In this document: one piece after another, positions 1-64,000 of the stretch | Position numbering within the stretch: the first letter of the stretch is position 1 | How the letters are laid out: each line of letters begins with the position of its first letter | Assembly: GCA_008632985.1 (NCBI GenBank) | Contig: QPGO01000021.1 | Span: forward strand, 682,001-746,000 | DNA from: Psammoneis japonica | Taxonomy: Eukaryota | Length of the DNA: 64,000 nucleotides | Direction: 5' to 3' | The notes under the pieces: model-generated | Seen by the model: only the letters and a program-made list of their open reading frames with translations | The model's database searches: none | What the model was told of the DNA's origin: nothing | Translations under genes and position numbers: made by a program

Positions 1-1460
1 GTCTGACTTTTGCTGGCAAAGTTGAAGCCAAAGCATTGTTGCACACATGGAAGATCAGTTTGACAAGATTGCTTGTCAGCTGCAGTGCAAAACTGGTTCA
101 GAGTTGTTCAACAATTTCAAAGAGATTGTTTGCACAAAAGGAAAATGGTTGAATGTTGCATCAAGGGAGCAGTCTGTGGGACAAACACACCAGAAGGAGC
201 ACTTTGGCAAAACAATCTGTGCTCTGCCTTTGCAACACGGCATCATGAGGCCAGATGTGCACCATGCTGCAAAGGCAAGTTTGCCAGTGTGCAAGAAGTC
301 CTGTTTTTGCAAAACTCCTGTGCTCACATCAACTGCAATGGAAATCTTGTTTCTTTGTGCTGACTGCTCATGTGGCACTGCTCTCCCTGAACTCACAGAG
401 CAGGAGATGAAAAATGCACTTTTCTGCTTGTTCAGTTGGGCTGGTGGCACAACCCCACTTGCACACACACCCAAGTTTTTGGAGTTGCAAACCTGCATGG
501 GCAAAATGAGAAAAGATTTTCATCAATGGAAAGAATGAAAAAGATTGCAAGAAAGGATCCACCAGGCCAGCAATGTTGGTGATGGGAGGCAGAAGTGGCA
601 GCCAGCAGAGCAAGCAAAATGGGTGCAGACAAAGCAAGAGCAGCAAGGGCAAGTGAAAGCTGGCTGAGCAACCCTTGTCTCATTGTCTTTTGGTGCTGAG
701 GATGTCATGTTTGGGCACAATGTCATGACAATCTGAGTGACAACTCAAGTTGTTTGGGTCCATCAAATCGGCAAAAGGAGCGGAGCATGCTGCCTGTGGT
801 GGTCATGACAACCATGACAACACATGTGGCTGGGTCTGGTGGTCACAGACATGACAGGAGAGGATGTTGGAGCAGCCATGGTGGTGGCCAAGGAGGCTGC
901 TGCCACAACAGCACTTGCAGTCATTGTGCATTGTGGCACAGTCACACAGCAACACAGCGGCATGCTGCAAAACAACGGCGGAGGCAGCCCAGCCCGGATG
1001 GCAGCACACGACCAGCACCACTTCAATGGTCAAACTTTTGATGCTCCAGATGTGAGCTGCCACTGTTGTCTTGTTCCTTGAGCACAAGAATCAACTGAGC
1101 AAGTGGGCCCTCTCCATGGCTGCAATTCCTCCACTTGCCAAACAGCCACAAAGGGCAATCTCCTCTGAACTTTGCCAATTTTTTGAAAACTCGAGCTGCC
1201 TCTTTCACGCATTTGGAGGGTCCTTCACAGAAGACGTGTGTTGAAAGGACAAAATGGGGGAGGTGTCGAAAAGGGAAAAAAGGGAGATGAAGAGAAAGGG
1301 AAAGAGAGGAGTTTCAAGCCGTGAGCGAGCGAGGTGGATGTGGGCAATGCGGGCATCAATGCGGCGGGCAACGCGGCGCAACGAAAGTCGCTGCAATAAC
1401 ATCCGGGTGTTCATCGCACACTGAATAGCACCAGGGCACATGGCACATGAAACATGAAGC
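1..1460. repeat. Decayed, TpA-depleted repeat-like sequence of unidentified family
   Basis: Virtually no TA dinucleotides; overlapping Cys/His-rich, Tyr-free ORFs in all frames; no recognisable domain. Confidence 0.5.
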
Positions 1461-1564
1461 ACCAAGTACTTCTAACAACAAGTCAAGTAGGGTAACAAAG
1501 CGACACCTCACTCGAACAAGGCCCGCAACCCGCAACTAACCCTTGAACGCCTCCATAATGCAGT

Positions 1565-2452
1565 ATGCAAGGTAGAACGAAACGTAGGCGAGTTGTTTTG
1601 CCTTGGATTGGACTTCTCTTGTGTCTGGGTTTGTCATGGGCGTTACTGACAGTGTTGTGGTCAACAACTGGCGGTGACTTTTTGATGTCCCCGGCGAGTC
1701 AGCAAGAGCAACCATGCATGGATTATACGGATAACCTCTTTCATCTCATTGCCGCCTTGTTGGGTGACATGCCTATACGGGTTCGCCCCAGAAATCGATT
1801 GTGGGGGATGCCTCGATTGCATCGTGACCTACTTCGACTACTCGGGCCTGTTCAAAAATGTCGGTCGCATCTGAAGCGTTCTGCGGGGCAGGGAACCTTA
1901 CGAAACAGGTGGGCCACTGCCCAGAAAAAGCTGCAGGCTCTAAACGTTGCCTGTGAGGTTCAGAACAACAATACCGTAGCGCCCGAGAATACTACTCGAT
2001 CATCCGAGTGTTTGCATGTGATTCGTACAAGAAATCGAGTTTTGAGATGTGACATTCTCGACAAGAGGTGCGACACACTGGAGTATCAGGACAGCATGCC
2101 GTTCTGCGACTTTTGGAACAAAATACAGGCGTACAACACTGTTGTGTCGGTGCATGGCTTTCAGCTCATGGTGCCGGTTTTGGCGTCCAGAAGACGCATT
2201 GTGGAGGCACGGTGGGCGGGATACCAGGACTATTCCTACCAAAACCTAGCAGAAATGATTGGGTCAGAGTACCGGCTTGTTGAACTGTATTCGCCCGAAA
2301 GCAGGCTCAACGTATCAAGTGATGAAAGTCGGGAATGTATGAATGACAAGAGGTGCCGAAAGATGGAGCGAAAGAAGGATATCTTTTGTAGCACACCTGC
2401 ATCGAAGCTTGCAATGGAAAAGGCTCTCACTGGGAGCGCCACAGTAGATTAA
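1565..2452 (+). CDS. Type II membrane glycosyltransferase, GT61-like (295 aa)
   Basis: Basic N-terminus followed by a TM helix; C-terminal VVSVHGFQL...IVE...YQNLAEMIG resembles the GT61 HGAgL/E/Y-x-x-LA motifs; normal composition. Confidence 0.6.
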   Translation: MQGRTKRRRVVLPWIGLLLCLGLSWALLTVLWSTTGGDFLMSPASQQEQPCMDYTDNLFHLIAALLGDMPIRVRPRNRLWGMPRLHRDLLRLLGPVQKCRSHLKRSAGQGTLRNRWATAQKKLQALNVACEVQNNNTVAPENTTRSSECLHVIRTRNRVLRCDILDKRCDTLEYQDSMPFCDFWNKIQAYNTVVSVHGFQLMVPVLASRRRIVEARWAGYQDYSYQNLAEMIGSEYRLVELYSPESRLNVSSDESRECMNDKRCRKMERKKDIFCSTPASKLAMEKALTGSATVD

Positions 2453-2928
2453 AATTTTTTTACGCGGAGGGAAATTCTTTCTTGTTGGCCTCATCATGCA
2501 ACTAGGAACAGCAAGTAAAACACAACATTGAGAAATAAGGCTGACTTAGTCGCCTACTTCGAACACAGCGAAAGGTGAGCAACGAAATTTCACGAGAGAA
2601 AGCTCGACAGGAACTACAACTCGAACAAGAAATTCGAACAGTACCTACGGTCAATGCTGTTATCGGTACGTCTGCCCACTTTCAATGATACGACTGGGCT
2701 TTGAAGTAAAGCAACGATGACAAAACGCGTTGCCAAACTTGCTCGCATTGGAAAATTCCGCTTGCGGCCCTGCAGTTCTACTATGAAGAAAATCTTAGAC
2801 TAGAGTGATGGATTTCTAAAGCTTACCTATTTTTTACTGATGCGAAAATTTATTAGGACGTCGTGATCCATACGCTTTGTCCGGCATTCACCACGACAAC
2901 CATACGTAGCTTTTCCGTTCGCGTTCAA

Positions 2929-4974
2929 CTACTGCAAGCTCTTTTGTTCACGCCACAAGCGAGCGCATTCCTTCATAACTTGAGGCTGAGTTACCTTTTC
3001 ATTCGTATCACTTTCTAATTTCGCTCGGACTGCCTTGGAGTTGTTCTTGACAAACAAATTATAAGCCGAAGGCGGGGCCTTTTTGCGCGGTGTGCGATCC
3101 ACAACACCCTTGTTGCCGGCAGAAGGAGGCTCAATCTCTTGCAACATACTCTTGCATTTTCCGCAACGGTGTTTGGTGACGCTCACGCTGCGACTGTGTC
3201 GTTGGATCACCACGTTACAGGCCTTGTTGGTACACGCCCAAGCATACTTGAAGGAAATGGCATAGTCGTGCGTTGTAGTAACTTCCACATCGGGTACATT
3301 AGCCATGGCTTGCTTGGCCCATTTGCGAAAGCATGGTCCGTGTGGCGGTTTGCTGTTCTTATCCACCAACCAAGCAGCTGCATGACACATCTCGTGTAGC
3401 AAAGTAGAACGCAGTCGGGACTGGCTGTCAATAATCTTGCTGGACAGCTCGATGGTTGCAGAGTATTCAACGTCTTGATTGTACTGCTTAGTTTTCTTGA
3501 GACGAGTCAAGCCAGCGGTAGTACGAAGCCTGTTAGACCATTCCAATGTTGTGGAGGCAGACAACCGTCCGCCAAAAGCTGCTTTGTCAAAATTAGAGAA
3601 TGTCCCTTTAGCGATTTCCTCTCGCGACTTTCGAAACGCAGAATTAGATAGCGACTTTGAAGAGTTGGCCAGACGAGATTTGGTCGTTGTTGGGCGTGGT
3701 GCTGGCTTGACGATCGGAGGTGGAGTATCCGCTTCTTTTTCACTACTTGTGGAGCCGTCGTCAATTTCCTCTTGCAACTTTCGAAGCATAGAAGTATATA
3801 GCGACTTTGTAGCTTTTGATGGACGAGATTTGGTCGTTGTTGGGCGTGGTGCTGGCTTGGTAAAGGGAGGTGGGGTACCCGCTTCTTCTTCACCATTTGT
3901 GAAGTCTTCGTCAATTTCCTTTTGCAACTTTTGAAGCACCGAAGTAGATAGCGACTTTGTAGCTTTTGATGGACGAGATTTGGTCGTTGTTGGGCGTGGT
4001 GCTGACTTGGCGATCGGAGGTGGGGTATCCGCTTCTTCTTTACTACTCGTGGAGTCGTCGTCAATTAAGAAACGGGAGGTGGCCCGAGTAAGTTCTTGAA
4101 TGGATCCATCATCATCATTATCAACGAGATTTACCAAGGTAGCTTGATCTTTCTGCTCCCCTGTGTTAGAGATGCTATCTCTTTCCGAACCAGAGTCGTA
4201 AAGAGAAAATTGCTTCGCTGGTGAATTTTTGTTGCTCTGGGGAGTCGGTGAAATCGTTGGAATGCTGATATCGGCTTTATTCAAATCTAATTCCAAAAGA
4301 GGCTCTTCAATAGACAATTTGATATCCGGGCTGCTTTTTAAACCATTGCCTTTTGTTTCTGTGTCGCTCTCTTCGTTTTCTGAATCAGACGAAAAGATTA
4401 CAGCGGCCTGTCGTGATTTGAAGACCTTTCTGGCAGGCGGACGTTGCATATTTTCCTCTTCGTCGTCGCTGCTGCTAACAAGGTCAATTACTTGCGATGA
4501 AGACTCTGCTCTAATGGAGCGACTGGATTTCTGATTTTTCGGAGGAGCATCAATGAGATCGAAAGAAGAATCGTCGGAACACCTACTGCTTTCCTCATCG
4601 TCGGGACGAAACCAAGAGGAGTCTGAACTGGAATCCAACAACTCGATAAATTCACTTTCAGGATGATCTGATATTGTTGACTTGTTCGATGAGCTGTCTT
4701 GTTGACAGGCGCTTTTATCGTGGTCTTCTTTCCGGTCTTCGTCCTCTCCTCCTTCGCTCCCATCAACCACCTCAAAATCGCTGTCGGATGATTCTGATTC
4801 GACGGCGTAGTCGCCCTTCAAGAGGCTTGGCGGTAAAAAGCTATCAGGTGCGCAGCATGGACACGAGCTATCGTGAACTTCAGCATCGTCTTTAAAAGTG
4901 TCCCTCTCAACGTCAACAGCGAGACTCTTTGCCCCATCATCATCTCGTCGTACTTCATCACGCGTCATGCTCAT
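2929..4974 (-). CDS. GCNA: GCNA/ACRC-like SprT metalloprotease with acidic disordered N-terminus, Zn ribbon and C-terminal HMG box
   Basis: WSNRLRTTAG, TLLHEMCH (HExxH), PHGPCFRKWA, CTNKAC..RHSRS..CGKC, then PSAYNLFVK...VMKECARLW (HMG). First ATG is at 4974; the ORF track starts at a TTG at 4983. Confidence 0.85.
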   Translation of the reverse strand: MSMTRDEVRRDDDGAKSLAVDVERDTFKDDAEVHDSSCPCCAPDSFLPPSLLKGDYAVESESSDSDFEVVDGSEGGEDEDRKEDHDKSACQQDSSSNKSTISDHPESEFIELLDSSSDSSWFRPDDEESSRCSDDSSFDLIDAPPKNQKSSRSIRAESSSQVIDLVSSSDDEEENMQRPPARKVFKSRQAAVIFSSDSENEESDTETKGNGLKSSPDIKLSIEEPLLELDLNKADISIPTISPTPQSNKNSPAKQFSLYDSGSERDSISNTGEQKDQATLVNLVDNDDDGSIQELTRATSRFLIDDDSTSSKEEADTPPPIAKSAPRPTTTKSRPSKATKSLSTSVLQKLQKEIDEDFTNGEEEAGTPPPFTKPAPRPTTTKSRPSKATKSLYTSMLRKLQEEIDDGSTSSEKEADTPPPIVKPAPRPTTTKSRLANSSKSLSNSAFRKSREEIAKGTFSNFDKAAFGGRLSASTTLEWSNRLRTTAGLTRLKKTKQYNQDVEYSATIELSSKIIDSQSRLRSTLLHEMCHAAAWLVDKNSKPPHGPCFRKWAKQAMANVPDVEVTTTHDYAISFKYAWACTNKACNVVIQRHSRSVSVTKHRCGKCKSMLQEIEPPSAGNKGVVDRTPRKKAPPSAYNLFVKNNSKAVRAKLESDTNEKVTQPQVMKECARLWREQKSLQ
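3615..4065 (-). repeat. Three intragenic 150-bp (50-aa) tandem repeats in the GCNA-like gene
   Basis: The unit IDD..EADTPPP..KPAPRPTTTKSR..KSL recurs with a 150-bp period (tcaatt at 3761, 3911, 4061). Confidence 0.9.
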
Positions 4975-5269
4975 TCTTGTCAAAATTTCGAATCTTGTAG
5001 GTATCCGTGTATCAATTCAAGTCCTGAAAGAACTTACAGTGGACAACAACGTTCATTCAAAGGCATTGACCTGGGGCCGGATCACATGTAAGCCGCTAAG
5101 ATGTTGCACCGTCGCTGTGTCTCCAATTAATCGTCAACGTCTTTTGGCGTTTGTCGTCATTCAAACAAAACTGAGCAACGGATTTATTTGTCTCTGCGTA
5201 GAATTTGTAGCAGAGCCTACAGTACGTGAAGCCGGCAAGGCGGCGGGTGTGCCCGAGGGGGTGCGGGCG

Positions 5270-5790
5270 ACGGAGCGACGATTAGTCGTGGTGATCAGGC
5301 AGAAATTTTTTGCTGACGTGGACGCACGACTTACTCGCACCCCATCCATCGCAACTTTTATTTTTTGCTTCCAGTTTGCTTCTGCTTTTTTTCCTTGCAT
5401 CTGCCATCCACAACGTCAGTGGCCGCAAAGAGGGGTCCCTTTTCGTTCATGTCAAGAAGAATTGAGAATGGGCTGTTCGAACGTTGGCAGCAGCTGCAGA
5501 GTCGAGCTGTGCTCCTCTTTTGCTGGCCTGTTTTTGTCGTGATGGAAAGGACATCAACAGATGCCTTTGCCATTCGGGGGTGATGCACTTTTGGGACAAG
5601 AAGCACTTGACTGTTTGTGGCACACTGTCAGAAATGACAGTGCAGCCAGGTGACTGACGTTGCTCGAAGAAGCTGTGAAATTTTTGAACCAACAGCAGAA
5701 GAAGATGTGGTGGAAAATGAGAAGGTCATTGTTGTGATTGAAAACAATCTGCCAGAACCTCCTGCTGATCTTGACAAAGAAACCTTGACT
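5270..5790 (+). pseudogene. Decayed 5' fragment duplicated from the kinase gene at 16224
   Basis: Aligns by eye with ~16070-16555 (e.g. CTGCCAGAACCTCCTGCYGATCTYGACAARGAAACCTTGACTG); contains stops and frameshifts. Confidence 0.85.
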
Positions 5791-6619
5791 GCAGCCTCTC
5801 ATTTTTTGTTTTCAGATTGGCGCGCGGCATCTGTCTCACTGGCGCCGGGGTGCTGGGTCTGTGTGGCTCCATCTCTGCGAGATGCCCCCCACAAAAAGAA
5901 TGCGCACCTTCCAGCAACCAAAAGGAAGTGAGATCATTGAAGGCAGTCTTGTTGTCAGTGCGATTGGGGGTTTTCCCAGCACAATTTGCGTGCACAAGAA
6001 AACACGCAGGATCTGTCCAGCACTCCAAATGCCCCAATCTCACTGATTGACAGAGACCATTTTAGTGCAAATCTGTCTGTGTCCCCCCCCCCCCTTGCCC
6101 TGATCCTCAACCAGACCAGAGACAGATGGGCAAAACAAAGTCAGGATTTGGGGCTGACCAGGTTCAAAATGACCAAATTTGCAAGTGGTCTTTGTGTGTG
6201 AAATGGTGTCCAATGACTTTCAAAGGTTTCGGGGCTTCATGAAATTTGCCATGTAAGTTGACATGTGACATGCCGAATTTCAAATTGCCCCAGTCATTTT
6301 TGGGTTGGGATGCCATTGACTCCTGGCCAATCAATTGACTGTTTTTCTAATTTGAGGTCACCGGTCACAAACGTTTTAATGCCAGCAGCTGCTTTTGTCT
6401 TTCAATTGTTCACCCTCGTTTGTGAATGTGACATGGCACTCATTTTCCATTGAGATGATGGACGTTCTGGTTTTGTGCGTGTTTTTGTGTGCAATCTTGC
6501 TTTCAAACTGGCGATCATGTGTGTGCAGACAACTCAACCCCCTTTGTTTCTGCGACTGACAAGGACAATCTGCAAGCCCAGATTGCAGCTGCATTGTTAA
6601 AATCAGTGTCCGATGTTCA

Positions 6620-7780
6620 CAACCTTTGGTTGCAATGCATTCTGTCTTCATTTGCAGCAGGAGTGTGAGAGCCTTCTTGGAGCCCTCTTGTGCACCTCAA
6701 GTGACAAAGCATCTCATTTGATGCCAGCAGTGACATGCCGCCCTTCATTTTCCTGCCATCAAGCTTCTTCCTAAAATAAAGTCCCTTTCTTGTTGTCACT
6801 CTGGACAGAACCACATGAACTTTTGTCTCTGTGATGGTCAAAGTTGTTGACAACCAAGGTTCTCCCCATTGTCCTCCCCTGGAGCTTGTGCCCAGTTGTT
6901 GCATTGTTGCACCAAACTGGGAACTGAGTCATCTGCATCACAGGGACAGGAAAGTTGGCTGCGCATGTCTCTCTCCTTGGAGCATCACAAAATGGACCCC
7001 CCTGCCTTGCTTTTCCTCATGCCACAAGACAATGGACTCAACTTGCAAAAACACAGGCTGATCTCACCCAATGACTGTTGATCATCATCAACTCCAAATC
7101 ATCTGAAGAAACACCTTTCTTTAGCTGCACTCTCTTAAAAAGCTGATGGTGCCACTGGCTTCCTTTTTTTCATGTCCTCAATGAGGCTCATCTCATCAGA
7201 GGGCAGCCATGGCAAAGCTTGAGATGTGGGTTCACATGCCTTGATTTGTTCTCAGCTTGCTTGACATGAGCATCTGGACAGGCTGCAAACAAAATGTAAA
7301 TCCACATGCTCATGCCTGCTGGTGCTCTGCTTTTTTTTTCACTTGAGGTTGCTTGCCCACACAAACCACACAACAGCATGGGTTGGAGGTGGTGTGCAAG
7401 AGATTTTTGAGTGTGTTGTCTCTAACACCTTCTTGAAAATGCCACCACTGACAGCATTCTGGCAAAGATTGGTGGTGGTGGCATGGGCTGCATTGCTGAG
7501 GATGATGTCACTGGCTTTCCTTCTTTGGCCCAGCCCCCAGTCTTGCCAGACCCAAATGCAATGACGCGCTTGTTGATTTCCTTCACATCAGCCCTTGAAT
7601 TGTTCAAAAGCATGAAAAAATCTCACCCTGCTGCACTGGACCACCCTCAAATCGGTGATTTCCTCTGAGTTTGACAAACAATCAATTGAGCCATTGACGC
7701 CATTCTTGTTCAAAGTCTTTGGTGCAGACAAAAACAGCCAAGCCCAAGAAGAACTTTGTGGATGTCCTTCTCTCTGAGAA
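6620..7780 (-). mobile_element. Decayed PIF1-family helicase remnant (Helitron-like)
   Basis: The minus strand gives LKLCHGCPLM, ATTGHKLQG (~6880-6905) and HVVLSRV, matching PIF1 motifs LxLxxGxPxM, AxTxHKxQG and YVALSR with Y->C/H changes. Confidence 0.6.
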
Positions 7781-8171
7781 TGACAAATGGGACAATGTTC
7801 ATCATTAAAAATTCAAATTTTTATCTCAACTCCATGTCGTGCATTGTAGACAATGAGACACAGTCGTTCAGCGAAGCGTCCAATTCTACATTACTCTCTT
7901 CGACAGTCTCACTTCCAAAGACGCCCCCCAAACTGTCAAGCTGGTGGCAGGCCAGCTAGAACTAGCGACAATGGTAGCGGAATTCTGACAGGGGATAGCC
8001 GAAGGGCCCTCTGTTTTGCAATATTTACTAGAACAAAGACGAGTCACGTAGTCTTTCTATGTAACAAGTTCTATGTGTCACGTACCATAATTCATATCAT
8101 AATGCAAACGTCAGCTACTTCCAGAGCAGCGGATCGCAAACGATTGTTATCGACAGCAAGGGTCTTGATCT

Positions 8172-9644
8172 TTAACCGCTGCACTTTCCGTTGTTCCTGC
8201 AATTCCCGCTGCAGCAAGCCGTCGGTGCAGCACAAGGGTCGTTCTTTTCCCCGCACGAGTTTGGAGTGGGTGAAAGAGTTGCGGTGGGTGGGGGGCTGGC
8301 ACTTGGAGTTGGTACAGGAGTGAGGAGGGGACCAGCTGGACCCAAGCAAACTCGGCTACTCGGCTTTCCACTACTGCAATCGTTTAGCTGACAGTCACTG
8401 TCTTGGACACAGGACTCTCCTACACAGCAATTAGGAGAACAACTCTGGCCTGTTGAGCATGATACCGTTGGGTTTGTCGTAGACACGATGGTAGGCATCC
8501 CTGTCGGAGACGTCGATGGTACACTTGAGGGAAATGGGCTCAACGTTGGTGACGCAGTCGAAAAGGCGAAATTCGGACACGCGTTCGTGTTGTGGTCAAA
8601 CAGGAGCGCCAGTCCGCAAGGAGATTGAATCATCCCCGATCCTGAATGAGCAATACCGGGTGCGACCTTGACAGTGCTTGCTAATCCAAACTCCTCCAGA
8701 GCATGATAATAGAATGTAATACCGCGTTCAAACCGGTTGTCGCCCTGAAGGTCTCCTTCGCAGGATACGTCCAGACTGCCGGACCGAGAGGTATCATTTT
8801 CTCCAAGGAATACAACAACGTTGCGACTCTGATAATTCTGCTCCAGAGCAGTAACCCCGACGGAGGTCATGTAGTTGTTCAAACCATCCAGCCCATATTT
8901 ATAATCGTTGTATTCAACGCACGACGTGGCATCATAAACGTGTGTGGCTGCATCGGGGATGGAAAAGACGGTCCCACCGGAGTTTTGCTCAGCTCGAAGA
9001 TTCGAAAAGTAAAGGTAGGAAGAGGGATTGGCAACAACGTACTGAAAGGTAATGGTAGGCGACACCAAGTCTTGACCGCTCCCACCAGCCGCATAGCGAT
9101 GAACAAACTGTCCGCCAGCTGAATGGCCAACCAGCGTAAGTTGAGAGAGATTGGGATACACAGCGGCAGAAGCCAAGCTGCTGATCATCTGATCCACAAT
9201 GGCAAAAGAGGAAATCGTAAAGGGTCGACTGTAAGGATTGCTGTTGGAGGTGTTTCCCTTTTTCCAGCCACCGCTAGACCAATACAGGTTGGTCGAATCC
9301 AGGTTCAAAGCGGCTATGTCCTCGTCAGTTATAAACTGAGGAGCCAAAATAACCGTACTGGCATAAGCGCTTGGATCTACTAACGCTCCCGCTTGTTCCA
9401 CATAACTTAAGTAGTCATCAGCGTTTCTCGAATTGCCGTGAACAACAATGACTGCGTTGGTAATAGTGCTGGGGTTCGGCAGCGAGGAAGAGCCAAAGAG
9501 GTCGTCGACGTTGGAACAGTATCTTGCATAGAGAGTATCAGAGCCCTCAGTTACGCTGAACCTATTGTCACATACGACATCAATCGCAGCGTAGCAGGGC
9601 GTCGCTGCGAGCAAAAGCTTGAGCGTCAACGCTGCGAACTTCAT
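8172..9644 (-). CDS. Secreted alpha/beta hydrolase with Pro/Thr linker and Cys-rich tail (490 aa)
   Basis: Signal peptide; VVHGNSRNA, LAPQF, GHSAGG nucleophile elbow, GIAHSG; C-terminal PT-rich and Cys-rich modules. Confidence 0.85.
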   Translation of the reverse strand: MKFAALTLKLLLAATPCYAAIDVVCDNRFSVTEGSDTLYARYCSNVDDLFGSSSLPNPSTITNAVIVVHGNSRNADDYLSYVEQAGALVDPSAYASTVILAPQFITDEDIAALNLDSTNLYWSSGGWKKGNTSNSNPYSRPFTISSFAIVDQMISSLASAAVYPNLSQLTLVGHSAGGQFVHRYAAGGSGQDLVSPTITFQYVVANPSSYLYFSNLRAEQNSGGTVFSIPDAATHVYDATSCVEYNDYKYGLDGLNNYMTSVGVTALEQNYQSRNVVVFLGENDTSRSGSLDVSCEGDLQGDNRFERGITFYYHALEEFGLASTVKVAPGIAHSGSGMIQSPCGLALLFDHNTNACPNFAFSTASPTLSPFPSSVPSTSPTGMPTIVSTTNPTVSCSTGQSCSPNCCVGESCVQDSDCQLNDCSSGKPSSRVCLGPAGPLLTPVPTPSASPPPTATLSPTPNSCGEKNDPCAAPTACCSGNCRNNGKCSG

Positions 9645-9927
9645 TGTCGCCGGAAACAGAAGATGAATGAGGGGTGATGAGGGGCGTGAAGGATGTGGGA
9701 TGTGGCCATGCCGTAAATCGTTAAAATGTATCTACCCTTTTTTTCGATTTTTGAGTCCTTGGGTATTAAAAATACTGTAATGGCTTGGATACGCCCACAA
9801 CGGTAGCGGTAGATTAGACCGAGCATTTGAGCATTTTCGATGACTTTCAGATGGGGCGACACTTGAGGCGAGGGTCGCGCATTGGAGTTTTTGACTCCCG
9901 AACCTGTTTTTTCCGGAATAGATTTGG

Positions 9928-9968
9928 CAACTTTCAGAAGAAGTAACCCGAAAGTTCTCTGAAAGTTG
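9928..9968. repeat. Inverted repeat CAACTTTCAGA..TCTGAAAGTTG, candidate left end of the YR-RusA element
   Basis: Perfect 11-bp arms with an internal CCGAAAGTTC; same core as the hairpins at 14058-14140. Confidence 0.6.
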
Positions 9969-10187
9969 ATGTAAATATAACATCACATGTCTGTATACAC
10001 ACATAACCTTGAAACGCGCCAGAATTTTTACATATCAGATTCACCACCACCCGCAAGACTTCTGCGATACCGTGCTAAAGTTCGAGACTAGAGACACGGC
10101 ACGGAGGAGATATCGTCTCACAAAAAAGCAGACGCAGCCACACAGCTGTCACAGAAGCCACCCGCAACAACAGAGCAGCCGTGCAGC

Positions 10188-12764
10188 ATGCCCACTTCGA
10201 CCCTTGAGGCGCCAATCATGAAGGCGTCTAGGGCCCCTTCTACCATAAGTGGCGATAAGTCTGCAATCAAAACGTTTGACGCGTTTCAAGACAAAAAACA
10301 AGACAAGCCGTTTCACGGATTGGAGGAACGTCATGTGGATGGATGCCACCTCAGGACACTTATGATGCGCTTCAGCAAGTTCTTGTCGGATGAGCCCATC
10401 CATCGGTGTGACAATCCCTCCAACGGGCTAGTGGGAATTGACGGAAAGCAGCGAATTTTTGGAAAGGTCAAAGAAGCGCTAAAAATGAAGTTCCCCAAGC
10501 ACCCTGACTGGGAAGACGAGGACAAGTGGTACAAGCCTCTGTTCAAAGATGTGGCAAAGGCCACTGATAAAGCCAACCTCCTTGGCATGGAGCATTCTGA
10601 CAAAAGGACTTTGCCCCTGGTTCCAAACGTGTCTTCAGAATATGTTCGAGCCAAGCAGCGAAATACTATTCTTACGTCTGACAGAAATTCAATGTTGAGA
10701 CGCGAGAACGGTGCATTCGCAAACGACATCGAGACGTTGCTTCTTGCTCTTGTTCTGCAATGCAATTATCCAATGATGAATGATGGCCCTCTTCAGCAGC
10801 GTTGCTGGATTTTGATGGGTGCTATGGCTGCTGGACGTGGAGGGGAAGTGAGGTATCAACGGCACGATGAATGGTTCTGGGATTTATTTTATGAGAATTT
10901 GGAAGCAACGTGGTGTGAGCCGAAGACTGTGGATTTGTATGGACTCCTCTTCCCACCAAACAAAAAGTCTCATCTCTTTGATCTCTACCATGCTTTCGCG
11001 TGTTTCTATTCTTGTGAGAAAGGTCTCTATCGTCCAGACAGCATGGAGAAGGAGCTCCACAAGTGCACTTTTCCAGACTTGTGGAGCGTGAGCGACAAGC
11101 ATGTTGCCGCTAAGTTGACGTCTATTGTTCGAAGCAAGGTCAACCCGGTTCTACAGAACGATTATTCTTCCAAGTCTGTTCGAGTTGGCATGGCTACATT
11201 CTTGAATTCGCATCGAGGAGTGTCAGTTGAAGAAGCGGACGCTCGAGTTGGATGGGCGCCCGGAGCTGCCAATGGCAAGACTTACAAACGAATTACACCG
11301 CAGCTCACTCTTCCAGCGGCAAACGCGATGATGGGCTGGGATGACACTGCCGGCAAGAAATTTGCTCCAAACTTGGAATGCCTTGGGAGCCATGTACAAG
11401 ATGATGTTGAACGTCTCATTGAAAAATTGCACATGATCTCTGACTCTCTTGCTCAATTTCTGAAAGGAGGGGAGCTGCGTCCCTTCTTGCGTTCTTGCAC
11501 GGCTAGTGTGATTCGGCATCACGCTGAAGTTTCGAAGGAGCTTCGTCAAAACCATCAAATCGTGTACACGTTGGAGCGTGCTGCAGCAGAAGCGAAGATT
11601 CGTGATGGTGACACGGCTGACACCTCACAAGTGCTTCGGATCTGGGGAAAGAAAATAGACGCTAGCTTTCAAGACCGCAACCCGGATCTTTCAAGTGACA
11701 TCAACCTTGCTTTACAGATAAAGCAGCAGAATGAGCTACTGTCTCGTGTATCATCAGTGTGTGATGCACAACGTACCGAGCTTTCCGAGCAAGCCCACGC
11801 GATTCGCAACTTGGAGATGGCTCAGCTTGAGGCCAATCAGTCCAGTAAGAAAAGGAATGTTGAACTCCCATCATCGGAGGAGGAAGATAGCACGACGGAT
11901 TTTGCGGACGAAAAAATATCCAATCGAGACGGCGGCATCGAGTGCAACGTCATTGATGAAAACGCCGGCTCCACTCAAAACAACAATGTGGCTGCCTGTG
12001 CTGTAAGCCCACCAGATGCTGATGCTGCTACTACTGATGATGGTGACGCGCCGGCTGCTTCTCGACGTCGTGTGGATTCTGACGAGTCAGCCACTGCGAC
12101 TCAGCCTGTCACGGCCTCCACGCGAAAGCAACGACCTCCCGCTGTCGCGACACTGTTCTCGGCCGGAGTTGTGAGTAAGAAGTTTTCAAACAAAAAGAAA
12201 AAGAAACTGACATTGCAGGAGCAAGTGGATGGCTTGGTAAACAGCACAGGCGCAAAAATCTCTCTGCATGTATGCCTGAGTTTCTTCAAGCAGCATGGAC
12301 ACCTTTCTTCGTCATCCAAGGAGCGGCTTTTGCACCTCAAGTTTCCAAACAGTGAAGCAGAGCCACAGAAGTTTAAAGCAGCTATGGAGCTCCTAGAACA
12401 CGTCATGACGGAAGACCAGTGGCATACGATGCGCATTCATGACCATGCATCCGTCGAATTCCACAATGTTTGTTACGCCGTGCAAAACACTTGCCTGCAA
12501 AAAATGAGAAAGATGGAAGAAGACGCTGGCATGAAGAGCCCCCTGGATAACAAGAAGAAGGGAAGAGCACAGCCTACCTTCATAGGTCTAGGTGCTCGAG
12601 TCACAGCGTACAAGAAGAATCAGAACACATCAACCATCGGCGAGCAGCGAACGAGCGTCTTGGTGGGGTTTGTGAAAAAGGTTGCATCCAAAGCTTCTGG
12701 AACTAGTCCGAAAAAACCCGTGAACCCACATGCAAAGAATCAGGTGAAAGTAAAATGTATGTAA
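10188..12764 (+). CDS. Tyrosine recombinase, Crypton-like (858 aa)
   Basis: Catalytic order R (AGRGGE), K (EPKT), [H->K]xxR (SKSVRVG), W (RVGW), Y (GKTY); long coiled-coil/disordered C-terminus; intronless. Confidence 0.75.
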   Translation: MPTSTLEAPIMKASRAPSTISGDKSAIKTFDAFQDKKQDKPFHGLEERHVDGCHLRTLMMRFSKFLSDEPIHRCDNPSNGLVGIDGKQRIFGKVKEALKMKFPKHPDWEDEDKWYKPLFKDVAKATDKANLLGMEHSDKRTLPLVPNVSSEYVRAKQRNTILTSDRNSMLRRENGAFANDIETLLLALVLQCNYPMMNDGPLQQRCWILMGAMAAGRGGEVRYQRHDEWFWDLFYENLEATWCEPKTVDLYGLLFPPNKKSHLFDLYHAFACFYSCEKGLYRPDSMEKELHKCTFPDLWSVSDKHVAAKLTSIVRSKVNPVLQNDYSSKSVRVGMATFLNSHRGVSVEEADARVGWAPGAANGKTYKRITPQLTLPAANAMMGWDDTAGKKFAPNLECLGSHVQDDVERLIEKLHMISDSLAQFLKGGELRPFLRSCTASVIRHHAEVSKELRQNHQIVYTLERAAAEAKIRDGDTADTSQVLRIWGKKIDASFQDRNPDLSSDINLALQIKQQNELLSRVSSVCDAQRTELSEQAHAIRNLEMAQLEANQSSKKRNVELPSSEEEDSTTDFADEKISNRDGGIECNVIDENAGSTQNNNVAACAVSPPDADAATTDDGDAPAASRRRVDSDESATATQPVTASTRKQRPPAVATLFSAGVVSKKFSNKKKKKLTLQEQVDGLVNSTGAKISLHVCLSFFKQHGHLSSSSKERLLHLKFPNSEAEPQKFKAAMELLEHVMTEDQWHTMRIHDHASVEFHNVCYAVQNTCLQKMRKMEEDAGMKSPLDNKKKGRAQPTFIGLGARVTAYKKNQNTSTIGEQRTSVLVGFVKKVASKASGTSPKKPVNPHAKNQVKVKCM

Positions 12765-12799
12765 AGTAATTGTGTGTCACTGTACCAACAGAAGCTCAC

Positions 12800-13260
12800 A
12801 GAACTGTCTATTTCAAATTTGGTGCGGCGCAACGACTCCAGATTTTGCGTCCGCCAGATTGTCATGCGTCCGATCTATTCAGACGAAAAATGCACACTTT
12901 TCATGCCGACGGCTCCACAACTTGCCAGTCAAAGAAGTGCACCAAAGTAAGGCATAGCACATGCCAAGTGAAATAACACACTGTCTATTTCAAATTTGGT
13001 TCAGAGAGACGACCGTGCGTCCAGCCGATTCAGACGAAGCAAGTGCTTGTCTCACGACACAAGTGGGCTAAAATGAAACATGACTGCTCTAGGCACACGT
13101 CAAGTGAGCAGGTGATGCAGTGCTTGTTATAATCGTGTGGAATTATTTGTTTCAAATTCGCTTCAATTCGACTGCTGTACGTCCGGCAGATTCGGACGAA
13201 GCAAGTGCCTTTTTCGCCGACAAGTGTGACACTTGCCAATCATCTTGATACAACACTGTG
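12800..13260. repeat. Three diverged ~170-bp tandem units, the last being the RusA 3' end
   Basis: TTTCAAATT..CGTCC..ATTC[AG]GACGAA recurs at ~12804, ~12981 and ~13143. Confidence 0.7.
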
Positions 13261-13790
13261 TTTAAGCTGTCCAAAACAAACTTACAGAGATTGTCAATGT
13301 CTCCTGCATCCTTGAGACTCTTCCCAGGAAAAGTAAATTCAATCCGAGCCTTCAACAACACACCGTCACGGAACTTTGGTGCTGAATCTAGTCTTGATCG
13401 GCAGAGATCTGATGCCACACTTGCAAACTCTTTCTCATCAGCTTGGTTTGGATTGCAAACATTTCCATTCCACCCATGCTTTGGTCTTGACTTTGGCATT
13501 GGCTTTCCGACAACGTCAAATTCAATGGAAGATCCGGTGTGTGAAAATGTGGGCGTGTCCGAGATGGAGAATTTGGGCGATCGGATCTTTCGAGGACGCC
13601 CTCGTTTCTTCTTCCTTGATGGTTCACCTTTGCCAGCACTGCCAAATCTTGATGATGCCGGTGGGTTTGGAGCAACAGCCACACTCTCAAAGTCTTTTCC
13701 ACCTTCGTCGTCGCTTGCGCTGTCTACAACTGTTGCGTCGTCGGCAGTTCCTCCCTCAAAACTTCGCTTCTTAACCATTCTGCCATCCAC
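13152..13790 (-). CDS. rusA: RusA-like Holliday junction resolvase with N-terminal AT-hook
   Basis: GKPMPKSRP, DIDNLCKFVLDSL and LYQDDWQV match RusA motifs; KKKRGRPRK is an AT-hook/NLS. First in-frame ATG is at 13778. Confidence 0.85.
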   Translation of the reverse strand: MDGRMVKKRSFEGGTADDATVVDSASDDEGGKDFESVAVAPNPPASSRFGSAGKGEPSRKKKRGRPRKIRSPKFSISDTPTFSHTGSSIEFDVVGKPMPKSRPKHGWNGNVCNPNQADEKEFASVASDLCRSRLDSAPKFRDGVLLKARIEFTFPGKSLKDAGDIDNLCKFVLDSLNTVLYQDDWQVSHLSAKKALASSESAGRTAVELKRI

Positions 13791-14057
13791 TGCACTTTGG
13801 GTATTCAGGAAACTTCTCTACAGTATCCTCCACAGTGCAGTAGGAGAAAAGGCCTTCCGTATGAGGATTCGCGTGCGACGGTAACATGTTTCCATCGCTC
13901 ATCGCGTGAGCTTTCGTGTTTCGATTGATTTTTGATTTTTTTTCAAATTTCAAGACGACTCAACGCACGACTTGACGCACGACTTAACGCACTCTCACGA
14001 TTCACAGCCAAGATTCAACGGACGAACTTTTTTTCCTCCGCGCGCCCCCTCCGTTTC

Positions 14058-14140
14058 CCAACTTTCAGCCGAAAGTTGGAGCGCTTCGCGCTCCAAAAGG
14101 GGGCAACTTTCGCCGAAAGTTCGCGCTGCGCGCGAAAGTT
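14058..14140. repeat. Cluster of four hairpins, candidate right end of the YR-RusA element
   Basis: CCAACTTTC-agcc-GAAAGTTGG; TTGGAGCGC-ttc-GCGCTCCAA; AACTTTCG-c-CGAAAGTT; TTCGCGC-tgc-GCGCGAA. Confidence 0.65.
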
Positions 14141-14249
14141 CAATTTTTCCGTGCACGCCTGCTCTGCGGTCCAAATCATTTCGGTTGTTGGCAACTTGTT
14201 GTGATCCTGTCAATGCAGTTTTGCTGTGGGAGTGTCAACAAATGCCGTG

Positions 14250-15700
14250 GTCAATGGACCTGGTCACGGTTCCATTGGCATTGTTTTGTGGGTCTGGTTT
14301 TTGTCCCCAGGAGCAAAAGAAGCACTTTGTCGAGCCAGCGGGTCAATCATGTCACCAAAACAGAATCCTGCCAGGCTTCCTGTGCTGCTTGTTGCACTTG
14401 CCTTAGTTTCTGCATTGGCTGTGGGTTCCTTGCAGCACCAATGCAACCTTTGAATTGTCAGTGCAACAGGTGCCAATTGAGGATTCCAAATGATGAATCG
14501 TGCGAACATCAAAGGGCCAATCAGCATCACGAAGATTGTCTCCCCACACTTGCCCACAAATTTAAAATCTTTGATGCCTTGGTCCTGTGCCATTTGTTTG
14601 ACAGCTTTGATGTGTGCATCGGTTGAGGGGGCGGAGGCACATTTGCAGGGGTTGAGCAGCTTCCCTCCCATGTGCAGGTTCATGAAAACAACAGATGCTG
14701 TTGATGCCCTGCAAACAACACATGCTGTTGATGCCCTGCATTTCCATGGTGTTTTTGTGGGGTCATTCTCAACATGGGATGAAACAAATTCCCCAAATCT
14801 GAGCTGCACAAGTGTTTGTTGCAGTCAAGAAGAATGCGGTGTTGCATGGTGGCATGCAGGCTGTGGGTGTTGGAAATGCCCTCTTTCTGTGGATGCACAC
14901 TCACCATGGTCATGTTCTCAATGACTGCATGTTCACACATCATGGGCCATGGCATGGCTTTGAAGGGCACATGGTGCACAGCAGCCTGCGTCATTTCTTT
15001 TATGACCTCGATGCTGACTGCACTCAACCTTGGGTGCATGGTCACTTGCATTCACTGCTGGCAAAAGCTTGAGGTTCATCCCCTCCCATCAGCCACATCA
15101 GCAAGCATGGCCTTGAACTCTGGGTTGCATTTGACAAAATTGATCTTGAACATTGCCTTGTTGTGTTGCCACAGGCCCAGCACCAAATCTGTGTGCTTCT
15201 TGGAACTCAGCTTCACACCACTCAACCAACACTTGATTGTCTTGTCAACAGCATGCAGCAGCTCAATGCCACAAAAACTTCCACAATGTTGCTGCTGCAC
15301 AGCGTCATTCCCTCTGCTTTTGTCAGGTGTCTCAGGTGGTGTTGCAATCATGCCATTCCTTGCACGGGAACAGTGTGCTTGTTCAGTCTTGCCTTTGGCA
15401 CGGCAACAGTTTGGCGCCAAATGTCCACCATTCTGTCTGCATCCTCTGACACAAGAATGGACAGATTTTTTGCCTGGTTGGAATGCAGGAATGTTTGAAA
15501 TCTCCAACACTGGGTGTTCCGGCCTCGTGGCACAGTTGCAGCGCTGCTGCCTCAGCATTTCTTACCTCTCTCTTGAAGCAGCCTGCTTTGTTGTGCTTCA
15601 CGATTGAGTTGGTGCTTGGGTCAGGTGTGATCGTTGATGGTTTCAATGTCAGTGTCTCTGAAGGGAAGTTGGTGTGCTCAGTGTCTCGTCCAGTGATCTC
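14250..15700 (-). mobile_element. Decayed Copia-type integrase remnant
   Basis: Fragments PSVGDFKH, VDIW..KARL and SIEVIKE...HHVPFKAMP...HPQKEGIS resemble Copia integrase regions; frameshifted and TpA-depleted. Confidence 0.55.
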
Positions 15701-16223
15701 GCAATGTGTTCACCCTGCTCAAATTCTTTCTGCATGTGTCCACAGCAGATCTTCCTCTTGACATCTTCGCATGTCATGTTGGGTGCATCACTGTTCAGGG
15801 TTGAAGAATGGAACTTTATCTCATGCATTGTTCATGGCTTTTCACTTGTTTTCTGCAGTCCCCTGCTGCTTGTGGTGCAAGTGTGAATGGCCTTGTGGAC
15901 TTCCACTGAATCTGTGTGCACTCAACAAGTGCCAGCACCTCTTTGAAGTGAATGCCAAAAATGTGTCCAGTCAAACACCGAATTCTTTGCATGCAAGCTC
16001 TTGAGATTGGTGCAATCGTTGTGTTTCTCGCATCATCGATGGAAAAGGGCAAGTTGGACAACGGGCACGGGCGACGGAGCGACGACCATGATGAGAAATG
16101 ATGATTTGCTGACGTGGAAGCACGACTCGCATTCCTCTTCTGCATCCGCCATCCACAACGTCAGTGCGTGGCAGCGAAGCGAGGAGAAGTGGTCACTTTT
16201 CGTCCAGATAGATTGAGAGAAGG

Positions 16224-17479
16224 ATGGGCTATTCGAACCTCACCAGCTGCTGCAGTCGTGCTGCGCTCTTTTTTTCCTTGGTCTCCCTGTTTGTGATGGA
16301 AAAGACAGCAACAAATGCTTTTACCGTTGGGGGGCGACGCTCTTTTGGGACCAGAAGCCCTAGACTATTTGCTGCGCCGCCAGAAACGACAGTGCAGGTG
16401 ACCGACGTGGAAGAGGCCGTAGAAGCTCTGCAGGAGGCGGAAATTTTCGAGCCGGCAGTAGAAGAAGTTGTAACAGAAGATGAGGAGGTCATTATTGCCA
16501 TTGAAAATGATCTGCCAGAACCTCCTGCCGATCTCGACAAGGAAACCTTGACTGAAGATATTGAACGAGTCTTGTTAGAAAACGAAACGGCTCTGTCTCC
16601 TCCAGAAATCGCTTCTGAAGGTGCCTCTGTCAACCAGCCAGAGCTCGAAGAAGCTGCCATTTCGGCATCGCTTTACATGAACCCTGCCACAGCCAAGATT
16701 GCCAGCAATCTCGTTATTACCTGGGAACCGACTGCAGCAGAGCTTTTATCGCACATGGTTCTTCTAAGTAATCCCAATCGTCCCCTGATGATTGGATTGG
16801 TGGGAATCCCTGGAAGTGGTAAAAGCACATCAGCTGAGATTTTGGCTGCTCTGCTCAACACTACTGACTCGGAAAAAGAAGCCATTGTCATGCCCATGGA
16901 TGGATTTCACCTTTCATTAGAAACACTTGGCCAGATGCCGAATGCGCCGGATATGATTTATAGACGAGGAGCTCCAGATACCTTTGACCCTCATGGGCTA
17001 GCCGTCGCATTGGAGCGCATTCGGTCGGGGAATGAAACGACCGTCACGATACCGGGCTTTGATCACGCCAAAGGGGACCCCGTGCCAAATCAACACACAT
17101 TTGATCGTTCACGTCATAACGTTGTCATTTGTGAGGGCATTTATCTGCTGCATGACAATGACGGATGGGAAAACATCAAGAGTTTCTTTGACTGGACAAT
17201 CTACATTGACGCCGATGTTGACGCATGCATTGAACGACTGAAAGAGCGAAACAAGTGCATTCCGGTAAGTAGATGATTTGATGCTGCCTGCCTATGCATA
17301 AGATGGATTTTGCAGTATGCCTTTATCACTACTTTTTGACCCTTCTACCTTTGATTCAGGGGTACACACCAGAAGAGATTGAGACTCGTTGCGACGTTGT
17401 TGATCGATCGAACGCAGAACTTTCGCGTGATGGGGCTCGCAAGTTTGCCAGCCAGATTGTCGGCTCCGGTGCTTCCTAA
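16224..17479 (+). CDS. Plastid-targeted P-loop kinase (uridine/pantothenate kinase-like, YggC/YFH7 type); exons 16224-17264 and 17360-17479
   Basis: Signal peptide ending TNA-F; GIPGSGKST, MDGFH, RRGAPDTFD, FDHAKGDP, EGIYLL; removing the GTAAGT..TTCAG intron restores CIPGYTPEE. Confidence 0.85.
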
Positions 17480-19634
17480 ACTGCCAATGCTTGGGTTCCC
17501 TTTTCCGATGTTGACTAGTGAAAAATGTGCGCCTGCGATCTCTCTGTCAATCAAAGAGACTTTGCTACGTTCAAGGGCTACTCGTTTGCAGAGAGTAGAA
17601 AGCAGTCGGTAGTTTCGGCAGCAGCAGGAACTGCGCAGCATCAGCTTTCATAGTTAATGTCGCGCCATCCAACTCAAATAGCTCGTCGTGTATACAGATC
17701 ACCTTTGTCTTTCGTCATATTCTGAGATCGAGTTCTCTAGCGTCTTCTCCACTTCTACACAGTAGCGACTATGTGGTTTCCAACAAAACAATACCTCTAG
17801 CGTCGGCCTTCACTACATAGGTCCCATTCTTGAGAGGAGTAGGGCGGTGTTGGGGAAAGCGGAACGTCGAGTACATCACGAGCATGGATATCACCCGTGC
17901 GGATTTTTGTGACACTTTTGAGTTGAGTCAATGGGATCAAGAATTTGGCAGCGGTAAGAAAGATGTATGTCGACGCGTAAACCAAAGCGTCTAGGAAAGT
18001 TTGTACGGAGGTCCCATCTTGCGGAAGCAATGAGAACAACAGATGTTTTGCCAAAGAAGCAGCCTACTGGCAGGCCCAGCACCAAGTTTTATTGGTTCAT
18101 GGACAGAAGCTGAATACTAAAAGTGTTTTGCCAGTAACGAGACCAAACAAACTAAAATAACGTTAGGCGGCACGCACGCTTTACGCAATCTGACGACACG
18201 CCGCTACACCCCTAAGCTCCGCCTGTCCCGCGAATAAACTGCGTCTCGGAAAGTGCAAACAACATTGGAGACGCGATCCTTTGTGGTTCGAATCCGTTTT
18301 GTCACGGCACTATAATTCTTAATTCTCCGCTTCCGATGCCCAAAGCAAGGGGTTGGTCCAAAAAGACTTTTGTCAAAGAAAAACACGCAAAGGCAGCAAA
18401 GTCGTCAATGGAGAAAAAGGCGTCATAATTTTTTCGGAATCTGCTGGTGGCCTTGATTGCGCACGGATTTCTTGTCCAAGGAGACAAAAGGCTGATGCGT
18501 GGAACCCGAGCCAATGACATTGCACATGTCGACAATCGAGCAAAAATGCTCAAAACTCAATTCAAGCATACAAACATGCACAAATGCGACAAAATCGGGC
18601 GAGGTCGAGAGTGATCGAATCAATATCCGACCGACACGGACAAAACTGCGACTCCTCGATCGAACTCAAGTCTCGCAATCCGTTTCTCCTGTGTGCTCGT
18701 TGGATCATGGCGTAAACAAACGACACGGTCTCTTGCGATACAAATGTCCGCACCAATCGATCAAGCATTGTCTTGGCGGAGATTTTCATCCCGACCAATG
18801 ATCTCTAGACGGATATTGACGACCAAAACGAAATCAACCCAAGAAAATCATTGTGACAAATCCGACACTCGTGTTCATCACAATCCGGAAAAAGATACAC
18901 AAGCATGAATCAAAGCTGTTGCTAGCAAGAAGAAGAGCTCAACAGCATTTTTTCCTGTCTCACTCTCGAACTGAATAATCAGCTCTTACGAAGATTCCTC
19001 GGTTTTTGGCGCGGAGACGCTCTCAATTTGTGAGTTGACACAACTGACTCCGAGTCATGCAAAAAATGGCGGGAAAACCAAATGCATCTAACAGTGTCTG
19101 TATAGTTGAATATACTGTAAAAGATACCATCGTACAACTGTTATCAGATTTTACGTGACTGCACCGACGACTAAAAAAGTCGCGATCGGAACGTTCAAAT
19201 CGCTTTACACATATGATTATATTAATCCTTTCTAATTTTGATAACAAAGAAAGAAGTCCATATAATGATCAGAATTGAATAATGTTAATTAAAATTTGTT
19301 AACCGTTGATTTCAGAGTCGTGTTGATTGTACACAACGAATACGAGTGTCACAACACGTCAGGTCGATTTTTACACGACTCGGTCCGTTGAGTCTGACAA
19401 AAATTCAAAATGGCGGGAAACGGTATTTTTTGTTTGAATAGGCATACTCAACGTTTGAATAGGAATTTTCTATTGCAACGACTATAAACCGTGGCATTGC
19501 TTTCTCGCTCCAAGGGACTCATCTCGTCACGCTCGATCGGCGCCCGCGGAACATGCAAAAACAAGAAGCGCCTCTTTTTCACGCTGTCTTCTCAAACCCG
19601 TAAAGCAAAACAATAACAACAACTTCTTTATGCC

Positions 19635-21189
19635 ATGGCAACCACAACTACAACGACAAGTGCCATGATTCCATGGTACAAATCGTTGCAAGATCAAAAC
19701 AACGGCACATGGATGAGTTCGGTGGTGGAGCAATCGATTGAATTGTTGACGCTTTGTGATGGACAGTGCCGTAGCCCTACGCAACAAAACACAGACAATC
19801 CAAGTACTACACGACAAGCATCCCACACTACTACTACTACTCCACAACAACCTCAACAAAAACCTCAATCTCCACCAAAACCTCGTGATTATGCAAAATT
19901 ACACGATGAATTCCTCGAAGCGCTCTTGTATGAACAGCAGCAATTGAGTTTATCCTGCGAAGGAGATTCGGCCTCGATTGGGTCCTCTACCACACTCACG
20001 CGAGACTTGTCGCGCCTTTCCTCGTGCTCCACGATACTCATGGTACCGTCGAATGATTCGTCACTGGACAGCAACAACAAGAAACGACGGTTACCACGAC
20101 GACAAAGCACGCGTTCCTCTTTACGAAAAGTTGCAAATCTCGATTCTCTCTTGCTCCAGAAAGCAGAAAACAATCGCCAATATCCCGATCCCACTTCGTT
20201 TTTAGATCAAGATTGTTTGTTGCAAAAAGATAAAGGCCTCGGTGAAGAGCCGGGACTGGCCGTGTGTGCTCGAGGACGACACGCGTGTCTGCAGAAACTC
20301 CAATCCAAAATGAAAATGCTGACTCTGAGCAGCACCAAGCGGGGGATTTCCGATCTCAAGAGACTCCAAGCACGCGTGACGGAACGAGCCAGTGGCTACA
20401 CGGAAACGCGATCGGTCTTTAGCTTCAAGGTGGGATTCATGACGATGCAATACGGTGTGTTGTTTCGATGGATGGCTGGCTCCAAGATTGGATTGGTGGT
20501 GTTGCGAAAAATGTGTGATGATGACTTTTTGGCGAAAGCGTCCTCTGCCAATTCTACCAAGCGATTGGTACCGCCTCCACCGGAATGGCTTGTGATGGGA
20601 GGAAACCACGCATTGATTCAATTGCAAGATGGTACCGAAGTGGCACTGTTGGATGCTCCCTATCGAGTGGAACGGCCCATTAGCTTTCAACCCTCGCGGC
20701 TATTGGCGAGACTGACGCATTTGGAAGGACTCAACCTATCCTCTATTTGGTTTCTCAAACTCAAACTGGCGGATGACGAGTACGGTTCAATTGTGTCTGG
20801 ACGAGGCCAAGCAACAATGGTACAGCAAGGAACCGTTTGAATGGGAAGTGCCGCTCTTGGTGGATGACGCGTGTCTCGAATTGGCGCTGTTGGAACAAAA
20901 GCGTCCCTCCCGGGCCCGCAAAAAGCTACGTCTCGAATCGAGCGTGCCACTGGCGTTTGATTCCAAAAAGGTTTCGGAACAACGCCATTTTGGTATTGAC
21001 GAAAACGGCTACAAGATTTCAATCACGGTGTTTTATCAATCCGACTATGCCTATTGGCTCTTTCAAGAATTGGAGGCTCGAAAACATTCGGTGGAAATGC
21101 AATTTGTCAACAAGGCGCCACTGCCGACGCCTCGAAATGATTTGGAAGAGGAGGCTGAGTATTTTTGGGATTTGTGTTGTGTGTGTTGA
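19635..21189 (+). CDS. Hypothetical protein with possible C-terminal C2-like domain, split by a frameshift near 20770
   Basis: Two long overlapping ORFs (19635-20840 and 20773-21189) with normal composition and no usable intron in the overlap. Confidence 0.6.
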
Positions 21190-21803
21190 AATCAGTAGAA
21201 TATGCTATGGTGTACACTGCGAATAATTATAGAGATTCTTCAAGTTACTAGCAGAGAGAGAGCTAGATGTTGTTGGAGTACAGCAATTCGTTCTTTTTGT
21301 TTAGAGTCTTTACTAGAGCATTGATTTCACATTTGGAAAGGCGATGTAAGACCTGCATGTGCATTGACGAATCCAAGAGAGCGCGAATCGTTTCAGCCGG
21401 CTTTTATGCATCGTGCTTATGAAACAAGACAAGCATACCGCACATGCGCAAGCAGGAAAACAGTTCTGCCCATGTACATCGAATGTAAACAAGAGATGGA
21501 GATACTACTCTACTGTACTCTCCGCAGATGGATAGGCTGCTCTACGGTGCCTACTATCCGGAACATGCGATTTGCCCACATACGCGACAACACAATTTCC
21601 CGTCTCCTGCCCACAGCACCTCGGCGTGTTGTTGTGCGCTTGTTGGTCTCTTCGAAGCTACTTTTGTGATCCAATATTTTACCGCATACATAAAATACGA
21701 AGAGCCTAATATCCTACCAGTAGGCACCGTATTTGAAGAAAAAAGAGAAACTTATATTGGCTATTAGGCAGTCAAATTATTTTAAAGTACAGGGTCGTTG
21801 TTT

Positions 21804-22532
21804 TTAGAATCCAAGGTTCTCAAGGATACCCTTGCCATTGACAAGTTCTTGGACGCACATGCCGGCGGCAGCAAACATGGCAAGACGGCCGTTGCTGAGC
21901 TCCTTGTTTTGCATGTTTTCAAATTCCTTGGGGTCGGTCGGCTTGAGGCCAAGAGGATCAAAATAGATATCACCCGGGTAGTACGATTCTCGAAGGGTAA
22001 AGAGCGGTCCTAGACCGGGTTCTACCCAACCAATGTTGGCACGGATGGCTTCGGCAATGTTGATGGCAAGGAAGAACGGAAAGAGGACAGTTCCGGGAAC
22101 CTCTGGGATTTGGTTGTTTGCAATCGTGTGGTGAACGTCCATGCCGTAAGTAATGGTGGGCGTGCTCTCACCAATGAGGTATCCAATGGTGGCCATCATG
22201 GCGACGCGGCCGTGCATGATTTCGGCTTCACGAAGTCTCTTGGCTCCGGTTAGTTCCACATCCTTGCTGAAGCCAAGAGGGTCAAAGAACCCAAGGGGTG
22301 CAATGGCTCCCGGGAGACCGTAGAGTGGCTTGGTCTCGTCAGGGACCCATCCGTTAATGGGGGCAATGGCTGGTGTGGTGATCTCCTCCTCTTCAGCTTC
22401 AACGGCAGCCTCAACGGGAGCATCGTTGGTTACTTCGTTGGACATGGAAAGAGTGGAATAGGAGGAGTGAGATGCCGATGGGGCAAAGGCACATGCTGCG
22501 CCAAGAGTTGCAGAGAGGATTGCAAGCTTCAT
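21804..22532 (-). CDS. Lhcx: Fucoxanthin-chlorophyll a/c binding protein, Lhcx (LI818/LHCSR-like) type
   Basis: ACA-FAP plastid motif; FFDPLG, EAEIMHGRVAM, GWVEP, YYPGDIYFDPLGLKP, KELSNGRLAM, QELVNGKGILENL. Confidence 0.9.
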   Translation of the reverse strand: MKLAILSATLGAACAFAPSASHSSYSTLSMSNEVTNDAPVEAAVEAEEEEITTPAIAPINGWVPDETKPLYGLPGAIAPLGFFDPLGFSKDVELTGAKRLREAEIMHGRVAMMATIGYLIGESTPTITYGMDVHHTIANNQIPEVPGTVLFPFFLAINIAEAIRANIGWVEPGLGPLFTLRESYYPGDIYFDPLGLKPTDPKEFENMQNKELSNGRLAMFAAAGMCVQELVNGKGILENLGF

Positions 22533-22879
22533 TGTATTTTGAATAGAGAAAAGAGGTTTCGACGAATTGTGAGAGAATCGCGATGTTTGTTGTTGTTCGA
22601 ACTACTCTCCTGAGTCACCTTTACTTGTTGTCATGCGCTGTTTTTTCGTTGCTGTCGGCATGAATTCCTGAGTCATGCTTCGTTGTTGGCGGCAAGTTTT
22701 GTTGATTCCGAGATTCGGGAATGACGTGTCTTTAACGGTTCTGATTCACGTTCTTCTCCACAACATACGGTACATCCGCAACGCGCTCGTCGCTCGTCGC
22801 GATCTGAAAGCGGCCCATTCACACAACTTTAAACTGTACCGTACTCCTAGCAAAGTAGCAATCGAAAGGAATAAATACC

Positions 22880-24036
22880 ATGGGCAAGCGCAGTAAGAAT
22901 AACAAGAAGAAGAAATCAACACTTGGTGGTCCAGATCAGCGCAAAACCATGCAAGAAGAGCAAACGAATTCACCAGCAGCACCGACAAGTAGTGTCACAA
23001 CGCAAGCTGTCGTCGAGTCGTCGTCTCGAGAAGAAACCACCCAACCATCGGCCCGCAAAAACAATATTTTTATCAGCGCCAACAAGGGAGAAATTGCAAC
23101 CTATGATAAGGACAAGCAGAGCGTCGTAGCCACGGACCTGTACTCGGCATCACAGCGCGCCCGCATTCTCCTCGCCTCTTTGGGAAACCTCGGAATTTTG
23201 CAAAAGGGCGTCTACTTTGGCAAGAATCCTTTGGACGTACGCAATCATCCTGTCATGGTGACTAAAATTCAAGAGGGATACCAACGCTATACTGCTGTCA
23301 AGAAGGACGACGACGACAACGACATGATGTCCCTAGAAGAATTTCAGAACATGACGGAACAAATTGTCTGTGAGTGGAACCAACAAATGAGCGACGGATA
23401 CGCGGATTTGTGGCCTTTTTGAATGGCGACGATTCTGTGGTCTGCAACTGGTCCGTCATGGCGTGTCACCCGTCCGATGCCCTCGTCCTGCTTGAACAAG
23501 AATTGTATCCCTTTTCGGGAGACCGCAACGAGGCCATGCGCAGCAAGGGCCAACCTATCAGCACGGATATCTTGGAGCACTTGACCGCGGCACAACAAGA
23601 ATTTGTGCGTGAAAACAACGACATGTTTCGGTCGCTCTACATGAACTACAAGTGCGCCGTGAGTCCCTTTTTGGATCACAGTGACATGGCTGGCGGCGCC
23701 AAAGAGGATGACGGATTTGTCCTGGACAAGGCAGCCCTCGACCCTGTGGATGTTGAACAAGTACTGCACCACGGTGGCACGCTCAACAAGGCGGTGCGTC
23801 TGCTCAAAAAGCATGCAGGAGATGTGCTGAGTGCCCTGCGCGAGACTCATGACAAGAACAACCACAGCAACAAAAAGAAGAAGAACGTGACCGAAGTGCG
23901 CATCCGTACCGACCTTTTCATGCTTATGCAGGAAAAGGGCATGTTTTTGTCCATGGTGACGGGCAAGGCGCGTCACGCCGAGTCGACTGGGAATATTTGG
24001 ATTCCAGCCGTTTACAACGATGCATCCTTGTGGTAA
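22880..24036 (+). CDS. Hypothetical protein, frameshifted in a T-run at ~23416-23420
   Basis: ORFs 22880-23422 and 23374-24036 fuse (LWPFLNGDD) if one T is added to the homopolymer. Confidence 0.65.
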
Positions 24037-24622
24037 CCGACGAAAAAGAATGGCCGCGGCACATGGACGGGGGAAAAGGCGTGCAAAGGCCAACGGGTAA
24101 GCTCCTCTCAAGAACTGCACTACATACATACTATAGGGAACACAAGATTTATGCACAAAGCACAGACAGCACAGCACACTTTACGTTTCTTATGGCTTCA
24201 TTCGCCATAGTTTGGTTCTCTCTTGTCTGTTCTTTGCACCCACGGCATGGGCACGGGGTGGACCTGAACAGGTTGCCAAGCGGCAACCCAAAGATCCCCC
24301 AACATAAGCTGAAGCGCAGAGAAGAACATTCCGTAATGTGGGGTAGCCGTGTTACGTCACTACAGTGGAGTGCATTTTGGGTCGTTACAGTGGAGTGCAG
24401 AGAGGTATCAACGTGTGTTCCCACTAGTGACCGTGACACGCTTCTGATTCACGTTCTTCTCCACAACATCCGCAACGCGCTCGTCGCGATCAACCAACAT
24501 GATGTGGTCCTCGCATCTAAGGTACCGGCATTGCTTCACTTGCTTTTTCTTGCGAAAGAAAACGATAGATGAGAGTTTCTCTTTTGGATCTACAATACTT
24601 GTTATAGGTTTCTTTCATGAAT

Positions 24623-27600
24623 CTACTCAGGGTGGTAGACGGCATCAGGATGATGGTACTTGATATCGAGTCTCTGTCCATCGAATGGATATCCGTCTGT
24701 TCTGGTAATATCAAATATGAAGCCAGGCTTTTGATAGGATACATACATGTGGCGGTTATCTGGAGAGAATGCCAACCCAGTCGAATCCCCGGTATAATTC
24801 AAGCCATCGATAACTGTGTAATAGTTACCCAGTGAATCGCGCCCATGGACGCCATTGGCTCCCCATTTGTTCTCTTCGCAAAAGTAAAGGATTGAATCGT
24901 CGCCACTGGAGAGTCGCGCCACCTGATCAGGCTTTTTATCAAAAGCTCCGGACTCGGTAGAACTGCTTTCGTATACTCCAGAATCAAGATCTAAAATGAA
25001 GAGCTTTTGATTTCCTTTGCAGGTAAAGTAGACAAATCCATTTCGAATGTCAATTCCCTCTGGGTTCCTGTTAAGAATAGGACAATTCGGCATGGCCATG
25101 TCAGAAAGCTGTGCATCAGATGACAAACTATCGATGGCATGCTTTCAAAACTTAACGGGGACAACTTACTTGTAATATTCCCGAGCGCTTGCCTCTGCAA
25201 TAGCCATATTGTCTGTCCACCTAAACCTGCCATTGTCGGGTTCAAAGGGATCGGGTTCCAGAACCAAATAGTCAACACCTGCGGTCCCCGTTTCGTTAGT
25301 GTGCAGCAAGTCAGTGTAATTTCCAGAAACGTTTGCCCTTGCAATAGCCAGTTTGTCTGGCGAAAACCTGTGCACCGGTCCAGCTTCTCGATCTGCTGTG
25401 ATGTAGAATTTTACGTTGATAGGATCGCGATTATCATATGCTGCGCTTTCAAACCAGTCGCCCGCTAACCCTCCAATTAGGGTCTTTCTGGGGGGCATGA
25501 TACCAAATGGATCAACTTCCCACACCTGTCCACCGTCTGTCTCCTCGCACGATAGCCATGTGTTCCAGAAAGTTTTGCCGCCTCCACAATTGCGTCGAGT
25601 TATGTTTCTCTCGATAAGTCGTTCATACCCGACGACTTGTGCTTTGGCGTTGAAAATGAGAGCTCCTACAGTACCCGCAGCGGTACTTTCTGCGTTTGAT
25701 ACGTAGCGAAAGCCTCCTGTAGTTGGGTCCTCAAAAACGGCAGCACTGAATATGATGTAGGGTGTAAACAGCAATGAGAATGACATGCCTCTTTAGCAAC
25801 CACGCACCAAAGCAGTACGAGCGAATACTTACCCATCTGGGTCAAGATGAAACACAATGGAGCTCCTACCTCGACCTGGTCCTTCAAATCTTACTTTCTT
25901 CCTTTGCTCCGCAATGATGCGAGAGGTCAACCCTGTGGATAAAACCAAGCCATTTTCGTATACCGTCAAATCACCTGGAACATAGGTAATTGGGCCATCT
26001 TTCGGTGGTTCATAGCAATAGTGTGCCCCAGATACGTCTCCCGGTCCTCCGTTGACACAGCCTGCAACTGGCTGGCTGTTGGTCCTTGAGTAGCACACTA
26101 GTCCAAGATCCGCTCTGCATTTCGTGTCATCGTTGAAACAATCTCCTTCGCATCTGTCACAGGGTCTGTCGCTTGTACATACGTCCAGTTTGAGGGGTTT
26201 AGGATAGCCTAAAGTTGGACGCTCTAAGCGCGAAGCAACTGTTATTGGACTTGCTGTTGGCGACGAAGTAATATCTTGGGTTTGCTTGGTTACAGTTGGG
26301 CTTGCTGTAGGGAACGACGCTGCTGGAGAAGTCGGTGATATTGTAGGACCTAGTGACAATTCTAGAGGAGGCTGCAGTATCAGTGAGCTGTCAATACAGT
26401 AGTTTGTGTTCCAGACACCTTGGGGATATCCCACTGAACGACAACCAGGTACAGCTTCAGTCCCGCTGCGGAAGAAGCAAGACAAACCAGGGCCACAGTC
26501 TGAATGGTCGGAACAGTGTCCGCGACACATTCCCAGACCCAATGGAAAGCTATCCAGCGGATTTCCGTTCTTCGCTACAACTTGAACAAGAATTCCCTCC
26601 CCAGGTTTGGGTTTGTAGCAATAGTCTGGTGAGTAAAAGAAGGAGCTCTGTTAGCAACTAACGTACAAAGAAACACAAAGAGGAATTTCAATGTGTCCTA
26701 GCAATATACACGTACCGTGGCCTGCTGCGGGGCGTCCATTACAACCGGGAGGAGCCGGCTCCGACCAACGACGTTTATAGCACGCAAGCCCCAGTGCACA
26801 ATGAGAATCTGCATCCAATAGTTATATGAGGAACCATATAGCTTGAGCATCCACAAAAGTGAACAATGAAAGACAGGTCGATATCTACGTACCCTTGTTG
26901 CAATCGCCTTTGCATGGACCAAGCGGCCTAATAGATCGATCCTTAGCAGCTATTCCAACAAATTCAAGAAAGCCGGTGGTGTTTGCATTACTAGTAGTGT
27001 CAGTTTGAGAACATGAGATGGACTGTCCACTGTTCACAGTACCTCGCGTGTCATTTACTGGATTGGGCTGCCAGCTAAAATCATCGTAGACGCAGCCTGT
27101 ACCTCCTAATTGAAGCGAATATCCTACTGCTGTATCTGCGTTTTCGTTGACACCAATATCCACCGAAGTCCTTCCTTTTACTGGGCCGCCGACAGCTTTG
27201 AAAGCTCCTCCGTAGCTCAAAAACTGCAAAGCCTTCCCTTCTGGATTTACCAAAGCGATTCCATCACCAGTTCTGGTCCCGTCTCTTATTCGTTGAGTTT
27301 CCACATAGTAAAACGACAAGCCATTAGAATCACTGCCTCTTGTAGCGGTAACCAACGGTAGGGTTGCATATGATCTGCCATTTCTACCTCGATACAATAT
27401 GAGATAATAGGATGACACGTCGGTCCCTGTGGGGAACGCAACTTCAATAAATTCTCTAATATCAGGGCCAAAGTTGTTGTAATGCAGCTCATTGATGAAC
27501 GCTACTTGTTTCTGTACAGTGGAAGAAAACACCGCACGGCACGTTAGCTTCCGAACTCCACTCTTTTACCCTCTTCCCCGCAGCGCCACTCATCACTTAC

Positions 27601-27693
27601 CTTTATCAGACCATGTTTGTTGTTGTCAAGTGAGACGCCAACATGGAAGAAAGTACAGATAGCAAAAAGGAGTAAAGGCTCGATCACCCTCAT
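24623..27693 (-). CDS. Multi-exon secreted protein: lamin-tail-like domain + frustulin-like Cys domains + PhoX/DUF839 phosphatase-like domain (paralog 1)
   Basis: Signal peptide MRVIEPLLLF; INELHY; CEGDC..GLVCYSR..VAGC; RNCGGGKT.WNTWLSCEE, FESAAYD, PEGI, PDQ, GLAFSPD; GTAAGT donors at exon ends. Confidence 0.8.
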
Positions 27694-28014
27694 GCTATGA
27701 CACACAAATTGACGAATTTGTGACTTGCATTTCGTTCGCCACTCGCCACTCGTCGAAGCAGCCACAAAACGAGTGGGATGAAACGAACATTTTGTGCGAT
27801 TCAGTGAGACAAAACTGAAAATGAAAGCGCTTGAGAGTATTTAACAAAACCATCAGAAAGAGTCTTCAATAATATTGTCAACTCGGACATTTTACATATA
27901 CTTACTAGTAGACATCCTTTTTGCAAAAGAAGTAGTGGAGTACAGTACTATCTGTACGGATTTACATGTAAGGAGATAGATAGAGTCATTCTGTATGTAC
28001 CGGTAAAAGGAAAG

Positions 28015-28275
28015 TGTCAAGAGCAAAAGTGAGCTCTGTTGTTGATCACCGCAACCCAAAAAATGACCTCCGGATTACGGTCCGGCCTGTCGTTAAAAAT
28101 TGAACTACTGGTACAGTACAGCTAGTGCACCGTGACATATATCAAGTGCAAAAGTGAGCTCTGATGTTGATCACCGCAACCAAATGACCTCCAGATTAGT
28201 ACCGCAACATGTATGAAGTGCAAAAGCGAGCAATGATGTTGATCACCGCGACAAAATGACCTCCCGATTACGGCC
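28015..28275. repeat. Three ~60-bp direct repeats between the PhoX-like paralogs
   Basis: GCAAAAGYGAGC..TGTTGATCACCGC..AAATGACCTCC.GATTA at ~28020, ~28145 and ~28217. Confidence 0.85.
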
Positions 28276-28374
28276 TTACAGCCTGTGTCCTTAATTGAGC
28301 AACAGCCAAGAGCGGGAAGAGATGGGGACTGCAGGGCTTTAGAATCTCCCCTCTGCAGCTATCTAGTAGACCAG

Positions 28375-31300
28375 TCACTCCGAGTGGTAGATGGCATCAG
28401 GATTATGGTACTTGATATCGAGCCTTTGTCCGTCGAACGGATAGCCATCACTTCTCGTCACATCGAATATATAGCCAGGTTTCTGATAGGATAGGTACAT
28501 GTGACGATTATCAGGTGAAAAGGCTAGTCCCGACGTTTCACCTGTGAAGTTGTTCCTGCGGTGGATTCAACAACAAAAATTTAGCTAAACTGAGCTTTCT
28601 ATCACAATGTCACCTGCAACCATGTTTTCTTACCCAGTATTTTCCAGGATAGTGTAATAGTTCCCCAAGGTATCCCTACCGTGAATTCCGTTACTTCCAG
28701 TTTTGCTGTCCTCACAAAAGTACAAGATTGAGTTGTCTCCGTTTAGTAGCCTGGCAACTTGATCAGGTTTGCGATCGAAAGCTCCTGAATCGGTCGAGCT
28801 GCTTTCGTACACACCGGCATCGAGATCCAAAATGAAAAGCTTTTTGTTTCCCTTGCACGTAAAGTAACATATTCCGTCTCGGATGTCAATACCCTCAGGC
28901 TTCTTGTAGTAAATGCTGGCGCTTTCCTCCGCAATGGTCAGATTGTCTGTCCACCAGAACTTCCCATTGTCAGGATTGAAAGTTTCAGGTTCAAGAACTA
29001 GATACTCCACAGTTGCAGTCCCAGTTACGTTGGTGTGCAACAAGTCAGTGTAGTTTCCGCTTGCGTTGGCATACGCCACAGCTAGTTCGTCCGGCGAGAA
29101 CCTGTATACGGGTCCAGCTTCTCGATCGGCTGTGATGAAGAATTTTACATTGATGGGATCGCGATTGTCGTAAGCTGCGCTTTCAAACCAGTCGCCCGTC
29201 AAACCTCCAATGAGGGTCTTCCGGGGTGGCATGATGCCAAATGGATCCACTTCCCACACTTGTCCACCGTCTGTCTCCTCGCACGATAGCCATGTGTTGA
29301 AGAAAGTTTTGCCTCCTCCACAATTGCGTCGAGTTATGCTATCCGCAAGAAGGTTTTCATATCCGACAACCTCAGCGTCTGCATTAAAGACGATAGCACC
29401 CACCGTACCTCTGGAGCCGCTCTCTGCATTTGATACGTAGCGAAAGCCTCCCGAAGAAGGATCTTCAAATATGGCAGCTCTGAATATGATGTAGGGTGTA
29501 AAAGACAATGAGAATGACATGCCTCCATAGCAACCATGAACCAGAGCAGTACGAGCGAATACTTACCCATCGGGGTCAACGTGAAAGATATCGTCGCTGC
29601 TTCCTCCACCTGATACATCAAAGTTGACTCTTTTATACTGCTCCGCAATTATGCGAGAGGTCAACCCTGTCGATAAAACCAGGCCGTTTTCGTATACCGT
29701 CAAATCACCAGGAACATAGGTAACAGGACCATCTGTCGGTGGTTCATAGCAATAGTGTGCTCCTGATACGTCTCCTGGTCCTCCATTGACGCAGCCTACA
29801 ACAGGTTGGTTACCATTGCGCGAGTAACATACCAGCCCAAGGTCCGTTCTGCATTTCGCGTCATCATTTGCGCAATCTCCTTCGCATCTTGCACATGGTG
29901 TTTCCGAAGTACATGTTTTTGTTTTGAGAGGTTTCGGGTATCCTAGTGTAGGTTCCACGACACCTTGTAGAGCTTGTGGGCTCATGGATGGCAATGGAGT
30001 TTGTCCTCTTGTGGGAGCAGTTGTCGGAGTTGAAGTAGGTGAATTTGAGGCATCTGTCGGGTACGTCGAGGGATGTTGCGTCGGTATCTCTGTACGCGAT
30101 GGCATTGGTGTTGAGATTGGTGGCGAAGATGTAGGATTGAGTGTCGGAGGCAGCGATGGACTGGGTGTTGGGGAAGGTATCGGTATTTGATTTGCACTAG
30201 ATTTTGCAATTGTCGGCATAGCTGTAAGTGGTGGGGGACCGACCACTGTTGTAGGACTAACGGAAGTTGTTGGTGTGAGCGTGGGTGGAAGCGCTTTTGT
30301 TGCTGTTGGTCCTGCGGTGACCATGATGGGCTCTGCTTCCGGAGACAAGTTTAGTGTAGGATTTGGAGTAGACGTCGATGAGAACTGCGTGGGTGCTCCC
30401 GTGGGCGGTCCTACCAGCGTTTGAGTTGGCATCACTGTTGTTGGGCTTGAAGTTAGGATGGGAATTGATGTTGGTAGTCCTGTCGCTGTCAGAAGCGTTG
30501 GAGATGGAGATGGAAATGTTGGAGTTTGAGTTGGTGACTCTGTTGTCGTTGAGAAAAGCGTTGGAGCAATCGTAGGCGGTCCTGTTGGGGATGGACCCGA
30601 CGTTGTATAAAGAGTCGGTGCAGCGGTTGATTCTGGAGAAGCAGTTGATATGGACATAGTTGTCGGCTCTGGCGTTGTAATCTCTGATACAGGTTTCGGT
30701 GAAGATGGGTTGGAAGTAAGCATAACAGCAAATGATGGTGACAACGTTGGGGACACATGTGGCATCATTGAAGGAGATGTTGTCTGCGCGACAGTACTAG
30801 GGTTTGTCGTTGGTGACGCGGTGGGCGTTCCAATAGCCGAAGCTGCTCTATAGCAGTAGTTTGTTCCCCAGATACCTTGCACAGCGTTGTTTGAACTACA
30901 ACCTGGCACATCCTCGGTTCCGCGGCGAAAGAAGCAAGACAATCCAGGGAGACACTCTGAATGGGCCCTGCAATGCCCTTGACACAAACCGAGGGATGCA
31001 TCCTTCGGGGCTATATTGGCAACTTTAACGAGAATACCTTCCTCCGGAACATGGCAGTAGTCTGAAGAGGAAGGAAGTTGGTACGCATTTCGTTTCAGAA
31101 AGGAAGTGCTGTAATTAGAAGAAAGCATTTTTCAGATGAACTTACCTTTACCACCCGATGGCCTTCCGAAACATCCTGGAGGAGCAGGATCTCCTTTGTT
31201 TCTACCGAAGCAAGCGAGCCCCAACTCACAATGAGCGTCTTCGGTTGTCGATTGTAGAATACGATTGGTGAGACGGCGAGCCGTTGCGGTATGGAACGGA

Positions 31301-32072
31301 AAGAGAACAATTCTTACCCTTGTTACAATCACCCTCACAAATACCGAGCGGTAGAATTGAAGGATTGCTAGGCCACCCGAGAAACTCAAGAATAAAAATC
31401 TCATTTGTTGGACAGGAGACTGACTGCCCTGTATTAATGTTCCCCCTCGTATCCACTAGGGCGGTTGCTTGCCAAGAGAATTCGCCATAGTAGCAACCTG
31501 TACCACCCAGCTGCAAAGAGTGACCAACTGGTGTCCACCACGGTTCTGAAACCCCAATGTCGGTAGAAGCCATGCCAGCTGCAGGCCCGTTGATTGCAAC
31601 GAATGAATCAGTCTCGTAACTTAAAAACTGAACAACCAAGCCTGACGGATCTATTAAGGCAATTCCATCTCCTTGATTGTTGCCGTTTCGAATTCCTAGA
31701 ATGTCAATGTAGCTGAAAGAAAGCCCATTCGAATCACCGCTAGAAGTTGCTGTGGCAAGTGAAATCGACTTGTACTTGGAGCCGCTTTTGCCGCGATAGA
31801 GGACTATCATATAGTTCGAAATGTCGACATCGGTGGGGTGCGCGATTTCCACAAACTCTGCCACATCATCCCCCTGATTAGCATAATGGATCTCATTGAT
31901 GAAAACAACATTGGTCTGAGGAAAAGAAAAATAGAGTCAGCCAATGCATCTCACGCAACATGCCGTTCACTCATCGCATTGATCGCACCTGGAGTTGCCG
32001 TCCTTGACTTCCGAAGGCACCGATGGCAGGTAACAAAAAAGATACGAAAAGGATGAAGAGAGAACGCATCAT
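28375..32072 (-). CDS. Multi-exon secreted PhoX/DUF839-like protein with frustulin-like domains and long PTS linker (paralog 2)
   Basis: Signal peptide MMRSLFILFV; same domain order and near-identical motifs as paralog 1; ends LDIKYHNPDAIYHSE-stop. Confidence 0.8.
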
Positions 32073-33180
32073 ATATTGCATGAAAAGTGGTTTCTTCGGT
32101 GCAGTCCGAAATGCTATGCTTCTGGGTTCGAGAATTTGGCTTCGGGGATTCGAAAAGTGGAGCAATCCTTTGTTTGCTGCATGCATCAAAAAATTTGTGG
32201 ACGTGTCCTATTACAGGATACGTACACCTGCTGTAGAAAAGACGCACATGTCAGAGTATTTTGATAAAAGCAATCTGTCCATATTGCCCTTATTTTCTCC
32301 CTGTTCGTTTTCGAGGTTCTCGGGCGGGCTCGCGGGCTACTGAAACGCAAAATTTGCGAATCGCAAATTAATTTATAAAAACAAATAGCTCGAATTTTTT
32401 CACGATGAAAGCACGTGCGAGGTCTCTGAGTGCTTCATTTTTCGCTTCAAATGAGCAAATGCTACTGTTTCGACAACCGAAGGTCTGTAAGTGACATGAA
32501 ATAACAAACCAATCAGATTATTGTCATTATGAAGAGCTGTGTGACGTTTTGTTTGTGAGGAAAGGCGGTGTAATCATCCAAAAAGGTCATTTTTTGTTGA
32601 AATCTTGCGATGCGTTGGCATGAGTTGCTGTCACGAGAAGGCAATTTCCTTTGAAAATAAGGATTTCTTGTCATTTCTCGTGCATCATGTCTTTTCTTAA
32701 TCGAAGTAGAAAGAACGCCTGCACCTTGAATTGCACCAGAGGATGTTGGCCGCGTCGCAAAGACGATCTTGGAGGGTGACAAGGGTTGTTTCTCGACTCG
32801 CCACGCGATGATTGTGCGGGGATTCGGAATTTGTCGCAAATTTTGCGATGTCGCAAATTTTGCGATTCGGTAGCGGGGTGGGGGCCGGGTCTTCCCGGTG
32901 TTTTTCATCGTTGGTTGAATGAATCGAAAAACGTTGTTGTCGGTGGCAGTGATTGCTGAAAACTGGGGAGACCACTTTAGCACAAATGTCGCATTCAATC
33001 AAGGCAGCTGGAGGAGGAAAGAACTTGCGCTTTTCTGCTCTCACAAAATCACACACAGAAGCCAGAGAGGCTGTGCATCTGCCTTTTGTCTGACACTTCT
33101 CAAGGAGACATCGAACGATGCAATCTTCAGTGTGCATCTTGGACAGCTGGGGCATTGGCACAGAACACCTTCCCAACAAA

Positions 33181-36100
33181 TGTCAGACCTGACAGAAATT
33201 GAAGGCAAATGGCAAGAATTCAAACAACAACTCCTTGCTGCTGTCTAAACAGCAGATGAGTCTCCACTCAGAGACTGTTGCAGGAGCCGAAAGACGTGTG
33301 AGTCGGTGTGATCGGGCTGCTGTTGTCATTCTTGTGAGCCTTGTGGCTCGAAAGCAAACTGCATCGCGCATGAATGCACGGAACTAAAGCACACAAAACT
33401 GTGTGCGGCAAACTAAACAGCGCGCGACACTTCGCGCGCATCCAAATCCTGTTCAAATCCTGTCACTCCCCAGTTTGCTTGAGGAGCCACAGAAACAGAT
33501 TCGACTTCGGATGGAATGAAGTTCCAGAACATGAGGGGGCGGAGAAGGTCCCAGATTTGGGAGTGACCCCAATGCTTGCTGAGAATGTCAGCAGGGTTGC
33601 GGGAGCCTTCGATGAAGTGGAACTCAAGGCAACCAGAGGCAATTGCCTCACGCACACGGTGGAACGACAGTGCGGTGTGTCGCTTGTGTAACTTGGAGTG
33701 CGGGATGGTGGCACTGTCTACAACCGACTTGTTGTCACCGAACATGTAACCAACATTACGGGTCGGGACGCCAAGGCAGCGCAGGGTGATGCGCAGGTCG
33801 ACAATCTGCTCGACACAATTCCTTGCGGCAACAAATTCAGATCCGCAGGTTGCAGTCTCCACGGTGGCTTGTTTCTTGGAGAACCAATCAGCCGGGAATT
33901 TGTTGAGGAAGTGGAGCATTCCCATGACAGAGCGCCCGGTGAGCATGCAATGGCACAAGTTTGCATCGACGTAGTGGGTGGCAGTGACGAACTTGCCAAG
34001 GGGTGGTGGAGCGTCCTTCGGGATCATCTCTTCCGCTTCACCATACACGGAATGCATCCATTCATGGGCCGGAGCAGGGAGATCCGAACAGTCGGGCTCT
34101 TCCGTGCGAACGCGGAGAGCACCGTGTCGCATCTTGGAGAGGCACCCACAGACGCGTTTGGCACGATCCAAATGGCCTTGGCGGGGCGCAGCTCGGAAGC
34201 TAGAGAGTGACATGACAGCCGTGGTAATGTCAATTCGACCAAGGGACACTGCCCATTGGAGTGAACCAACAAGAGACTGGAACTTGTGAATGCCATCGGA
34301 TCCCAGCAGTTCGGAAGTGTCCAGTTCGGGGTGGTCACCCTTCTCTAGAGGTGACAGGGCGTTGGTGGCAGGTTTCTCCCCAAACAGTCGGGCGTAGCTG
34401 TCGACCATGCGCTCGATGTACTTGCGCGGAGACAGGCACAAGGTTCCGTCGGGGTCCCGGGAAAAGTCGCAACCCAGATGGAACTCAATGGGTCCCGCAC
34501 CCTTGAGCTTGAACTTGCACTTTTCCGTGAGAGTGTCGACGAAAGATTGAGGGTCCTTCATGGCAATGGCGAGGTCATCCACATAAACTGCAATGCATTC
34601 ACAGTGGTCGCCGTTCCTGCGCATCCAAATGTCGGGTTCGGCGCGGCAGGGGAAGAAACCTTCAGCTCGCAGGCAGTCGGCGAAGCGCTCGTGCCAGCGG
34701 AGACCGGAGCTGCGCAGTCCACACAGTGCCTTGTGGATGACAAGGATGTGTCCTTCGAGTTTGCCAAATTCGGGTCCAGCTACAATGCAAAGCTTCTCCT
34801 TGGTGGTGGCTTCAAGGCAGGCATTGCCAATGTCGGTGGCCCATGTCTCCAGCTCGTTGAGTTCGGCCAGGAAAATCATCAGCCGAAGGCCACGGAGGGA
34901 GACTGCTCCGGAGCAGACACTGTCGACAGGTGCGTCCGTGAGGTGCCCGTCGGCTACGAGTCGTGCCTTGTGGCGACCGTCGTGTTTCACGTCGTGCACC
35001 AGGTGCACTCGGTGCATGAGCGCCAGCAGCCATGTGTGGGCGGGCGAACCAAAACGGTCCATGACAGTGTTCGCCATGCGCTTCATGGTCTGGTGTCGAC
35101 GTTCGGCAAAGTTTTGGTGTTGCTGGTGAGGCTCACTTTGCCAGCGGAGACCGGAGCTGCGCAGTCCATGCAGTGCCTTGTGGATGACAAGGATGTGTCC
35201 TTCGAGTTTGCCAAATTCGGGTCCAGCCACAATGTAAAGCTTCTCCTTGGTGGTGGCTTCAAGGTGGGCATTGCCAATGTCGGTGGCCCATGTCTCCAGC
35301 TCGTTGAGTTCGGCCAGGAAAATCATCAGCCGAAGGCCACGGAGGGAGACTGCTCCGGAGTAGACACTGTCGACAGGCATGTCCGTGAGGTGCCCGTCGG
35401 CTACGAGTCGTGCCTTGTGGCGACCGTCGTGTTTCACGTCGTGCACCAGGTGCACTCGGATCTTCTTGTGTCCCGCAGGAGGAGTGGAAGACTTGAAGGG
35501 CCCGCAGTCATGGAAGACTTCGTATTCGTCGAGTTGGTCCATCTCGAGATTAGTTGCGTCTCCCCACTTGCGGTTGCCGTTGCGTTCGTCCAGTGACATG
35601 GCGTGTTTGTAGTTCCGGGGAACTTCGCATCCGCACTTGTAGCGAGGTGCAGTGTGGAAGGAGCGAAGCTTGGCTTGGTTGGCCATGCGAAATGGCTTCT
35701 TTTGGCGCCTCGCGACAGTGCGGAACCACTTCCAGCCATCCGTGTCGAGGAGTCCGTTCTCTCGTGCATAGATGGCACAGGTGACGGGGTCGTCCTTGGC
35801 AATGATGACAAGAGGCTCGGACGTGATCTCCCCACTTTCCCATTCAAGCATGATGTTGTAGCTTGAGCCTTTCCAGGTTGGGTCGTGAGGCTTCAGAGGT
35901 CCTTCGTGTGATGCGATGCGTCGAAATTTCCAAATGGTGGTGTCTTCGTCTTCTTGCTCAATGTGATTCATGATGTCATTGCAGGCAAGGACTTCCTCGT
36001 ATTCGTCATTGTTGACAGAGCAGACGAACTTAGTGAGCTCGGGATTGCCGTTCACTTTCCATTCGTGGTCTTCAACGGCCTTGACGATGCGAGCTCTGTG

Positions 36101-39100
36101 GCGTTGTCCGTCCTCTTGTGGCTGCATGAGGAAGGTGCGTCCAATGATGTCTTGCGGATCGAAAACTGGCATCTTGGGTGTCCTGATCTCCCCATCAGTA
36201 GAATCGACGGGGTTGTCGTCATGGCGAGATTTGATGATGGGTTCAGGTGGCTCCCCATCAGGAGGATCAAGACGCAGGTTTCGAACGGCAGGATCGGGGG
36301 CAGCGGAGCGAACGTTGGACCGGCAGAGGATCTTCTGAGTCTCGTCAGATAGGATCTTGAAGGTCATCTGGTGGCCGACGTGCTCAGCAATGCCAACAAA
36401 GCGTCCACGCAACTCACGGGATTCGGACGGCCAATCGGAGTCATCGAGGTGGAAGCACACTGGTTCCCACCAGTGAAAGCGAAGCAATGGGCTGATGTCC
36501 GGGGTGGATCCAGTGAGAGTCTCGAGGGGCATGCGCCAGTGGAGACGTGGGGACGCTGTGTGGTTGAGCATGAAGCACACGTGCATGAGCACCAGCAGCC
36601 ATGTGTGGGCGGGCGAACCAAAACGGTCCATGACAGTGTTCGCCATGCGCTTCACGGTCTGGTGTCGACGTTCGGCAAAGTTTTGGTGTTGCTGGTGAGG
36701 CTCACTTTGCCAGCTGGAGATGAAGAGGGCGCGTAGGATCCCGAGCACTTTGTTGCTGATCTCAACTTGAGCACGGTCGCTAATGAGTTTGGATGGGGCA
36801 CCACGTTCACGGATCTGATCCTCGAGTGTGTTGACAAACTCTTTGTCCGTCTTGGTGCCGCAGACGTCAGTGACGGTAGACTCGGTGCCAACAAACAGTT
36901 GGGCGCTGGTGCAACCAGAGTCGACGGCCGGGGTGTCGGCACAAACGGTGTCAGTGGCGACAGGCTCGTTGCGGCGGTGCACATTAAGGGCGGGGTTGGG
37001 TGATTTGCAGGCCTTGCGAAGGTGTGTACCGGCGGGCATGCGGGCGCACTGCGTGGTGCAGTCAAAAGTACGACGGACCGCATCGGCAGGTAGGAAGCCA
37101 AAGCAAGGCCGAAGAGACTCGAAGGGGGGGTCCTTGGGCTTTACAGTGCGCTCCGGAGGTGGAACGTCATCGCCCTTGGGGTCAATCGCATGCAGATGAC
37201 ACTCGTAGAACACGTCGTCGTTCGGAATGAGGTGATCATCGAGGGCGGACGCGTGATCGGCAGACAAGGAAGCAGACAAGATGGTCTCGTTGACAACGAC
37301 ACGGTGACGGCAGTTGCCGCATTCGTCAAACAGGTTGGCAGTGGGATCGTCCTGCAGGTCAGAGATCGCGTCGCACCACTGGTCGTCGTCAGTGACAGAG
37401 TGATCGAGGACGGAAGGGTCCCATGTGTCATCACCGGAGGATGACATGGGGCAGGGTGTCCCATTCGGCGTCAGTGCAAGGTCGCATGGCAACACAAGGC
37501 AGGCCAGCCTTGATGTCAATGGGGATGACACAGCCATCAGGAGTGGCAATGCGTTGCAAGCCGTTGGGCACCTTGACAGAGCGATCGTTGACATCCTGTT
37601 TGCACCATTCGAGCTGGCCGCAGGAATGGATGGTCTTGCCCTTTCCCGTGCATGCGCACTGATGGAGGATGGCGATGACGGGACCACGCTGGGTCTCAAT
37701 GACGGCACCAGCGGTGACAATGGGGATGTCCACCAATTGATGATCGTCAATGCCCTGAACGTCGACTTGGCGAGAGGTGCGTGCAATGACGCGAACGTCG
37801 TCGCCAGCAATGCCGCCGTTGGCCCCACGATCGACTAGAGTGCCCGTGCGTGTGGAGCGATGAGCAGAGGCAGAGCAAATGACATTGTGGTTGTCAACNN
37901 NNNNNNNNNNNNNNNNNNNNNNNNNNNNNNNNNNNNNNNNNNNNNNNNNNNNNNNNNNNNNNNNNNNNNNNNNNNNNNNNNNNNNNNNNNNNNNNNNNNN
38001 NNNNNNNNNNNNNNNNNNNNNNNNNNNNNNNNNNNNNNNNNNNNNNNNNNNNNNNNNNNNNNNNNNNNNNNNNNNNNNNNNNNNNNNNNNNNNNNNNNNN
38101 NNNNNNNNNNNNNNNNNNNNNNNNNNNNNNNNNNNNNNNNNNNNNNNNNNNNNNNNNNNNNNNNNNNNNNNNNNNNNNNNNNNNNNNNNNNNNNNNNNNN
38201 NNNNNNNNNNNNNNNNNNNNNNNNNNNNNNNNNNNNNNNNNNNNNNNNNNNNNNNNNNNNNNNNNNNNNNNNNNNNNNNNNNNNNNNNNNNNNNNNNNNN
38301 NNNNNNNNNNNNNNNNNNNNNNNNNNNNNNNNNNNNNNNNNNNNNNNNNNNNNNNNNNNNNNNNNNNNNNNNNNNNNNNNNNNNNNNNNNNNNNNNNNNN
38401 NNNNNNNNNNNNNNNNNNNNNNNNNNNNNNNNNNNNNNNNNNNNNNNNNNNNNNNNNNNNNNNNNNNNNNNNNNNNNNNNNNNNNNNNNNNNNNGAACAA
38501 AGAGGAGTCGTTGGCAACGTCAAGACCCTTGTGTGCTTTGACAATGTACAGGCCAACTGGTGCTGCTAACATGTTCTTATAGCCACGGGGCAAAGGGATT
38601 GCATTGGTGCCATTGTCGCACTCAAGCGAGTCGATTTGGGACGGTGTGAACGTGAACAGTTCCTGGTGCGAGTCCGTGCCGTCTTGGGCCAAAGCCAAAT
38701 GAAGAGGACTCCCAGCACCTTGAGCAAGCACGGTTCCAACAACGTGCTCGAAACCATCGGTTTGTTGCTGACGAGTGAGAACCATGGCAGACAAAAGTGG
38801 TGTCAGGACAATCAATTCTGGTTGGGAAGCGAAGGCAGACTCGAAAACTTGGATGAGAACAGACTTGACTTGAAACAGACTTGACTTGAAATCTTGAACT
38901 ATCTTAAAATCAGAAGTCGCCGGGCTTTGTCATCCCGTTCGTTGTCAAGTGCTAAACTTCCTGTCCGGTCCGCAGAGTTGTGCCGGCACGTCCGAACCCG
39001 CAGCTGGCGGCACTTTGGGTTGCTTGCGAGCGGAGCAGCGGGTTGTAAACCCCTGCAGGTGAGCTGACTAGAGGTGGACAAGACCCCCGAACCGTTCTTA

Positions 39101-40001
39101 TTTTACATCGGTTGGATTTCCCGATCAGGCTGGCCAGTTGACGCAGGCGTCAGGCGCTGTGGATGAACGAACAAACGTGGGAAAGCACCCTCGCCCCAAC
39201 GCAGGCTGCAATCATGGCCACTTGCTCTCACAGTCGTCCTCGTGGACCTAGCAGAACTGTAGAGCACCAGTAGTCCGGGGTAGATCAGGTACAATGGACT
39301 CGGTGTGCTTGTAGAGTGGCAGCAAAACCGCAGTCCGAAGAGTGGGTACAGGTTCTTGGCCGTGAAGATATGTATATATATATATGTCTTCAGCAACGAA
39401 GATCCTTGAATATGTAGGGTTCTTGACCGTTAACCGATGAATAGGTATATCAAGGGATGAGGATCAAGGATAGACTTGGATATGACCGTTGAATGTATGT
39501 CTTCAGCGATAAAAGGTAGTATAATCAATCCAGATATCCAGCGGTAAGGAGACTTGACGGTGACGTTAACTTCCTGCCGATGCCCTGGTATTGAATGCGC
39601 GTAGACTTGCCGATGTATGTAGAATATATACGGAGGTCCACGTAGAATTGAAATAGCGTCGTTGGTAAATCAACGACGACGATGGCGGTTGCTCAATGGG
39701 TTGACAATGAGCAAGACTGTTAATCTGACAGAAAATGAAGGCAAATGGCAAGAATTCAAACAATAACTCCTTACTGCTGTCTAAATAGCAGATGAGTCTC
39801 CGCTCAGAGACCGTTGCAGGAGCCGAAAGACGTGCAAGTCGGTGTGATCGGGCCACTGTTGTCATTCTTGTGAGCCTTGTGGCTCGAAAGCAAACTACAT
39901 CGCGCGTGAACGCGCGGAACTAAAGCACACAAAACTGTGCGTGGTAAACTAAACAGCGCGCGACACTTCGCGCGCATCCAAATCCTGTTCAAATCCTGTC
40001 A
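33181..40001 (-). mobile_element. Ty1/Copia (diatom CoDi-like) LTR retrotransposon, mutated, spanning an assembly gap
   Basis: ~285-bp LTRs at 33181-33465 and 39718-40001; PPT GGGGAG; gag from ~38785; protease ALVDRGANGG; integrase DRAQVE..NFAERR; RT KARLVADG, YVDD; RNase H NPADILSK; frameshift at ~37435. No matching TSD seen. Confidence 0.92.
37899..38494. other. Assembly gap (596 N)
   Basis: Run of N. Confidence 1.
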
Positions 40002-41190
40002 TGTCTGATCACTGAATCTTGTTCAAACTCTGTCACTCCCCAACTTTCTGATGATGCAATGGGCAGGCCCCAATTGCCTGCATTCTCGAGATGCTCAGCA
40101 GGCAAGTCTCGAGACTGCTGCCAATCTGACAGAAATCCATGAAGACTTCTTGGGGGACGTTTCAGATGACCACCAACAATTGAGGACTGCTCATTTGTTG
40201 GCACTGTTTGCCATGCAGTGTTGTGCCTGTCGCTCTCATGTCGGCTGGCAAGCAGAACTCTGGCCCGGACCCTTTTCACCGGCTTCGCTGAAGGCCCTCA
40301 ATGAAGGGGATGAGACGTCTGCTCGGGACATGCACACTGGTCCAACCAGGTTGAAGTGCCTGGACTTGTGCCCATCATGCGCACCCCATGCACGGGTGAC
40401 ATGGAAACACGCAGAACATTGCATGCTTGGGTGGGACTCGAACCCACGACCCTCCTTGCCAAGGTGGAACACCTGGGCCATCTGGGTCATGCACTCATTT
40501 GTCTTTTCAGGCCCACTGCATTGAAGAAAGCAGATCATCTGATCACTGAATCCTTGGATTCCCAGGCAATTCAACCTGGTTAGACCGGCGTGTGTGTCCC
40601 GAGTGGACGTCTCATCCCCTTCGTTGAGGGCCTTCAGCGAAGCCGGTGAAAAGGGTCCGAGCCAGAGTTCCGCTTGCCAGCCAACATGAGAGCAACAGGC
40701 ATGACACTGCGTGGCAAACAGCACCAACAAATGAGCAGTCCTCAATTGTTGGTGGTCATCCAAAATGTCCCCTGACAAGTCTTCACAGATTTCTGTCAGA
40801 TTGGCAGTCTCAAGACTTGCCTGCTGAGTCTCTCGAGAATGCAGGCGATTGGCGCCTGCCCACTGCATTATCAGAAAGTTGGGGCATGACAGAATTTGAA
40901 CAAGATTCAGTGATCAGACAATCTGCTTTCTTCAATGCAGCGGGCCTGAAAAGACAAATGAATGTGCAATCTAGATGGTCCAGGTGTTCCGCCGTGGCAA
41001 GGAGGGTCGTGGGTTCGAGTCCCACCCAAGCACCGCAATGTTCGGCGTGTTTCTGTGTCACCCGCGCATGGGACGTGCATGATGGGCTCAAGTCCAGGCA
41101 CTTCAACCTGGTTAGACTGGCGCACATGTCCCAAGCGGATGTCTCGTCCCCTTCGTTGAGGGCCTTCAGCGAAGCCGGTGGAAAGGGTCT
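40002..41190. mobile_element. TRIM-like miniature LTR element (LTR ~450 bp, internal ~80 bp) in inverted and tandem arrangement, with a tRNA-like segment in the LTR
   Basis: 40002-40355 is the reverse complement of 40570-40920, and 40355-40545 of 40921-41100; LTR termini and PPT match the neighbouring Copia; T-arm GTGGG-TTCGAGT-CCCAC at 41009-41025. Confidence 0.7.
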
Positions 41191-41192
41191 GA

Positions 41193-42805
41193 CGGGTTCC
41201 AGTCCCAGGTGGGACTCCGTGTGACATTGGGCCCGCAGAATTCTGCGTGCGAGCTCTGCAGTGCGAGAATTTGATCAATGGATGTGTTTGTCTTCAACAT
41301 CAAACAAACGGCCAAGTTTGTGGTGCAATTGTGCCTCTTGCCACTCAATGTTTTTGCAAATGCGCCTGCCCTGCGCGATTCTTAAGACATCATAGAATCG
41401 CGCTGTGGCAAAAAATGTCAAAAGTTGTTGGAAGGATCGCTCAACAAGTGCACCGTAAAATGGCACAAAATGTTGAAAAAATCACGTAGAAATCTACGTG
41501 CGCGACATGCGACGTGATTCAAAAAACTGTCGATGTCACAGTTCAGTGGTGCGAGGGCGGTCCCACCTGGCAGACCTGGAATGCGTCGTCTGGGCCAGAG
41601 CTCTGCTTGCCAGCCGACACAAGAGCAACAGGTGTGATGCTGCGCAGCAAATGGCGCCAACAAACAAGTGGTCCTCAACCATTGGCGGTCATCCGAAATG
41701 TCCCCTGAGAAGTTTTCACAGATTTCTGTCATTCATCATCATCACTCTCCTCATCATCCTCGTCATCGTCGCTCTCACCCCCGTCTTTTCTTTCATCGCT
41801 TTCATCCTGAAGCCATTTGCGAACTGCTTGTGGCATTCATCGTGCAGATGTCATTGGCGGGCCTTCTCATGACAATTTCAGGTCAGGACGGGTTCCAGTC
41901 CCAGGTGGGACTCCGTGTGACATTGGGCCCGTAGAATTCCACGTGCGAGCTCCGCAGTGCGAGAATTTAATTGATGGATGCAACATCAAACAAACGGCCA
42001 AGTTTGTGGTGCAATTGTGCCTCTTGCAACTCGACGTTTTTGCAAATGTGCCTGCCCTGCGCGATTCTTAAGACATGTAGAATCGCGCTGCAACAAAAAA
42101 TGTCAAAAGTTGTTGGACGGATCGCTCAATGAGTGTGCCGTAAAATGACACAAAATGTCGAAAAAATCACGTAGAAATCTACATGCGCGACATGCGACGT
42201 GATTCAAAAAACTGTTGATGTCACAGTTCAGCAGCACGAGGTCCCACCCAGACCTGGAACGCATCCCCAGTTCTTTTTCCAGAACTTGCAAAATTGTGCC
42301 CAGGAGCTTGTTGGTTTGTCTTCTCCTTCGACTGGCTCCGTCTTGAGAAACTTTCCTTTGCAGTTCAATTTGAGGGTCCAACCATTTTTCTTGTCCGCAG
42401 ACGTGTTCCAGATGCACCGACAGGTGGGAATCCATGTGACGTTGGGCCAGTGGAATTCTGGGAGCGAGCTCCACAGCAAAGTCATCAGGCAATTTATGTG
42501 TCAATGATCGCCAACAGAAAATGAGGCAATTTTGCGAATGCACAAACTCGCCTGTGATTAAAGCACATCATTTTCCACTTGGCCAGGTGCGTTCTTCAGA
42601 AATTGAAGAATGAACCTGGTGTGTTTGTGTTCCCATGCACAACTTCTTTGAACAAAATGTCTGGGGTTTTGCAAAACAGCAAGTGTGGAACAATTTTTTG
42701 GAAGATCGCATGCAGAAATGTGTGCGCGAAACATGCAACGGATGACAAAAAGCAATTGTGTCACATGCCAGTGCTGCGAGCTCCCACCTGCTGGGCCTGG
42801 AACGC
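41193..42805. mobile_element. Three ~370-400-bp MITE-like elements (41193-41585, 41889-42262, 42402-42805)
   Basis: Imperfect TIRs GTTCCAG..CAGGTGGGA / TCCCACC..CTGGAA; the first two are highly similar direct copies. Confidence 0.65.
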
Positions 42806-42999
42806 ATCCGCATCGTTTGTGCAATCCACTCTTTTTCACGGTGGGAGGTGAGTTCTCAAGCCGACACCTGTCTCTTCTCCAACCAGTCTCGTTGCACATG
42901 GCACAGAAAGTTCCTTTGTGTCATCAAAACATGCGTGAAGCACTGCACACATTTCGGGTGCAAGAAGCATCTTGTTTGCATTCTGCCCAGTCTTCCCTT

Positions 43000-45570
43000 T
43001 GAGACCATGTTTTGGAAAGATGTTGCTCTTTCCCTGCTCATTTTTCATGAGCTCCAATTTGCACAGAAGCCACATGCTGGTTTCTGTGCATTTGCACAGA
43101 TTTTGCACCAGCCGCATTGCAGGGCGGGGGTGTTGTTCACCGGCCCCAATGAACTCTTTCTCTGACAAAATGAATCTCTTGATGGACTCCTCACATGGTC
43201 TCCCAAGCTCTGCACAGACAGTGTCACAATCGGCCCGGGAACCAATCCCTCCAAATCAAAGGTTGACCTGATGCCTTGCATGGACAAGAGCAAAGCCAGT
43301 TCCATCATCAAGCACTGCCCTCAGAAATGTCCTCCCACCAACAAAGGCCATCTTCTTCTAAAACGTAACACACAAAATGCCGCAGCCGGCAAGTGTTGCA
43401 AGTTGGTGACTGACCAGGGTTGCGGCATTTTTGAGTGCTGTTGTCACAAAGTTTGCAAGCCAAAGTGCTCAAAATCCAAGCCATTGAAGAAAACAAAAAA
43501 GAGTTTGGGAATGAACTCTTTACAAACTGCCAAACGTCAGGCAATTGGCACTGTGGGTCAATGCACAATGACAAGAAGCTCAGCCGAGGTTGCACCATGC
43601 AGAGTGACGGCAAGTGTGCCACAACAACTCTGCCCATTCACAAAGAGCACTGATGTCAGTTTTGCTTCATGATCAAGTTCCACAATTTTGGCAATCTGGA
43701 AGATGGGTGCTTCCACCTGCTGTGCGGTCATGGTTGTGGCACCCACACTTTTCACACATGCCCAGGCAGTGGTGATCATGTGACGCAGTCTCTGTCTCAG
43801 TTGTCTGGAGAGACACTGGATCTGGAGTGATTTGTTGTTTGATGCATCACATGATCAATGAAATCGTCACCCAATCTCAGGTCCAGCGCCTTCAGTCAAG
43901 ACTGCAGTCTTCTGTCTCTGCCATCAAGTCATCCTTCTCTGACAAGTTGCTCAGGTGCATTTGTGTGACAGGCATCAATCACTGTCCTTCACAGCCTTGC
44001 ATCACTTGGTTGATTCTCAGTTTGTGAAGCATTGCAAGGGCCGTCCTCCAAAGGGCAGCTGCCATCCATGTTGGAGATCAGAAATGATCTCGCTGTGAAC
44101 GTGGAACCCACTGTCAACAACTGTGTTGCAGATGCTGATGACTGCATGCCTGCCTTGACCGGCTGGTCCTCTGGGGATGACTCTGATGATGACAACAATG
44201 ATGATGCGGAAAACAATCTGCAGCACACGCAAGGCTTCATTGAGTCAGATGTTGCAACAGGCCAGGTGGTCTCATCCAAGGTGGTGCATTTTGGTCCACA
44301 TCAGCCGGGTGCAACAAAGCATCAAGCCACATGATGAGAACAATTGCCTCTTTCATTTGCGTTGTTGCGTGAGGCACCGCGACGAGTGCACTGGGACTCC
44401 CAGGGAAGGCATGGACAAAGCTGCAAAGAAAAGCAGTGCAGCATCAAGACCCAACATGAACATGGACACATCCGCCAAAGCCATGGAGAATCAATCACAA
44501 ATGAAGAAACATGAAACCAAAATGAAGAGAGCACGTGACTTGTGCGCATCAAATTTGTGGGTGAAGACTGGCCTTGAAGGCAAGGTTGTGAACCTTGTGG
44601 AGCAACTCACAAAAACACAAGTCCTGCAGTCTGTCAACTGCTGCATTGCCCAAACTGGTCCATCAGAGTGCTTGTTTCTTTGCAAAGGGGTTTTGGTGAT
44701 GCAAGTTTACCCAGAACATGTGATGTCCTTCCACGTTTCCATCATTTACGTCATGTGACCAAGACACCCAACAGTCATCTCATTTGTGATTGTGGATGCC
44801 ATCATCACCATGGCATTCTGTGTCACCACACCATTGCCACATCTGGTGCTCCTTCTCTCCATGACATGTCTGTTGGGTGGCAAAAAGAACACCAGTGCTT
44901 GGCTCATGAGGACGGGTGCAAAGACATGACAGATCTGTTTGAAAGATGCACAGACAGCGAGACCTCCATGCAAGGTTGCAACAATGACACCCTGCCATCA
45001 CAATGTCCTGAGCTGAACAACCTCTGTCATGCAGACTGTTTGGCTTTGGAGTCATTCAACGAAGCAAAAAACTCACCTGTGCCACTTTGCTTCAATCACC
45101 CCATTTCCACATGTGATGGCAAGCCATCCAGCAATGAAGATGGCATGATCATGACCCAGGAAACATTGACTCAAGATTGGGGTGACAACAATGATGATGA
45201 CCAACTTGGAGACTCAACTCTCATGCTCAACATGTGTCACCGTGACCTCAAAAACCTTGCAAATGGGGAACCAGAGCTGTGCTCCATTGCACAGAATGCC
45301 ACAATTGAAGCCACTGGCAGGTGCAAACACAAAGTCATTGAATTAAATCCCAATCACTCGTCTGCAATGCAGAACTTGGAAACAGTCTCATCTGCAGTGG
45401 GAGTGTCAACTCATCTACAATCGAAGCGATGCAAAACCCGCAGTTGGAGGCAAGAGCCAATCACACATCCAAATCACTTTTGCAAAACTGGGAGTTTCTT
45501 TTCCTTTTCCACACACCACATGCACAACCAATCATTCACCTGCACATCCACCAACCGGTGGGTGTCATAG
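43000..45570 (+). mobile_element. Decayed SWIM-domain (MULE/Mutator-like) transposase remnant
   Basis: HLICDCGCHHHHGILCHH matches SWIM CxCx(n)CxH with Y->C/H changes; lies between TIR-bearing modules; no intact ORF. Confidence 0.45.
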
Positions 45571-46867
45571 AACCAGGAGCTCCTTTTCAGTCTCTGCAAA
45601 GACAGAACACAGCCAATTGTTCACAACAACGTCTGCAGACACTTTGACATCACTGGACTCGAGTCAGGTGCACCCACTGGAGTGAACAAAGCTCTCAACA
45701 CATTCACCAGAAGCTTGTCCTGATGGGAATTCAGCATCTTTTTCAAATCAGCTGGGTCCATGCACACACCAAAGCAAGGGATCTGATGCAGATTGGATCC
45801 CGAACGGTGACATCACAGTCATCGGTCCACACGCGACACATGGCGACACCGCCCTTCATCACCAAGGACACAAGAGCATTGGTGTGAAAGCACAGGTTGA
45901 AGAAACGTCCATCAGTTGATGATGAGTGACTCTGATGGATCTTGCACATCAAGTTCTCATCACAGCAACACTTCCACCCCAGTCCTGACATGAATTGCCA
46001 CCTTCAAATGCTTCAGCATCTGCTGTGTTGAGACGGAGGCCGGCACCTTGCACCCATCATGCAGAGCCATTGGATTGGTTTCGACTTGTCCACAAACACC
46101 TCTGTTGAGCTGCACATGGGAAAGGTGCCAACTGGGGTGTGAGATCCAAGCATGTGCATCACTCCAAGATCACCAACTTGATCAAACTCCTTCGCAATGA
46201 CAGGAGCCAACGTTGTGCAAGCCTCTTTCTTCGATGCAGCTGACTTGGAGACTTGGTTGTTGGTGGGACAGGGCATGGATGCTGCCAACAATCACATGCA
46301 TGAAGAATGGCATTCAAGCCATTTTGGAATCTTTGGTTTCTTGTGCTGGTTGCAGCAACGTTGTGGTGCCAAAGGCAATCCAGTGCTCCGCACTTTGTTG
46401 TCAATGGCCTCCATCAAATGCAGGATGAGAGAGCTGAGGCTGAAACCATGATGGCGAGCCTTGCTCAACTTTGGTTCCTGCAGCGTGCAGTGGATGGCTG
46501 CACAGAAATGATGCGTGGTGTTGGGAAAGCATCCTTGCGATTGTGCGAGTGAAATTTTCTTGGGCTGGGTCAAGCTCAGCTTTTTGTCAAGCTTCAACAC
46601 ATGAGAGGAAGCAGATGCAGTGAAGCCACTGAGATCAAAATTGCACTGCACCTTGGTGCAATCAAAGCCAGGGACACAATCCACAGCAACTCCCTGGGCA
46701 AGGTGTTTGTGATCCAGGTGACATTGCAACTCATCGGACTCGAAATGCTTCTCGCACCATGATTGGCATGTTGCTGATGTTGGTGCACTTTGGAGTCAGC
46801 CGAGAAAAGACTCAGGCGACCAAAACCCAAACAAACAAGATGCTTCCACTTGCCATTGAGCTTCAGA

Positions 46868-47263
46868 TGTGTTCCAGCTCCAGGTGGGACCTCACACTGC
46901 TGCGCTGCAACATCAACAGTTTTTTGGATCGTGTCGCATGTCGCACATGTACATTTCTACATGTGACATTCCACAAAATTGTTTCATGCTCCCCATTTTG
47001 CGAAGCCAAAGGCTTTCTGTTTTCAACATTTGTGAGAATGAAAATGTGCTGGGCATTTTCTTCAATGTCTGTAGAATGTGCCCGGGCAAACTGTCAATGA
47101 TGTGCTTCAAGTGTGAAGGAGGGACACATTTGCAAAATTGCTTCTTTTTCTGTTGGCGATCATTTGCACTTTTTCATCACTTAAAACAAATTTGCTGCGG
47201 AGCTCGCACACAGAATTCTGCCGGCCCAATGTCACACAGAGTCCCACCTGGGACTGGAACCCA
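46868..47263 (-). mobile_element. Fourth MITE-like copy, inverted relative to those at 41.2-42.8 kb
   Basis: Ends GAGTCCCACCTGGGACTGGAACCC, the reverse complement of the 41889 start. Confidence 0.65.
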
Positions 47264-50200
47264 TCTTCACTGGTCCAGACAGAGACGCAGTCAATGCATG
47301 ATTTTTTGCTGGGAGGGATCAAAGAAGTTGGGATTGTGTTTGTCGGCATGTGTCAAAAGGGGGGCATCTTCATCGGTGATGCCAAAGTGACCAGCAGGAA
47401 AAATGCCACCAGGAAACAATTCTCTTGCACAGAGACCATCGGATGGGATGCGTTCTTGTGAGAAAATGCCGACTCTCCATCGGGAACAAATTTGCAATTT
47501 CATGACTTTGCACAATCAGACAATGTTTTTGTCATCGCTTCTGAACAGTGGGGTGACAAGTGTGTGGCTCAACCATCCACGCAAAAGGAATCTACCGCCA
47601 TTGCACCCATGAGTGTGGCAATGTCAGTTTTCACCAATTTCAAAGAGACAGGCTTGGAAGCCTCTTTTCCATCATTGTCTGGGGCAGCCCTGTCAGTTGC
47701 AACTGCTGATGCACCAGAAAATGGCATGGAGTGGTGACCGGCAATCATGGAATCCATGCCGGCCTTCTTTCCAACTGGGGACACCACATGATCCAAAGAT
47801 GATGCAACTGCAGACCTCTTCCTTGGCAACAATTAAAAGTCAGACTCTCTGGCTGCAGGGCTGTCCATTGCAGCAAGCACCAAATCAACACCAGCACCCA
47901 AATCAAGCAGACCACCACCCCACAAGCCATCATCGGCATGGACCTTCAACGACTCTCCAGTTGGCACCGGATCCACTGAGACATCTTGCACAAGTGAAAC
48001 TTGGGGGAAACCACCAAAGAGGGATGAAGAGAAGGAGAGCAGGAAGAAGAAAGCTTCTTCACAACCAAAGCAGCAGAACATTCCAACTGACATGACATGG
48101 TGGTGACAACAACACAAAAATCCGGTCTGTGACACAGCAGCAAAGATGCAACAGTGTCATGAGCAAATGAACAAAGTGACGCTGGAAAAAAGGAGAGAGC
48201 ACTTGCTGATGCAGCACTCACTTAAATGCCGGGAGCAGCATTGTCACTGCAAAGCCAGGCCAGTCGTTGAGCATCAAACAAGGACAGAACACAAACAGAA
48301 AGCAAAGTGAGAAAATGGGAGGCAACGGGTGCACAAGCAGCAGCAAGCACAAAGCAAAACAAAAAAGAACACTTGTGGCAGTGTGAGTGTCATTGTGGGA
48401 GGGACCAACATGAGCACATTAAGAGCTGAGCAACATGCCGTGGAACAAGTGTTGCAGCAGCAAAGGGAAAAAAGGATTCATTGTCACATTGCATTTTGTG
48501 AAATTCTGAACGGCATTGTTGAGAGAACAAAATTTGAAAAACAACAGTTGGAAAGGTGTTGTGTTTCTAAATGTGAGTGATGAACATTGTGGTGCTCTCA
48601 TGCACACAGATGTTGCAATGAAAAAGACATCAGAAGCTCCATCAGACAGAAATGCACAGGGTGAGAGAAGGTCGGGCAGGGCAAACCTGACTCACCAACA
48701 TGGGGGACATTGCACAGGTGCAGATGGGATTTGTTTCATGATGGCTGGCACATGACTGCCAGCTTGGTGGAGCTGTCACAACGAAACTTGTGAAAACCGA
48801 TTCTGAAGAATCCGGGCGCTGATTCTGAAGAATCGGATTTCTGTTGTTGAACGCCAAATTTGAGCTCAACGTGCATGCTCAGTGGACAATTCACAAGTTC
48901 TGCCATCCTGTTTTCTTGAGAGTTGAAGTTTGATTCTTGAGAATGGCTGTTGCTGATTTTTAAGAAAACTGCTCATGTGTGACGCATCTACAAATTTGAC
49001 ATTGCAACGTCTGTCAATGAAAATGAACAATTGGCAATTTGAGCACAATCAATTTTTGCACCGACTTCAAAATTGTGAAGGACAATGGTGGCTTCAGTGC
49101 AAAGAAGCAACATCAATCAAGACATTGTGATGAACATTGCAGCCTTGTGCAACAGAGCATGGCTTGCATCACTTGTGAGAGTCTTTCTGTGCTTTGGAAG
49201 CTGTTTCGGAGTCGAAAATGCTGTCAAAAACACTCTTGCTCGATGTTGTTGTTGTGCTCTTTCAACCAAAAAAAGCAATGAAGAAGTCAATTCTTCTCAA
49301 ATTGTTTGATTCATTGACATGTGAGCTGTTGACACACAACACATGGTTGATGGTTGGGGCTGTTGATTGACTTCTCGTCGACAATGATCGCCATTTTGTC
49401 TGTAGATTCATGTGACAGATTTTTCACAAGAGTTCCATTTTCACAAGATTCCAATTGGTGGCACAAGGTCCAATTCTCAAGAATGGATTTTCACAAGATT
49501 CCATGCAGGATTCTGTGGAATCTGGAATCGTCGCAACAGAGCCAAATTTCGTGCCACAAAGCGGGCGCTTGTTTCAAAGTCAGCACACAAGGAGGTGGTG
49601 GCCAAGCCAGATCTCTAAAACACATCAATGACCATGTGAACTAACCCAGATGCAGCAGATTCAACAGTGTTGTTTGCGTGCTCAGTTTCTTTTAGAGCAG
49701 GGAGTCAAAAAAAGGCACAAAATGAGGTTGCAAGAACTTCGCACTTTTTGAAAGGGGAGAAGCCACCAAACAAAATCATTCACAACAAGCCTGTCTGTTT
49801 GCACTGAAAAAGTTGAACAACAACCACAGACAAAAAATGCCATGGCGACAATGGCTTTTTTTGCCACAAGGCAGAAATTTGGTGCTCGTGTGGGCGGTCA
49901 TTGTCGTTGCTGTGTTGGGAGGGTGCTTGCTTCTCTTGTCTGCTGTTTTGTCATGGTTTTCCCTGCCATGCTGGTGCTGGAGCTTTTGACAAAATCTCAT
50001 GGAGTGCTCCAAGCCAGTGACATCCACTTTTGTGTGGCAGCAATGACTCCAGAGTGTTTGGTTCATGCTCCCCCCCCCCATGTTTTCACTGACCCATCTC
50101 CTGGCTCACAAAAAAGTGCTCTTGTTCTCATCTCTGGTGGCAAGTGGTCTCTCCAGGCAGCTCATTGCAGCTCTTTTCAGCTTTGTTGCTCCTCTGAGTT

Positions 50201-50815
50201 TGCCTCCCTTTTGGCATCCTCTGGTTTGTCTCGAGTCTCCACTCTGAGTCTCTTGGCACGGGTCTTCGTGACCATCAGGTTAGAACCGCCAACATCAAGC
50301 ATGTTGGCCTCGGCATGTCAGTTCAAAATTCAAACATCCATGACGTGATATTTTAAAAACGGCAGTATTCCGTTGAATATTTTACATACAATATAAATAT
50401 TTTTATATTCTTCAGTTGTACAGTACTACTGGACGTACGTATTACAATACGTATTTATTCGCAGGACACATACACACTGCAAAAATTTGTCGTTGGTCAT
50501 TTTTGGTCTACTGTACAGTACGGTAGTCCATTCCTCGGTCCTCGGCAAGTGGCAAGTCCTCGGTCATCTCTCATCAACGCGATCAGCAAAGCATCGGCAT
50601 CAGATGCTGTTGCATTGCCTTTGTCCTTGCTTTTGACAACACCTCTCATCACCTACCCGGCGGCGTTCAGGCCATCAAATCACAATCAGAATCATCGGTT
50701 GTTTTCGCAATTGTGGCTTGTCCCTACTCACCAGTCGCTCAAAGTATCGTTCCTTGAAGCATCGGCGTTTCGGTCACACAGCATACGTAGTATATTGTGA
50801 AAAAGTCAGAAGAAG

Positions 50816-52024
50816 ATGTTCATGCCGGCGAGAGGAAGCACCTGTCGCAAAACGCACTTGGTTGTGGTGTTATTTGCCTTTGCCGGCCTTGTCGCAGGAA
50901 AACTCTACGCAGCTTTCAGCGTGCAGGATACTCCGTCATCGTCGTTGAAGAAAAAGTCTCAAAAGGTGGTCAATCGAGAACTGCCAGTCGACGGTGGCAT
51001 CAATGACACACGTCCCTTCTTCATCTTTCACATTGGTCCGCCCAAAACCGGGACAAGCTCGATTCAGACCTTTTTGAGACAGAAGAAAGATCTATTTCCT
51101 TTGGACAACTACAAAGCCTTTTATGATGGGCCGGCGGTGCAGGGGATAAAGGCATGTTTGAGTCAAAAACCCAATCCGAACGACTCACCATGCTACCAAC
51201 CATACTTGGATGAATTTGTGCGGCAGGAGGCAAATATCGTTATGTCAGATGAAAACTTCATTGGACACATTGGGACGGAGAAGTGGAGCGAGTTCTATGG
51301 TGCACTACAGCAACACTTTCAACTCAAAGTTGTACTTTATTATCGAAGACACTTTGACAGGCTGGCAAGTCTACGAAAAGAGTCTTTCCGTGCACGACCA
51401 AGCACAGGATTCAGGGAAATTCCGACCATTGTCTCGTTCTACGAGACATCCTTAAGAGATAGACGAGGTTGGAGTCTTTCGGCATCGCCGACGTTGTTCG
51501 TCGAAATTGCCCGTGATCTTGAGAGGCAAAAACGTGACAATGCAACGCAGATTGTGGTCCATAATTTTCATGTACAAGATGTTGTCGAGGATTTCTACTG
51601 TGATGTGGTGCCGAACGCTCCTCATGTATGTGGCGTTTTCCCGGCGAAGCGGCCTCGAGAAAATCCCGGATATGCTTGGATTGACTACGACAGCATCGCC
51701 TATGAAGCCAGGAAGCGGGGGATCCTCCCCCAAACTGTCACCAGGAAACAAGCGATGGAGTATGTAAAGCATTATCAAGAACAAATTTTGAACAGGACTG
51801 TCAATGATTTGCCAGAGACCTGCCTGTCACCCGCACAGTTGGAGCAACTGCGACAAGCAAGTTATGACGCAGAAATGAAGCTCATGCCGTCCATGATTGC
51901 GTCGCACAACGACGAATTCGAAAAATCCAAGGGAAAGCTTTGCAGTGTCGATGCTCCAAAAGTTTTAGAGGACAACGGCTGGCAGTCCTTTCTTCGTGAC
52001 ATCAAGGCTGATCCCCAAGAATAA
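50816..52024 (+). CDS. Type II membrane sulfotransferase-like protein (402 aa)
   Basis: N-terminal TM helix; FIFHIGPPKTGTSSIQ (5'-PSB loop), MSDENF, VLYYRR..RLAS (3'-PB-like). Confidence 0.75.
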   Translation: MFMPARGSTCRKTHLVVVLFAFAGLVAGKLYAAFSVQDTPSSSLKKKSQKVVNRELPVDGGINDTRPFFIFHIGPPKTGTSSIQTFLRQKKDLFPLDNYKAFYDGPAVQGIKACLSQKPNPNDSPCYQPYLDEFVRQEANIVMSDENFIGHIGTEKWSEFYGALQQHFQLKVVLYYRRHFDRLASLRKESFRARPSTGFREIPTIVSFYETSLRDRRGWSLSASPTLFVEIARDLERQKRDNATQIVVHNFHVQDVVEDFYCDVVPNAPHVCGVFPAKRPRENPGYAWIDYDSIAYEARKRGILPQTVTRKQAMEYVKHYQEQILNRTVNDLPETCLSPAQLEQLRQASYDAEMKLMPSMIASHNDEFEKSKGKLCSVDAPKVLEDNGWQSFLRDIKADPQE

Positions 52025-54583
52025 TGATTGGAATGTTCCACTGTAACATTTCCTTGCGACTCGAAGTCCGGGAGTTTTATTGTCCCTCCACTGCTCTCAC
52101 GATCTATGTGGTTAACTTTTCGTATGATAGAACTTTTAGCAAAAACTACAACTACCGTATGGATACAGTATGTCGGTTCCTGCTGCAAGGTGAATGTAAA
52201 AAAGCAAGACCGCCCTCGAGATCTCCCGCCCCCCACACATGCATACACACAGCACTGCGTCATTTTCTCTTTAGGCCCTGTCAATGACTTAATGCTGTAG
52301 TCCTGTGTATTTAAATTTGGCATGCGATGGCAGCAGCAGCTTGAACTTGAGTCAAACAAGCTGGGAAGGGAGGGAAGAGTTGCAGACCGAACCATCCAAG
52401 TTCTCGTCTCCTTTTTTAATGCTTGAGCTCCTGCCTTCTCAGCAGCACAAGAAAATGCTGAGTGTGTTGCCCAAGCAGGTCAGCAGCTCAATCACCAAGC
52501 CCACCCAAAAGATCTGCCCCAGCACATGCCACCAGGGGCATTGCCATGCTGCAGCACAACAAGCTTTGCAGCTGACAACCACTGGTGCAGACCTGATGAG
52601 GCACTTCACATTTTTGTTGAAGTTGCCAAATGGAGTTCAATTTGCTGGCACCACACATGTGGCAGCCAGCCATGTTGAAAGAGCAAAAAAATCTTGCAAC
52701 AGTGTTGAGCACTCTTCTTCCACACTTTTGTGCCTTGTGCAAAAAGAGAAAGTTGTTCATGAGGTCAAAAGAAAGATCACTTGAAAAAATGATCAAATGA
52801 GGCAAACTTTTCCCGCACATGGCTTGTGTTTGCCACTTGCTTTGAGGAACTCCACAGCACACTTTTTGAGGTTTTCTGAGACATCTTGTCAGCAGCAGCT
52901 TCAAGACATGCATGGTGAAAAGACCCCCCAATCATTTGCCACAGTGCTGCTGTCTGTCCTCTTGTCAGAAAGCCTTGTTTGCTTGCTTGCTGTGCTTTGC
53001 ATGAGATGGAGTTTGAGCCATCTTCTGTTTCCAACATTGATGGTCATTGAGAGTGTGTGGCCCACAACAACTTTGCTGAGGGAGAGCAAGTGAGTGAGGT
53101 GCGGCAAGCAGTGGCAACATCCCCTCAGCTGAGTGTGCATGAGCTGTCCACATCATGTGTGCTTGCAAAATGGGCAAGCAGAGCATGCAATGAAAATGAG
53201 TGCAAGCCAGCTTTCTTTGACACCGGTGAATGTTGACCATGCAGCGCAACTTTGTGCTCTGATGATGCAGGTTTGGATGTGAACATTGGCCAGCACATTG
53301 AGCTGCTTGTGCAGGTTTTCACTGCCAGGCACTGAGAAGCCCCTCAACAACCAAGTGCAGGACTTTTTCCCTGGCCAGAGGTGGGAAGTTCATGATCCCC
53401 TCCTGTGCTGCATTTTTCACCAACCTTGTGGCCCTTCTTGCAGCCTCATTTTTTTGCAGAGCATGAGTTGCTGTCCACAGTGAAGCACAGGCCTTGACCC
53501 ACCTTTGCTGCCAGCATGACTTGAGTGGCCATGTGTGTTTGTGGTCTTTTTGTGGCGTTGACATTGCGACGTTGCTTGGACAATTTGAAGTCATGTCGCC
53601 AAGCCACATTCTGGGGGGCCACACTGTTCTTTGTGACTCGTCTGGTGCAGGCAGTTCTGCTTCTTTGTGCTTCATTGAATGAGGTCCTCGTATGACGATG
53701 ACAGCTGGGGACAAGGCGCTGCATGCAATTGGGATTCTTTTCTCTCTCGCACCAGTGGTGCTCCAGTTCTATCTACACCCTTGCCATTTGTTGTCGCTTT
53801 TACGTTGAGGATGGTGATGCAATTGCTGAAAGGCTCAAAGAGAGCGAACACTCGAGTCAAAGCAGTTTGAATGTCGATGAGGTGGACTCGAGTGAAGGGA
53901 GGAGCACAAGCGAGGACAGGGAAGAAAACGTCTTGTGTGCGGACAAAGAGGAGAATGAATCATTGTCTCATCAACGGAGCCACAGAAGGAATCGACATAA
54001 GAGAACTGGGCGGAGCTCGTTGTTCACTACAGAGTCCATGAGAAACATGCGTTTGAGTGTTACATCCATTCGCTCAAGCTTGAACCAGTCCGTGCTGGCC
54101 ATGACAGAAGGGATGAAAGATGCTCTAGATCCATGGTGTCATTCTGAAATTGTTTCTTGACTGTTTTTTAACTCAGAATCAGGTGATCGGGATTTCCCAT
54201 CCTCGTTTGCTGGCTCAGCTGCCGCAGTCCTGTTGCATTTCTGTGGTTGAGTGTTTCACGTTCGCACCATGAGTGTGCATTTGTGTTTGTGCATTTTTAA
54301 ATGGACCAAGTGGTTTTGACAATGAGAGAGAACGCGAAGAACAGTGGCTCGAAGAAAAGGACTCTGAGCATCTAAGTTCTGAAATGTCATCACTCCACAG
54401 ATTTTCTTGTTGGATTGGAACCCAAGATGACCGCATTTCGAAGCTCTTCTCATTGATTTCCAGTTGGCGTGTCTCCTCGAGAAGCTGCAGCTCTTCTGCT
54501 TTGGCAGTGAGGCACTCTGTGCATTCAATGATCTTGGGACAAAAGCGAGAAGGTGTCATCAGCCATTCACCATGATCAAGTCC

Positions 54584-56040
54584 TCAAAACACAAAAACTC
54601 CCAAGTTGCCCAATTCACTTGTCTTCGTATCTTCAAAGTCCCGCACAGAAAATCCATGTGATCGCAGGTGGGACTCCTGAACATCCGAAGGGGCCAGGCG
54701 GTTGTTGCCACTCAGGAAGATCACGCATGGTTTCTTGCCAATGTCCTCGACGAAGAGGTTGCCTCGTGCCCACGAGAACTGACGCTGGATCGCCCATTTC
54801 ACCATCACATCCAAGCGAATGATGCATGATGCATCACCCGGATTTGGGAGATGGCAAACAAGACGATGCGTGAGAGCCGCACTGCACAGACAAAAACACA
54901 CTGGATCAAGAAAAACCAACACCGCAACAAAACTTGGGGTGCACTTCACAATGTACGAGACAATGAAACTCCCATGGGAATGGCACTGAAATGTTGCTTT
55001 GTGATGGCCATGATGGGCCAACATTGCAGTGAGAGAAGCGGCAACCTGCCTGGGAGACTGCACGGAGCTGGGCATGACCCACGGTCGAAACGCAGATGCG
55101 GTCGCTATTTCGGGAAGGAAGATCAGACGCTTGGCACGAAGAAGCTCCAAAACAAGAGGAACACACATTGCAACACCCAATCCAATGCCGTGAACAAACA
55201 CAATGGGAGTTTTTTGTTCTTCATCGTCGTTTCCTGGCTTTCCATTTGGGTTGCAGCAGCATGACGTGGAACAAATCACGTGTCTGCGAAAGCCAAGCCA
55301 CCACATCACCAAACGAAGCACAACCTCGGCTGGTGCGACAATGAGGACATGTAAAAAAAGAGGAAAAAGCTTGATTCCCAAAAGTGGATCCGAAGTTGGG
55401 CGAAGGTGTCGTTGGGCATTCGGGGGAGATGAGTGACATTCCTCTTGCTTCTTCTCTTCATTTCCTTCCTCGTGCAGTGCTTGATGACATTCTGTGATTT
55501 GTTGCATTGGGTCTGCCAGTGCAGATGCAGGAATGTCATGCGACTCTGGCACAAGTTGTTCCAGCAGCCTTCTAAATCCTCTGACCCTCAGCAGCTTCCC
55601 TTCGTCTCCTTTTCTACCTCCAGAGCCCGCATCATCGGTGTCGGAACCAGGCACTGAGGCGATTTGCGATTCGCACTTAAGGTCACCCAGGCTTGCCAAC
55701 GGTGCATTGCTTGGACGATGTGAAACACCATTGCCATCCCCTCGATTGATCTTCTGCAGAACTTGTGTTGTACGAACATGTCGACTTGCTTGTGTTCACG
55801 GTCAAGCAGATGTTCTTGGCTCCTCCCATTGAAGAAGCCCCACGCAATGAAGTTTCTCAGGTCGTGCAGTGCAACACTGTCAACATCTACATCATGAAGC
55901 CATCGTTGAAAATGCTCAGCGACGCTGTTCTTTTCTGCTTTGAGGACACGGTCCCAGAGCAAGATTCGTTCCTCCATTGGCACGATCGGCGCTGCTTGCA
56001 ATGCAGCTTCCATTGGGCACATCGACTTGAGGCACGCAAA
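54584..56040 (-). pseudogene. Hypermutated host alpha/beta hydrolase pseudogene, 5'-truncated at a LINE tail
   Basis: PIVFVHGIGLG, CHSHGS (GHSYGS-like elbow), FLDPVCF; frameshift at ~55700; Tyr almost absent. Confidence 0.7.
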
Positions 56041-59000
56041 TTTCAATTCAATTCAATTCAATCTTAAAATTTGCGCCGCTGCTTTCAGCAGTTGCCTGAG
56101 GCTTGGTCACGCCTGATTCTTCCTTTCAATCCACAACCATGGAATGGAGTCAGAGCGTCGTTACAAAACACATGCAATTGCGCTTGATGGGTCGTGGAGC
56201 GCTAGAAAACTGCACCCATTTCTGTCATTGGTCAGTTTGTAGTGAGGGCAGTGACCGCACGTTTTGCTGTTTCTACTGCCGCAAGCCAGTGTCTTTTGAA
56301 GTCCATGTCTTTGGCGTGTGCCTCCTCCATGGACTTAGAAAACCACCTGGCGCACTGGGGCAAATTGGAGGGGTGATCAAAGAATGCTGCATGTTCATTT
56401 TCAATCCGTCCATCGAGGATGCTGTTGACAGTGAGTCTTGATTCAGAGGTTGGAGATGCGGCCGCTTGCATTCGGTGTTGCCACATGTCCCATGCCGCAC
56501 TCCACAGTTGTTGGATGAGACCTGCTGCCCATCGCTCTCCTGTGTTCCGGTGCTGAATGAATTCGCAGTGCGCCTGTTGAGCTGCTGCCCACTCTGTCGC
56601 TAGGAATCCTCGCACCAAAGAGTGATCACCAAGTTGCTCTTGTGCTGTGAATGCCTGTTGCACCTGTGGGTGGTCTGATGTTGGTGCAGGGCAAGGAATC
56701 TCATCGTGCCAGCTCTTTGTGATTCGCATGATGCCCTTTCTTAAGTCCGGATGAGTTGAATGATCCGTCATCCACTTCTCCAAGCTTTCACCTTTTTCTG
56801 CCACAGTTCCTGCGCCGCTTGGGCCTTGCACTTTAACACGTGGTCTGTCCCTTTTTCATCCTCCCCACATCTCGGGCATGCTGCACTCTCCACTTTTTTC
56901 CCTTGATGCATGTTGTCATTCGTGGGAACGAAGCCTGTGTTCCACTTTGGTTGCCACAGTTGTCGGAACGTTGGGCACCTGTGCATTGCTCGTCCTGGGG
57001 CTTGCCAATCGATGTTCACATGTGTGTGCTCAACCTTGAGCTTCTTCTTCCAGCACTCTGTTGCAGACGGACCACAAATGTGATCGAGGACCCTTTGTTC
57101 TTTCCACGAAGTCATCGTTGTGTCACGCAGCCTTGCCGTCCAGATCGGTTGGGCAATTTCACACGGAGAGGCACCTTCGTGCTTTCGTAGAGCTTCCCAG
57201 CGTGCCTTTGCTAAAAGATCCATTTCAACATTCAGTTGTTCGATGCAGGAAAGTTCTTGCAGCGGCACTCTCTGATCCTCATGGCCTTCCACCTCGATGG
57301 CCTCCACTGTTGCAGGGAGTTCCTGAAGCATGCTCCTGACAGCATGAATCAGATCACAGTTGGTGAGAGATGGTGCGTTGCATGAATTGTGAAAGCACGT
57401 TCTTGGTCCAAGATCGCAGTCACATGCCAGCATTGTCTTCCCACTGCTGATGTTGTGCTGTTTGCACAACCTTTGGAGAAGTGCCACAATGCCAAAGACA
57501 CCTCCCAGTTCCCCTCCATAGGGTGCAAGGTCTGTGGCATCCCCCGGCGTCTGGTTCACTCCCTTGTGCCGGTGTGAGTGTCCTTCGCTGGGTGGCAAAA
57601 TCATGCCCGCAGTTGCCAATCCTTCTTTGTAAGATCCATCTGCAACACTCAAGGCCGTCCCTTGTTCAGTTCCGTGAACCAATGCAGACAAGTCCGGTTG
57701 GTGTCCGTGCAGAATGAACGACCAGCCCACATTGCTGAGAGCTCTCCCCGGATCAACCGCTGGCTGGATCTGTGCTGTTCCTGTTTGCATCATCCTGGGA
57801 CTGTTCCTTGTGACCTGAGCAGGCAAGGCGTCCTGAGGCATGACGTTGATGGCGCCATTTAGTTGACGCCGTGGTCGTCTGTTCTGTCTGTTCTGAGGTG
57901 TTCTTGTGTGCAGTGCAATTTCTTCCTTTTCCTTGCAGTGCACTCTGTCGTCTAATTCAGAATGCCACCACGCTGTTGTCGGTTCTTGCATCCAATGTTC
58001 GAGTGGTCTTCGTAGTCGGAGTTGTTGATTCCTGCCCATTGCAAGAAAGCTTGTTGTCAGCGCTTCCTGCCAAAGTCGCCAACACGGTCTAGAGGGGTGC
58101 CCTGCCTTCGGCCAGTTGTGTGTTGTCGGACATGTGGCTGTGCCATGCCAATGATCCGGGAGAATCCTGCTGCTGTCTCCTGACACTACGTCCGACAGCC
58201 GCACTGCTTTCAGCCACATTCAACACAGGTTAATCTTTCTTGGATGGTTGCCTTTGCAGCCATGTGCTTTGAATGCTTCCATCAAGTGCTTGTCATTTTG
58301 CTGCAGTGGAGGAGTTGTGGTTGTCGGAGAGAGCAATTCAATCGAGTGCGACGAACAAAAGTGCCAAAGCGATTTGATCCATGTCTTTGTGACTAGAATC
58401 GCAAATTTGTTGCGTTCCAGTGAGAAGATTTTGTCTCCTTGCCCGAGTTCAAGTGCCATGGTCTCACACACATGTTGCATTTCTCTTCCTGTCATCAACG
58501 GTGAGTCGATTTGTTGCAAAAAGACAGCCACTTTAGTGATCCCCTGTTTCACAAATGGTTCCGACAGGCCCAGTCCATTGAATCGTTTGGGAGCGAAGAG
58601 AATCCTTTTGGGGAATGATCAAGGGCACCCCATTGCCAGCAATGCCACTTCGTGTGGCGGTTTCTCTGTTCTCTGGCATTCCGCTTTTGTTGGAGATGCA
58701 GCTGCCAGTGGATGCTCAATGGATTTCACAATGCCGCCCATCAGAGAGAACCAGGCCTCCGTTCTGTTGAGATGTCCGCATCACACTTGATCCGCCCATT
58801 TGCCCACTTTGATTTCCATTGCCTCCATCTGAGCATCCGAGTTTCCGTCTAGTGCGATGTGCACCCCCAGCATTTCTCTCGCTTCCAATGCTTCCATCCT
58901 CTCTGCTGTTGTCCTGTTTCCCTCGTGATCCAGTGGGGTGATGTTGCCTGGTGATTCCTCCTTGCTTTGATGCTTCCAGCGGTCATTTTCCCACTTGAAG

Positions 59001-62000
59001 GAGGCGAGGGACCAGCAACTTTTTTCTGGCACCAGCGCGCCTCCTGTTGCTCTAACCCCTCCTTCCCAACAATTGGACATTTCTTGAATCTCCGTTAGAA
59101 CATCCTCGTGCGTTGAGTCACAGGTGCCTGGAAAGCATGGGAGATCTGCATCATCGACGAAAGTGCAACACACATGGTGGTGCACGTTCTTGGAGATCGG
59201 TGTTGTCACCCGAATGCCGCAACCCTCGGCTTTGAGCACGTTAATTGTTGGTGTGCTTGCAACGAGCCAAATGGCAGGTGCAGCTCCATGGCCTTGAAAG
59301 ATTCCTTGCAATGGGATCTCCATGGCACCGCATGGTTCTGCTGAGTCTCCGCATGCTGTTCTCACGCAATGCTTCATCTGTGTGAGTGTTCCGATCATCA
59401 TGAAGACCTCATCTTCTCCAGCTCCAAACCTTCTCATGCAAAGGGCAGCTGCCGCATGTGGGATTCGATCACAGCACGATTTGGCATCCGCACTGCATGT
59501 TCATCCACTCCCAGGGGAATGACGCATGTTCCCTCCAGCACTCTTTTCGCGGCCGGGGAGTCCGAGTTGCAGCCAAAATCTTGAAGGAGAGGCGTCTTCA
59601 TGAATGGGACAGTGCACTGACTTGTCTGAGTTTGTCCATTGCAGTGTGCATGCAGACAAAAGGTCATTTTTGTCACGCCCTTTGTGACATTTAAAGGCTG
59701 TGACACGTCGCCGTGATGCATTGACTCTTGTCAGCAGCTGTGTGTTGCACTCCTCCCCATGTGTCACGCGTCCATGCGGCTCTTCACCAACGTGCACTGA
59801 CACTGCACGGTTTTGGCGGAACAGTGTGGGTACGTGCGAAGGAACACACAGAACTGCACAGAGTTTTACGCGTTCGACAGTGATCAACGTTGCTGCAGAC
59901 AACTCCCACTCAGGGTTTCGAACCCCTGGCCTCCTGCCTGATGGTTGCCGGTGCGATGAACCACTCCGCTGTGAATTCACAATGCAGCATGCATGCAGAC
60001 AAAAGGTTGTTTTTGTCACACCCTTTGTGACATTTAAAGGCTGCAACACGTCACCGTGATGCATTGGCTCTCATCAGCAGCTGTGTGTTGCACCATGTCT
60101 CGAACGTCCTTTGCCTTTGCGTGCTTCTTCCATTCCCTCTTTCGTTGAGAACACCTTGTCCACCCCGTTGGGTCCTGGTGCTGTGACCGTTTGGAGTGCC
60201 CGTCAGGGTTTGCCCGTCACTCTTTTGATGCGTCGGAACATTCTCTTTTGTCGGCAGCTGTGCCGAACAATTCGTTCCTCTTTTTCCTGGGTCGTGCCGT
60301 TCTCTTCTGCTCGTTTTGCGCACCGGATCTTAAACTCCTCTTGCCAAAGCTTTGCAGCTTGCTTCTTGAGTTTGCAGTGTCTTTTCATTGCCAGCTTGTG
60401 TTCTTCTGACACTTGGTGTGGTCAGAGCAGCAGGGCGTCCATTCTTCCAGTGCACTGCATTCGCCTGTTGATGATCTTCATGCTTGCTCTCCGAAAATGG
60501 TGCAGCTCATGCACTGGTCTCCATGAGTGAATCTCTTTCCTCGCTTTGTTGATGACGTTGCTAGATTCCACCTCGTTCATGTGCAGTTTCCGGCATTTTG
60601 CTTTTGCTTCTAGCCTGATCTGATGATTTGTTTGGAAGAGCCGCTCGCATTCTTGTTGTTCTGCAAGGCCAAAGTCGTCTGAGTTTTCCAGTCGAACAGC
60701 TCTTCGTGACAAATCATGCTTCAGAATTTGCGTTGCCACGAGCTGAACGTGCTTCTTCACCACCTTTGGATCGTTCAATTTTCCTGCCAGTTGGTCTGAG
60801 ATGGTCTCAGAAAGTTTTGGTGGGTTGAAACCCAGAGCGCTTGGTTTCGAAACATCAGTCCATGAGAGGCGATGATCGGAAGTACACAGTCGAAGTCACC
60901 AAAGCCAGTCATTCCTGCCTTGGTCACTTCCAAGGCGGGCGACACAAGAATTGCATCAACCGGAATGTCAGACCGGTTCTTGTTGCATGTTGCCACTGCT
61001 GGAAGATCCGGATGCGCAGATTTCAATGCGTTGATGAGGTGAAGCGACCCATGCCACGCAACAAAGGTTGACCCTCGGACTTTTTCATTGAAGTCACCTC
61101 CAACTGCTGTGAGGTCTCCCTCTGCCTGCCATTCCTCAATGTGGTTTGCCAAGTCTTCTGGCACCGCTCGTCGTGGACAGTGCAGATCATTCTTTGAAAG
61201 AAGACATGTTTCTTGTTGGGAGTGTGCTCTGCCTGGATTGGCGTGGTTGTCCCCAACCGGTCGGCAAATTGTGACGATTCTTGTGTGCATTCCTGATTTG
61301 CCTCGAAGTCTTGCCCATGTCCATCTGCCTGGTCCCGTCGGGTCGTTGCCACTGGAGGTCAGGTGGTGGTTGACATGCCTTGTTGGCAGATGTCCTGCAC
61401 CCCGTGCTGCCTCTTGTTTTCTGTTGAGCAGTGTTCGTTGGTTGTGACAAGAGAGCCATGTTTTGACAGACTTCTCCACCGGTCTCTCCATTGCTCATGT
61501 TTCGGAATTCGCTTGAAGTTCAAGTTGATCTCTGTCAAGCCCATGATGTCAGAATGATGTTCTGTGATCCAATTCATCATTCCTTTGTGTTTGTCCTCAG
61601 AAGAAAGTGATGCTGGTGGCCCACCAACATTGTGAAAAGCCACTCTGATGGCGTTGTGTCGTTTCATCAAAGTGTTGTCACCCCAAGCCTCATCCAGTTG
61701 ACGACTGGTAGATTCTCGATTGACGTCCTCCTTTTGCGGTTGTCGTCGTGACTGCTGAGGATGGCAGGGATTGGGGATCCTGGCCCGCTCCCTTGGCCTG
61801 AGAGCTGGGATGGTGGTCTTCCAGGTCTCCTGGTTTGGAGTCCTTCTGGGCCGGACCAGTGTCTGGATCGTTCGCCGCTCATGGCTTTTCTAATTCTTGA
61901 ATTGGCGCTTCACTCATTTCCTGCACCTCCTTTAGTTTTGCTTGGGTTGAAGGCGTTGTTTTGATGGATGCATCTTCCTCTTGTTCACATTCGTGGTGGT

Positions 62001-64000
62001 TCTCCAGATTTGCGAAGTCAAAGTTTGCCAAACGTTTCGTGACAGATGTGTGCTGTGTGTCGTCATCCTCATTCCTGAGATGACCCACAGATTCCACATC
62101 AGCTGCTTGAGCCAGTTTTGCAGCAACTTCCTGTGCTGCTGCAGGTGGACCTTGTGCTCCATTCTGTCCGCTTGCATCTTTCTGAGCGTTGGCATCAGAG
62201 GACTTCCATCTGTCTGTTCCTTCCGTTTGTGCTTGCTCATCAGTCCACTGCTCCTCCATGCCCCGTGGGTCTTCCTCGATCACATCTGACAACAATTCAC
62301 CATCTTTAGATGTTGTGAGTCCAGTTTCTGGATCACACTCCGCATTCTCGTACATGGCAATCCCTGCAGCTGTGAACCATGGTTCTGCGGATGCGCCGCA
62401 GACATGCAAACATTCCGGAACAATGTTGTTTGTCATTTGTGAGACTTGATCCACAGATTTTCTTGGGAATGTGATGACATGATCGTTCGGCCTGTTCCAC
62501 TTGACATCCAAGTGATGGATCAATGGAATGCACTTGTCCGGTTTGGCAGGGTCCGGCATTCGTTTCTGCATCAGATGGTGTCGCAGAGCTGTCTCTCCAC
62601 CAGCGACTCTTGTCTTTTGGTCCGGGTTGTCAAGAAAGCCGAAATCAAGTTGTCCAATGACTTTCTGACAAAAGAAGTGTTGTCGTTTTTGAAGCTTGTC
62701 GATGTTCTCCTTGGTTTTGTCTGAGGCATGTTGCATGGTGGAGTTCAAGCAGCATGGAACAAAGCGCAGTTCGAGTCCAAGAACTTTTTTCCAAGCTCCT
62801 GCCCTCCACAGTCGTTCCGCTGCAAGTTTGACTTTGTGCGCTTTGCTGGACTCAACAATGATGTGGAGAGCTTCCGGGTTCTTGTCCGGCGTGTTTCTGT
62901 TGAAGGTGGGTCGTTTTCCGTCCCTTCCTGCAATGGATCTCCATTGAATTCCAAGACTGTCGTAGTCTCTGCCCAAGCCAAGAGCTTTGCTGAATTGTTT
63001 GTGCAATGTCCGCTTGCTCATTGTTTTGGTGCTTTGATGTGACCATCCAACACATTCAAAGCGCGTCAATTGACACGGCATGGGGTTGCGTCCAATGGAG
63101 AATTTACCCATTTCCATGTCTGCAACCATCCCTGAGAGTTGCGAGCCGCAGTCTGCCACAGTTCTAAGATTGCAGTCTTCTGACACCTGGACGAGTCAAA
63201 GTTGGCAGCACATCGTGTGTTCGGCGTTGACTCTTGGGTTCAGGCAGTCTGCCCCCAGGAAGGCACTTGGAATTTCTCTTTCTTTTGCCAAACCTTCCGG
63301 AATGTCTTCTGGAGAAGTGACATCACCAAAGGCATCTTCTGGGTCAGGATCCCATGTGCCGATTCTAACATCTTGTCCAAGTGTCTCCTGCACTGTCGTG
63401 AAGGATTCTCGCAGGATGGAGGACACTGCTTTCAGAGGTTTTTTGGATGGTGGAATGGTCAGAAAGGCGTTGTGGCGTAACTGACACCAAGGAATTCCTT
63501 CAGTTTGATTGGTGGCTTCTGTTTCTTGTGGTGTGTCAGTCTGCTGTGACTCCCCAACATTGGCTTCTTCCCCGATTTCTTCATCTTGCAGTGTGTCGGT
63601 TTGCTGCGAAGCCTGTTCATTCATCTCTCCTTCATTTTCTTTGTCTGATTCTGCAGAGTGATTCTTGCTTGTGAGTTGTTGAAGGGCATCTTCATTGGAG
63701 GATTCTTCACACATGTGGTCTTCTTCCGTGATTGCAATTTCTGCCGGAGTGATTGTTTTTGATTTTTCCTCCTTTTTGTTTTTCCTGCTTCGCGCAAAGG
63801 GTTTTTCATCGTCAGGTGTGAGTTCCCCCTCCTTGTTGTTGTCTTCCTTGGTGCATGAATTTTGCGCAGAGTTTGTGCGAGAGTTTTTTTTTTTACGGTC
63901 ATCTGTTCATTGTTCTCGTTGTTTGTTTCCTCGTTGTGAGATCTTTCGATCATTTCATTCATTTGTCCTTTGCCCTTTTTCTTTTTGTCTCCTTTGCGTG
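56041..64000 (-). mobile_element. Decayed non-LTR retrotransposon (LINE): ORF1 plus APE-RT-RNase H-Zn knuckle ORF2
   Basis: APE: VAFHNVGG, GLTEINLN, GGDFNE; RT: DAKSCCDRI, GIFQGHG, FVDDADL; RNase H: VADGS, GELGG, VEGHED, NVEMDLLAK; CPRC..HVLKC; (TTCAA)n at 56041-56062 is a likely 3' tail. Confidence 0.85.
59640..60092 (-). mobile_element. 453-bp TRIM nested in the LINE ORF2
   Basis: 110-bp TG..CA LTRs (59640-59749, 59983-60092), 4-bp TSD CCAT on both sides, PPT GGGGAGGAG. Confidence 0.85.

Follow-up and report, generated by a model that had tools for sequence, protein, structure and literature searches.

The window analysed here, a 64-kb stretch (64,000 nucleotides) of the diatom Psammoneis japonica, contains ordinary genes next to DNA from which the dinucleotide TA has almost vanished, and raises the question of what removed these sites and whether the removal depends on the flanking bases. 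A two-state Markov segmentation of the window called seven TA-poor and CG-poor domains (1-1256, 5361-7806, 14139-16037, 32981-33365, 39975-41930, 42200-50342 and 52316-64000; 27,770 bp in sum), with a Copia stretch (33366-39050) excluded by hand from the domain counts and 39051-39974 assigned to the TA-normal class. The seven domains have observed/expected (o/e) ratios of 0-0.09 for TA and 1.5-2.1 for TG/CA, TG and CA being similar within them, while TA o/e is 0.48-0.60 in the gene-bearing TA-normal domains. The domain edges are sharper than 200-400 bases and ordinary genes adjoin; no common motif was found at the nine edges inspected. The main TA-poor domains are as follows.

1-1256: TA-poor domain with no TA remaining (TA 0; CG o/e 0.15; TG/CA o/e 1.88/1.92)
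5361-7806: TA-poor, CG-poor, non-coding domain between two genes (TA 11, o/e 0.06; CG o/e 0.27; TG/CA o/e 1.73/1.63)
14139-16037: TA-poor domain directly upstream of a kinase gene (TA 5, o/e 0.04; CG o/e 0.28; survivors TTAG, TTAA, TTAT, TTAC and TTAT)
39975-50342: TA-poor domain with inverted and direct repeats (40002-42810, 46864-47270) and low-copy DNA (TA o/e 0.05-0.08; CG o/e 0.35-0.63)
52316-64000, minus strand: TA-poor domain with a chain of abutting open frames (TA 65, o/e 0.09; CG o/e 0.58; frames abut at 58219/58220, 59500/59501 and 63195/63196)

No stop-to-stop frame of more than 111 aa lies wholly inside 5361-7806. A 269-base stretch (41931-42199) inside 39975-50342 was called TA-normal. 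The domain 52316-64000 is probably a decayed non-LTR retroelement, which we give as a lead only: a sub-threshold Pfam match to Exo_endo_phos lies at 61359-61889 (E 0.005), and language-model features place a 483-aa frame near hypothetical proteins of diatoms and proteins of the zf-RVT/RNase H kind. Pfam searches with 20 open frames of the TA-poor domains gave sub-threshold matches only (Abhydrolase_1, E 0.003; Exo_endo_phos, E 0.005; DUF7637, E 0.03), and four further open frames had no match. In annotation, such domains call for caution, as TAA and TAG stops vanish in them, leaving long spurious open frames in which Tyr is turned into Cys or His.

The preliminary description of this DNA had proposed that most TA sites left in the decayed domains are TTAA, CTAA, TTAG or CTAG. 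Within 5400-7800, 11 TA remain in 2,401 bases, of which 8 are YTAR (TTAG at 6063, CTAA at 6348, TTAA at 6377, TTAA at 6598, CTAA at 6772, TTAG at 7122, TTAA at 7136 and CTAA at 7423), 3 are RTAR (GTAA at 6254, ATAA at 6777 and GTAA at 7297) and none is RTAY or YTAY; against the YTAR share of the TA-normal domains (180/1188) the excess has a binomial p=3e-5. The proposal also holds over all TA-poor domains, where 117 TA comprise 62 YTAR, 47 mixed and 8 RTAY sites, some of them repeat copies of one site (59692/60035, 40581/41113), compared with 180 YTAR, 650 mixed and 358 RTAY among the 1188 TA of the TA-normal domains (p=6e-19). When the ten strand-symmetric NTAN classes are compared between TA-poor and TA-normal domains, chi2 is 132.6 (df 9, p=3e-24). 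The alternative that all NTAN tetramers are equally depleted once composition is normalised fails, for the skew persists against the flanks of all TA, TG, CA and CG steps within the TA-poor domains (chi2 80, p=1.6e-13): of the steps with the respective flanks, TA makes up 0/377 for ATAT and 0/355 for ATAC, and 24/482 for TTAA.

As a control, the share of Y..R flanks in TA-poor versus TA-normal domains is 0.181 versus 0.188 for AT, 0.295 versus 0.264 for GC and 0.252 versus 0.251 for CG, compared with 0.53 versus 0.151 for TA. These shares alone are usable for NATN and NGCN, as the chi-square controls on these tetramers (median chi2 67 and 34 in 117-site subsamples) are confounded by flanks that overlap depleted TA or CG. 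The preference is not absolute, as had also been claimed: the 12-mer triplet CGACTCAACGCA, CGACTTGACGCA and CGACTTAACGCA is indeed present, and offers a direct reading.

13956-13991, plus strand: three tandem 12-mers with TCAA, TTGA and TTAA at the same place, one TTAA beside both its products

We see little room for doubt that the loss of TpA is context-dependent.

A multiplicative model with one factor per strand for the base 3' of A fits the 16 NTAN counts (deviance 10.9, 12 df, p=0.54), and gives half-site survival factors of 0.74 for A, 0.48 for G, 0.20 for C and 0.065 for T, on baselines which take the original NTAN composition of the TA-poor domains to have been that of the gene-rich domains or of their own Y-R steps. 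The sensitivity ranking is graded (TAT>TAC>TAG>TAA), with most of the effect due to T and then to C. The second 3' base is as informative as the first (likelihood-ratio chi2 about 110, df 12, under both baselines): TAGA, TAAA and TAAG are resistant, while TAGG and TAGC are depleted like TAC. TAGA has 48 surviving half-sites and TAGG 3, compared with normal-domain counts of 157 and 103 (p=5e-7), and the survival factor of TACG is 0.40 versus 0.03-0.27 for the other TAC-N. The 16 half-site survival ratios of 1-50342 (52 TA) and of 52316-64000 (65 TA) agree with a Spearman coefficient of 0.87 (p=1e-5). The flank dependence of TA loss is real and acts per strand. The earlier idea of a preferred TAY target is right to this extent, but pyrimidine versus purine is a first approximation only, as the second 3' base counts too.

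We propose that each strand of a TpA would contribute its own half-site rate, governed by the first and second bases 3' of the adenine, and that the two rates would add up. TAT-N and TAC-Y would be fastest, with TAGG and TAGC also fast and TAGA, TAAA and TAAG slow; TACG would be intermediate, the slowest of the four TAC-N yet faster than the slow group. A TA would survive where both of its half-sites are slow, roughly in TYTARA, and survivors would thus look like YTAR. The domain 1-1256, left without any TA, shows that even the resistant contexts eventually go.

Pairs of sequences in which one copy has decayed allow the lost sites to be read. They involve the following features.

5381-5791, plus strand: decayed paralog of the 5' part (16126-16554) of the kinase gene (73% identity, 85% in purine/pyrimidine coding)
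16224-17276, plus strand: PRK/uridine-kinase family gene in a TA-normal domain, the intact reference copy (Pfam PF00485, E 1.7e-10)
33190-33465: LTR copy in the mutated state (19 transitions and 1 transversion relative to the other LTR)
33413-37828, minus strand: Copia-type gag-pol frame, TA-poor but CG-normal (Pfam RVT_2, E 2.9e-36)
39051-39974: TA-normal island inside the LTR-bounded element, holding most of the second LTR (39726-40001), with 31 TA per 400 bases at 39201-39600

The two LTRs are 93.9% identical, and 99.6% identical in purine/pyrimidine coding. The LTR at 33190-33465 has lost 5 TA (ATAA, TTAC, ATAG, CTAC and GTAA), all of them retained in the second LTR, and about 6 CG, and has kept 3 CTAA, so that 5/5 non-YTAR sites and 0/3 CTAA sites were lost (p=0.018). 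The island that holds most of the second LTR is rich in GTAG, GTAC and ATAT. The kinase gene, whose best named relatives are diatom proteins with at most 68% identity, differs from its paralog fragment by 65 transitions and 31 transversions; one copy of the two is mutated, and all 7 TA of the gene copy read TG or CA in the paralog. All 5 TA lost between the LTRs and all 7 of the kinase comparison agree with the earlier remark that mutated sites are mostly TAY/RTA.

A family-wide alignment of transposable elements was approximated by the repeats in the window and by 47 related Copia loci from metagenomes. The Copia frame at 33413-37828 stays open solely through the loss of TAA and TAG; TA o/e is 0.14-0.21 and CG o/e 0.69-1.1 in the five 1-kb windows of 33001-38000. 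At 43 consensus-Tyr positions of the 47 relatives, the window copy has Tyr at 12, Cys at 16, His at 9, Phe at 4, Trp at 1 and Val at 1, while the relatives show Cys or His in 53/1463 cells at these positions. Other residue types are each kept at 58-100% in the window copy, and the contrast between Tyr (12/43 kept) and Phe (32/39 kept) has p=8e-7. Since Tyr to Cys is A>G on the coding strand and Tyr to His is A>G on the other, and both are seen, both strands are hit. The rate predicted for Tyr codons that were retained is lower than for the mutated ones (one-sided p=0.02), with TAC-Y retained at 1/10 and TAC-R at 8/16. The 47 relatives have TA o/e of 0.47-1.02; none is as TA-depleted as the window copy, which means that diatoms in general do not undergo the process. 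Inspection of about 15 of the 47 by eye (no statistic) showed no relation between YTAR share and TA o/e.

Polarised by sequence, the LTR pair, the gene and its paralog, and the Tyr codons all indicate loss of TA and not gain. It could nevertheless be argued that the rule lies in TA creation, all old TA having gone and new C>T or G>A changes falling mainly at Y-CA-R and Y-TG-R. The 18 TA versus TG/CA differences in the repeat pairs of the poor domains occur at about the background transition frequency per CA/TG site, and some present TA could therefore be new. However, such creation would not account for the LTR pair, in which non-YTAR sites alone were lost and the 3 CTAA are common to both copies, nor for the difference between TAC-Y and TAC-R among the Tyr codons. 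Repeat copies also share 12 TA/TA pairs, 10 with unchanged flanks and 5 of these YTAR, and R..Y flanks occur in 0/18 of the TA/X pairs when about 4 are expected from the CA/TG flanks (p=0.008). We consider creation as the source of the rule very unlikely; uniform creation followed by context-dependent loss would lead to the same conclusion as the loss that we favour.

If loss acts per half-site, the changed base pair should lie beside the sensitising flank. The LTR pair and the gene/paralog pair follow this at 10/10 mixed-context sites whose flanks are unchanged; with repeat pairs added the score is 14/16, the exceptions being 34781 (CTAC>CCAC) and 40870 (ATAA>ATGA); two sites with changed flanks, one of which opposed the rule, were left out of the count. 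Were the TA in repeat pairs new, composition would give about 62% agreement, against which 14/16 has p=0.027. For the Tyr codons, a model with the first 3' base has a log-likelihood of -14.43 versus -15.94 at 50:50 (a gain of 1.5 units), while the hexamer model with both bases brings no gain over 50:50 (-16.18 versus -15.94); Cys:His is 10:3 after a pyrimidine versus 6:4 after a purine, which is not significantly different (p=0.65). The TG:CA share by predicted direction, 0.577 in TA-poor versus 0.574 in TA-normal domains in the most asymmetric bin, is not shifted, in a comparison where the models differ by only about 3 standard errors and the baseline is unverifiable. From these sequence comparisons, the rule that the change falls next to the sensitising flank appears moderately supported.

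The change itself is narrow. Repeat pairs of 39975-50342 are 78-89% identical, and 98-100% identical in purine/pyrimidine coding; repeats within the TA-poor domains differ by 299 transitions and 71 transversions, compared with 218 and 173 in normal-domain paralogs, and aligned CA/TG double differences number 62 versus 5. In the TA-poor repeats A>G is not raised after A, C or G, apart from CpG-linked CA/CG differences. This narrowness bears on error-prone synthesis or biased repair in silent chromatin (polymerase-eta-like WA>WG changes, or mismatch glycosylases fixing G:T as C:G), in which no dedicated base-modifying enzyme would take part. A WA mutation motif should strike AA too, yet AA is not depleted in the TA-poor domains (P(A|A) 0.300 versus 0.305), and A>G differences after A and G number 9 and 8 versus 7 single and 61 double differences after T. 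TA and CpG loss do share domains, which would fit patch repair begun at deaminated methyl-cytosine, but the Copia copy lost TA without CG loss, and the near-total erasure (0 TA in 1256 bases) would demand a very high and specific rate. Repair of this kind is thus, in our judgement, a very improbable source of the pattern.

CG o/e is 0.15-0.63 in the TA-poor domains, and the ten NCGN classes survive at 0.36-0.73 without excess heterogeneity. Because it is context-insensitive and absent from the TA-poor Copia copy, CpG loss in the TA-poor domains looks like a separate, slower and almost context-insensitive process, and it fits the ordinary decay of methylated cytosine.

The targets in the window are the Copia element, the probable non-LTR element, high-copy repeats, the kinase-gene fragment and further low-copy DNA. 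None of the TA-poor sequences of the window yielded a viral gene, and a scan of viral contigs gave no match. That the clearest targets are retroelements, together with the fact that ADAR favours U before the edited A, could suggest ADAR-like A-to-I editing of retroelement transcripts copied into DNA by reverse transcription. But a cellular gene fragment and low-copy DNA are also mutated, both strands are about equally affected (TG and CA o/e alike; Tyr to Cys and to His), and the domain edges depart from the element edges, 39051-40001 being spared and 40002 onward mutated. The two LTR copies also differ, which counts only if both came from one insertion. ADAR prefers a 3' G, while the 3' preference here is T>C>G>A. 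An origin in RNA editing is accordingly highly improbable.

In Logan contigs single-copy DNA has a depth of about 55 and Copia a summed depth of about 1e5. The Copia frame has internal duplications and adjoins a run of N; these duplications and the gap of 596 N suggest a chimeric assembly within a family that has thousands of members, and the two LTRs may come from different copies. The only public runs with this DNA are from a single sample, possibly the one that was assembled, and carry no record of the sequencing platform; no RNA run was listed among them. One might then suspect that misread modified bases or assembly errors yield the apparent TG and CA. However, Logan contigs from one run, at a depth of about 55, agree with the low-copy TA-poor DNA to within 1-4 differences per 489-611 bases, and span both edges of the normal domain 50343-52315; the TA-poor DNA at 43-50 kb has single-copy contig depth. 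A modified T misread on both strands would yield CG, yet CG is depleted, and the TA-poor copies also bear indels and transversions like old pseudogenes. We regard an artefact as scarcely credible. Relative to the window, the Logan contigs have 540 transitions and 129 transversions, and at 34065/6, 34143/4, 36569/70 and 43371/2 the window has TG where other copies have CA, in line with action on both strands.

As a whole, the mutational footprint in this one 64-kb window is best explained by a domain-targeted T:A to C:G change at TpA with a two-base 3' rule, a process that is probably enzymatic. Mutation at the DNA level on both strands would turn T:A into C:G at TpA, giving TpG or CpA, and would strike discrete repeat-rich domains while leaving genes a few hundred bases away untouched. 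Most plausibly, an enzyme would deaminate adenine to hypoxanthine in 5'-T-A-(Y/N)-3' on either strand, and such editing may be part of a silencing or defence state of the repeats, of the same kind as the TpA hypermutation of Bigelowiella natans discussed below. Adenine deamination as the chemistry is a tentative choice, with a chance not far below even.

The sequence by nature cannot separate an attacked A from an attacked paired T. Were thymine in 5'-R-T-A-3' modified, as by hydroxylation of the JBP/TET type to 5-hydroxymethyluracil, and then mispaired or wrongly repaired to give T>C, the sequences would look formally the same, because each TAY half-site is an RTA half-site on the opposite strand. 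Kinetoplastid thymine hydroxylases and dinoflagellate hydroxymethyluracil favour T followed by A, but the known J sites in telomere repeats are Y-T-A and not R-T-A, and 5-hydroxymethyluracil opposite A is weakly mutagenic. Our literature search found no report of 5-hydroxymethyluracil in diatoms. Attack on thymine is in our view rather improbable.

Returning to adenine deamination, TadA and ADAT2-ADAT3 deaminate A to hypoxanthine, and their natural tRNA substrate has U/T immediately 5' of the target, as the changed A has here. The preliminary description had drawn a mechanistic hint from the U/T-A-C contexts favoured by TadA-family deaminases. The hint does not survive the half-site analysis: the natural TadA site is U-A-C-G, whereas here TAT is more sensitive than TAC, and among the TAC-N half-sites none resists better than TACG. 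In the available part of the report on amphioxus ADAT2, the enzyme deaminates A and C in DNA and prefers GAA for A and TCG for C (PMC10354150), while here the change is limited to TpA, with TAT>TAC>TAG>TAA. To the extent that these sources describe it, the 3' specificity matches none of those compared (wild-type TadA, ADAR and amphioxus ADAT2), and a TadA/ADAT-family enzyme is an unlikely agent.

Other editing systems share parts of the pattern. APOBEC3 and ADAR in animals also produce deaminase-type clusters of transitions in mobile elements with a fixed neighbouring base. However, APOBEC edits C in TC/CC on minus-strand cDNA and ADAR edits just one strand, of RNA, whereas in this window both strands of DNA are affected, at the A:T pair of TpA and preferentially where a pyrimidine follows. 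The repeat-induced point mutation (RIP) of ascomycete fungi likewise makes dinucleotide-specific transitions, mutates repeats and their neighbours, leaves sharp compositional domains and destroys the frames of transposable elements. The direction is opposite, though: RIP converts C to T at CpA and so increases TpA, whereas here TpA is depleted, CpA/TpG are doubled and the inverse change falls on the other base pair. RIP is triggered by duplication; here high-copy repeats and low-copy DNA are both mutated.

The closest parallel is B. natans. According to the preprint of Mettrop et al., 231/302 new substitutions in mutation-accumulation lines fell in two integrated viral regions, and 230 of the 231 changed A to G or T to C, in each case at TpA; the de novo rate was about 1000-fold above background and active in some lines only, with no accompanying rise of G:C>A:T (bioRxiv 10.64898/2026.01.13.699255). 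The authors see the process as a defence against invading DNA and propose an adenine deaminase, and it leaves TpA-poor, CpA- and TpG-rich clusters enriched in reverse-transcriptase and transposase domains (bioRxiv 10.64898/2026.01.13.699255). On this account, the two cases share T:A>C:G at TpA only, giving TpG/CpA, and discrete regions beside a normal genome. They differ in the organism (a chlorarachniophyte versus a diatom, a stramenopile), in the targets (integrated viral regions versus retroelements, repeats and a gene fragment), in extent (TA o/e 0.45 in the B. natans viral region versus 0-0.09 here, near saturation) and in CpG loss, which here accompanies TA loss in most domains. The main text of the preprint names no enzyme and gives no specificity beyond the dinucleotide and no flank rule ('flank', 'context' and 'trinucleotide' have 0 occurrences in it), while a rule for the two 3' bases is derived here.

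Our literature search gave no report of TpA hypermutation in diatoms, and among the papers listed on diatom retrotransposon hypermutation, titles and abstract openings held nothing relevant. The available text of a Phaeodactylum tricornutum mutation-accumulation study names CG, CC and TG as mutable, finds a bias towards GC>AT and does not contain the term 'TpA' (PMC6604790). As far as the titles, abstracts and main text covered by this search go, TpA hypermutation is known from one 2026 preprint, and the flank rule and the occurrence in a diatom appear new.

A four-base fingerprint T-A-N-N per strand would permit candidate enzymes to be tested in vitro, and can be compared with the 231 de novo mutations of Bigelowiella. 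A natural A:T to G:C editor of double-stranded chromosomal DNA with a short motif would interest base-editing work. The same footprint, saturated, in a diatom widens the phenomenon to major marine primary producers, with retroelements and their surroundings affected and not only viral inserts. We tentatively suggest, while holding it somewhat short of an even chance, that this diatom lineage has a 'reverse RIP', a chromatin-domain-targeted DNA editing by a new DNA adenine editor whose recognition would extend about two bases beyond the adenine on its 3' side (with T-A-Y-Y as the most sensitive and T-A-R-A as a resistant motif) and which would erase TpA from transposable elements and silenced DNA almost completely and faster than methyl-CpG decays. 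Together with Bigelowiella, TpA editing of invading DNA may then be an old and widespread eukaryotic defence.

The 64-kb window is eukaryotic nuclear DNA. The best named relatives of its kinase gene are diatom proteins (Mayamaea, Seminavis, Nitzschia, Fistulifera; identity at most 68%), and a feature search with another frame of the window also pointed to Bacillariophyta. In domains that cover about half of the window, TA is nearly gone, CG is reduced, and TG/CA rises to as much as twice the expectation; the lowest 1-kb windows have an observed/expected ratio (o/e) of 0-0.1 for TA and up to 1.9-2.0 for TG/CA. A two-state Markov segmentation called seven such poor domains (27,770 bp in total; TA o/e 0-0.09, CG o/e 0.15-0.63), with gene-bearing normal domains in between (TA o/e 0.48-0.60, CG o/e about 1) and sharp edges on a scale of 200-400 bases.

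Features of the window
2929-4983, minus strand: long, intron-free gene for a SprT-like/HMG-box protein
16224-17276: long, intron-free gene for a PRK/uridine-kinase-family protein
33413-37828, minus strand: Copia-type retroelement frame, 1471 aa
33190-33465: mutated LTR, in a poor domain
39726-40001: partner LTR, in a spared island
1-1256, 5361-7806, 14139-16037, 32981-33365, 39975-41930, 42200-50342 and 52316-64000: the seven poor domains

Exactly at the edge of the poor domain 14139-16037 lies a GC-rich stretch (14040-14140) with two copies of a palindrome-like AACTTTC..GCCGAAAGTT and several GCGC runs; no motif resembling it was found at eight other domain edges inspected. The poor domain 52316-64000 carries on its minus strand a chain of open frames split by single TGA stops (58219/58220, 59500/59501, 63195/63196). 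There, the plus strand is much richer in T than in A (AT skew as low as -0.38), and a sub-threshold endonuclease match accompanies a feature-level likeness to zf-RVT/RNase H proteins. This domain is probably one long decayed non-LTR retroelement, or several.

The preliminary description held, with 5400-7800 as its coordinates, that the TA sites surviving in decayed domains are mostly YTAR (Y, pyrimidine; R, purine), and the counts agree: the 11 TA of that stretch are 8 YTAR and 3 RTAR (binomial p=3e-5 relative to how often TA in the normal domains is YTAR). The poor domains together have 117 TA, of which 62 are YTAR, 47 mixed and 8 RTAY, versus 180, 650 and 358 of 1188 in the normal domains (YTAR, Fisher odds ratio 6.3, p=6e-19; RTAY, p=4e-9; ten strand-symmetric tetramers, chi2 132.6, df 9). 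The 12-mer triplet at 13956-13991 also reads as it had been described. Equal depletion of all NTAN tetramers was not seen after normalising for composition: the skew persisted (chi2 80, p=1.6e-13) against the flank baseline of TA, TG, CA and CG steps inside the poor domains, a baseline that takes base composition out of the comparison and scores which of the former Y-R steps remain TA. By this measure, survivors were 0 of 377 for ATAT, 0 of 355 for ATAC and 24 of 482 for TTAA. As a control, the share of Y..R flanks around AT, GC and CG did not differ between poor and normal domains. The context skew of surviving TA is real and far beyond chance.

Comparisons between repeats bear on whether TA was lost or gained. 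Repeats within poor domains differ by 299 transitions versus 71 transversions, while transitions and transversions are about equal (218 versus 173) in the normal-domain control. This control comprises a tandem pair of diverged paralogous segments (24623-27529 and 28375-31930, 58-80% identity) together with three tandem 150-base repeats inside the SprT-like/HMG-box gene (3614-4066, 82-86% identical). When alignments were made blind to transitions by purine/pyrimidine coding, the identity of the LTR pair rose from 93.9% to 99.6%, and that of 40127-40270 with 41588-41731 from 78% to 100%. Nested inverted repeats are clustered at 40002-41192, where 40002-40920 and 40268-41189 match their own reverse complements at 74-79% (98-99% in purine/pyrimidine coding); units of this cluster are found again in direct orientation at 41191-42265 and in inverted orientation at 46864-47270.

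Five TA have been lost from the LTR at 33190-33465 (ATAA to ACAA, TTAC to TTGC, ATAG to ACAG, CTAC to CTGC, and GTAA to GCAA), so that non-YTAR sites were lost at 5/5 versus 0/3 for YTAR (p=0.018). Three CTAA were kept in both LTRs, and two further sites read TG in one LTR and CA in the other. Similarly, a decayed partial copy of the kinase gene, covering its 5' part (5381-5791), has TG or CA at 7/7 TA of the gene copy.

For an outgroup, we used 47 related Copia loci from metagenomes, most with 52-68% protein identity (TA o/e 0.47-1.02). At 43 positions where the consensus residue is Tyr, the window copy reads Tyr at 12, Cys at 16, His at 9, Phe at 4, and Trp and Val at 1 each; among the relatives, 53 of 1463 cells are Cys or His. 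All other residue types in the window copy are kept at 58-100% (Phe, for example, at 32/39); the residue loss is specific to Tyr. Retained Tyr codons had a lower rate than mutated ones as predicted by the context model described below (one-sided p=0.02), and, with two duplicated sites dropped, TAC-Y was kept at 1/10 versus 8/16 for TAC-R (two-sided p=0.087). Cys results from A to G on the coding strand, His from A to G on the opposite one; since both arise, the process works on the two strands of DNA rather than on a transcript. Taken together, TA has been lost, not gained.

Each TA can be read as two half-sites, one per strand, consisting of T-A and the two bases 3' of it (+1 and +2). A two-factor product model with one +1 factor per strand fits the 16 tetramer counts (deviance 10.9, 12 df), with half-site survival factors of 0.74 for A, 0.48 for G, 0.20 for C and 0.065 for T. 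The marginal survival is 0.23 for TAA, 0.146 for TAG, 0.075 for TAC and 0.022 for TAT, with bootstrap intervals that do not overlap except for TAA and TAG, which just touch. Adding the +2 base gained about 110 chi2 units on 12 df with either baseline, and the +2 base counts as much as +1. Resistant half-sites are TAGA (1.16), TAAA (0.99) and TAAG (0.89); TAGG (0.10) and TAGC (0.18) match TACC (0.10) in sensitivity, TATT and TACT (0.03) are the most sensitive, and TATA has no survivors. The survivors include 48 TAGA but 3 TAGG half-sites, where the normal domains have 157 and 103 (p=5e-7), and the 16 ratios were reproduced across two disjoint domain sets of 52 and 65 TA (Spearman 0.87, p=1e-5). 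Since a resistant half-site is needed on both strands, survivors approximate TYTARA. The resistance is relative, as domain 1-1256 has no TA at all. As a first approximation the earlier proposal, survival of YTAR with TAY as the target, is fair; the rule itself is graded and spans four bases, T-A-N-N, on each strand.

Examples of surviving sites
40972, 54126, 58090: TCTAGA
14563, 54298, 59692: TTTAAA
44747, 53801, 59831, 59867: TACG

TACG is the most resistant TAC-N half-site, with 19 survivors among 355 Y-R steps versus 2 of 820 for TACT over all poor domains. A methylated C beside the A may shield this site, or the CG and TA that survive may both lie in patches that were less exposed.

The half-site reading predicts that R-TA-R becomes R-CA-R and Y-TA-Y becomes Y-TG-Y. 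This held at 14 of 16 mixed-context sites whose flanks had not changed (34781 and 40870 went against it; two changed-flank sites, one agreeing and one contrary, were dropped) and at 10 of 10 in the two polarised pairs alone. If the TA of the repeat pairs were new, composition alone would give about 62% agreement, against which 14/16 has p=0.027. Among 40 of 677 Logan rows listed (Logan contigs are assembled from public runs), other Copia copies have CA at ATAG, GTAA and GTAG sites, in agreement with the rule, and about as much TG as CA at GTAC and GTAT sites. With a pyrimidine in front, Tyr codons changed to Cys in 10 cases and to His in 3; with a purine in front the numbers were 6 and 4, ratios that do not differ significantly (p=0.65). 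On these codons the +1 model gained only 1.5 log-likelihood units over 50:50. The directional rule is supported but not settled.

CpG loss looks like a different process from TA loss. The ten NCGN classes survive at 0.36-0.73 without excess heterogeneity, the LTR at 33190-33465 lost every non-resistant TA but only about six CG with most CG unchanged, and the Copia frame is TA-poor but CG-normal (TA o/e 0.14-0.21, CG o/e 0.69-1.1 in five 1-kb windows, 33001-38000), for which reason it was analysed separately from the poor domains.

The Copia frame owes its length solely to the erasure of TAA and TAG stops. It contains internal duplications seen in both DNA and protein (34676-35012 equals 35122-35459, and 35012-35156 equals 36581-36725; integrase and reverse-transcriptase segments are repeated), whose copies show Tyr/His/Cys differences at matching positions. 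The frame adjoins a 596-N gap at about 37.9-38.5 kb. With a summed contig depth of about 1e5 versus about 55 for single-copy DNA, it looks like a chimera put together in assembly from a family of thousands of copies. That both LTRs stem from one insertion is therefore a weaker assumption, and the direction of their differences is unaffected. Inside the LTR-bounded element, with heavily mutated DNA on both sides, lies a TA-normal island (39051-39974). It reaches 31 TA per 400 bases, with GTAG, GTAC and ATAT frequent, and includes an (AT)n run near 39370-39385; by contig depth it is part of the high-copy family.

A sequencing artefact, in which modified T is misread on both strands, would be expected to yield CG; CG is depleted, which argues against it. 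Logan contigs match low-copy TA-poor sequence to within 1-4 differences per 489-611 bases and span both edges of the normal domain 50343-52315, although they come from the one public sample that contains this DNA, of unrecorded platform and possibly the assembly's own source, and are not independent proof.

We conclude that the skew reflects context-dependent loss of TA by a TpA-specific T:A to C:G process that affects the two strands alike within delimited domains rich in repeats; as to chemistry (adenine deamination versus thymine modification) and enzyme, we infer rather than observe. The preliminary description had taken a hint from TadA, the natural site of which is U-A-C-G, whereas TACG is here among the more resistant TAC contexts. 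The hint is not borne out; the DNA-editing ADAT2 of amphioxus prefers GAA for adenine (PMC10354150).

According to a 2026 mutation-accumulation preprint on Bigelowiella natans, 231 of 302 new substitutions fell inside two integrated viral regions, and 230 of the 231 were A to G or T to C, all at TpA, at about 6e-7 per site per generation and in some lines only; further TpA-poor, CpA+TpG-rich clusters in that genome are enriched in reverse-transcriptase/transposase domains, and an ADAT2-like adenine deaminase was proposed (bioRxiv 10.64898/2026.01.13.699255). Its main text contains neither a flank preference nor diatoms. Our literature search found no report of TpA hypermutation in diatoms, and the accessible portion of a Phaeodactylum tricornutum mutation-accumulation study reports nothing comparable (PMC6604790). 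The TA depletion of the window copy is not matched by any of the 47 related Copia loci, which come from other organisms, and the process is lineage-restricted among the loci sampled. Six of these loci (L001, L008, L016, L031, L045 and L046) combine strong CpG loss (CG o/e 0.01-0.22) with the lowest TA o/e of the set (0.47-0.56); clear YTAR enrichment was not seen in them, and they may carry a weak form of the process in other diatoms. A single preprint has so far described this kind of process. New here are the organism group, the targets and how far saturation has gone, and a specificity fingerprint has been derived for the first time.

What the first reader, a model, noticed from the sequence alone, without database searches (positions are those of the whole stretch)
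33181..40001. TpA->TpG/CpA (A-to-G) hypermutation of transposons, a RIP-like process of opposite polarity
Seen: the two Copia LTRs differ almost entirely by transitions at two dinucleotides. TpA changes include caATAa>caACAa, tTACt>tTGCt, aATAg>aACAg, cTACa>cTGCa and gGTAa>gGCAa; CpG changes include cCGc>cCAc and aCGc>aTGc. Conserved Tyr in pol is systematically Cys or His (ETATCGSEF, HWGHSQ, KALCG). Established: CpG loss follows 5mC deamination, and fungal RIP is C->T and creates TpA. Neither removes TpA. Inference: an adenine-directed mutator (a DNA adenosine deaminase or decay of a modified adenine) acts on silenced repeats as a genome-defence system. I do not know of a prior description, but cannot exclude one.
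Basis: partly seen in the sequence, partly recalled or inferred. Interest (0 to 1): 0.93.

Follow-up and report, generated by a model that had tools for sequence, protein, structure and literature searches.

The report
TpA hypermutation of diatom repeats
In this piece of a diatom genome, transposon-derived repeats have had nearly every TA, and many CG, turned into TG or CA, the footprint of a targeted DNA-mutating process that I found reported only once before, in an unrelated alga.

Summary
The host is a diatom. The two Copia LTRs differ at 17 positions, 16 of them transitions, nearly all at CG or TA. Against 45 homologous polyproteins, conserved Tyr is kept at 11 of 31 columns (13 Cys, 5 His); every other residue is kept at 82% or more. 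This fixes the direction as TpA to TpG/CpA.

About 27 kb of the window lies in sharply bounded blocks with TpA observed/expected (O/E) 0.07, CpG 0.48 and CpA/TpG 1.66. The other dinucleotides are unchanged. A LINE-like element carries the same mark. Genes and 11.9 kb of non-ORF DNA between the blocks are normal, so this is not a genome-wide bias.

Contigs built from a sequencing run reproduce the TA-free sequence. Three metagenome Copia loci from other records show the same Tyr-to-Cys/His loss.

A 2026 preprint measured TpA-only A:T>G:C hypermutation of integrated viral DNA in Bigelowiella natans. I read this as the same kind of process in a diatom, acting on retrotransposons alongside slower CpG decay. 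The enzyme, perhaps a DNA adenine deaminase, is untested.

The parts
33189..33465 (-). 3' LTR of a minus-strand Copia-type element, the mutated copy. It keeps 3 TA where the other LTR has 8.
33413..37834 (-). Stop-to-stop ORF of 1473 aa holding integrase, reverse transcriptase (RVT_2) and RNase H. TpA O/E is 0.18 and CpG O/E 0.91.
34692..35438 (-). Internal RT duplication (34692-34991 and 35139-35438). The two copies differ only at 6 ancestral TA sites (9 events) and 1 CpG. An integrase fragment (35012-35145, a copy of 36581-36714) lies between them.
37899..38494 (.). Assembly gap (596 N) inside the element. The two sides may come from different copies of a very high-copy family.
38900..39724 (-). 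Leader / 5' untranslated part of the element with normal TA density (O/E 0.77-0.92). It is an unexplained island between mutated DNA on both sides.
39725..40001 (-). 5' LTR, the less mutated copy (8 TA; it keeps 6 of the 7 CpG that differ).
32707..38900 (.). TA-poor tract covering the Copia body, the 3' LTR and about 480 bp of left flank. The flank is itself repeated DNA.
1..1397 (.). Hypermutated block: TpA O/E 0.00, CpG 0.04-0.19, CpA/TpG about 2.
5359..7806 (.). Hypermutated block. It holds a roughly 200-bp copy of host-like sequence (the other copy is at 16363-16663) that has lost its CG and TA.
13985..16209 (.). Hypermutated block: TpA O/E 0.03-0.07.
39950..50281 (.). Hypermutated block of unknown repeats. 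Local direct and inverted repeats at 40.0-42.3 kb differ mainly by CG/TA conversions and TG<>CA doubles.
52417..64000 (.). Hypermutated block.
56260..61784 (-). LINE-like retroelement inside the last block. It matches residues 3-1873 of proteins of about 1800-1900 aa, with several frame changes. Conserved Tyr is kept at 1 of 10 columns (5 Cys, 3 His, 1 Ser).

Best explanation
Shown: in this diatom, repeated DNA carries a very strong, strictly dinucleotide-specific transition mutation. The affected repeats include a very high-copy Copia family, a LINE-like element and unclassified repeats. 5'-TpA-3' becomes TpG or CpA (A:T>G:C) on both strands about equally. A slower CpG>TpG/CpA decay accompanies it. 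Genes and non-ORF DNA between the repeats escape. Inferred: the changes arise in place on chromosomal DNA, not during reverse transcription. Inferred: it is the same kind of process as the TpA-only hypermutation measured in mutation-accumulation lines of Bigelowiella natans. Inferred, with about 0.4 confidence on its own: the chemistry is enzymatic deamination of adenine to hypoxanthine in a TpA context. That base is read as G at the next replication. The enzyme would be a nucleic-acid deaminase (ADAT2/TadA-like or another deaminase-fold protein) directed to silenced foreign or repeated chromatin. The CpG loss is ordinary 5-methylcytosine decay in the same methylated domains. Because TA>TG/CA never creates TAA or TAG, dead elements keep long open frames while losing conserved Tyr and Ile and some Leu and Val. 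GC content rises as TA is lost and falls back as CG is lost.
For: Direction and specificity. In the Copia, 24 of 49 replacements at conserved columns are single transitions at an ancestral TpA (17 A>G and 7 T>C on the sense strand). Only 3 are CpG transitions and 1 is any other transition. At the 53 conserved Lys and Asn columns (ApA-containing codons), the only replacements are 3 Lys>Arg, all multi-step, so none is a single A>G step. The LINE-like element keeps Tyr at 1 of 10 conserved columns (5 Cys, 3 His, 1 Ser). The 18 homologue controls show 12 Cys/His among 210 conserved Tyr.

Composition. Hypermutated blocks (26.9 kb) have CG 0.48, TA 0.07 and CA/TG 1.66. Normal DNA (27.5 kb) has 0.96, 0.59 and 1.18. 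The other seven symmetrised dinucleotides agree within 0.08. The O/E lost (0.52+0.48) matches the O/E gained (2x0.48).

In-place change. The two LTRs and the RT and integrase duplicates differ at 24 sites, 23 of them CG/TA conversions. Repeat pairs inside the blocks differ at 157 sites, 109 of them such conversions, including 47 TG<>CA doubles. Control pairs in normal DNA give 45 of 173, with 3 doubles. A host-like fragment copied into a block has lost its CG and TA.

Targeting. Host ORFs have TA O/E 0.48, 0.53 and 0.56 in the three codon phases. The 11.9 kb of non-ORF normal DNA has TA 0.66 and CG 1.04. Every laid bin from 40006 to 50000, inside a hypermutated block, has more than single-copy depth (109 or more against about 60).

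Both strands. Pooled Tyr>Cys against Tyr>His is 34 to 21 (p=0.10). There is no consistent sense-strand TG/CA skew.

Reality of the sequence. Single-copy-depth contigs of run X1 match TA-free stretches with 1-3 differences per 529-611 letters. Of 51 metagenome Copia loci, L030, L031 and L012 keep Tyr at 1 of 15, 2 of 14 and 10 of 23 conserved columns (7+6, 7+4 and 7+6 Cys+His). The other 48 loci show 4 such changes in all. L030 and L031 differ at 25 TA sites, 20 doubles, 8 CG sites, 14 other transitions and 12 transversions.

Precedent. In B. natans, 231 of 302 new single-nucleotide mutations fell in two integrated viral regions, at about 6e-7 per site per generation. All but one of them were A>G or T>C, and all of those GC-biased changes fell on TpA. 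The authors name an ADAT2-like candidate (abstract, Results and Discussion read).
Against: Nothing here shows that adenine rather than thymine is the base attacked. The window holds no candidate enzyme and no whole genome was available. No strand-coordinated runs of TG or CA were found (z -0.8 to +3.1), and the RT duplicates give only 4:1 and 2:2. So the processive single-strand action expected of many deaminases is not seen. About 1 kb of the same Copia (38900-39950: leader plus 5' LTR) has normal TA density although it is as highly repeated as the rest. Simple targeting by repeat or by element does not explain this. The second copy of the host-like fragment (16363-16663) is not mutated. The Copia lies across an N gap in a family of very high summed depth, so the LTR pair and the internal duplicates may be assembly mosaics of different copies. 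Run X1 may be the assembly's own source, so it is not independent. The main B. natans target was single-copy viral DNA, not repeats, and that preprint mentions no CpG effect.
Confidence: 0.62

Rival explanations
1. Thymine, not adenine, is the target. A TET/JBP-like oxygenase marks T at TpA in silenced DNA (5-hydroxymethyl- or 5-formyluracil, or a base-J-like mark). The oxidised base mispairs with G and gives T>C.
For: TpA is self-complementary, so sequence alone cannot tell A>G on one strand from T>C on the other. Thymine modification biased to TpA in other protists (dinoflagellate 5hmU, kinetoplastid base J) is recalled, not tested here. The listing shows only that 5hmU is discussed for dinoflagellates.
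Against: My search paired diatoms with 5-hydroxymethyluracil only in papers about dinoflagellates (listing only). 5hmU paired with A is not known to be strongly mutagenic (recalled). No enzyme was examined.
Confidence: 0.15
2. Collateral damage of repair. T:G mismatches from 5mC deamination in methylated repeats are fixed by long-patch, error-prone synthesis (polymerase-eta-like, WA>WG). CpG is restored but nearby TA is mutated.
For: TpA loss sits in the same blocks as CpG loss. In the Copia it runs ahead of CpG loss (Arg kept at 49 of 50 columns, Tyr at 11 of 31), as expected if CpG is repaired while neighbours are hit.
Against: The known WA signature includes ApA (recalled). Here none of the 53 conserved Lys/Asn columns shows a single A>G step, against 18 of 31 Tyr changed to Cys or His, and AA/TT O/E is unchanged. 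Other metagenome Copias show heavy CpG decay with Tyr largely kept and almost no Cys/His. In L047-L050 Arg is kept at 6/17, 4/12, 18/46 and 19/43 columns, Tyr at 64-81%, with 3 Tyr>Cys/His in all. So CpG decay alone does not bring TpA loss.
Confidence: 0.07
3. RNA-level A-to-I hyper-editing (ADAR-like, preferring a 5' U) of transposon transcripts, fixed when the edited RNA is reverse-transcribed and inserted.
For: Both classified targets are retroelements. In the window's Copia, sense-strand A>G outnumbers T>C 17 to 7.
Against: Pooled Tyr>Cys against Tyr>His is 34 to 21, not significant, and sense TG/CA skew is inconsistent. The two LTRs of one element differ at TA sites. Neighbouring repeat copies diverge by TG<>CA doubles. 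A host-like fragment and unclassified non-coding blocks are also hit. In B. natans the changes arose in resident DNA during vegetative growth.
Confidence: 0.05
4. A genome-wide mutational bias against TA and CG that shows only where selection is absent, such as dead repeats.
For: The blocks are non-functional DNA. Normal DNA here also has a lowish TpA O/E of 0.59.
Against: Weakly constrained positions in host ORFs (codon phases 2-3 and 3-1: TA 0.53 and 0.56) and 11.9 kb of non-ORF DNA between genes (TA 0.66, CG 1.04) are not depleted. Block borders are sharp. The RT duplicates show 9 TA events and no change outside CG/TA in about 320 bp.
Confidence: 0.03
5. Artefact of base-calling, polishing or assembly.
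For: The element spans an N gap and has an odd in-frame internal rearrangement. Run X1 may be the assembly's own data, and its library type is not on record.
Against: Contigs built by a different pipeline from the run's reads reproduce the TA-free sequence at single-copy depth. The effect is confined to sharply bounded blocks. Three metagenome contigs from other records carry the same signature. The same spectrum was seen de novo in Illumina-sequenced lines of another alga.
Confidence: 0.02

Closest known systems
TpA-specific hypermutation of integrated viral DNA in Bigelowiella natans (Mettrop et al., bioRxiv 2026, doi 10.64898/2026.01.13.699255)
   Same: The signature is identical: almost only A>G/T>C, only at TpA, giving TpG/CpA. 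[quoted passage not shown] TpA-depleted, CpA+TpG-enriched clusters and coding sequences there are enriched for reverse-transcriptase and DDE domains. The authors interpret it as a defence against foreign DNA, with an ADAT2-like deaminase proposed.
   Different: That host is a rhizarian, this one a stramenopile. The targets measured there were a single-copy giant-virus insertion and a virophage, with TpA O/E only down to 0.45. Here the targets are a very high-copy Copia, a LINE-like element and other repeats, down to 0.00-0.07. CpG decay accompanies it here, and the preprint's main text holds no 'CpG', 'diatom', 'stramenopile' or 'retrotransposon'. There the rate was measured in real time. Here only the accumulated footprint is seen.
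Fungal repeat-induced point mutation (RIP)
   Same: Point-mutational inactivation confined to repeated DNA, with sharply bounded tracts, only transitions and a strong dinucleotide signature. Diatoms carry RID-related DNMT4 genes of unknown function (Hoguin et al. 2023, PMC9998398, passages read).
   Different: RIP is C:G>T:A, mostly at CpA, and creates TpA and stop codons while lowering GC (recalled; also stated in the abstract of PMC2621366 listed). Here TpA is destroyed, no TAA or TAG arises, and GC rises in the Copia body (0.57 against 0.48).
5-methylcytosine deamination decay of CpG in methylated transposons
   Same: It explains the CpG>TpG/CpA half of the pattern (CpG O/E 0.48 in blocks, 0.96 outside). 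Other metagenome Copias show it too.
   Different: It cannot remove TpA. Other metagenome Copias have CpG decay with almost no Tyr>Cys/His, so the two processes are separable.
APOBEC3 (C>U on cDNA) and ADAR (A>I on dsRNA) editing of retroelements in animals
   Same: Deaminase-driven hypermutation of selfish elements. ADAR prefers a 5' U (as cited in the preprint's Discussion).
   Different: Those act during replication or on RNA, are strand-biased and have looser context. Here both strands are hit, the context is strict, and copies diverge after insertion.
Polymerase-eta phase of immunoglobulin somatic hypermutation (WA>WG)
   Same: A natural, targeted A:T>G:C mutation process in DNA with TA as a hotspot (recalled).
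   Different: WA includes AA. Here AA is untouched.

Membership tests
TpA-specific regional hypermutation (B. natans type) | Mutations are almost only A>G/T>C transitions | tested here: met
   24 of 28 polarised transitions in the Copia are A>G/T>C. Tyr>Cys/His accounts for 8 of 9 lost conserved Tyr in the LINE-like element.
TpA-specific regional hypermutation (B. natans type) | Every such change lies in a TpA dinucleotide, giving TpG or CpA | tested here: met
   All 24 have an ancestral TpA. Only TA and CG fall and only CA/TG rises. ApA codons are untouched.
TpA-specific regional hypermutation (B. natans type) | [quoted passage not shown] | tested here: met
   Sharp blocks. Host ORFs and non-ORF normal DNA are not depleted. 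Blocks hold a Copia, a LINE-like element and other repeats.
TpA-specific regional hypermutation (B. natans type) | Arises de novo in resident DNA at about 1000 times the background rate, sporadically among lines | not testable with these tools
   Only a footprint is available. The indirect hint is 9 TA events, 1 CpG event and no other change in about 320 bp between the RT duplicates.
Fungal RIP | C:G>T:A transitions, preferentially CpA>TpA, so TpA rises | tested here: not met
   TpA O/E falls to 0.07 and CpA/TpG rises to 1.66.
Fungal RIP | Targets duplicated sequence and mutates both copies | tested here: inconclusive
   The laid block DNA (40006-50000) has more than single-copy depth. However, one copy of a roughly 200-bp host-like duplicate is unmutated, and a high-copy leader is unmutated.
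Fungal RIP | Depends on a RID/DNMT4-type methyltransferase and acts before meiosis | not testable with these tools
   No genome is held. Diatom DNMT4 function is unknown.
5mC-driven CpG decay | CpG>TpG/CpA in methylated repeats, with no effect on TpA | tested here: not met
   The CpG part is present (0.48 against 0.96), but TpA is also lost, and lost faster.
ADAR/APOBEC editing fixed by retrotransposition | Changes on one strand only, acquired before insertion | tested here: not met
   Tyr>Cys 34 against Tyr>His 21. The LTRs and local repeat copies diverge at TA/CG.
Ty1/Copia LTR retrotransposon (the carrier element) | Two LTRs with TG..CA ends flanking an ORF ordered integrase then RT (RVT_2) | tested here: met
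   LTRs of 277 nt beginning TGACAG and ending CTGTCA. RVT_2 E=2.9e-36. Homologues match at 58-68% identity.
Ty1/Copia LTR retrotransposon (the carrier element) | Target-site duplication flanking the LTRs | tested here: not met
   The 5 bases outside the two LTRs differ in the alignment. The locus is nested in other repeats and spans an N gap.

The most novel reading that the evidence does not exclude
A single, ancient system shared across the SAR supergroup (stramenopiles and rhizarians at least) marks foreign or repeated DNA. It erases both self-complementary pyrimidine-purine steps with one dual-specificity deaminase. On a given strand C in CpG and A in TpA are both deaminated, and both yield TpG. 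Methylated heterochromatin is thus steadily rewritten into CA/TG-only sequence. It would be an adenine-and-cytosine counterpart of RIP that works without creating stop codons.
Probability: 0.15. Interest if true: 0.92.

Novelty: new member of a known kind. Interest (0 to 1): 0.72.

Why it matters
A targeted A:T>G:C mutator of DNA is almost unknown in nature. The only report I found is a 2026 preprint on one chlorarachniophyte. Finding the same TpA>TpG/CpA footprint in a diatom, driven almost to completion on retrotransposons, has three consequences.

First, the process is not a curiosity of one alga. It is probably widespread in the SAR lineages that dominate marine primary production.

Second, transposons, and not only integrated viruses, are targets.

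Third, it allows a comparative screen for the enzyme: genes shared by carriers of the signature and absent from diatoms whose Copias show CpG decay only.

It also matters for annotation. Such elements keep long open frames, lose Tyr, escape Pfam (0 significant hits for 69 ORFs) and can be mistaken for genes. If the enzyme is a natural DNA adenine deaminase with a tight TpA context, it would interest the base-editing field.

Tried and rejected
- Whole-genome search: no genome is held for this window.
- Earlier notes of this scan: none by place or by words.
- The PDB sequence search with the LHC gene did not identify the organism. The protein search did, to the level of diatom.
- Strand coordination: the runs test of CA/TG order found no clustering in any block (z -0.8 to +3.1). 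My first impression that the two RT duplicates were hit on opposite strands did not survive the base-level alignment (4:1 and 2:2).
- Flanking context. Surviving TA in the blocks are enriched for YTAR (61 of 121 against 164 of 1103 in normal DNA) and depleted for RTAY (8 of 121 against 333 of 1103). This fits a 3'-neighbour order T>C>G>A for the attacked A. But in copy pairs YTAR sites still mutate (14 mutated, 5 kept) and the test has no power. I report it only as a hint.
- Nature of the other blocks. Pfam on 69 ORFs of 110 aa or more gave nothing significant. My by-eye guess that 44.6-45.6 kb is a MULE/SWIM transposase is unsupported, with no homologue at E<=0.001. A possible terminal inverted repeat at 5513/7727 is weak (26 nt, 81%) and I saw no target duplication.
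- The first polarisation of the LINE-like ORF, on 483 aa only, had too few conserved Tyr (1 of 4 kept). It was redone over the whole element.
- An index bug (residues dropped by keeplength) was corrected. Only one search is used.
- RNA: no RNA holder was listed for the stretch, so nothing can be said on expression.
- Literature. Searches found no description of TpA loss in diatom repeats. One search failed on term syntax. The SPLASH preprint is irrelevant. Searches found only the B. natans preprint. Its supplementary tables could not be seen, because bioRxiv supplements are closed.


Full report
**What the element is.** Direct repeats of 277 nt at 33189-33465 and 39725-40001 (94% identical) flank a minus-strand, stop-to-stop ORF (33413-37834, 1473 aa). 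The ORF has an RVT_2 reverse transcriptase (E=2.9e-36). It matches 1316 polyproteins at E<=1e-30, the best at 58-68% identity. It is a Copia-type LTR retrotransposon. It is interrupted by 596 N (37899-38494). It carries an odd in-frame rearrangement: two RT copies with an integrase fragment between them. The 5 bases outside the two LTRs differ, so no target-site duplication is visible.

**The host.** It is a diatom. A light-harvesting protein gene (21804-22601, minus strand) has 4175 relatives, and the named ones among the best 120 are almost all diatoms, at up to 81% identity. Genes in the window are long uninterrupted ORFs. No whole genome is held.

**The observation.** The LTRs differ at 17 positions: 16 transitions and 1 transversion. 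By class these are 5 TA<>TG/CA, 7 CG<>TG/CA and 2 adjacent TG<>CA doubles. All 5 TA and 6 of the 7 CG are in the LTR at 39725-40001, so the other LTR is the more mutated one.

**Polarising the change.** I aligned 45 full-length homologues (the first 45 of the 83 hits of 1600 aa or more among the 120 listed). I looked at columns where at least 80% of them agree. Of 609 such columns the window keeps 560. Tyr is kept at only 11 of 31 columns (13 Cys, 5 His, 2 Phe). Every other residue is kept at 82-100% (Fisher p=9.5e-17).

Of the 49 replacements:
- 24 are one transition at an ancestral TpA (17 A>G and 7 T>C on the sense strand);
- 3 are CpG transitions;
- 1 is another transition;
- 11 are single transversions;
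- 10 need more than one step.

At the 53 conserved Lys and Asn columns the only replacements are 3 multi-step Lys>Arg, so none is a single A>G step. In leave-one-out controls the 45 homologues show Tyr>Cys/His at 9 of 1658 conserved Tyr (my sum of the table). So TpA is being destroyed, not created. An earlier version of this script had an indexing bug; only one search counts.

**It is much bigger than the Copia.** In 500-bp windows TpA O/E drops to 0.00-0.10 in sharply bounded blocks: 1-1397, 5359-7806, 13985-16209, 32707-38900, 39950-50281 and 52417-64000. TA-free runs reach 1397 bp. Pooled dinucleotide O/E values:

| DNA | Size | CG | TA | CA/TG |
|---|---|---|---|---|
| Five blocks outside the Copia | 26.9 kb | 0.48 | 0.07 | 1.66 |
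| Normal DNA | 27.5 kb | 0.96 | 0.59 | 1.18 |

The other seven symmetrised dinucleotides agree within 0.08. The O/E lost (0.52+0.48) equals the O/E gained (2x0.48). The whole compositional difference is therefore CG+TA>CA/TG.

In the Copia body TpA is 0.18 while CpG is still 0.91 and GC has risen to 0.57. The TpA process therefore runs ahead of CpG decay. ORFs in the blocks have 0-0.5% Tyr and raised Cys and His.

**A second element class.** Proteins of about 1800-1900 aa found with ORF 56771-58219 (2187 hits at E<=0.001; a weak zf-RVT match) align to the window from 61784 down to 56260 on the minus strand. The alignment has several frame changes. This is a LINE-like retroelement. At 306 columns conserved in at least 70% of 18 homologues, 238 are kept. 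Tyr is kept at 1 of 10 columns (5 Cys, 3 His, 1 Ser). Ile>Thr occurs 3 times and Leu>Pro 3 times. The controls show 12 Cys/His among 210 conserved Tyr.

**Not a genome-wide bias.** In ten host-type ORFs, TA O/E is 0.48, 0.53 and 0.56 for codon phases 1-2, 2-3 and 3-1. In 11.9 kb of non-ORF DNA within the normal parts, TA is 0.66 and CG 1.04. Weakly constrained DNA outside the blocks is spared.

**Change in place.** Pairs of repeats inside the window:

| Pairs compared | Differing sites | CG/TA conversions | TG<>CA doubles |
|---|---|---|---|
| Three Copia pairs (LTRs, RT, integrase) | 24 | 23 | 5 |
| Twelve pairs inside hypermutated blocks | 157 | 109 | 47 |
| Five control pairs in normal DNA | 173 | 45 | 3 |

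The block pairs split into 47 doubles, 53 CG and 9 TA sites, plus 28 other transitions and 20 transversions. The control pairs have 79 transversions. A TG<>CA double is what two independent hits on one ancestral CG or TA look like.

The two RT duplicates differ only at 6 ancestral TA sites (9 events) and 1 CpG over about 320 bp. A roughly 200-bp host-like fragment (16363-16663) has a copy inside the block at 5600-5900, and that copy has lost its CG and TA. One caution applies: in such a high-copy family the assembled element may be a mosaic of copies, and neighbouring repeats may be separate insertions.

**Strands and context.** Pooled over the window and three metagenome loci, Tyr>Cys (sense A>G) against Tyr>His (sense T>C) is 34 to 21 (p=0.10). 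Sense-strand TG minus CA is inconsistent among the mutated Copias (-0.09 to +0.30, against -0.02 to +0.27 in the others). A runs test found no strand-coherent tracts.

Surviving TA in the blocks are enriched for TTAA, CTAA/TTAG and CTAG, and almost lack ATA/TAT. This fits a 3'-neighbour order T>C>G>A for the attacked A. The pair data cannot confirm it.

**Is the sequence real?** One run (X1, Logan contigs, coded; possibly the assembly's own sample; library not on record) holds 81% of the sampled words of 28500-37898. I laid it on 30001-50000 at 80% likeness.
- Unique DNA has depth about 60.
- Contigs of that depth match TA-free stretches with 2, 3 and 1 differences over 529, 566 and 611 letters.
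- The Copia bins sum to 18,347-149,805. The tool warns that this is not a copy number, but the family is plainly very abundant.
- All bins from 40006 to 50000 exceed single-copy depth (109 or more).
- Differences from other copies fall at 1079 transition places against 332 transversion places.
- Of the 24 best-supported rows printed for the Copia (1384 further rows were not shown), 5 have TA in the window against CA/TG elsewhere and 3 are the reverse. Four rows are two doubles, 5 are CpG-type, 5 are other transitions and 2 are transversions.

So TA sites are polymorphic in both directions within the family.

**Independent occurrences.** A scan of metagenome contigs returned 51 related Copia loci. 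TpA O/E is 0.50-1.02 in 48 of them, but 0.13, 0.27 and 0.31 in L031, L030 and L012. At conserved columns these three keep Tyr at 2 of 14, 1 of 15 and 10 of 23 (7+4, 7+6 and 7+6 Cys+His). The other 48 loci have 4 such changes in all.

L030 and L031 are 94.5% identical copies of another family. They differ at 25 TA sites, 20 doubles, 8 CG sites, 14 other transitions and 12 transversions. Several loci show heavy CpG decay with almost no Tyr>Cys/His. In L047-L050 Arg is kept at 6/17 to 19/43 columns and Tyr at 64-81%, with 3 Tyr>Cys/His in all. CpG methylation decay alone therefore does not cause TpA loss.

**What is known.** Seven searches turned up nothing on TpA loss in diatom repeats. Hoguin et al. 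2023 (passages read) report RID-related DNMT4 genes in many diatoms, with unknown function.

A phrase search then found Mettrop et al., bioRxiv 2026 (abstract, Results and Discussion read). Their findings in 15 mutation-accumulation lines of Bigelowiella natans:
- 231 of 302 new single-nucleotide mutations lay in an integrated giant-virus region and a virophage region.
- The rate there was about 6e-7 per site per generation, against 3.5e-10 elsewhere.
- All but one were A>G or T>C, and all of those fell on TpA.
- The hypermutation appeared only in some lines.
- TpA-depleted coding sequences were enriched for reverse-transcriptase and DDE domains.
- The authors propose an ADAT2-like DNA adenine deaminase.

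The text has no 'diatom', 'stramenopile', 'CpG' or 'retrotransposon'. Its supplements could not be read.

**Verdict.** It is unproven on the chemistry and outdated on novelty.

I file this as a new member of a kind described only in that one 2026 preprint. It is the first case in a diatom, on retrotransposons, close to saturation, and joined with CpG decay. The most likely mechanism is enzymatic adenine deamination at TpA in silenced DNA, and that step is inference.

**Unexplained points.**
- About 1 kb of the same Copia (38900-39950) is spared.
- No strand-coherent tracts were found.
- It is unclear what directs the process to these blocks.

Noticed in passing
window 38900-39950: The leader and 5' LTR of the Copia keep a normal TA density (O/E 0.77-0.92, including a (TA)n run near 39373-39383). 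DNA on both sides is TA-poor, and this part is as abundant in the run as the rest of the element.
   Followed up: partly
window 34692-36714: The Copia ORF holds two RT copies with an integrase fragment between them, all in one open frame. This may be a template-switch product or a short-read assembly mosaic of a very high-copy family.
   Followed up: partly
window 2929-5016 (minus strand): A 695-aa ORF with SprT-like protease, SprT zinc ribbon and HMG-box domains. It contains three 150-bp tandem repeats at 3614-4066 (82-86% identical).
   Followed up: no
window 24625-26536 and 28377-30993: Two stretches of normal DNA share segments at 75-78% identity, probably a diverged tandem gene duplication. 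Their differences are mostly transversions and non-CG/TA transitions, and they served as my control.
   Followed up: partly
window 16212-17276 (plus strand) and 5600-5900: An ORF with a uridine-kinase/PRK-type domain. About 200 bp near its 5' part has a copy inside a hypermutated block, and only that copy has lost its CG and TA.
   Followed up: partly
window 54587-55795 (minus strand): A 403-aa open frame in a hypermutated block with a faint alpha/beta-hydrolase match (E=0.003, below the Pfam cut-off) and 0.2% Tyr. It may be a host-derived pseudogene caught in the block.
   Followed up: no
window 56000-64000: Strong AT skew (-0.16 to -0.32) across the LINE-like element and its surroundings.
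   Followed up: no
L013, L014, L036, L040, L047-L050: Metagenome Copia loci with CpG O/E 0.13-0.30 and TpA O/E 0.52-0.85. In these hosts CpG decay occurs without TpA hypermutation.
   Followed up: partly
window 40002-42300: A dense nest of direct and inverted repeats (units of about 100-250 nt, 78-96% identical). A second LTR-end-like motif lies just right of the Copia. Depth is very high from 40673 to 42673.
   Followed up: partly

Follow-up and report, generated by a model that had tools for sequence, protein, structure and literature searches.

A candidate Helenus-type TRIM present as a single head-to-head pair beside a Copia element

Among the non-autonomous LTR retrotransposons known as TRIMs, Helenus elements carry tRNA-derived sequence in their LTRs and have been described from fungi, animals, and Selaginella (Kojima 2024, PMC10886601). 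According to the part of that paper available to us, they are about 311 to 1263 bp long, make target duplications of 4 to 5 bp, and include some families with fewer than 10 LTRs; fungal Helenus elements use anticodon-loop primers, tRNA-Asn among them, make 5-bp duplications, and depend on Copia. The same part of the paper describes Cassandra as having a 5S-derived LTR promoter, validated Pol III transcription, tandem arrays, and an unknown helper, and gives it as the only one of these TRIMs for which Pol III transcription from the LTR has been validated (PMC10886601).

Here, we analyzed a window of 64,000 nucleotides, i.e., the whole stretch of DNA. An earlier note had proposed that positions 40002-41190 hold a tRNA-bearing TRIM of convergent, Cassandra-like design. 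The idea is not new, because tRNA-bearing TRIMs have already been published as Helenus/TRIMp3, as the available part of Kojima 2024 (PMC10886601) makes clear. We conclude that the locus probably holds a TRIM of the Helenus/TRIMp3 type, a non-autonomous LTR retrotransposon of about 975 bp, which is present at one site as a head-to-head pair whose like ends were most likely co-inserted.

Two short elements in one insertion site

Self-comparison of the window revealed that 40002-41190, previously taken for a single unit, consists of two TRIM copies in opposite orientations: positions 40562-40920 match 40363-40002 as an inverted repeat with 89% identity, and 40904-41189 match 40552-40268, also inverted, with 88% identity. 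Each unit comprises an LTR of ~443 bp, an internal part of 88 or 91 bp, and a second LTR, about 975 bp in total; the LTR starts with TGACAG and ends with TTTCTGTCA. The parts are as follows.

40002..40035, minus strand: minus copy 3' LTR, first 34 bp; the other 408 bp are at C61:1637-2044
40036..40126, minus strand: minus copy internal part, 91 bp; primer site with a 3-bp duplication, PPT at 40038-40049
40127..40552, minus strand: minus copy 5' LTR, first ~14-18 bp missing
40553..40561, no strand: inversion junction with a short fold-back, 6-bp arms around TT
40562..40798, plus strand: plus copy 5' LTR, 3' half, 237 bp; end TTTCTGTCA at 40790-40798
40799..40886, plus strand: plus copy internal part, 88 bp; primer site 40799-40810, PPT 40873-40884
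40887..41190, plus strand: plus copy 3' LTR, first 304 bp; LTR start at 40887
41191..41587, no strand: MITE in the plus copy 3' LTR; abundant, with an apparent 4-bp duplication GTCT
41592..41731, plus strand: plus copy 3' LTR, last 140 bp, ending in TTTCTGTCA

Both outer ends of the pair are U5 ends, and both copies are U3-incomplete or interrupted by insertions: the plus-copy element extends past the MITE to 41731, and the minus-copy element continues onto another contig, C61. The internal parts carry a primer site and a PPT only. All four LTR copies found are parts of the two short units, and none flanks a coding region; on this ground, we rejected an origin as LTRs of an autonomous Copia. 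The proposed layout of two LTRs around a short internal part, as opposed to the LTR of a full-length element, therefore holds for both units, which are short and non-coding inside. The PPT does lie ahead of the LTR start (40873-40884 and 40887, respectively). The LTR end had been misplaced; the true end is TTTCTGTCA, and GATTGGCAGTCT is the primer-binding site, outside the LTR. The internal part is short, as had been said, but measures 88 bp (plus copy) or 91 bp (minus copy) instead of ~80 bp. A GCAGGCG/CGCCTGC hairpin described there is perfect in the plus copy only, and we reject it as a feature because the internal parts fold no better than shuffles (z of 0.03 and -0.71). A tandem array is not what we see, since the copies are inverted.

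The MITE, of ~390 bp with imperfect terminal inverted repeats, is abundant; it occurs in the window at 41191-41587, 41887-42265, and 46866-47265 and matches many of the fetched loci.

The element that follows the pair on the other side is a Copia.

33190..40001, minus strand: Copia in the minus copy 3' LTR; 5' LTR 39726-40001, 3' LTR 33190-33465, assembly gap 37899-38494
39711..39725, minus strand: Copia primer-binding site; pairs over 15 bases with the tRNA-Asn(GTT) anticodon arm

Its domains are in the order protease-integrase-RT-RNase H, with an RVT_2 match at an E value of 2.9e-36, and its RT-RNase H part matches 1642 database proteins at E<=1e-50, most of those among the matches listed being 66-75% identical. 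The family, which may be of the diatom CoDi type, is abundant in the assembly (365 primer-site and 902 LTR-start matches). The Copia adjoins the TRIM because it inserted into the TRIM LTR. Contig C61 begins inside a Copia (C61:1-1636, closing with AGACA, after which the rest of the TRIM LTR follows), and the 408 bp missing from the minus copy 3' LTR lie directly after this Copia 3' LTR, with AGACA on both sides. The flank of the window's Copia at its 5' LTR, AGACA, equals the 3' flank at C61:1632, whereas the window's own Copia 3' flank is GGTCT. Because these flanks mismatch, whereas each of 7 Copia LTR pairs examined at other sites is flanked by a matching 5-bp duplication, the sequences on either side of the gap 37899-38494 probably belong to different Copia copies that the scaffold has put together; a real translocation in place of a mis-join is possible. 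The locus thus flags a probable scaffold mis-join (or translocation) through Copia between the window contig, C23, and C61, and we connected the two by sequence logic, not by reads. The Copia pol also has internal duplications (34692-35438 and 36581-36714) through which the frame stays open for 1473 codons, either a real rearrangement or an assembly artifact.

The outer flanks identify the insertion site.

41732..41736, minus strand: 5-bp target duplication ATGAA; second copy at C61:2045-2049
41737..41886, minus strand: host repeat, target of the TRIM pair, ~13 genome copies; resumes on C61 from 2050

One host repeat is split between the two flanks, half of it in the window and the other half on C61. 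Among 12 paralogs of this repeat, 9 span the junction with a 5-bp overlap, containing a single ATGAA in 8 cases and a variant in 1; the remaining 3 are too diverged for alignment at the junction. These empty-site paralogs show that the TRIM pair sits inside one 5-bp target duplication. The check for 5-bp duplications that the earlier note had suggested thus found ATGAA on both sides of the pair, one flank being on C61. The host repeat (window 41732-43300, minus strand, and L103:2045-2790) has an acidic-coding stretch followed by what appears by eye to be a decayed DDE transposase-like part.

In DNA and pattern searches of the 91-Mb assembly, every TRIM match belongs to this locus: the DNA searches gave 5 matches each, all there, and the pattern searches gave 2, 4, 2, 3, and 0 matches, none elsewhere. 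The same search recovered its positive controls (365 and 902 matches to Copia motifs, 13 to the host repeat, and 240 to a second TRIM). With matches at a single locus in the 91-Mb assembly, a family spreading through the genome is not supported. None of 30 examined primer-site loci (of 365) had a B-box or was followed within 1.5 kb by another LTR start. A metagenome scan for a primer site, short gap, and PPT gave one match (L127), which has neither an LTR pair nor a tRNA and is unrelated, and the viral contigs scanned for the TRIM gave none. Summed contig depth in run X1, which is not a copy number and probably comes from the same sample as the assembly, is 0-300 over the TRIM vs >100,000 over the Copia LTR and the MITE. 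The TRIM moved at least once; today, it is a single-locus fossil.

The tRNA-like piece and the candidate helper

Similarity to tRNA was detected in the LTRs of both copies.

40423..40493, minus strand: tRNA-like piece in the minus copy 5' LTR; A-box and B-box/T-arm; 28.4 bits, E 3.9e-7 (rough)
40963..41033, plus strand: tRNA-like piece in the plus copy 3' LTR; A-box near 40967-40983, B-box 41012-41022; 19.8 bits, T-arm part only

The B-box and the A-box-like motif that had been pointed out are present (GGTTCGAGTCC at 41012-41022 and AGATGG at 40973-40978), and the distance from A14 to T54 is 41 nt, compared to 38-41 in 30 short tRNAs of the genome. A covariance model, made from 22 of the 30 first-fetched tRNA loci (short class only) and run unfiltered over 73 kb, bore out the tRNA likeness: the three LTR pieces rank 1, 2, and 4 among 16 hits, with 28.4, 22.6, and 19.8 bits vs 9.8 bits for the best unrelated hit, rank 3 being another tRNA-like TRIM. 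With a sequence-only model, they are ranks 1-3 of 11 hits. A tRNA likeness above chance is thus supported. No complete tRNA is apparent: ARAGORN found none in the window, the Rfam scans, with clan overlaps hidden, listed no tRNA and matched 18 bases of the T-arm to tmRNA (11.3 bits, below gathering thresholds), and cloverleaf folding is absent from the pieces. Comparison with 40 tRNAs points to no particular parent isotype; the best local alignment scores are 46-50, close to the 44.5-47 of the shuffled best. In a three-way LTR alignment, 0 of 28 columns vary in the T-arm block vs 45 of 244 elsewhere, a post hoc comparison in which another 25-bp block is equally invariant. Our reading is that the LTR piece represents a decayed, putatively tRNA-derived promoter module rather than a tRNA gene.

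This piece may once have served as an internal Pol III promoter. Because the boxes are well spaced and the T-arm is invariant, yet no T4 run exists, we consider putative Pol III drive of the TRIM to be evenly balanced between true and false; the sense strand has no T4 terminator in any of the three stretches examined, which leaves the end of any Pol III transcript without an explanation. A single decayed locus is a poor system for testing such drive. A Retrozyme was also considered and rejected, since Rfam scans at E<=10 found no hammerhead or other ribozyme family in the LTR, a search whose sensitivity is lowered by hypermutation; the LTR fold has a z of 0.36.

Other tRNA-like sequences occur in this genome. 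A second, unrelated TRIM in the window (59640-60092, minus strand; ~450 bp, 110-bp LTRs, 4-bp duplication ATGG) has a tRNA-like piece of 20 bits within its internal part, and its T-arm motif has 240 genome matches. On contig C310, there is a cluster of divergent tRNA-like genes with Ala/Thr anticodons (L137, at C310:36819-37328, L134, and L041), one of which ARAGORN calls Ala(GGC).

The termini link the TRIM to the adjacent Copia family. As had been claimed, the two have ends in common: 19 of the first 21 LTR bases and all of the last 9 are identical. Outside these termini, blastn found no match between the TRIM LTR and internal part and the Copia, and the two internal regions are alike only in the primer site and PPT. 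The primer site forms 12 pairs with the tRNA-Asn anticodon arm in the plus copy, two of them G:U, and 9 pairs in the minus copy. A PPT is present in both TRIM copies, and both TRIM and Copia make 5-bp duplications. Termini, primer site, PPT, and duplication length all point to this Copia family as the helper, in keeping with the proposal of a Copia parasite, and it is likely, judging from these sequence features, that this family, or one closely related to it, mobilized the TRIM in trans. The TRIM RNA would have been packaged and copied by the resident Copia, with reverse transcription primed by the 5' half of tRNA-Asn and the second strand started from the PPT; the Copia integrase, reading the common terminal bases, would then have inserted the product. 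A self-made primer finds no match here: over 7 or more bases, the tRNA-like piece is complementary to nothing within the first 32 bases of the internal part; a lone 7-mer complement to the piece lies near the LTR end.

Alternatively, the element might be a conventional TRIM transcribed by Pol II, or might have arisen once by deletion from a Copia that has since been lost; the tRNA or SINE fragment in its LTR would then be a passenger with no role in transcription. The missing isotype match and T4 terminator and the single locus fit such an origin, as does an LTR of ~443 bp, longer than every Helenus LTR reported in the part of the paper at hand (323 bp; PMC10886601). Both boxes are nevertheless kept at tRNA spacing, the T-arm block is invariant (with the post hoc caveat and the second 25-bp block noted above), and the internal part matches no Copia internal sequence except for the primer site and PPT; on this evidence, we regard a passenger fragment as unlikely.

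It is far less probable still that the tRNA likeness arose by chance or that the inverted layout is an assembly artifact. The ARAGORN and Rfam gathering thresholds are unmet, a gap and a mismatched Copia duplication lie nearby in the scaffold, and the inversion junction, with 31 letters on each side, is unbridged among the Logan contigs listed. Against this stand the E value of 3.9e-7 (rough) with a 10-bit gap to the background, and the divergence of the arms, whose difference of 11-13% means that one did not arise from the other by collapse or mirroring. The intervals 40432-40568, 40804-41024, and 41558-41807 are covered by Logan contigs with 0, 3, and 5 differences, respectively, though these contigs probably come from the same sample and hence lend no independent support.

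Decay and origin of the inverted pair

Identity among the TRIM LTR copies is 78-89% in the longer pairwise comparisons, and each LTR pair shows only 0-4 transversions, over 34-407 columns. Between the two minus LTRs, 42 of 45 transitions are at pyrimidine-purine steps, which make up 48% of positions, and the observed/expected ratio of TpA in the TRIM unit is 0.06. Because transversions are few and transitions fall mostly in pyrimidine-purine steps, the LTR copies appear to have been near-identical once; CpG/TpA hypermutation would then have decayed all four. In the repeat-rich parts of the window (14001-16000, 40001-50000, and 54001-64000), TpA observed/expected is 0.04-0.14, with an excess of TG/CA, vs 0.5-0.8 in gene-like stretches; differences between Copia LTRs are likewise nearly all transitions at pyrimidine-purine steps. 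In Bigelowiella natans, the part of the preprint available to us (bioRxiv 10.64898/2026.01.13.699255) reports TpA-targeted hypermutation in integrated viruses, established by mutation accumulation. As in that case, TpA is depleted and TpG/CpA in excess in foreign or mobile DNA; unlike with the B. natans viruses, the pattern here is read from composition and LTR comparisons in transposons.

How the pair arose can be viewed in two ways. In the first, two like (U5) ends would have been co-inserted, after which the free U3 ends would have been trimmed and then joined; Copia and the MITE later inserted into the two 3' LTRs. We favor this course over template switching, giving it about an even chance of being correct. 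Concerted integration of separate short donor ends, with the integrase holding ~20 bp per end, is described in the part of PMC11054761 at hand. One Copia elsewhere (C9:633529-642524; L139 and L107) carries an inverted 174-bp U3 piece after its 3' LTR, and a single 5-bp duplication, CGTTG, encloses the whole, which has a U3 end at either side. Among 4 Copia pairs checked (C1, C9, C12, and C41), it is the only like-ended one; a further pair, on C39, is a direct repeat. Head-to-head Copia pairs as a common arrangement were rejected, since the pairs on C1, C12, and C41 have their own duplications and are independent insertions.

In the second, the pair formed after insertion, when a template switch at the 8-bp inverted repeat of the LTR ends swapped the U3 tip for an inverted copy of most of the element. 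The LTR start and the reversed LTR end do have 8 bases in common, the minus copy is short of only its first 14-18 bp, the inversion junction contains a fold-back, and the same two primer-site changes occur in both copies. In yeast, a model in which short interrupted repeats give rise to inverted amplification has been tested (PMC4689423, in the part available), and the Copia on C9 is compatible with post-insertion switching. Four dinucleotide sites group the two 5' LTRs vs the two 3' LTRs, pairing arm with arm, and none group otherwise, which leans toward duplication after insertion or arm-to-arm conversion. Conversely, such a switch needs the outermost termini, which lie ~975 bp from each other, and not the two ends of a single LTR, which are nearer; a star-like pattern with no grouping lean (11/10/8) is seen in the 5' half of the LTR; and at four single columns, the copies fall into the opposite grouping. 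We therefore see post-insertion switching as a tentative account that falls clearly short of even, and co-insertion remains our preferred reading.

A wider claim can be built on co-insertion: that the Copia integrase inserts two like ends of separate cDNAs in vivo (U5+U5 for the TRIM and U3+U3 for the C9 Copia), owing to the 8-bp inverted terminus common to U3 and U5, and leaves an inverted element in one 5-bp duplication, and that the TRIM is a parasite driven by Pol III, with a helper that can be recognized from the termini. Taken as a whole, this claim is doubtful. Either way, the like-ended inverted insertion would be a footprint of two-donor integration in vivo or of template switching at LTR termini. 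A literature search by title and abstract opening, with most subscription journals outside its coverage, returned no diatom TRIM and no like-ended LTR insertion.

Comparison with Helenus and Cassandra

The locus consists of short, non-coding two-LTR units with a primer site, a PPT, tRNA-derived A/B boxes, and a duplication in the 4- to 5-bp range, as expected of Helenus. Helenus elements form dispersed families, whereas all assembly matches here are to this one locus; families with fewer than 10 LTRs are also known in Helenus, according to the available part of the Helenus paper (PMC10886601), on which the following comparisons draw as well. Like Helenus, the TRIM has tRNA-like A/B boxes in both LTRs and only a primer site and PPT inside; it contains no functional tRNA, and its tRNA-like piece is not complementary to its own primer site. 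It resembles the Copia-dependent fungal Helenus elements, one lineage of which uses tRNA-Asn, in its 5-bp duplication and anticodon-loop primer site. It differs in its host, which is probably a diatom vs fungi, animals, and one lycophyte, in its LTR of ~443 bp vs at most 323 bp, in an A-box that has no TRGCY motif, and in occurring as an inverted pair at one locus. Its LTR termini are common with those of its helper, unlike in the fungal Helenus pair, which share internal sequence and not LTRs (PMC10886601).

No diatom, stramenopile, or oomycete term occurs in the Helenus paper, so far as its available text goes, and the available supplement names none of the three diatom genera or Phytophthora, which we looked for (PMC10886601). 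Our findings would thus extend Helenus-type elements to a probably-diatom host. Through its termini, primer site, and duplication length, a Helenus-type TRIM is also linked here to one particular, abundant Copia family, a pairing that is only indirect in the Helenus paper, to judge from the part at hand (PMC10886601).

Cassandra itself was considered and rejected as an identity for the element, which has no 5S match at E<=10 and whose copies are inverted, with no tandem arrays. Like Cassandra, the element is a TRIM with a small-RNA-derived putative internal promoter in its LTR; unlike in Cassandra as described in the available part of the paper (PMC10886601), this putative promoter is tRNA-derived, and the copies form an inverted pair. 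If the helper is indeed identified by its termini, this TRIM would provide the link that is missing for Cassandra.
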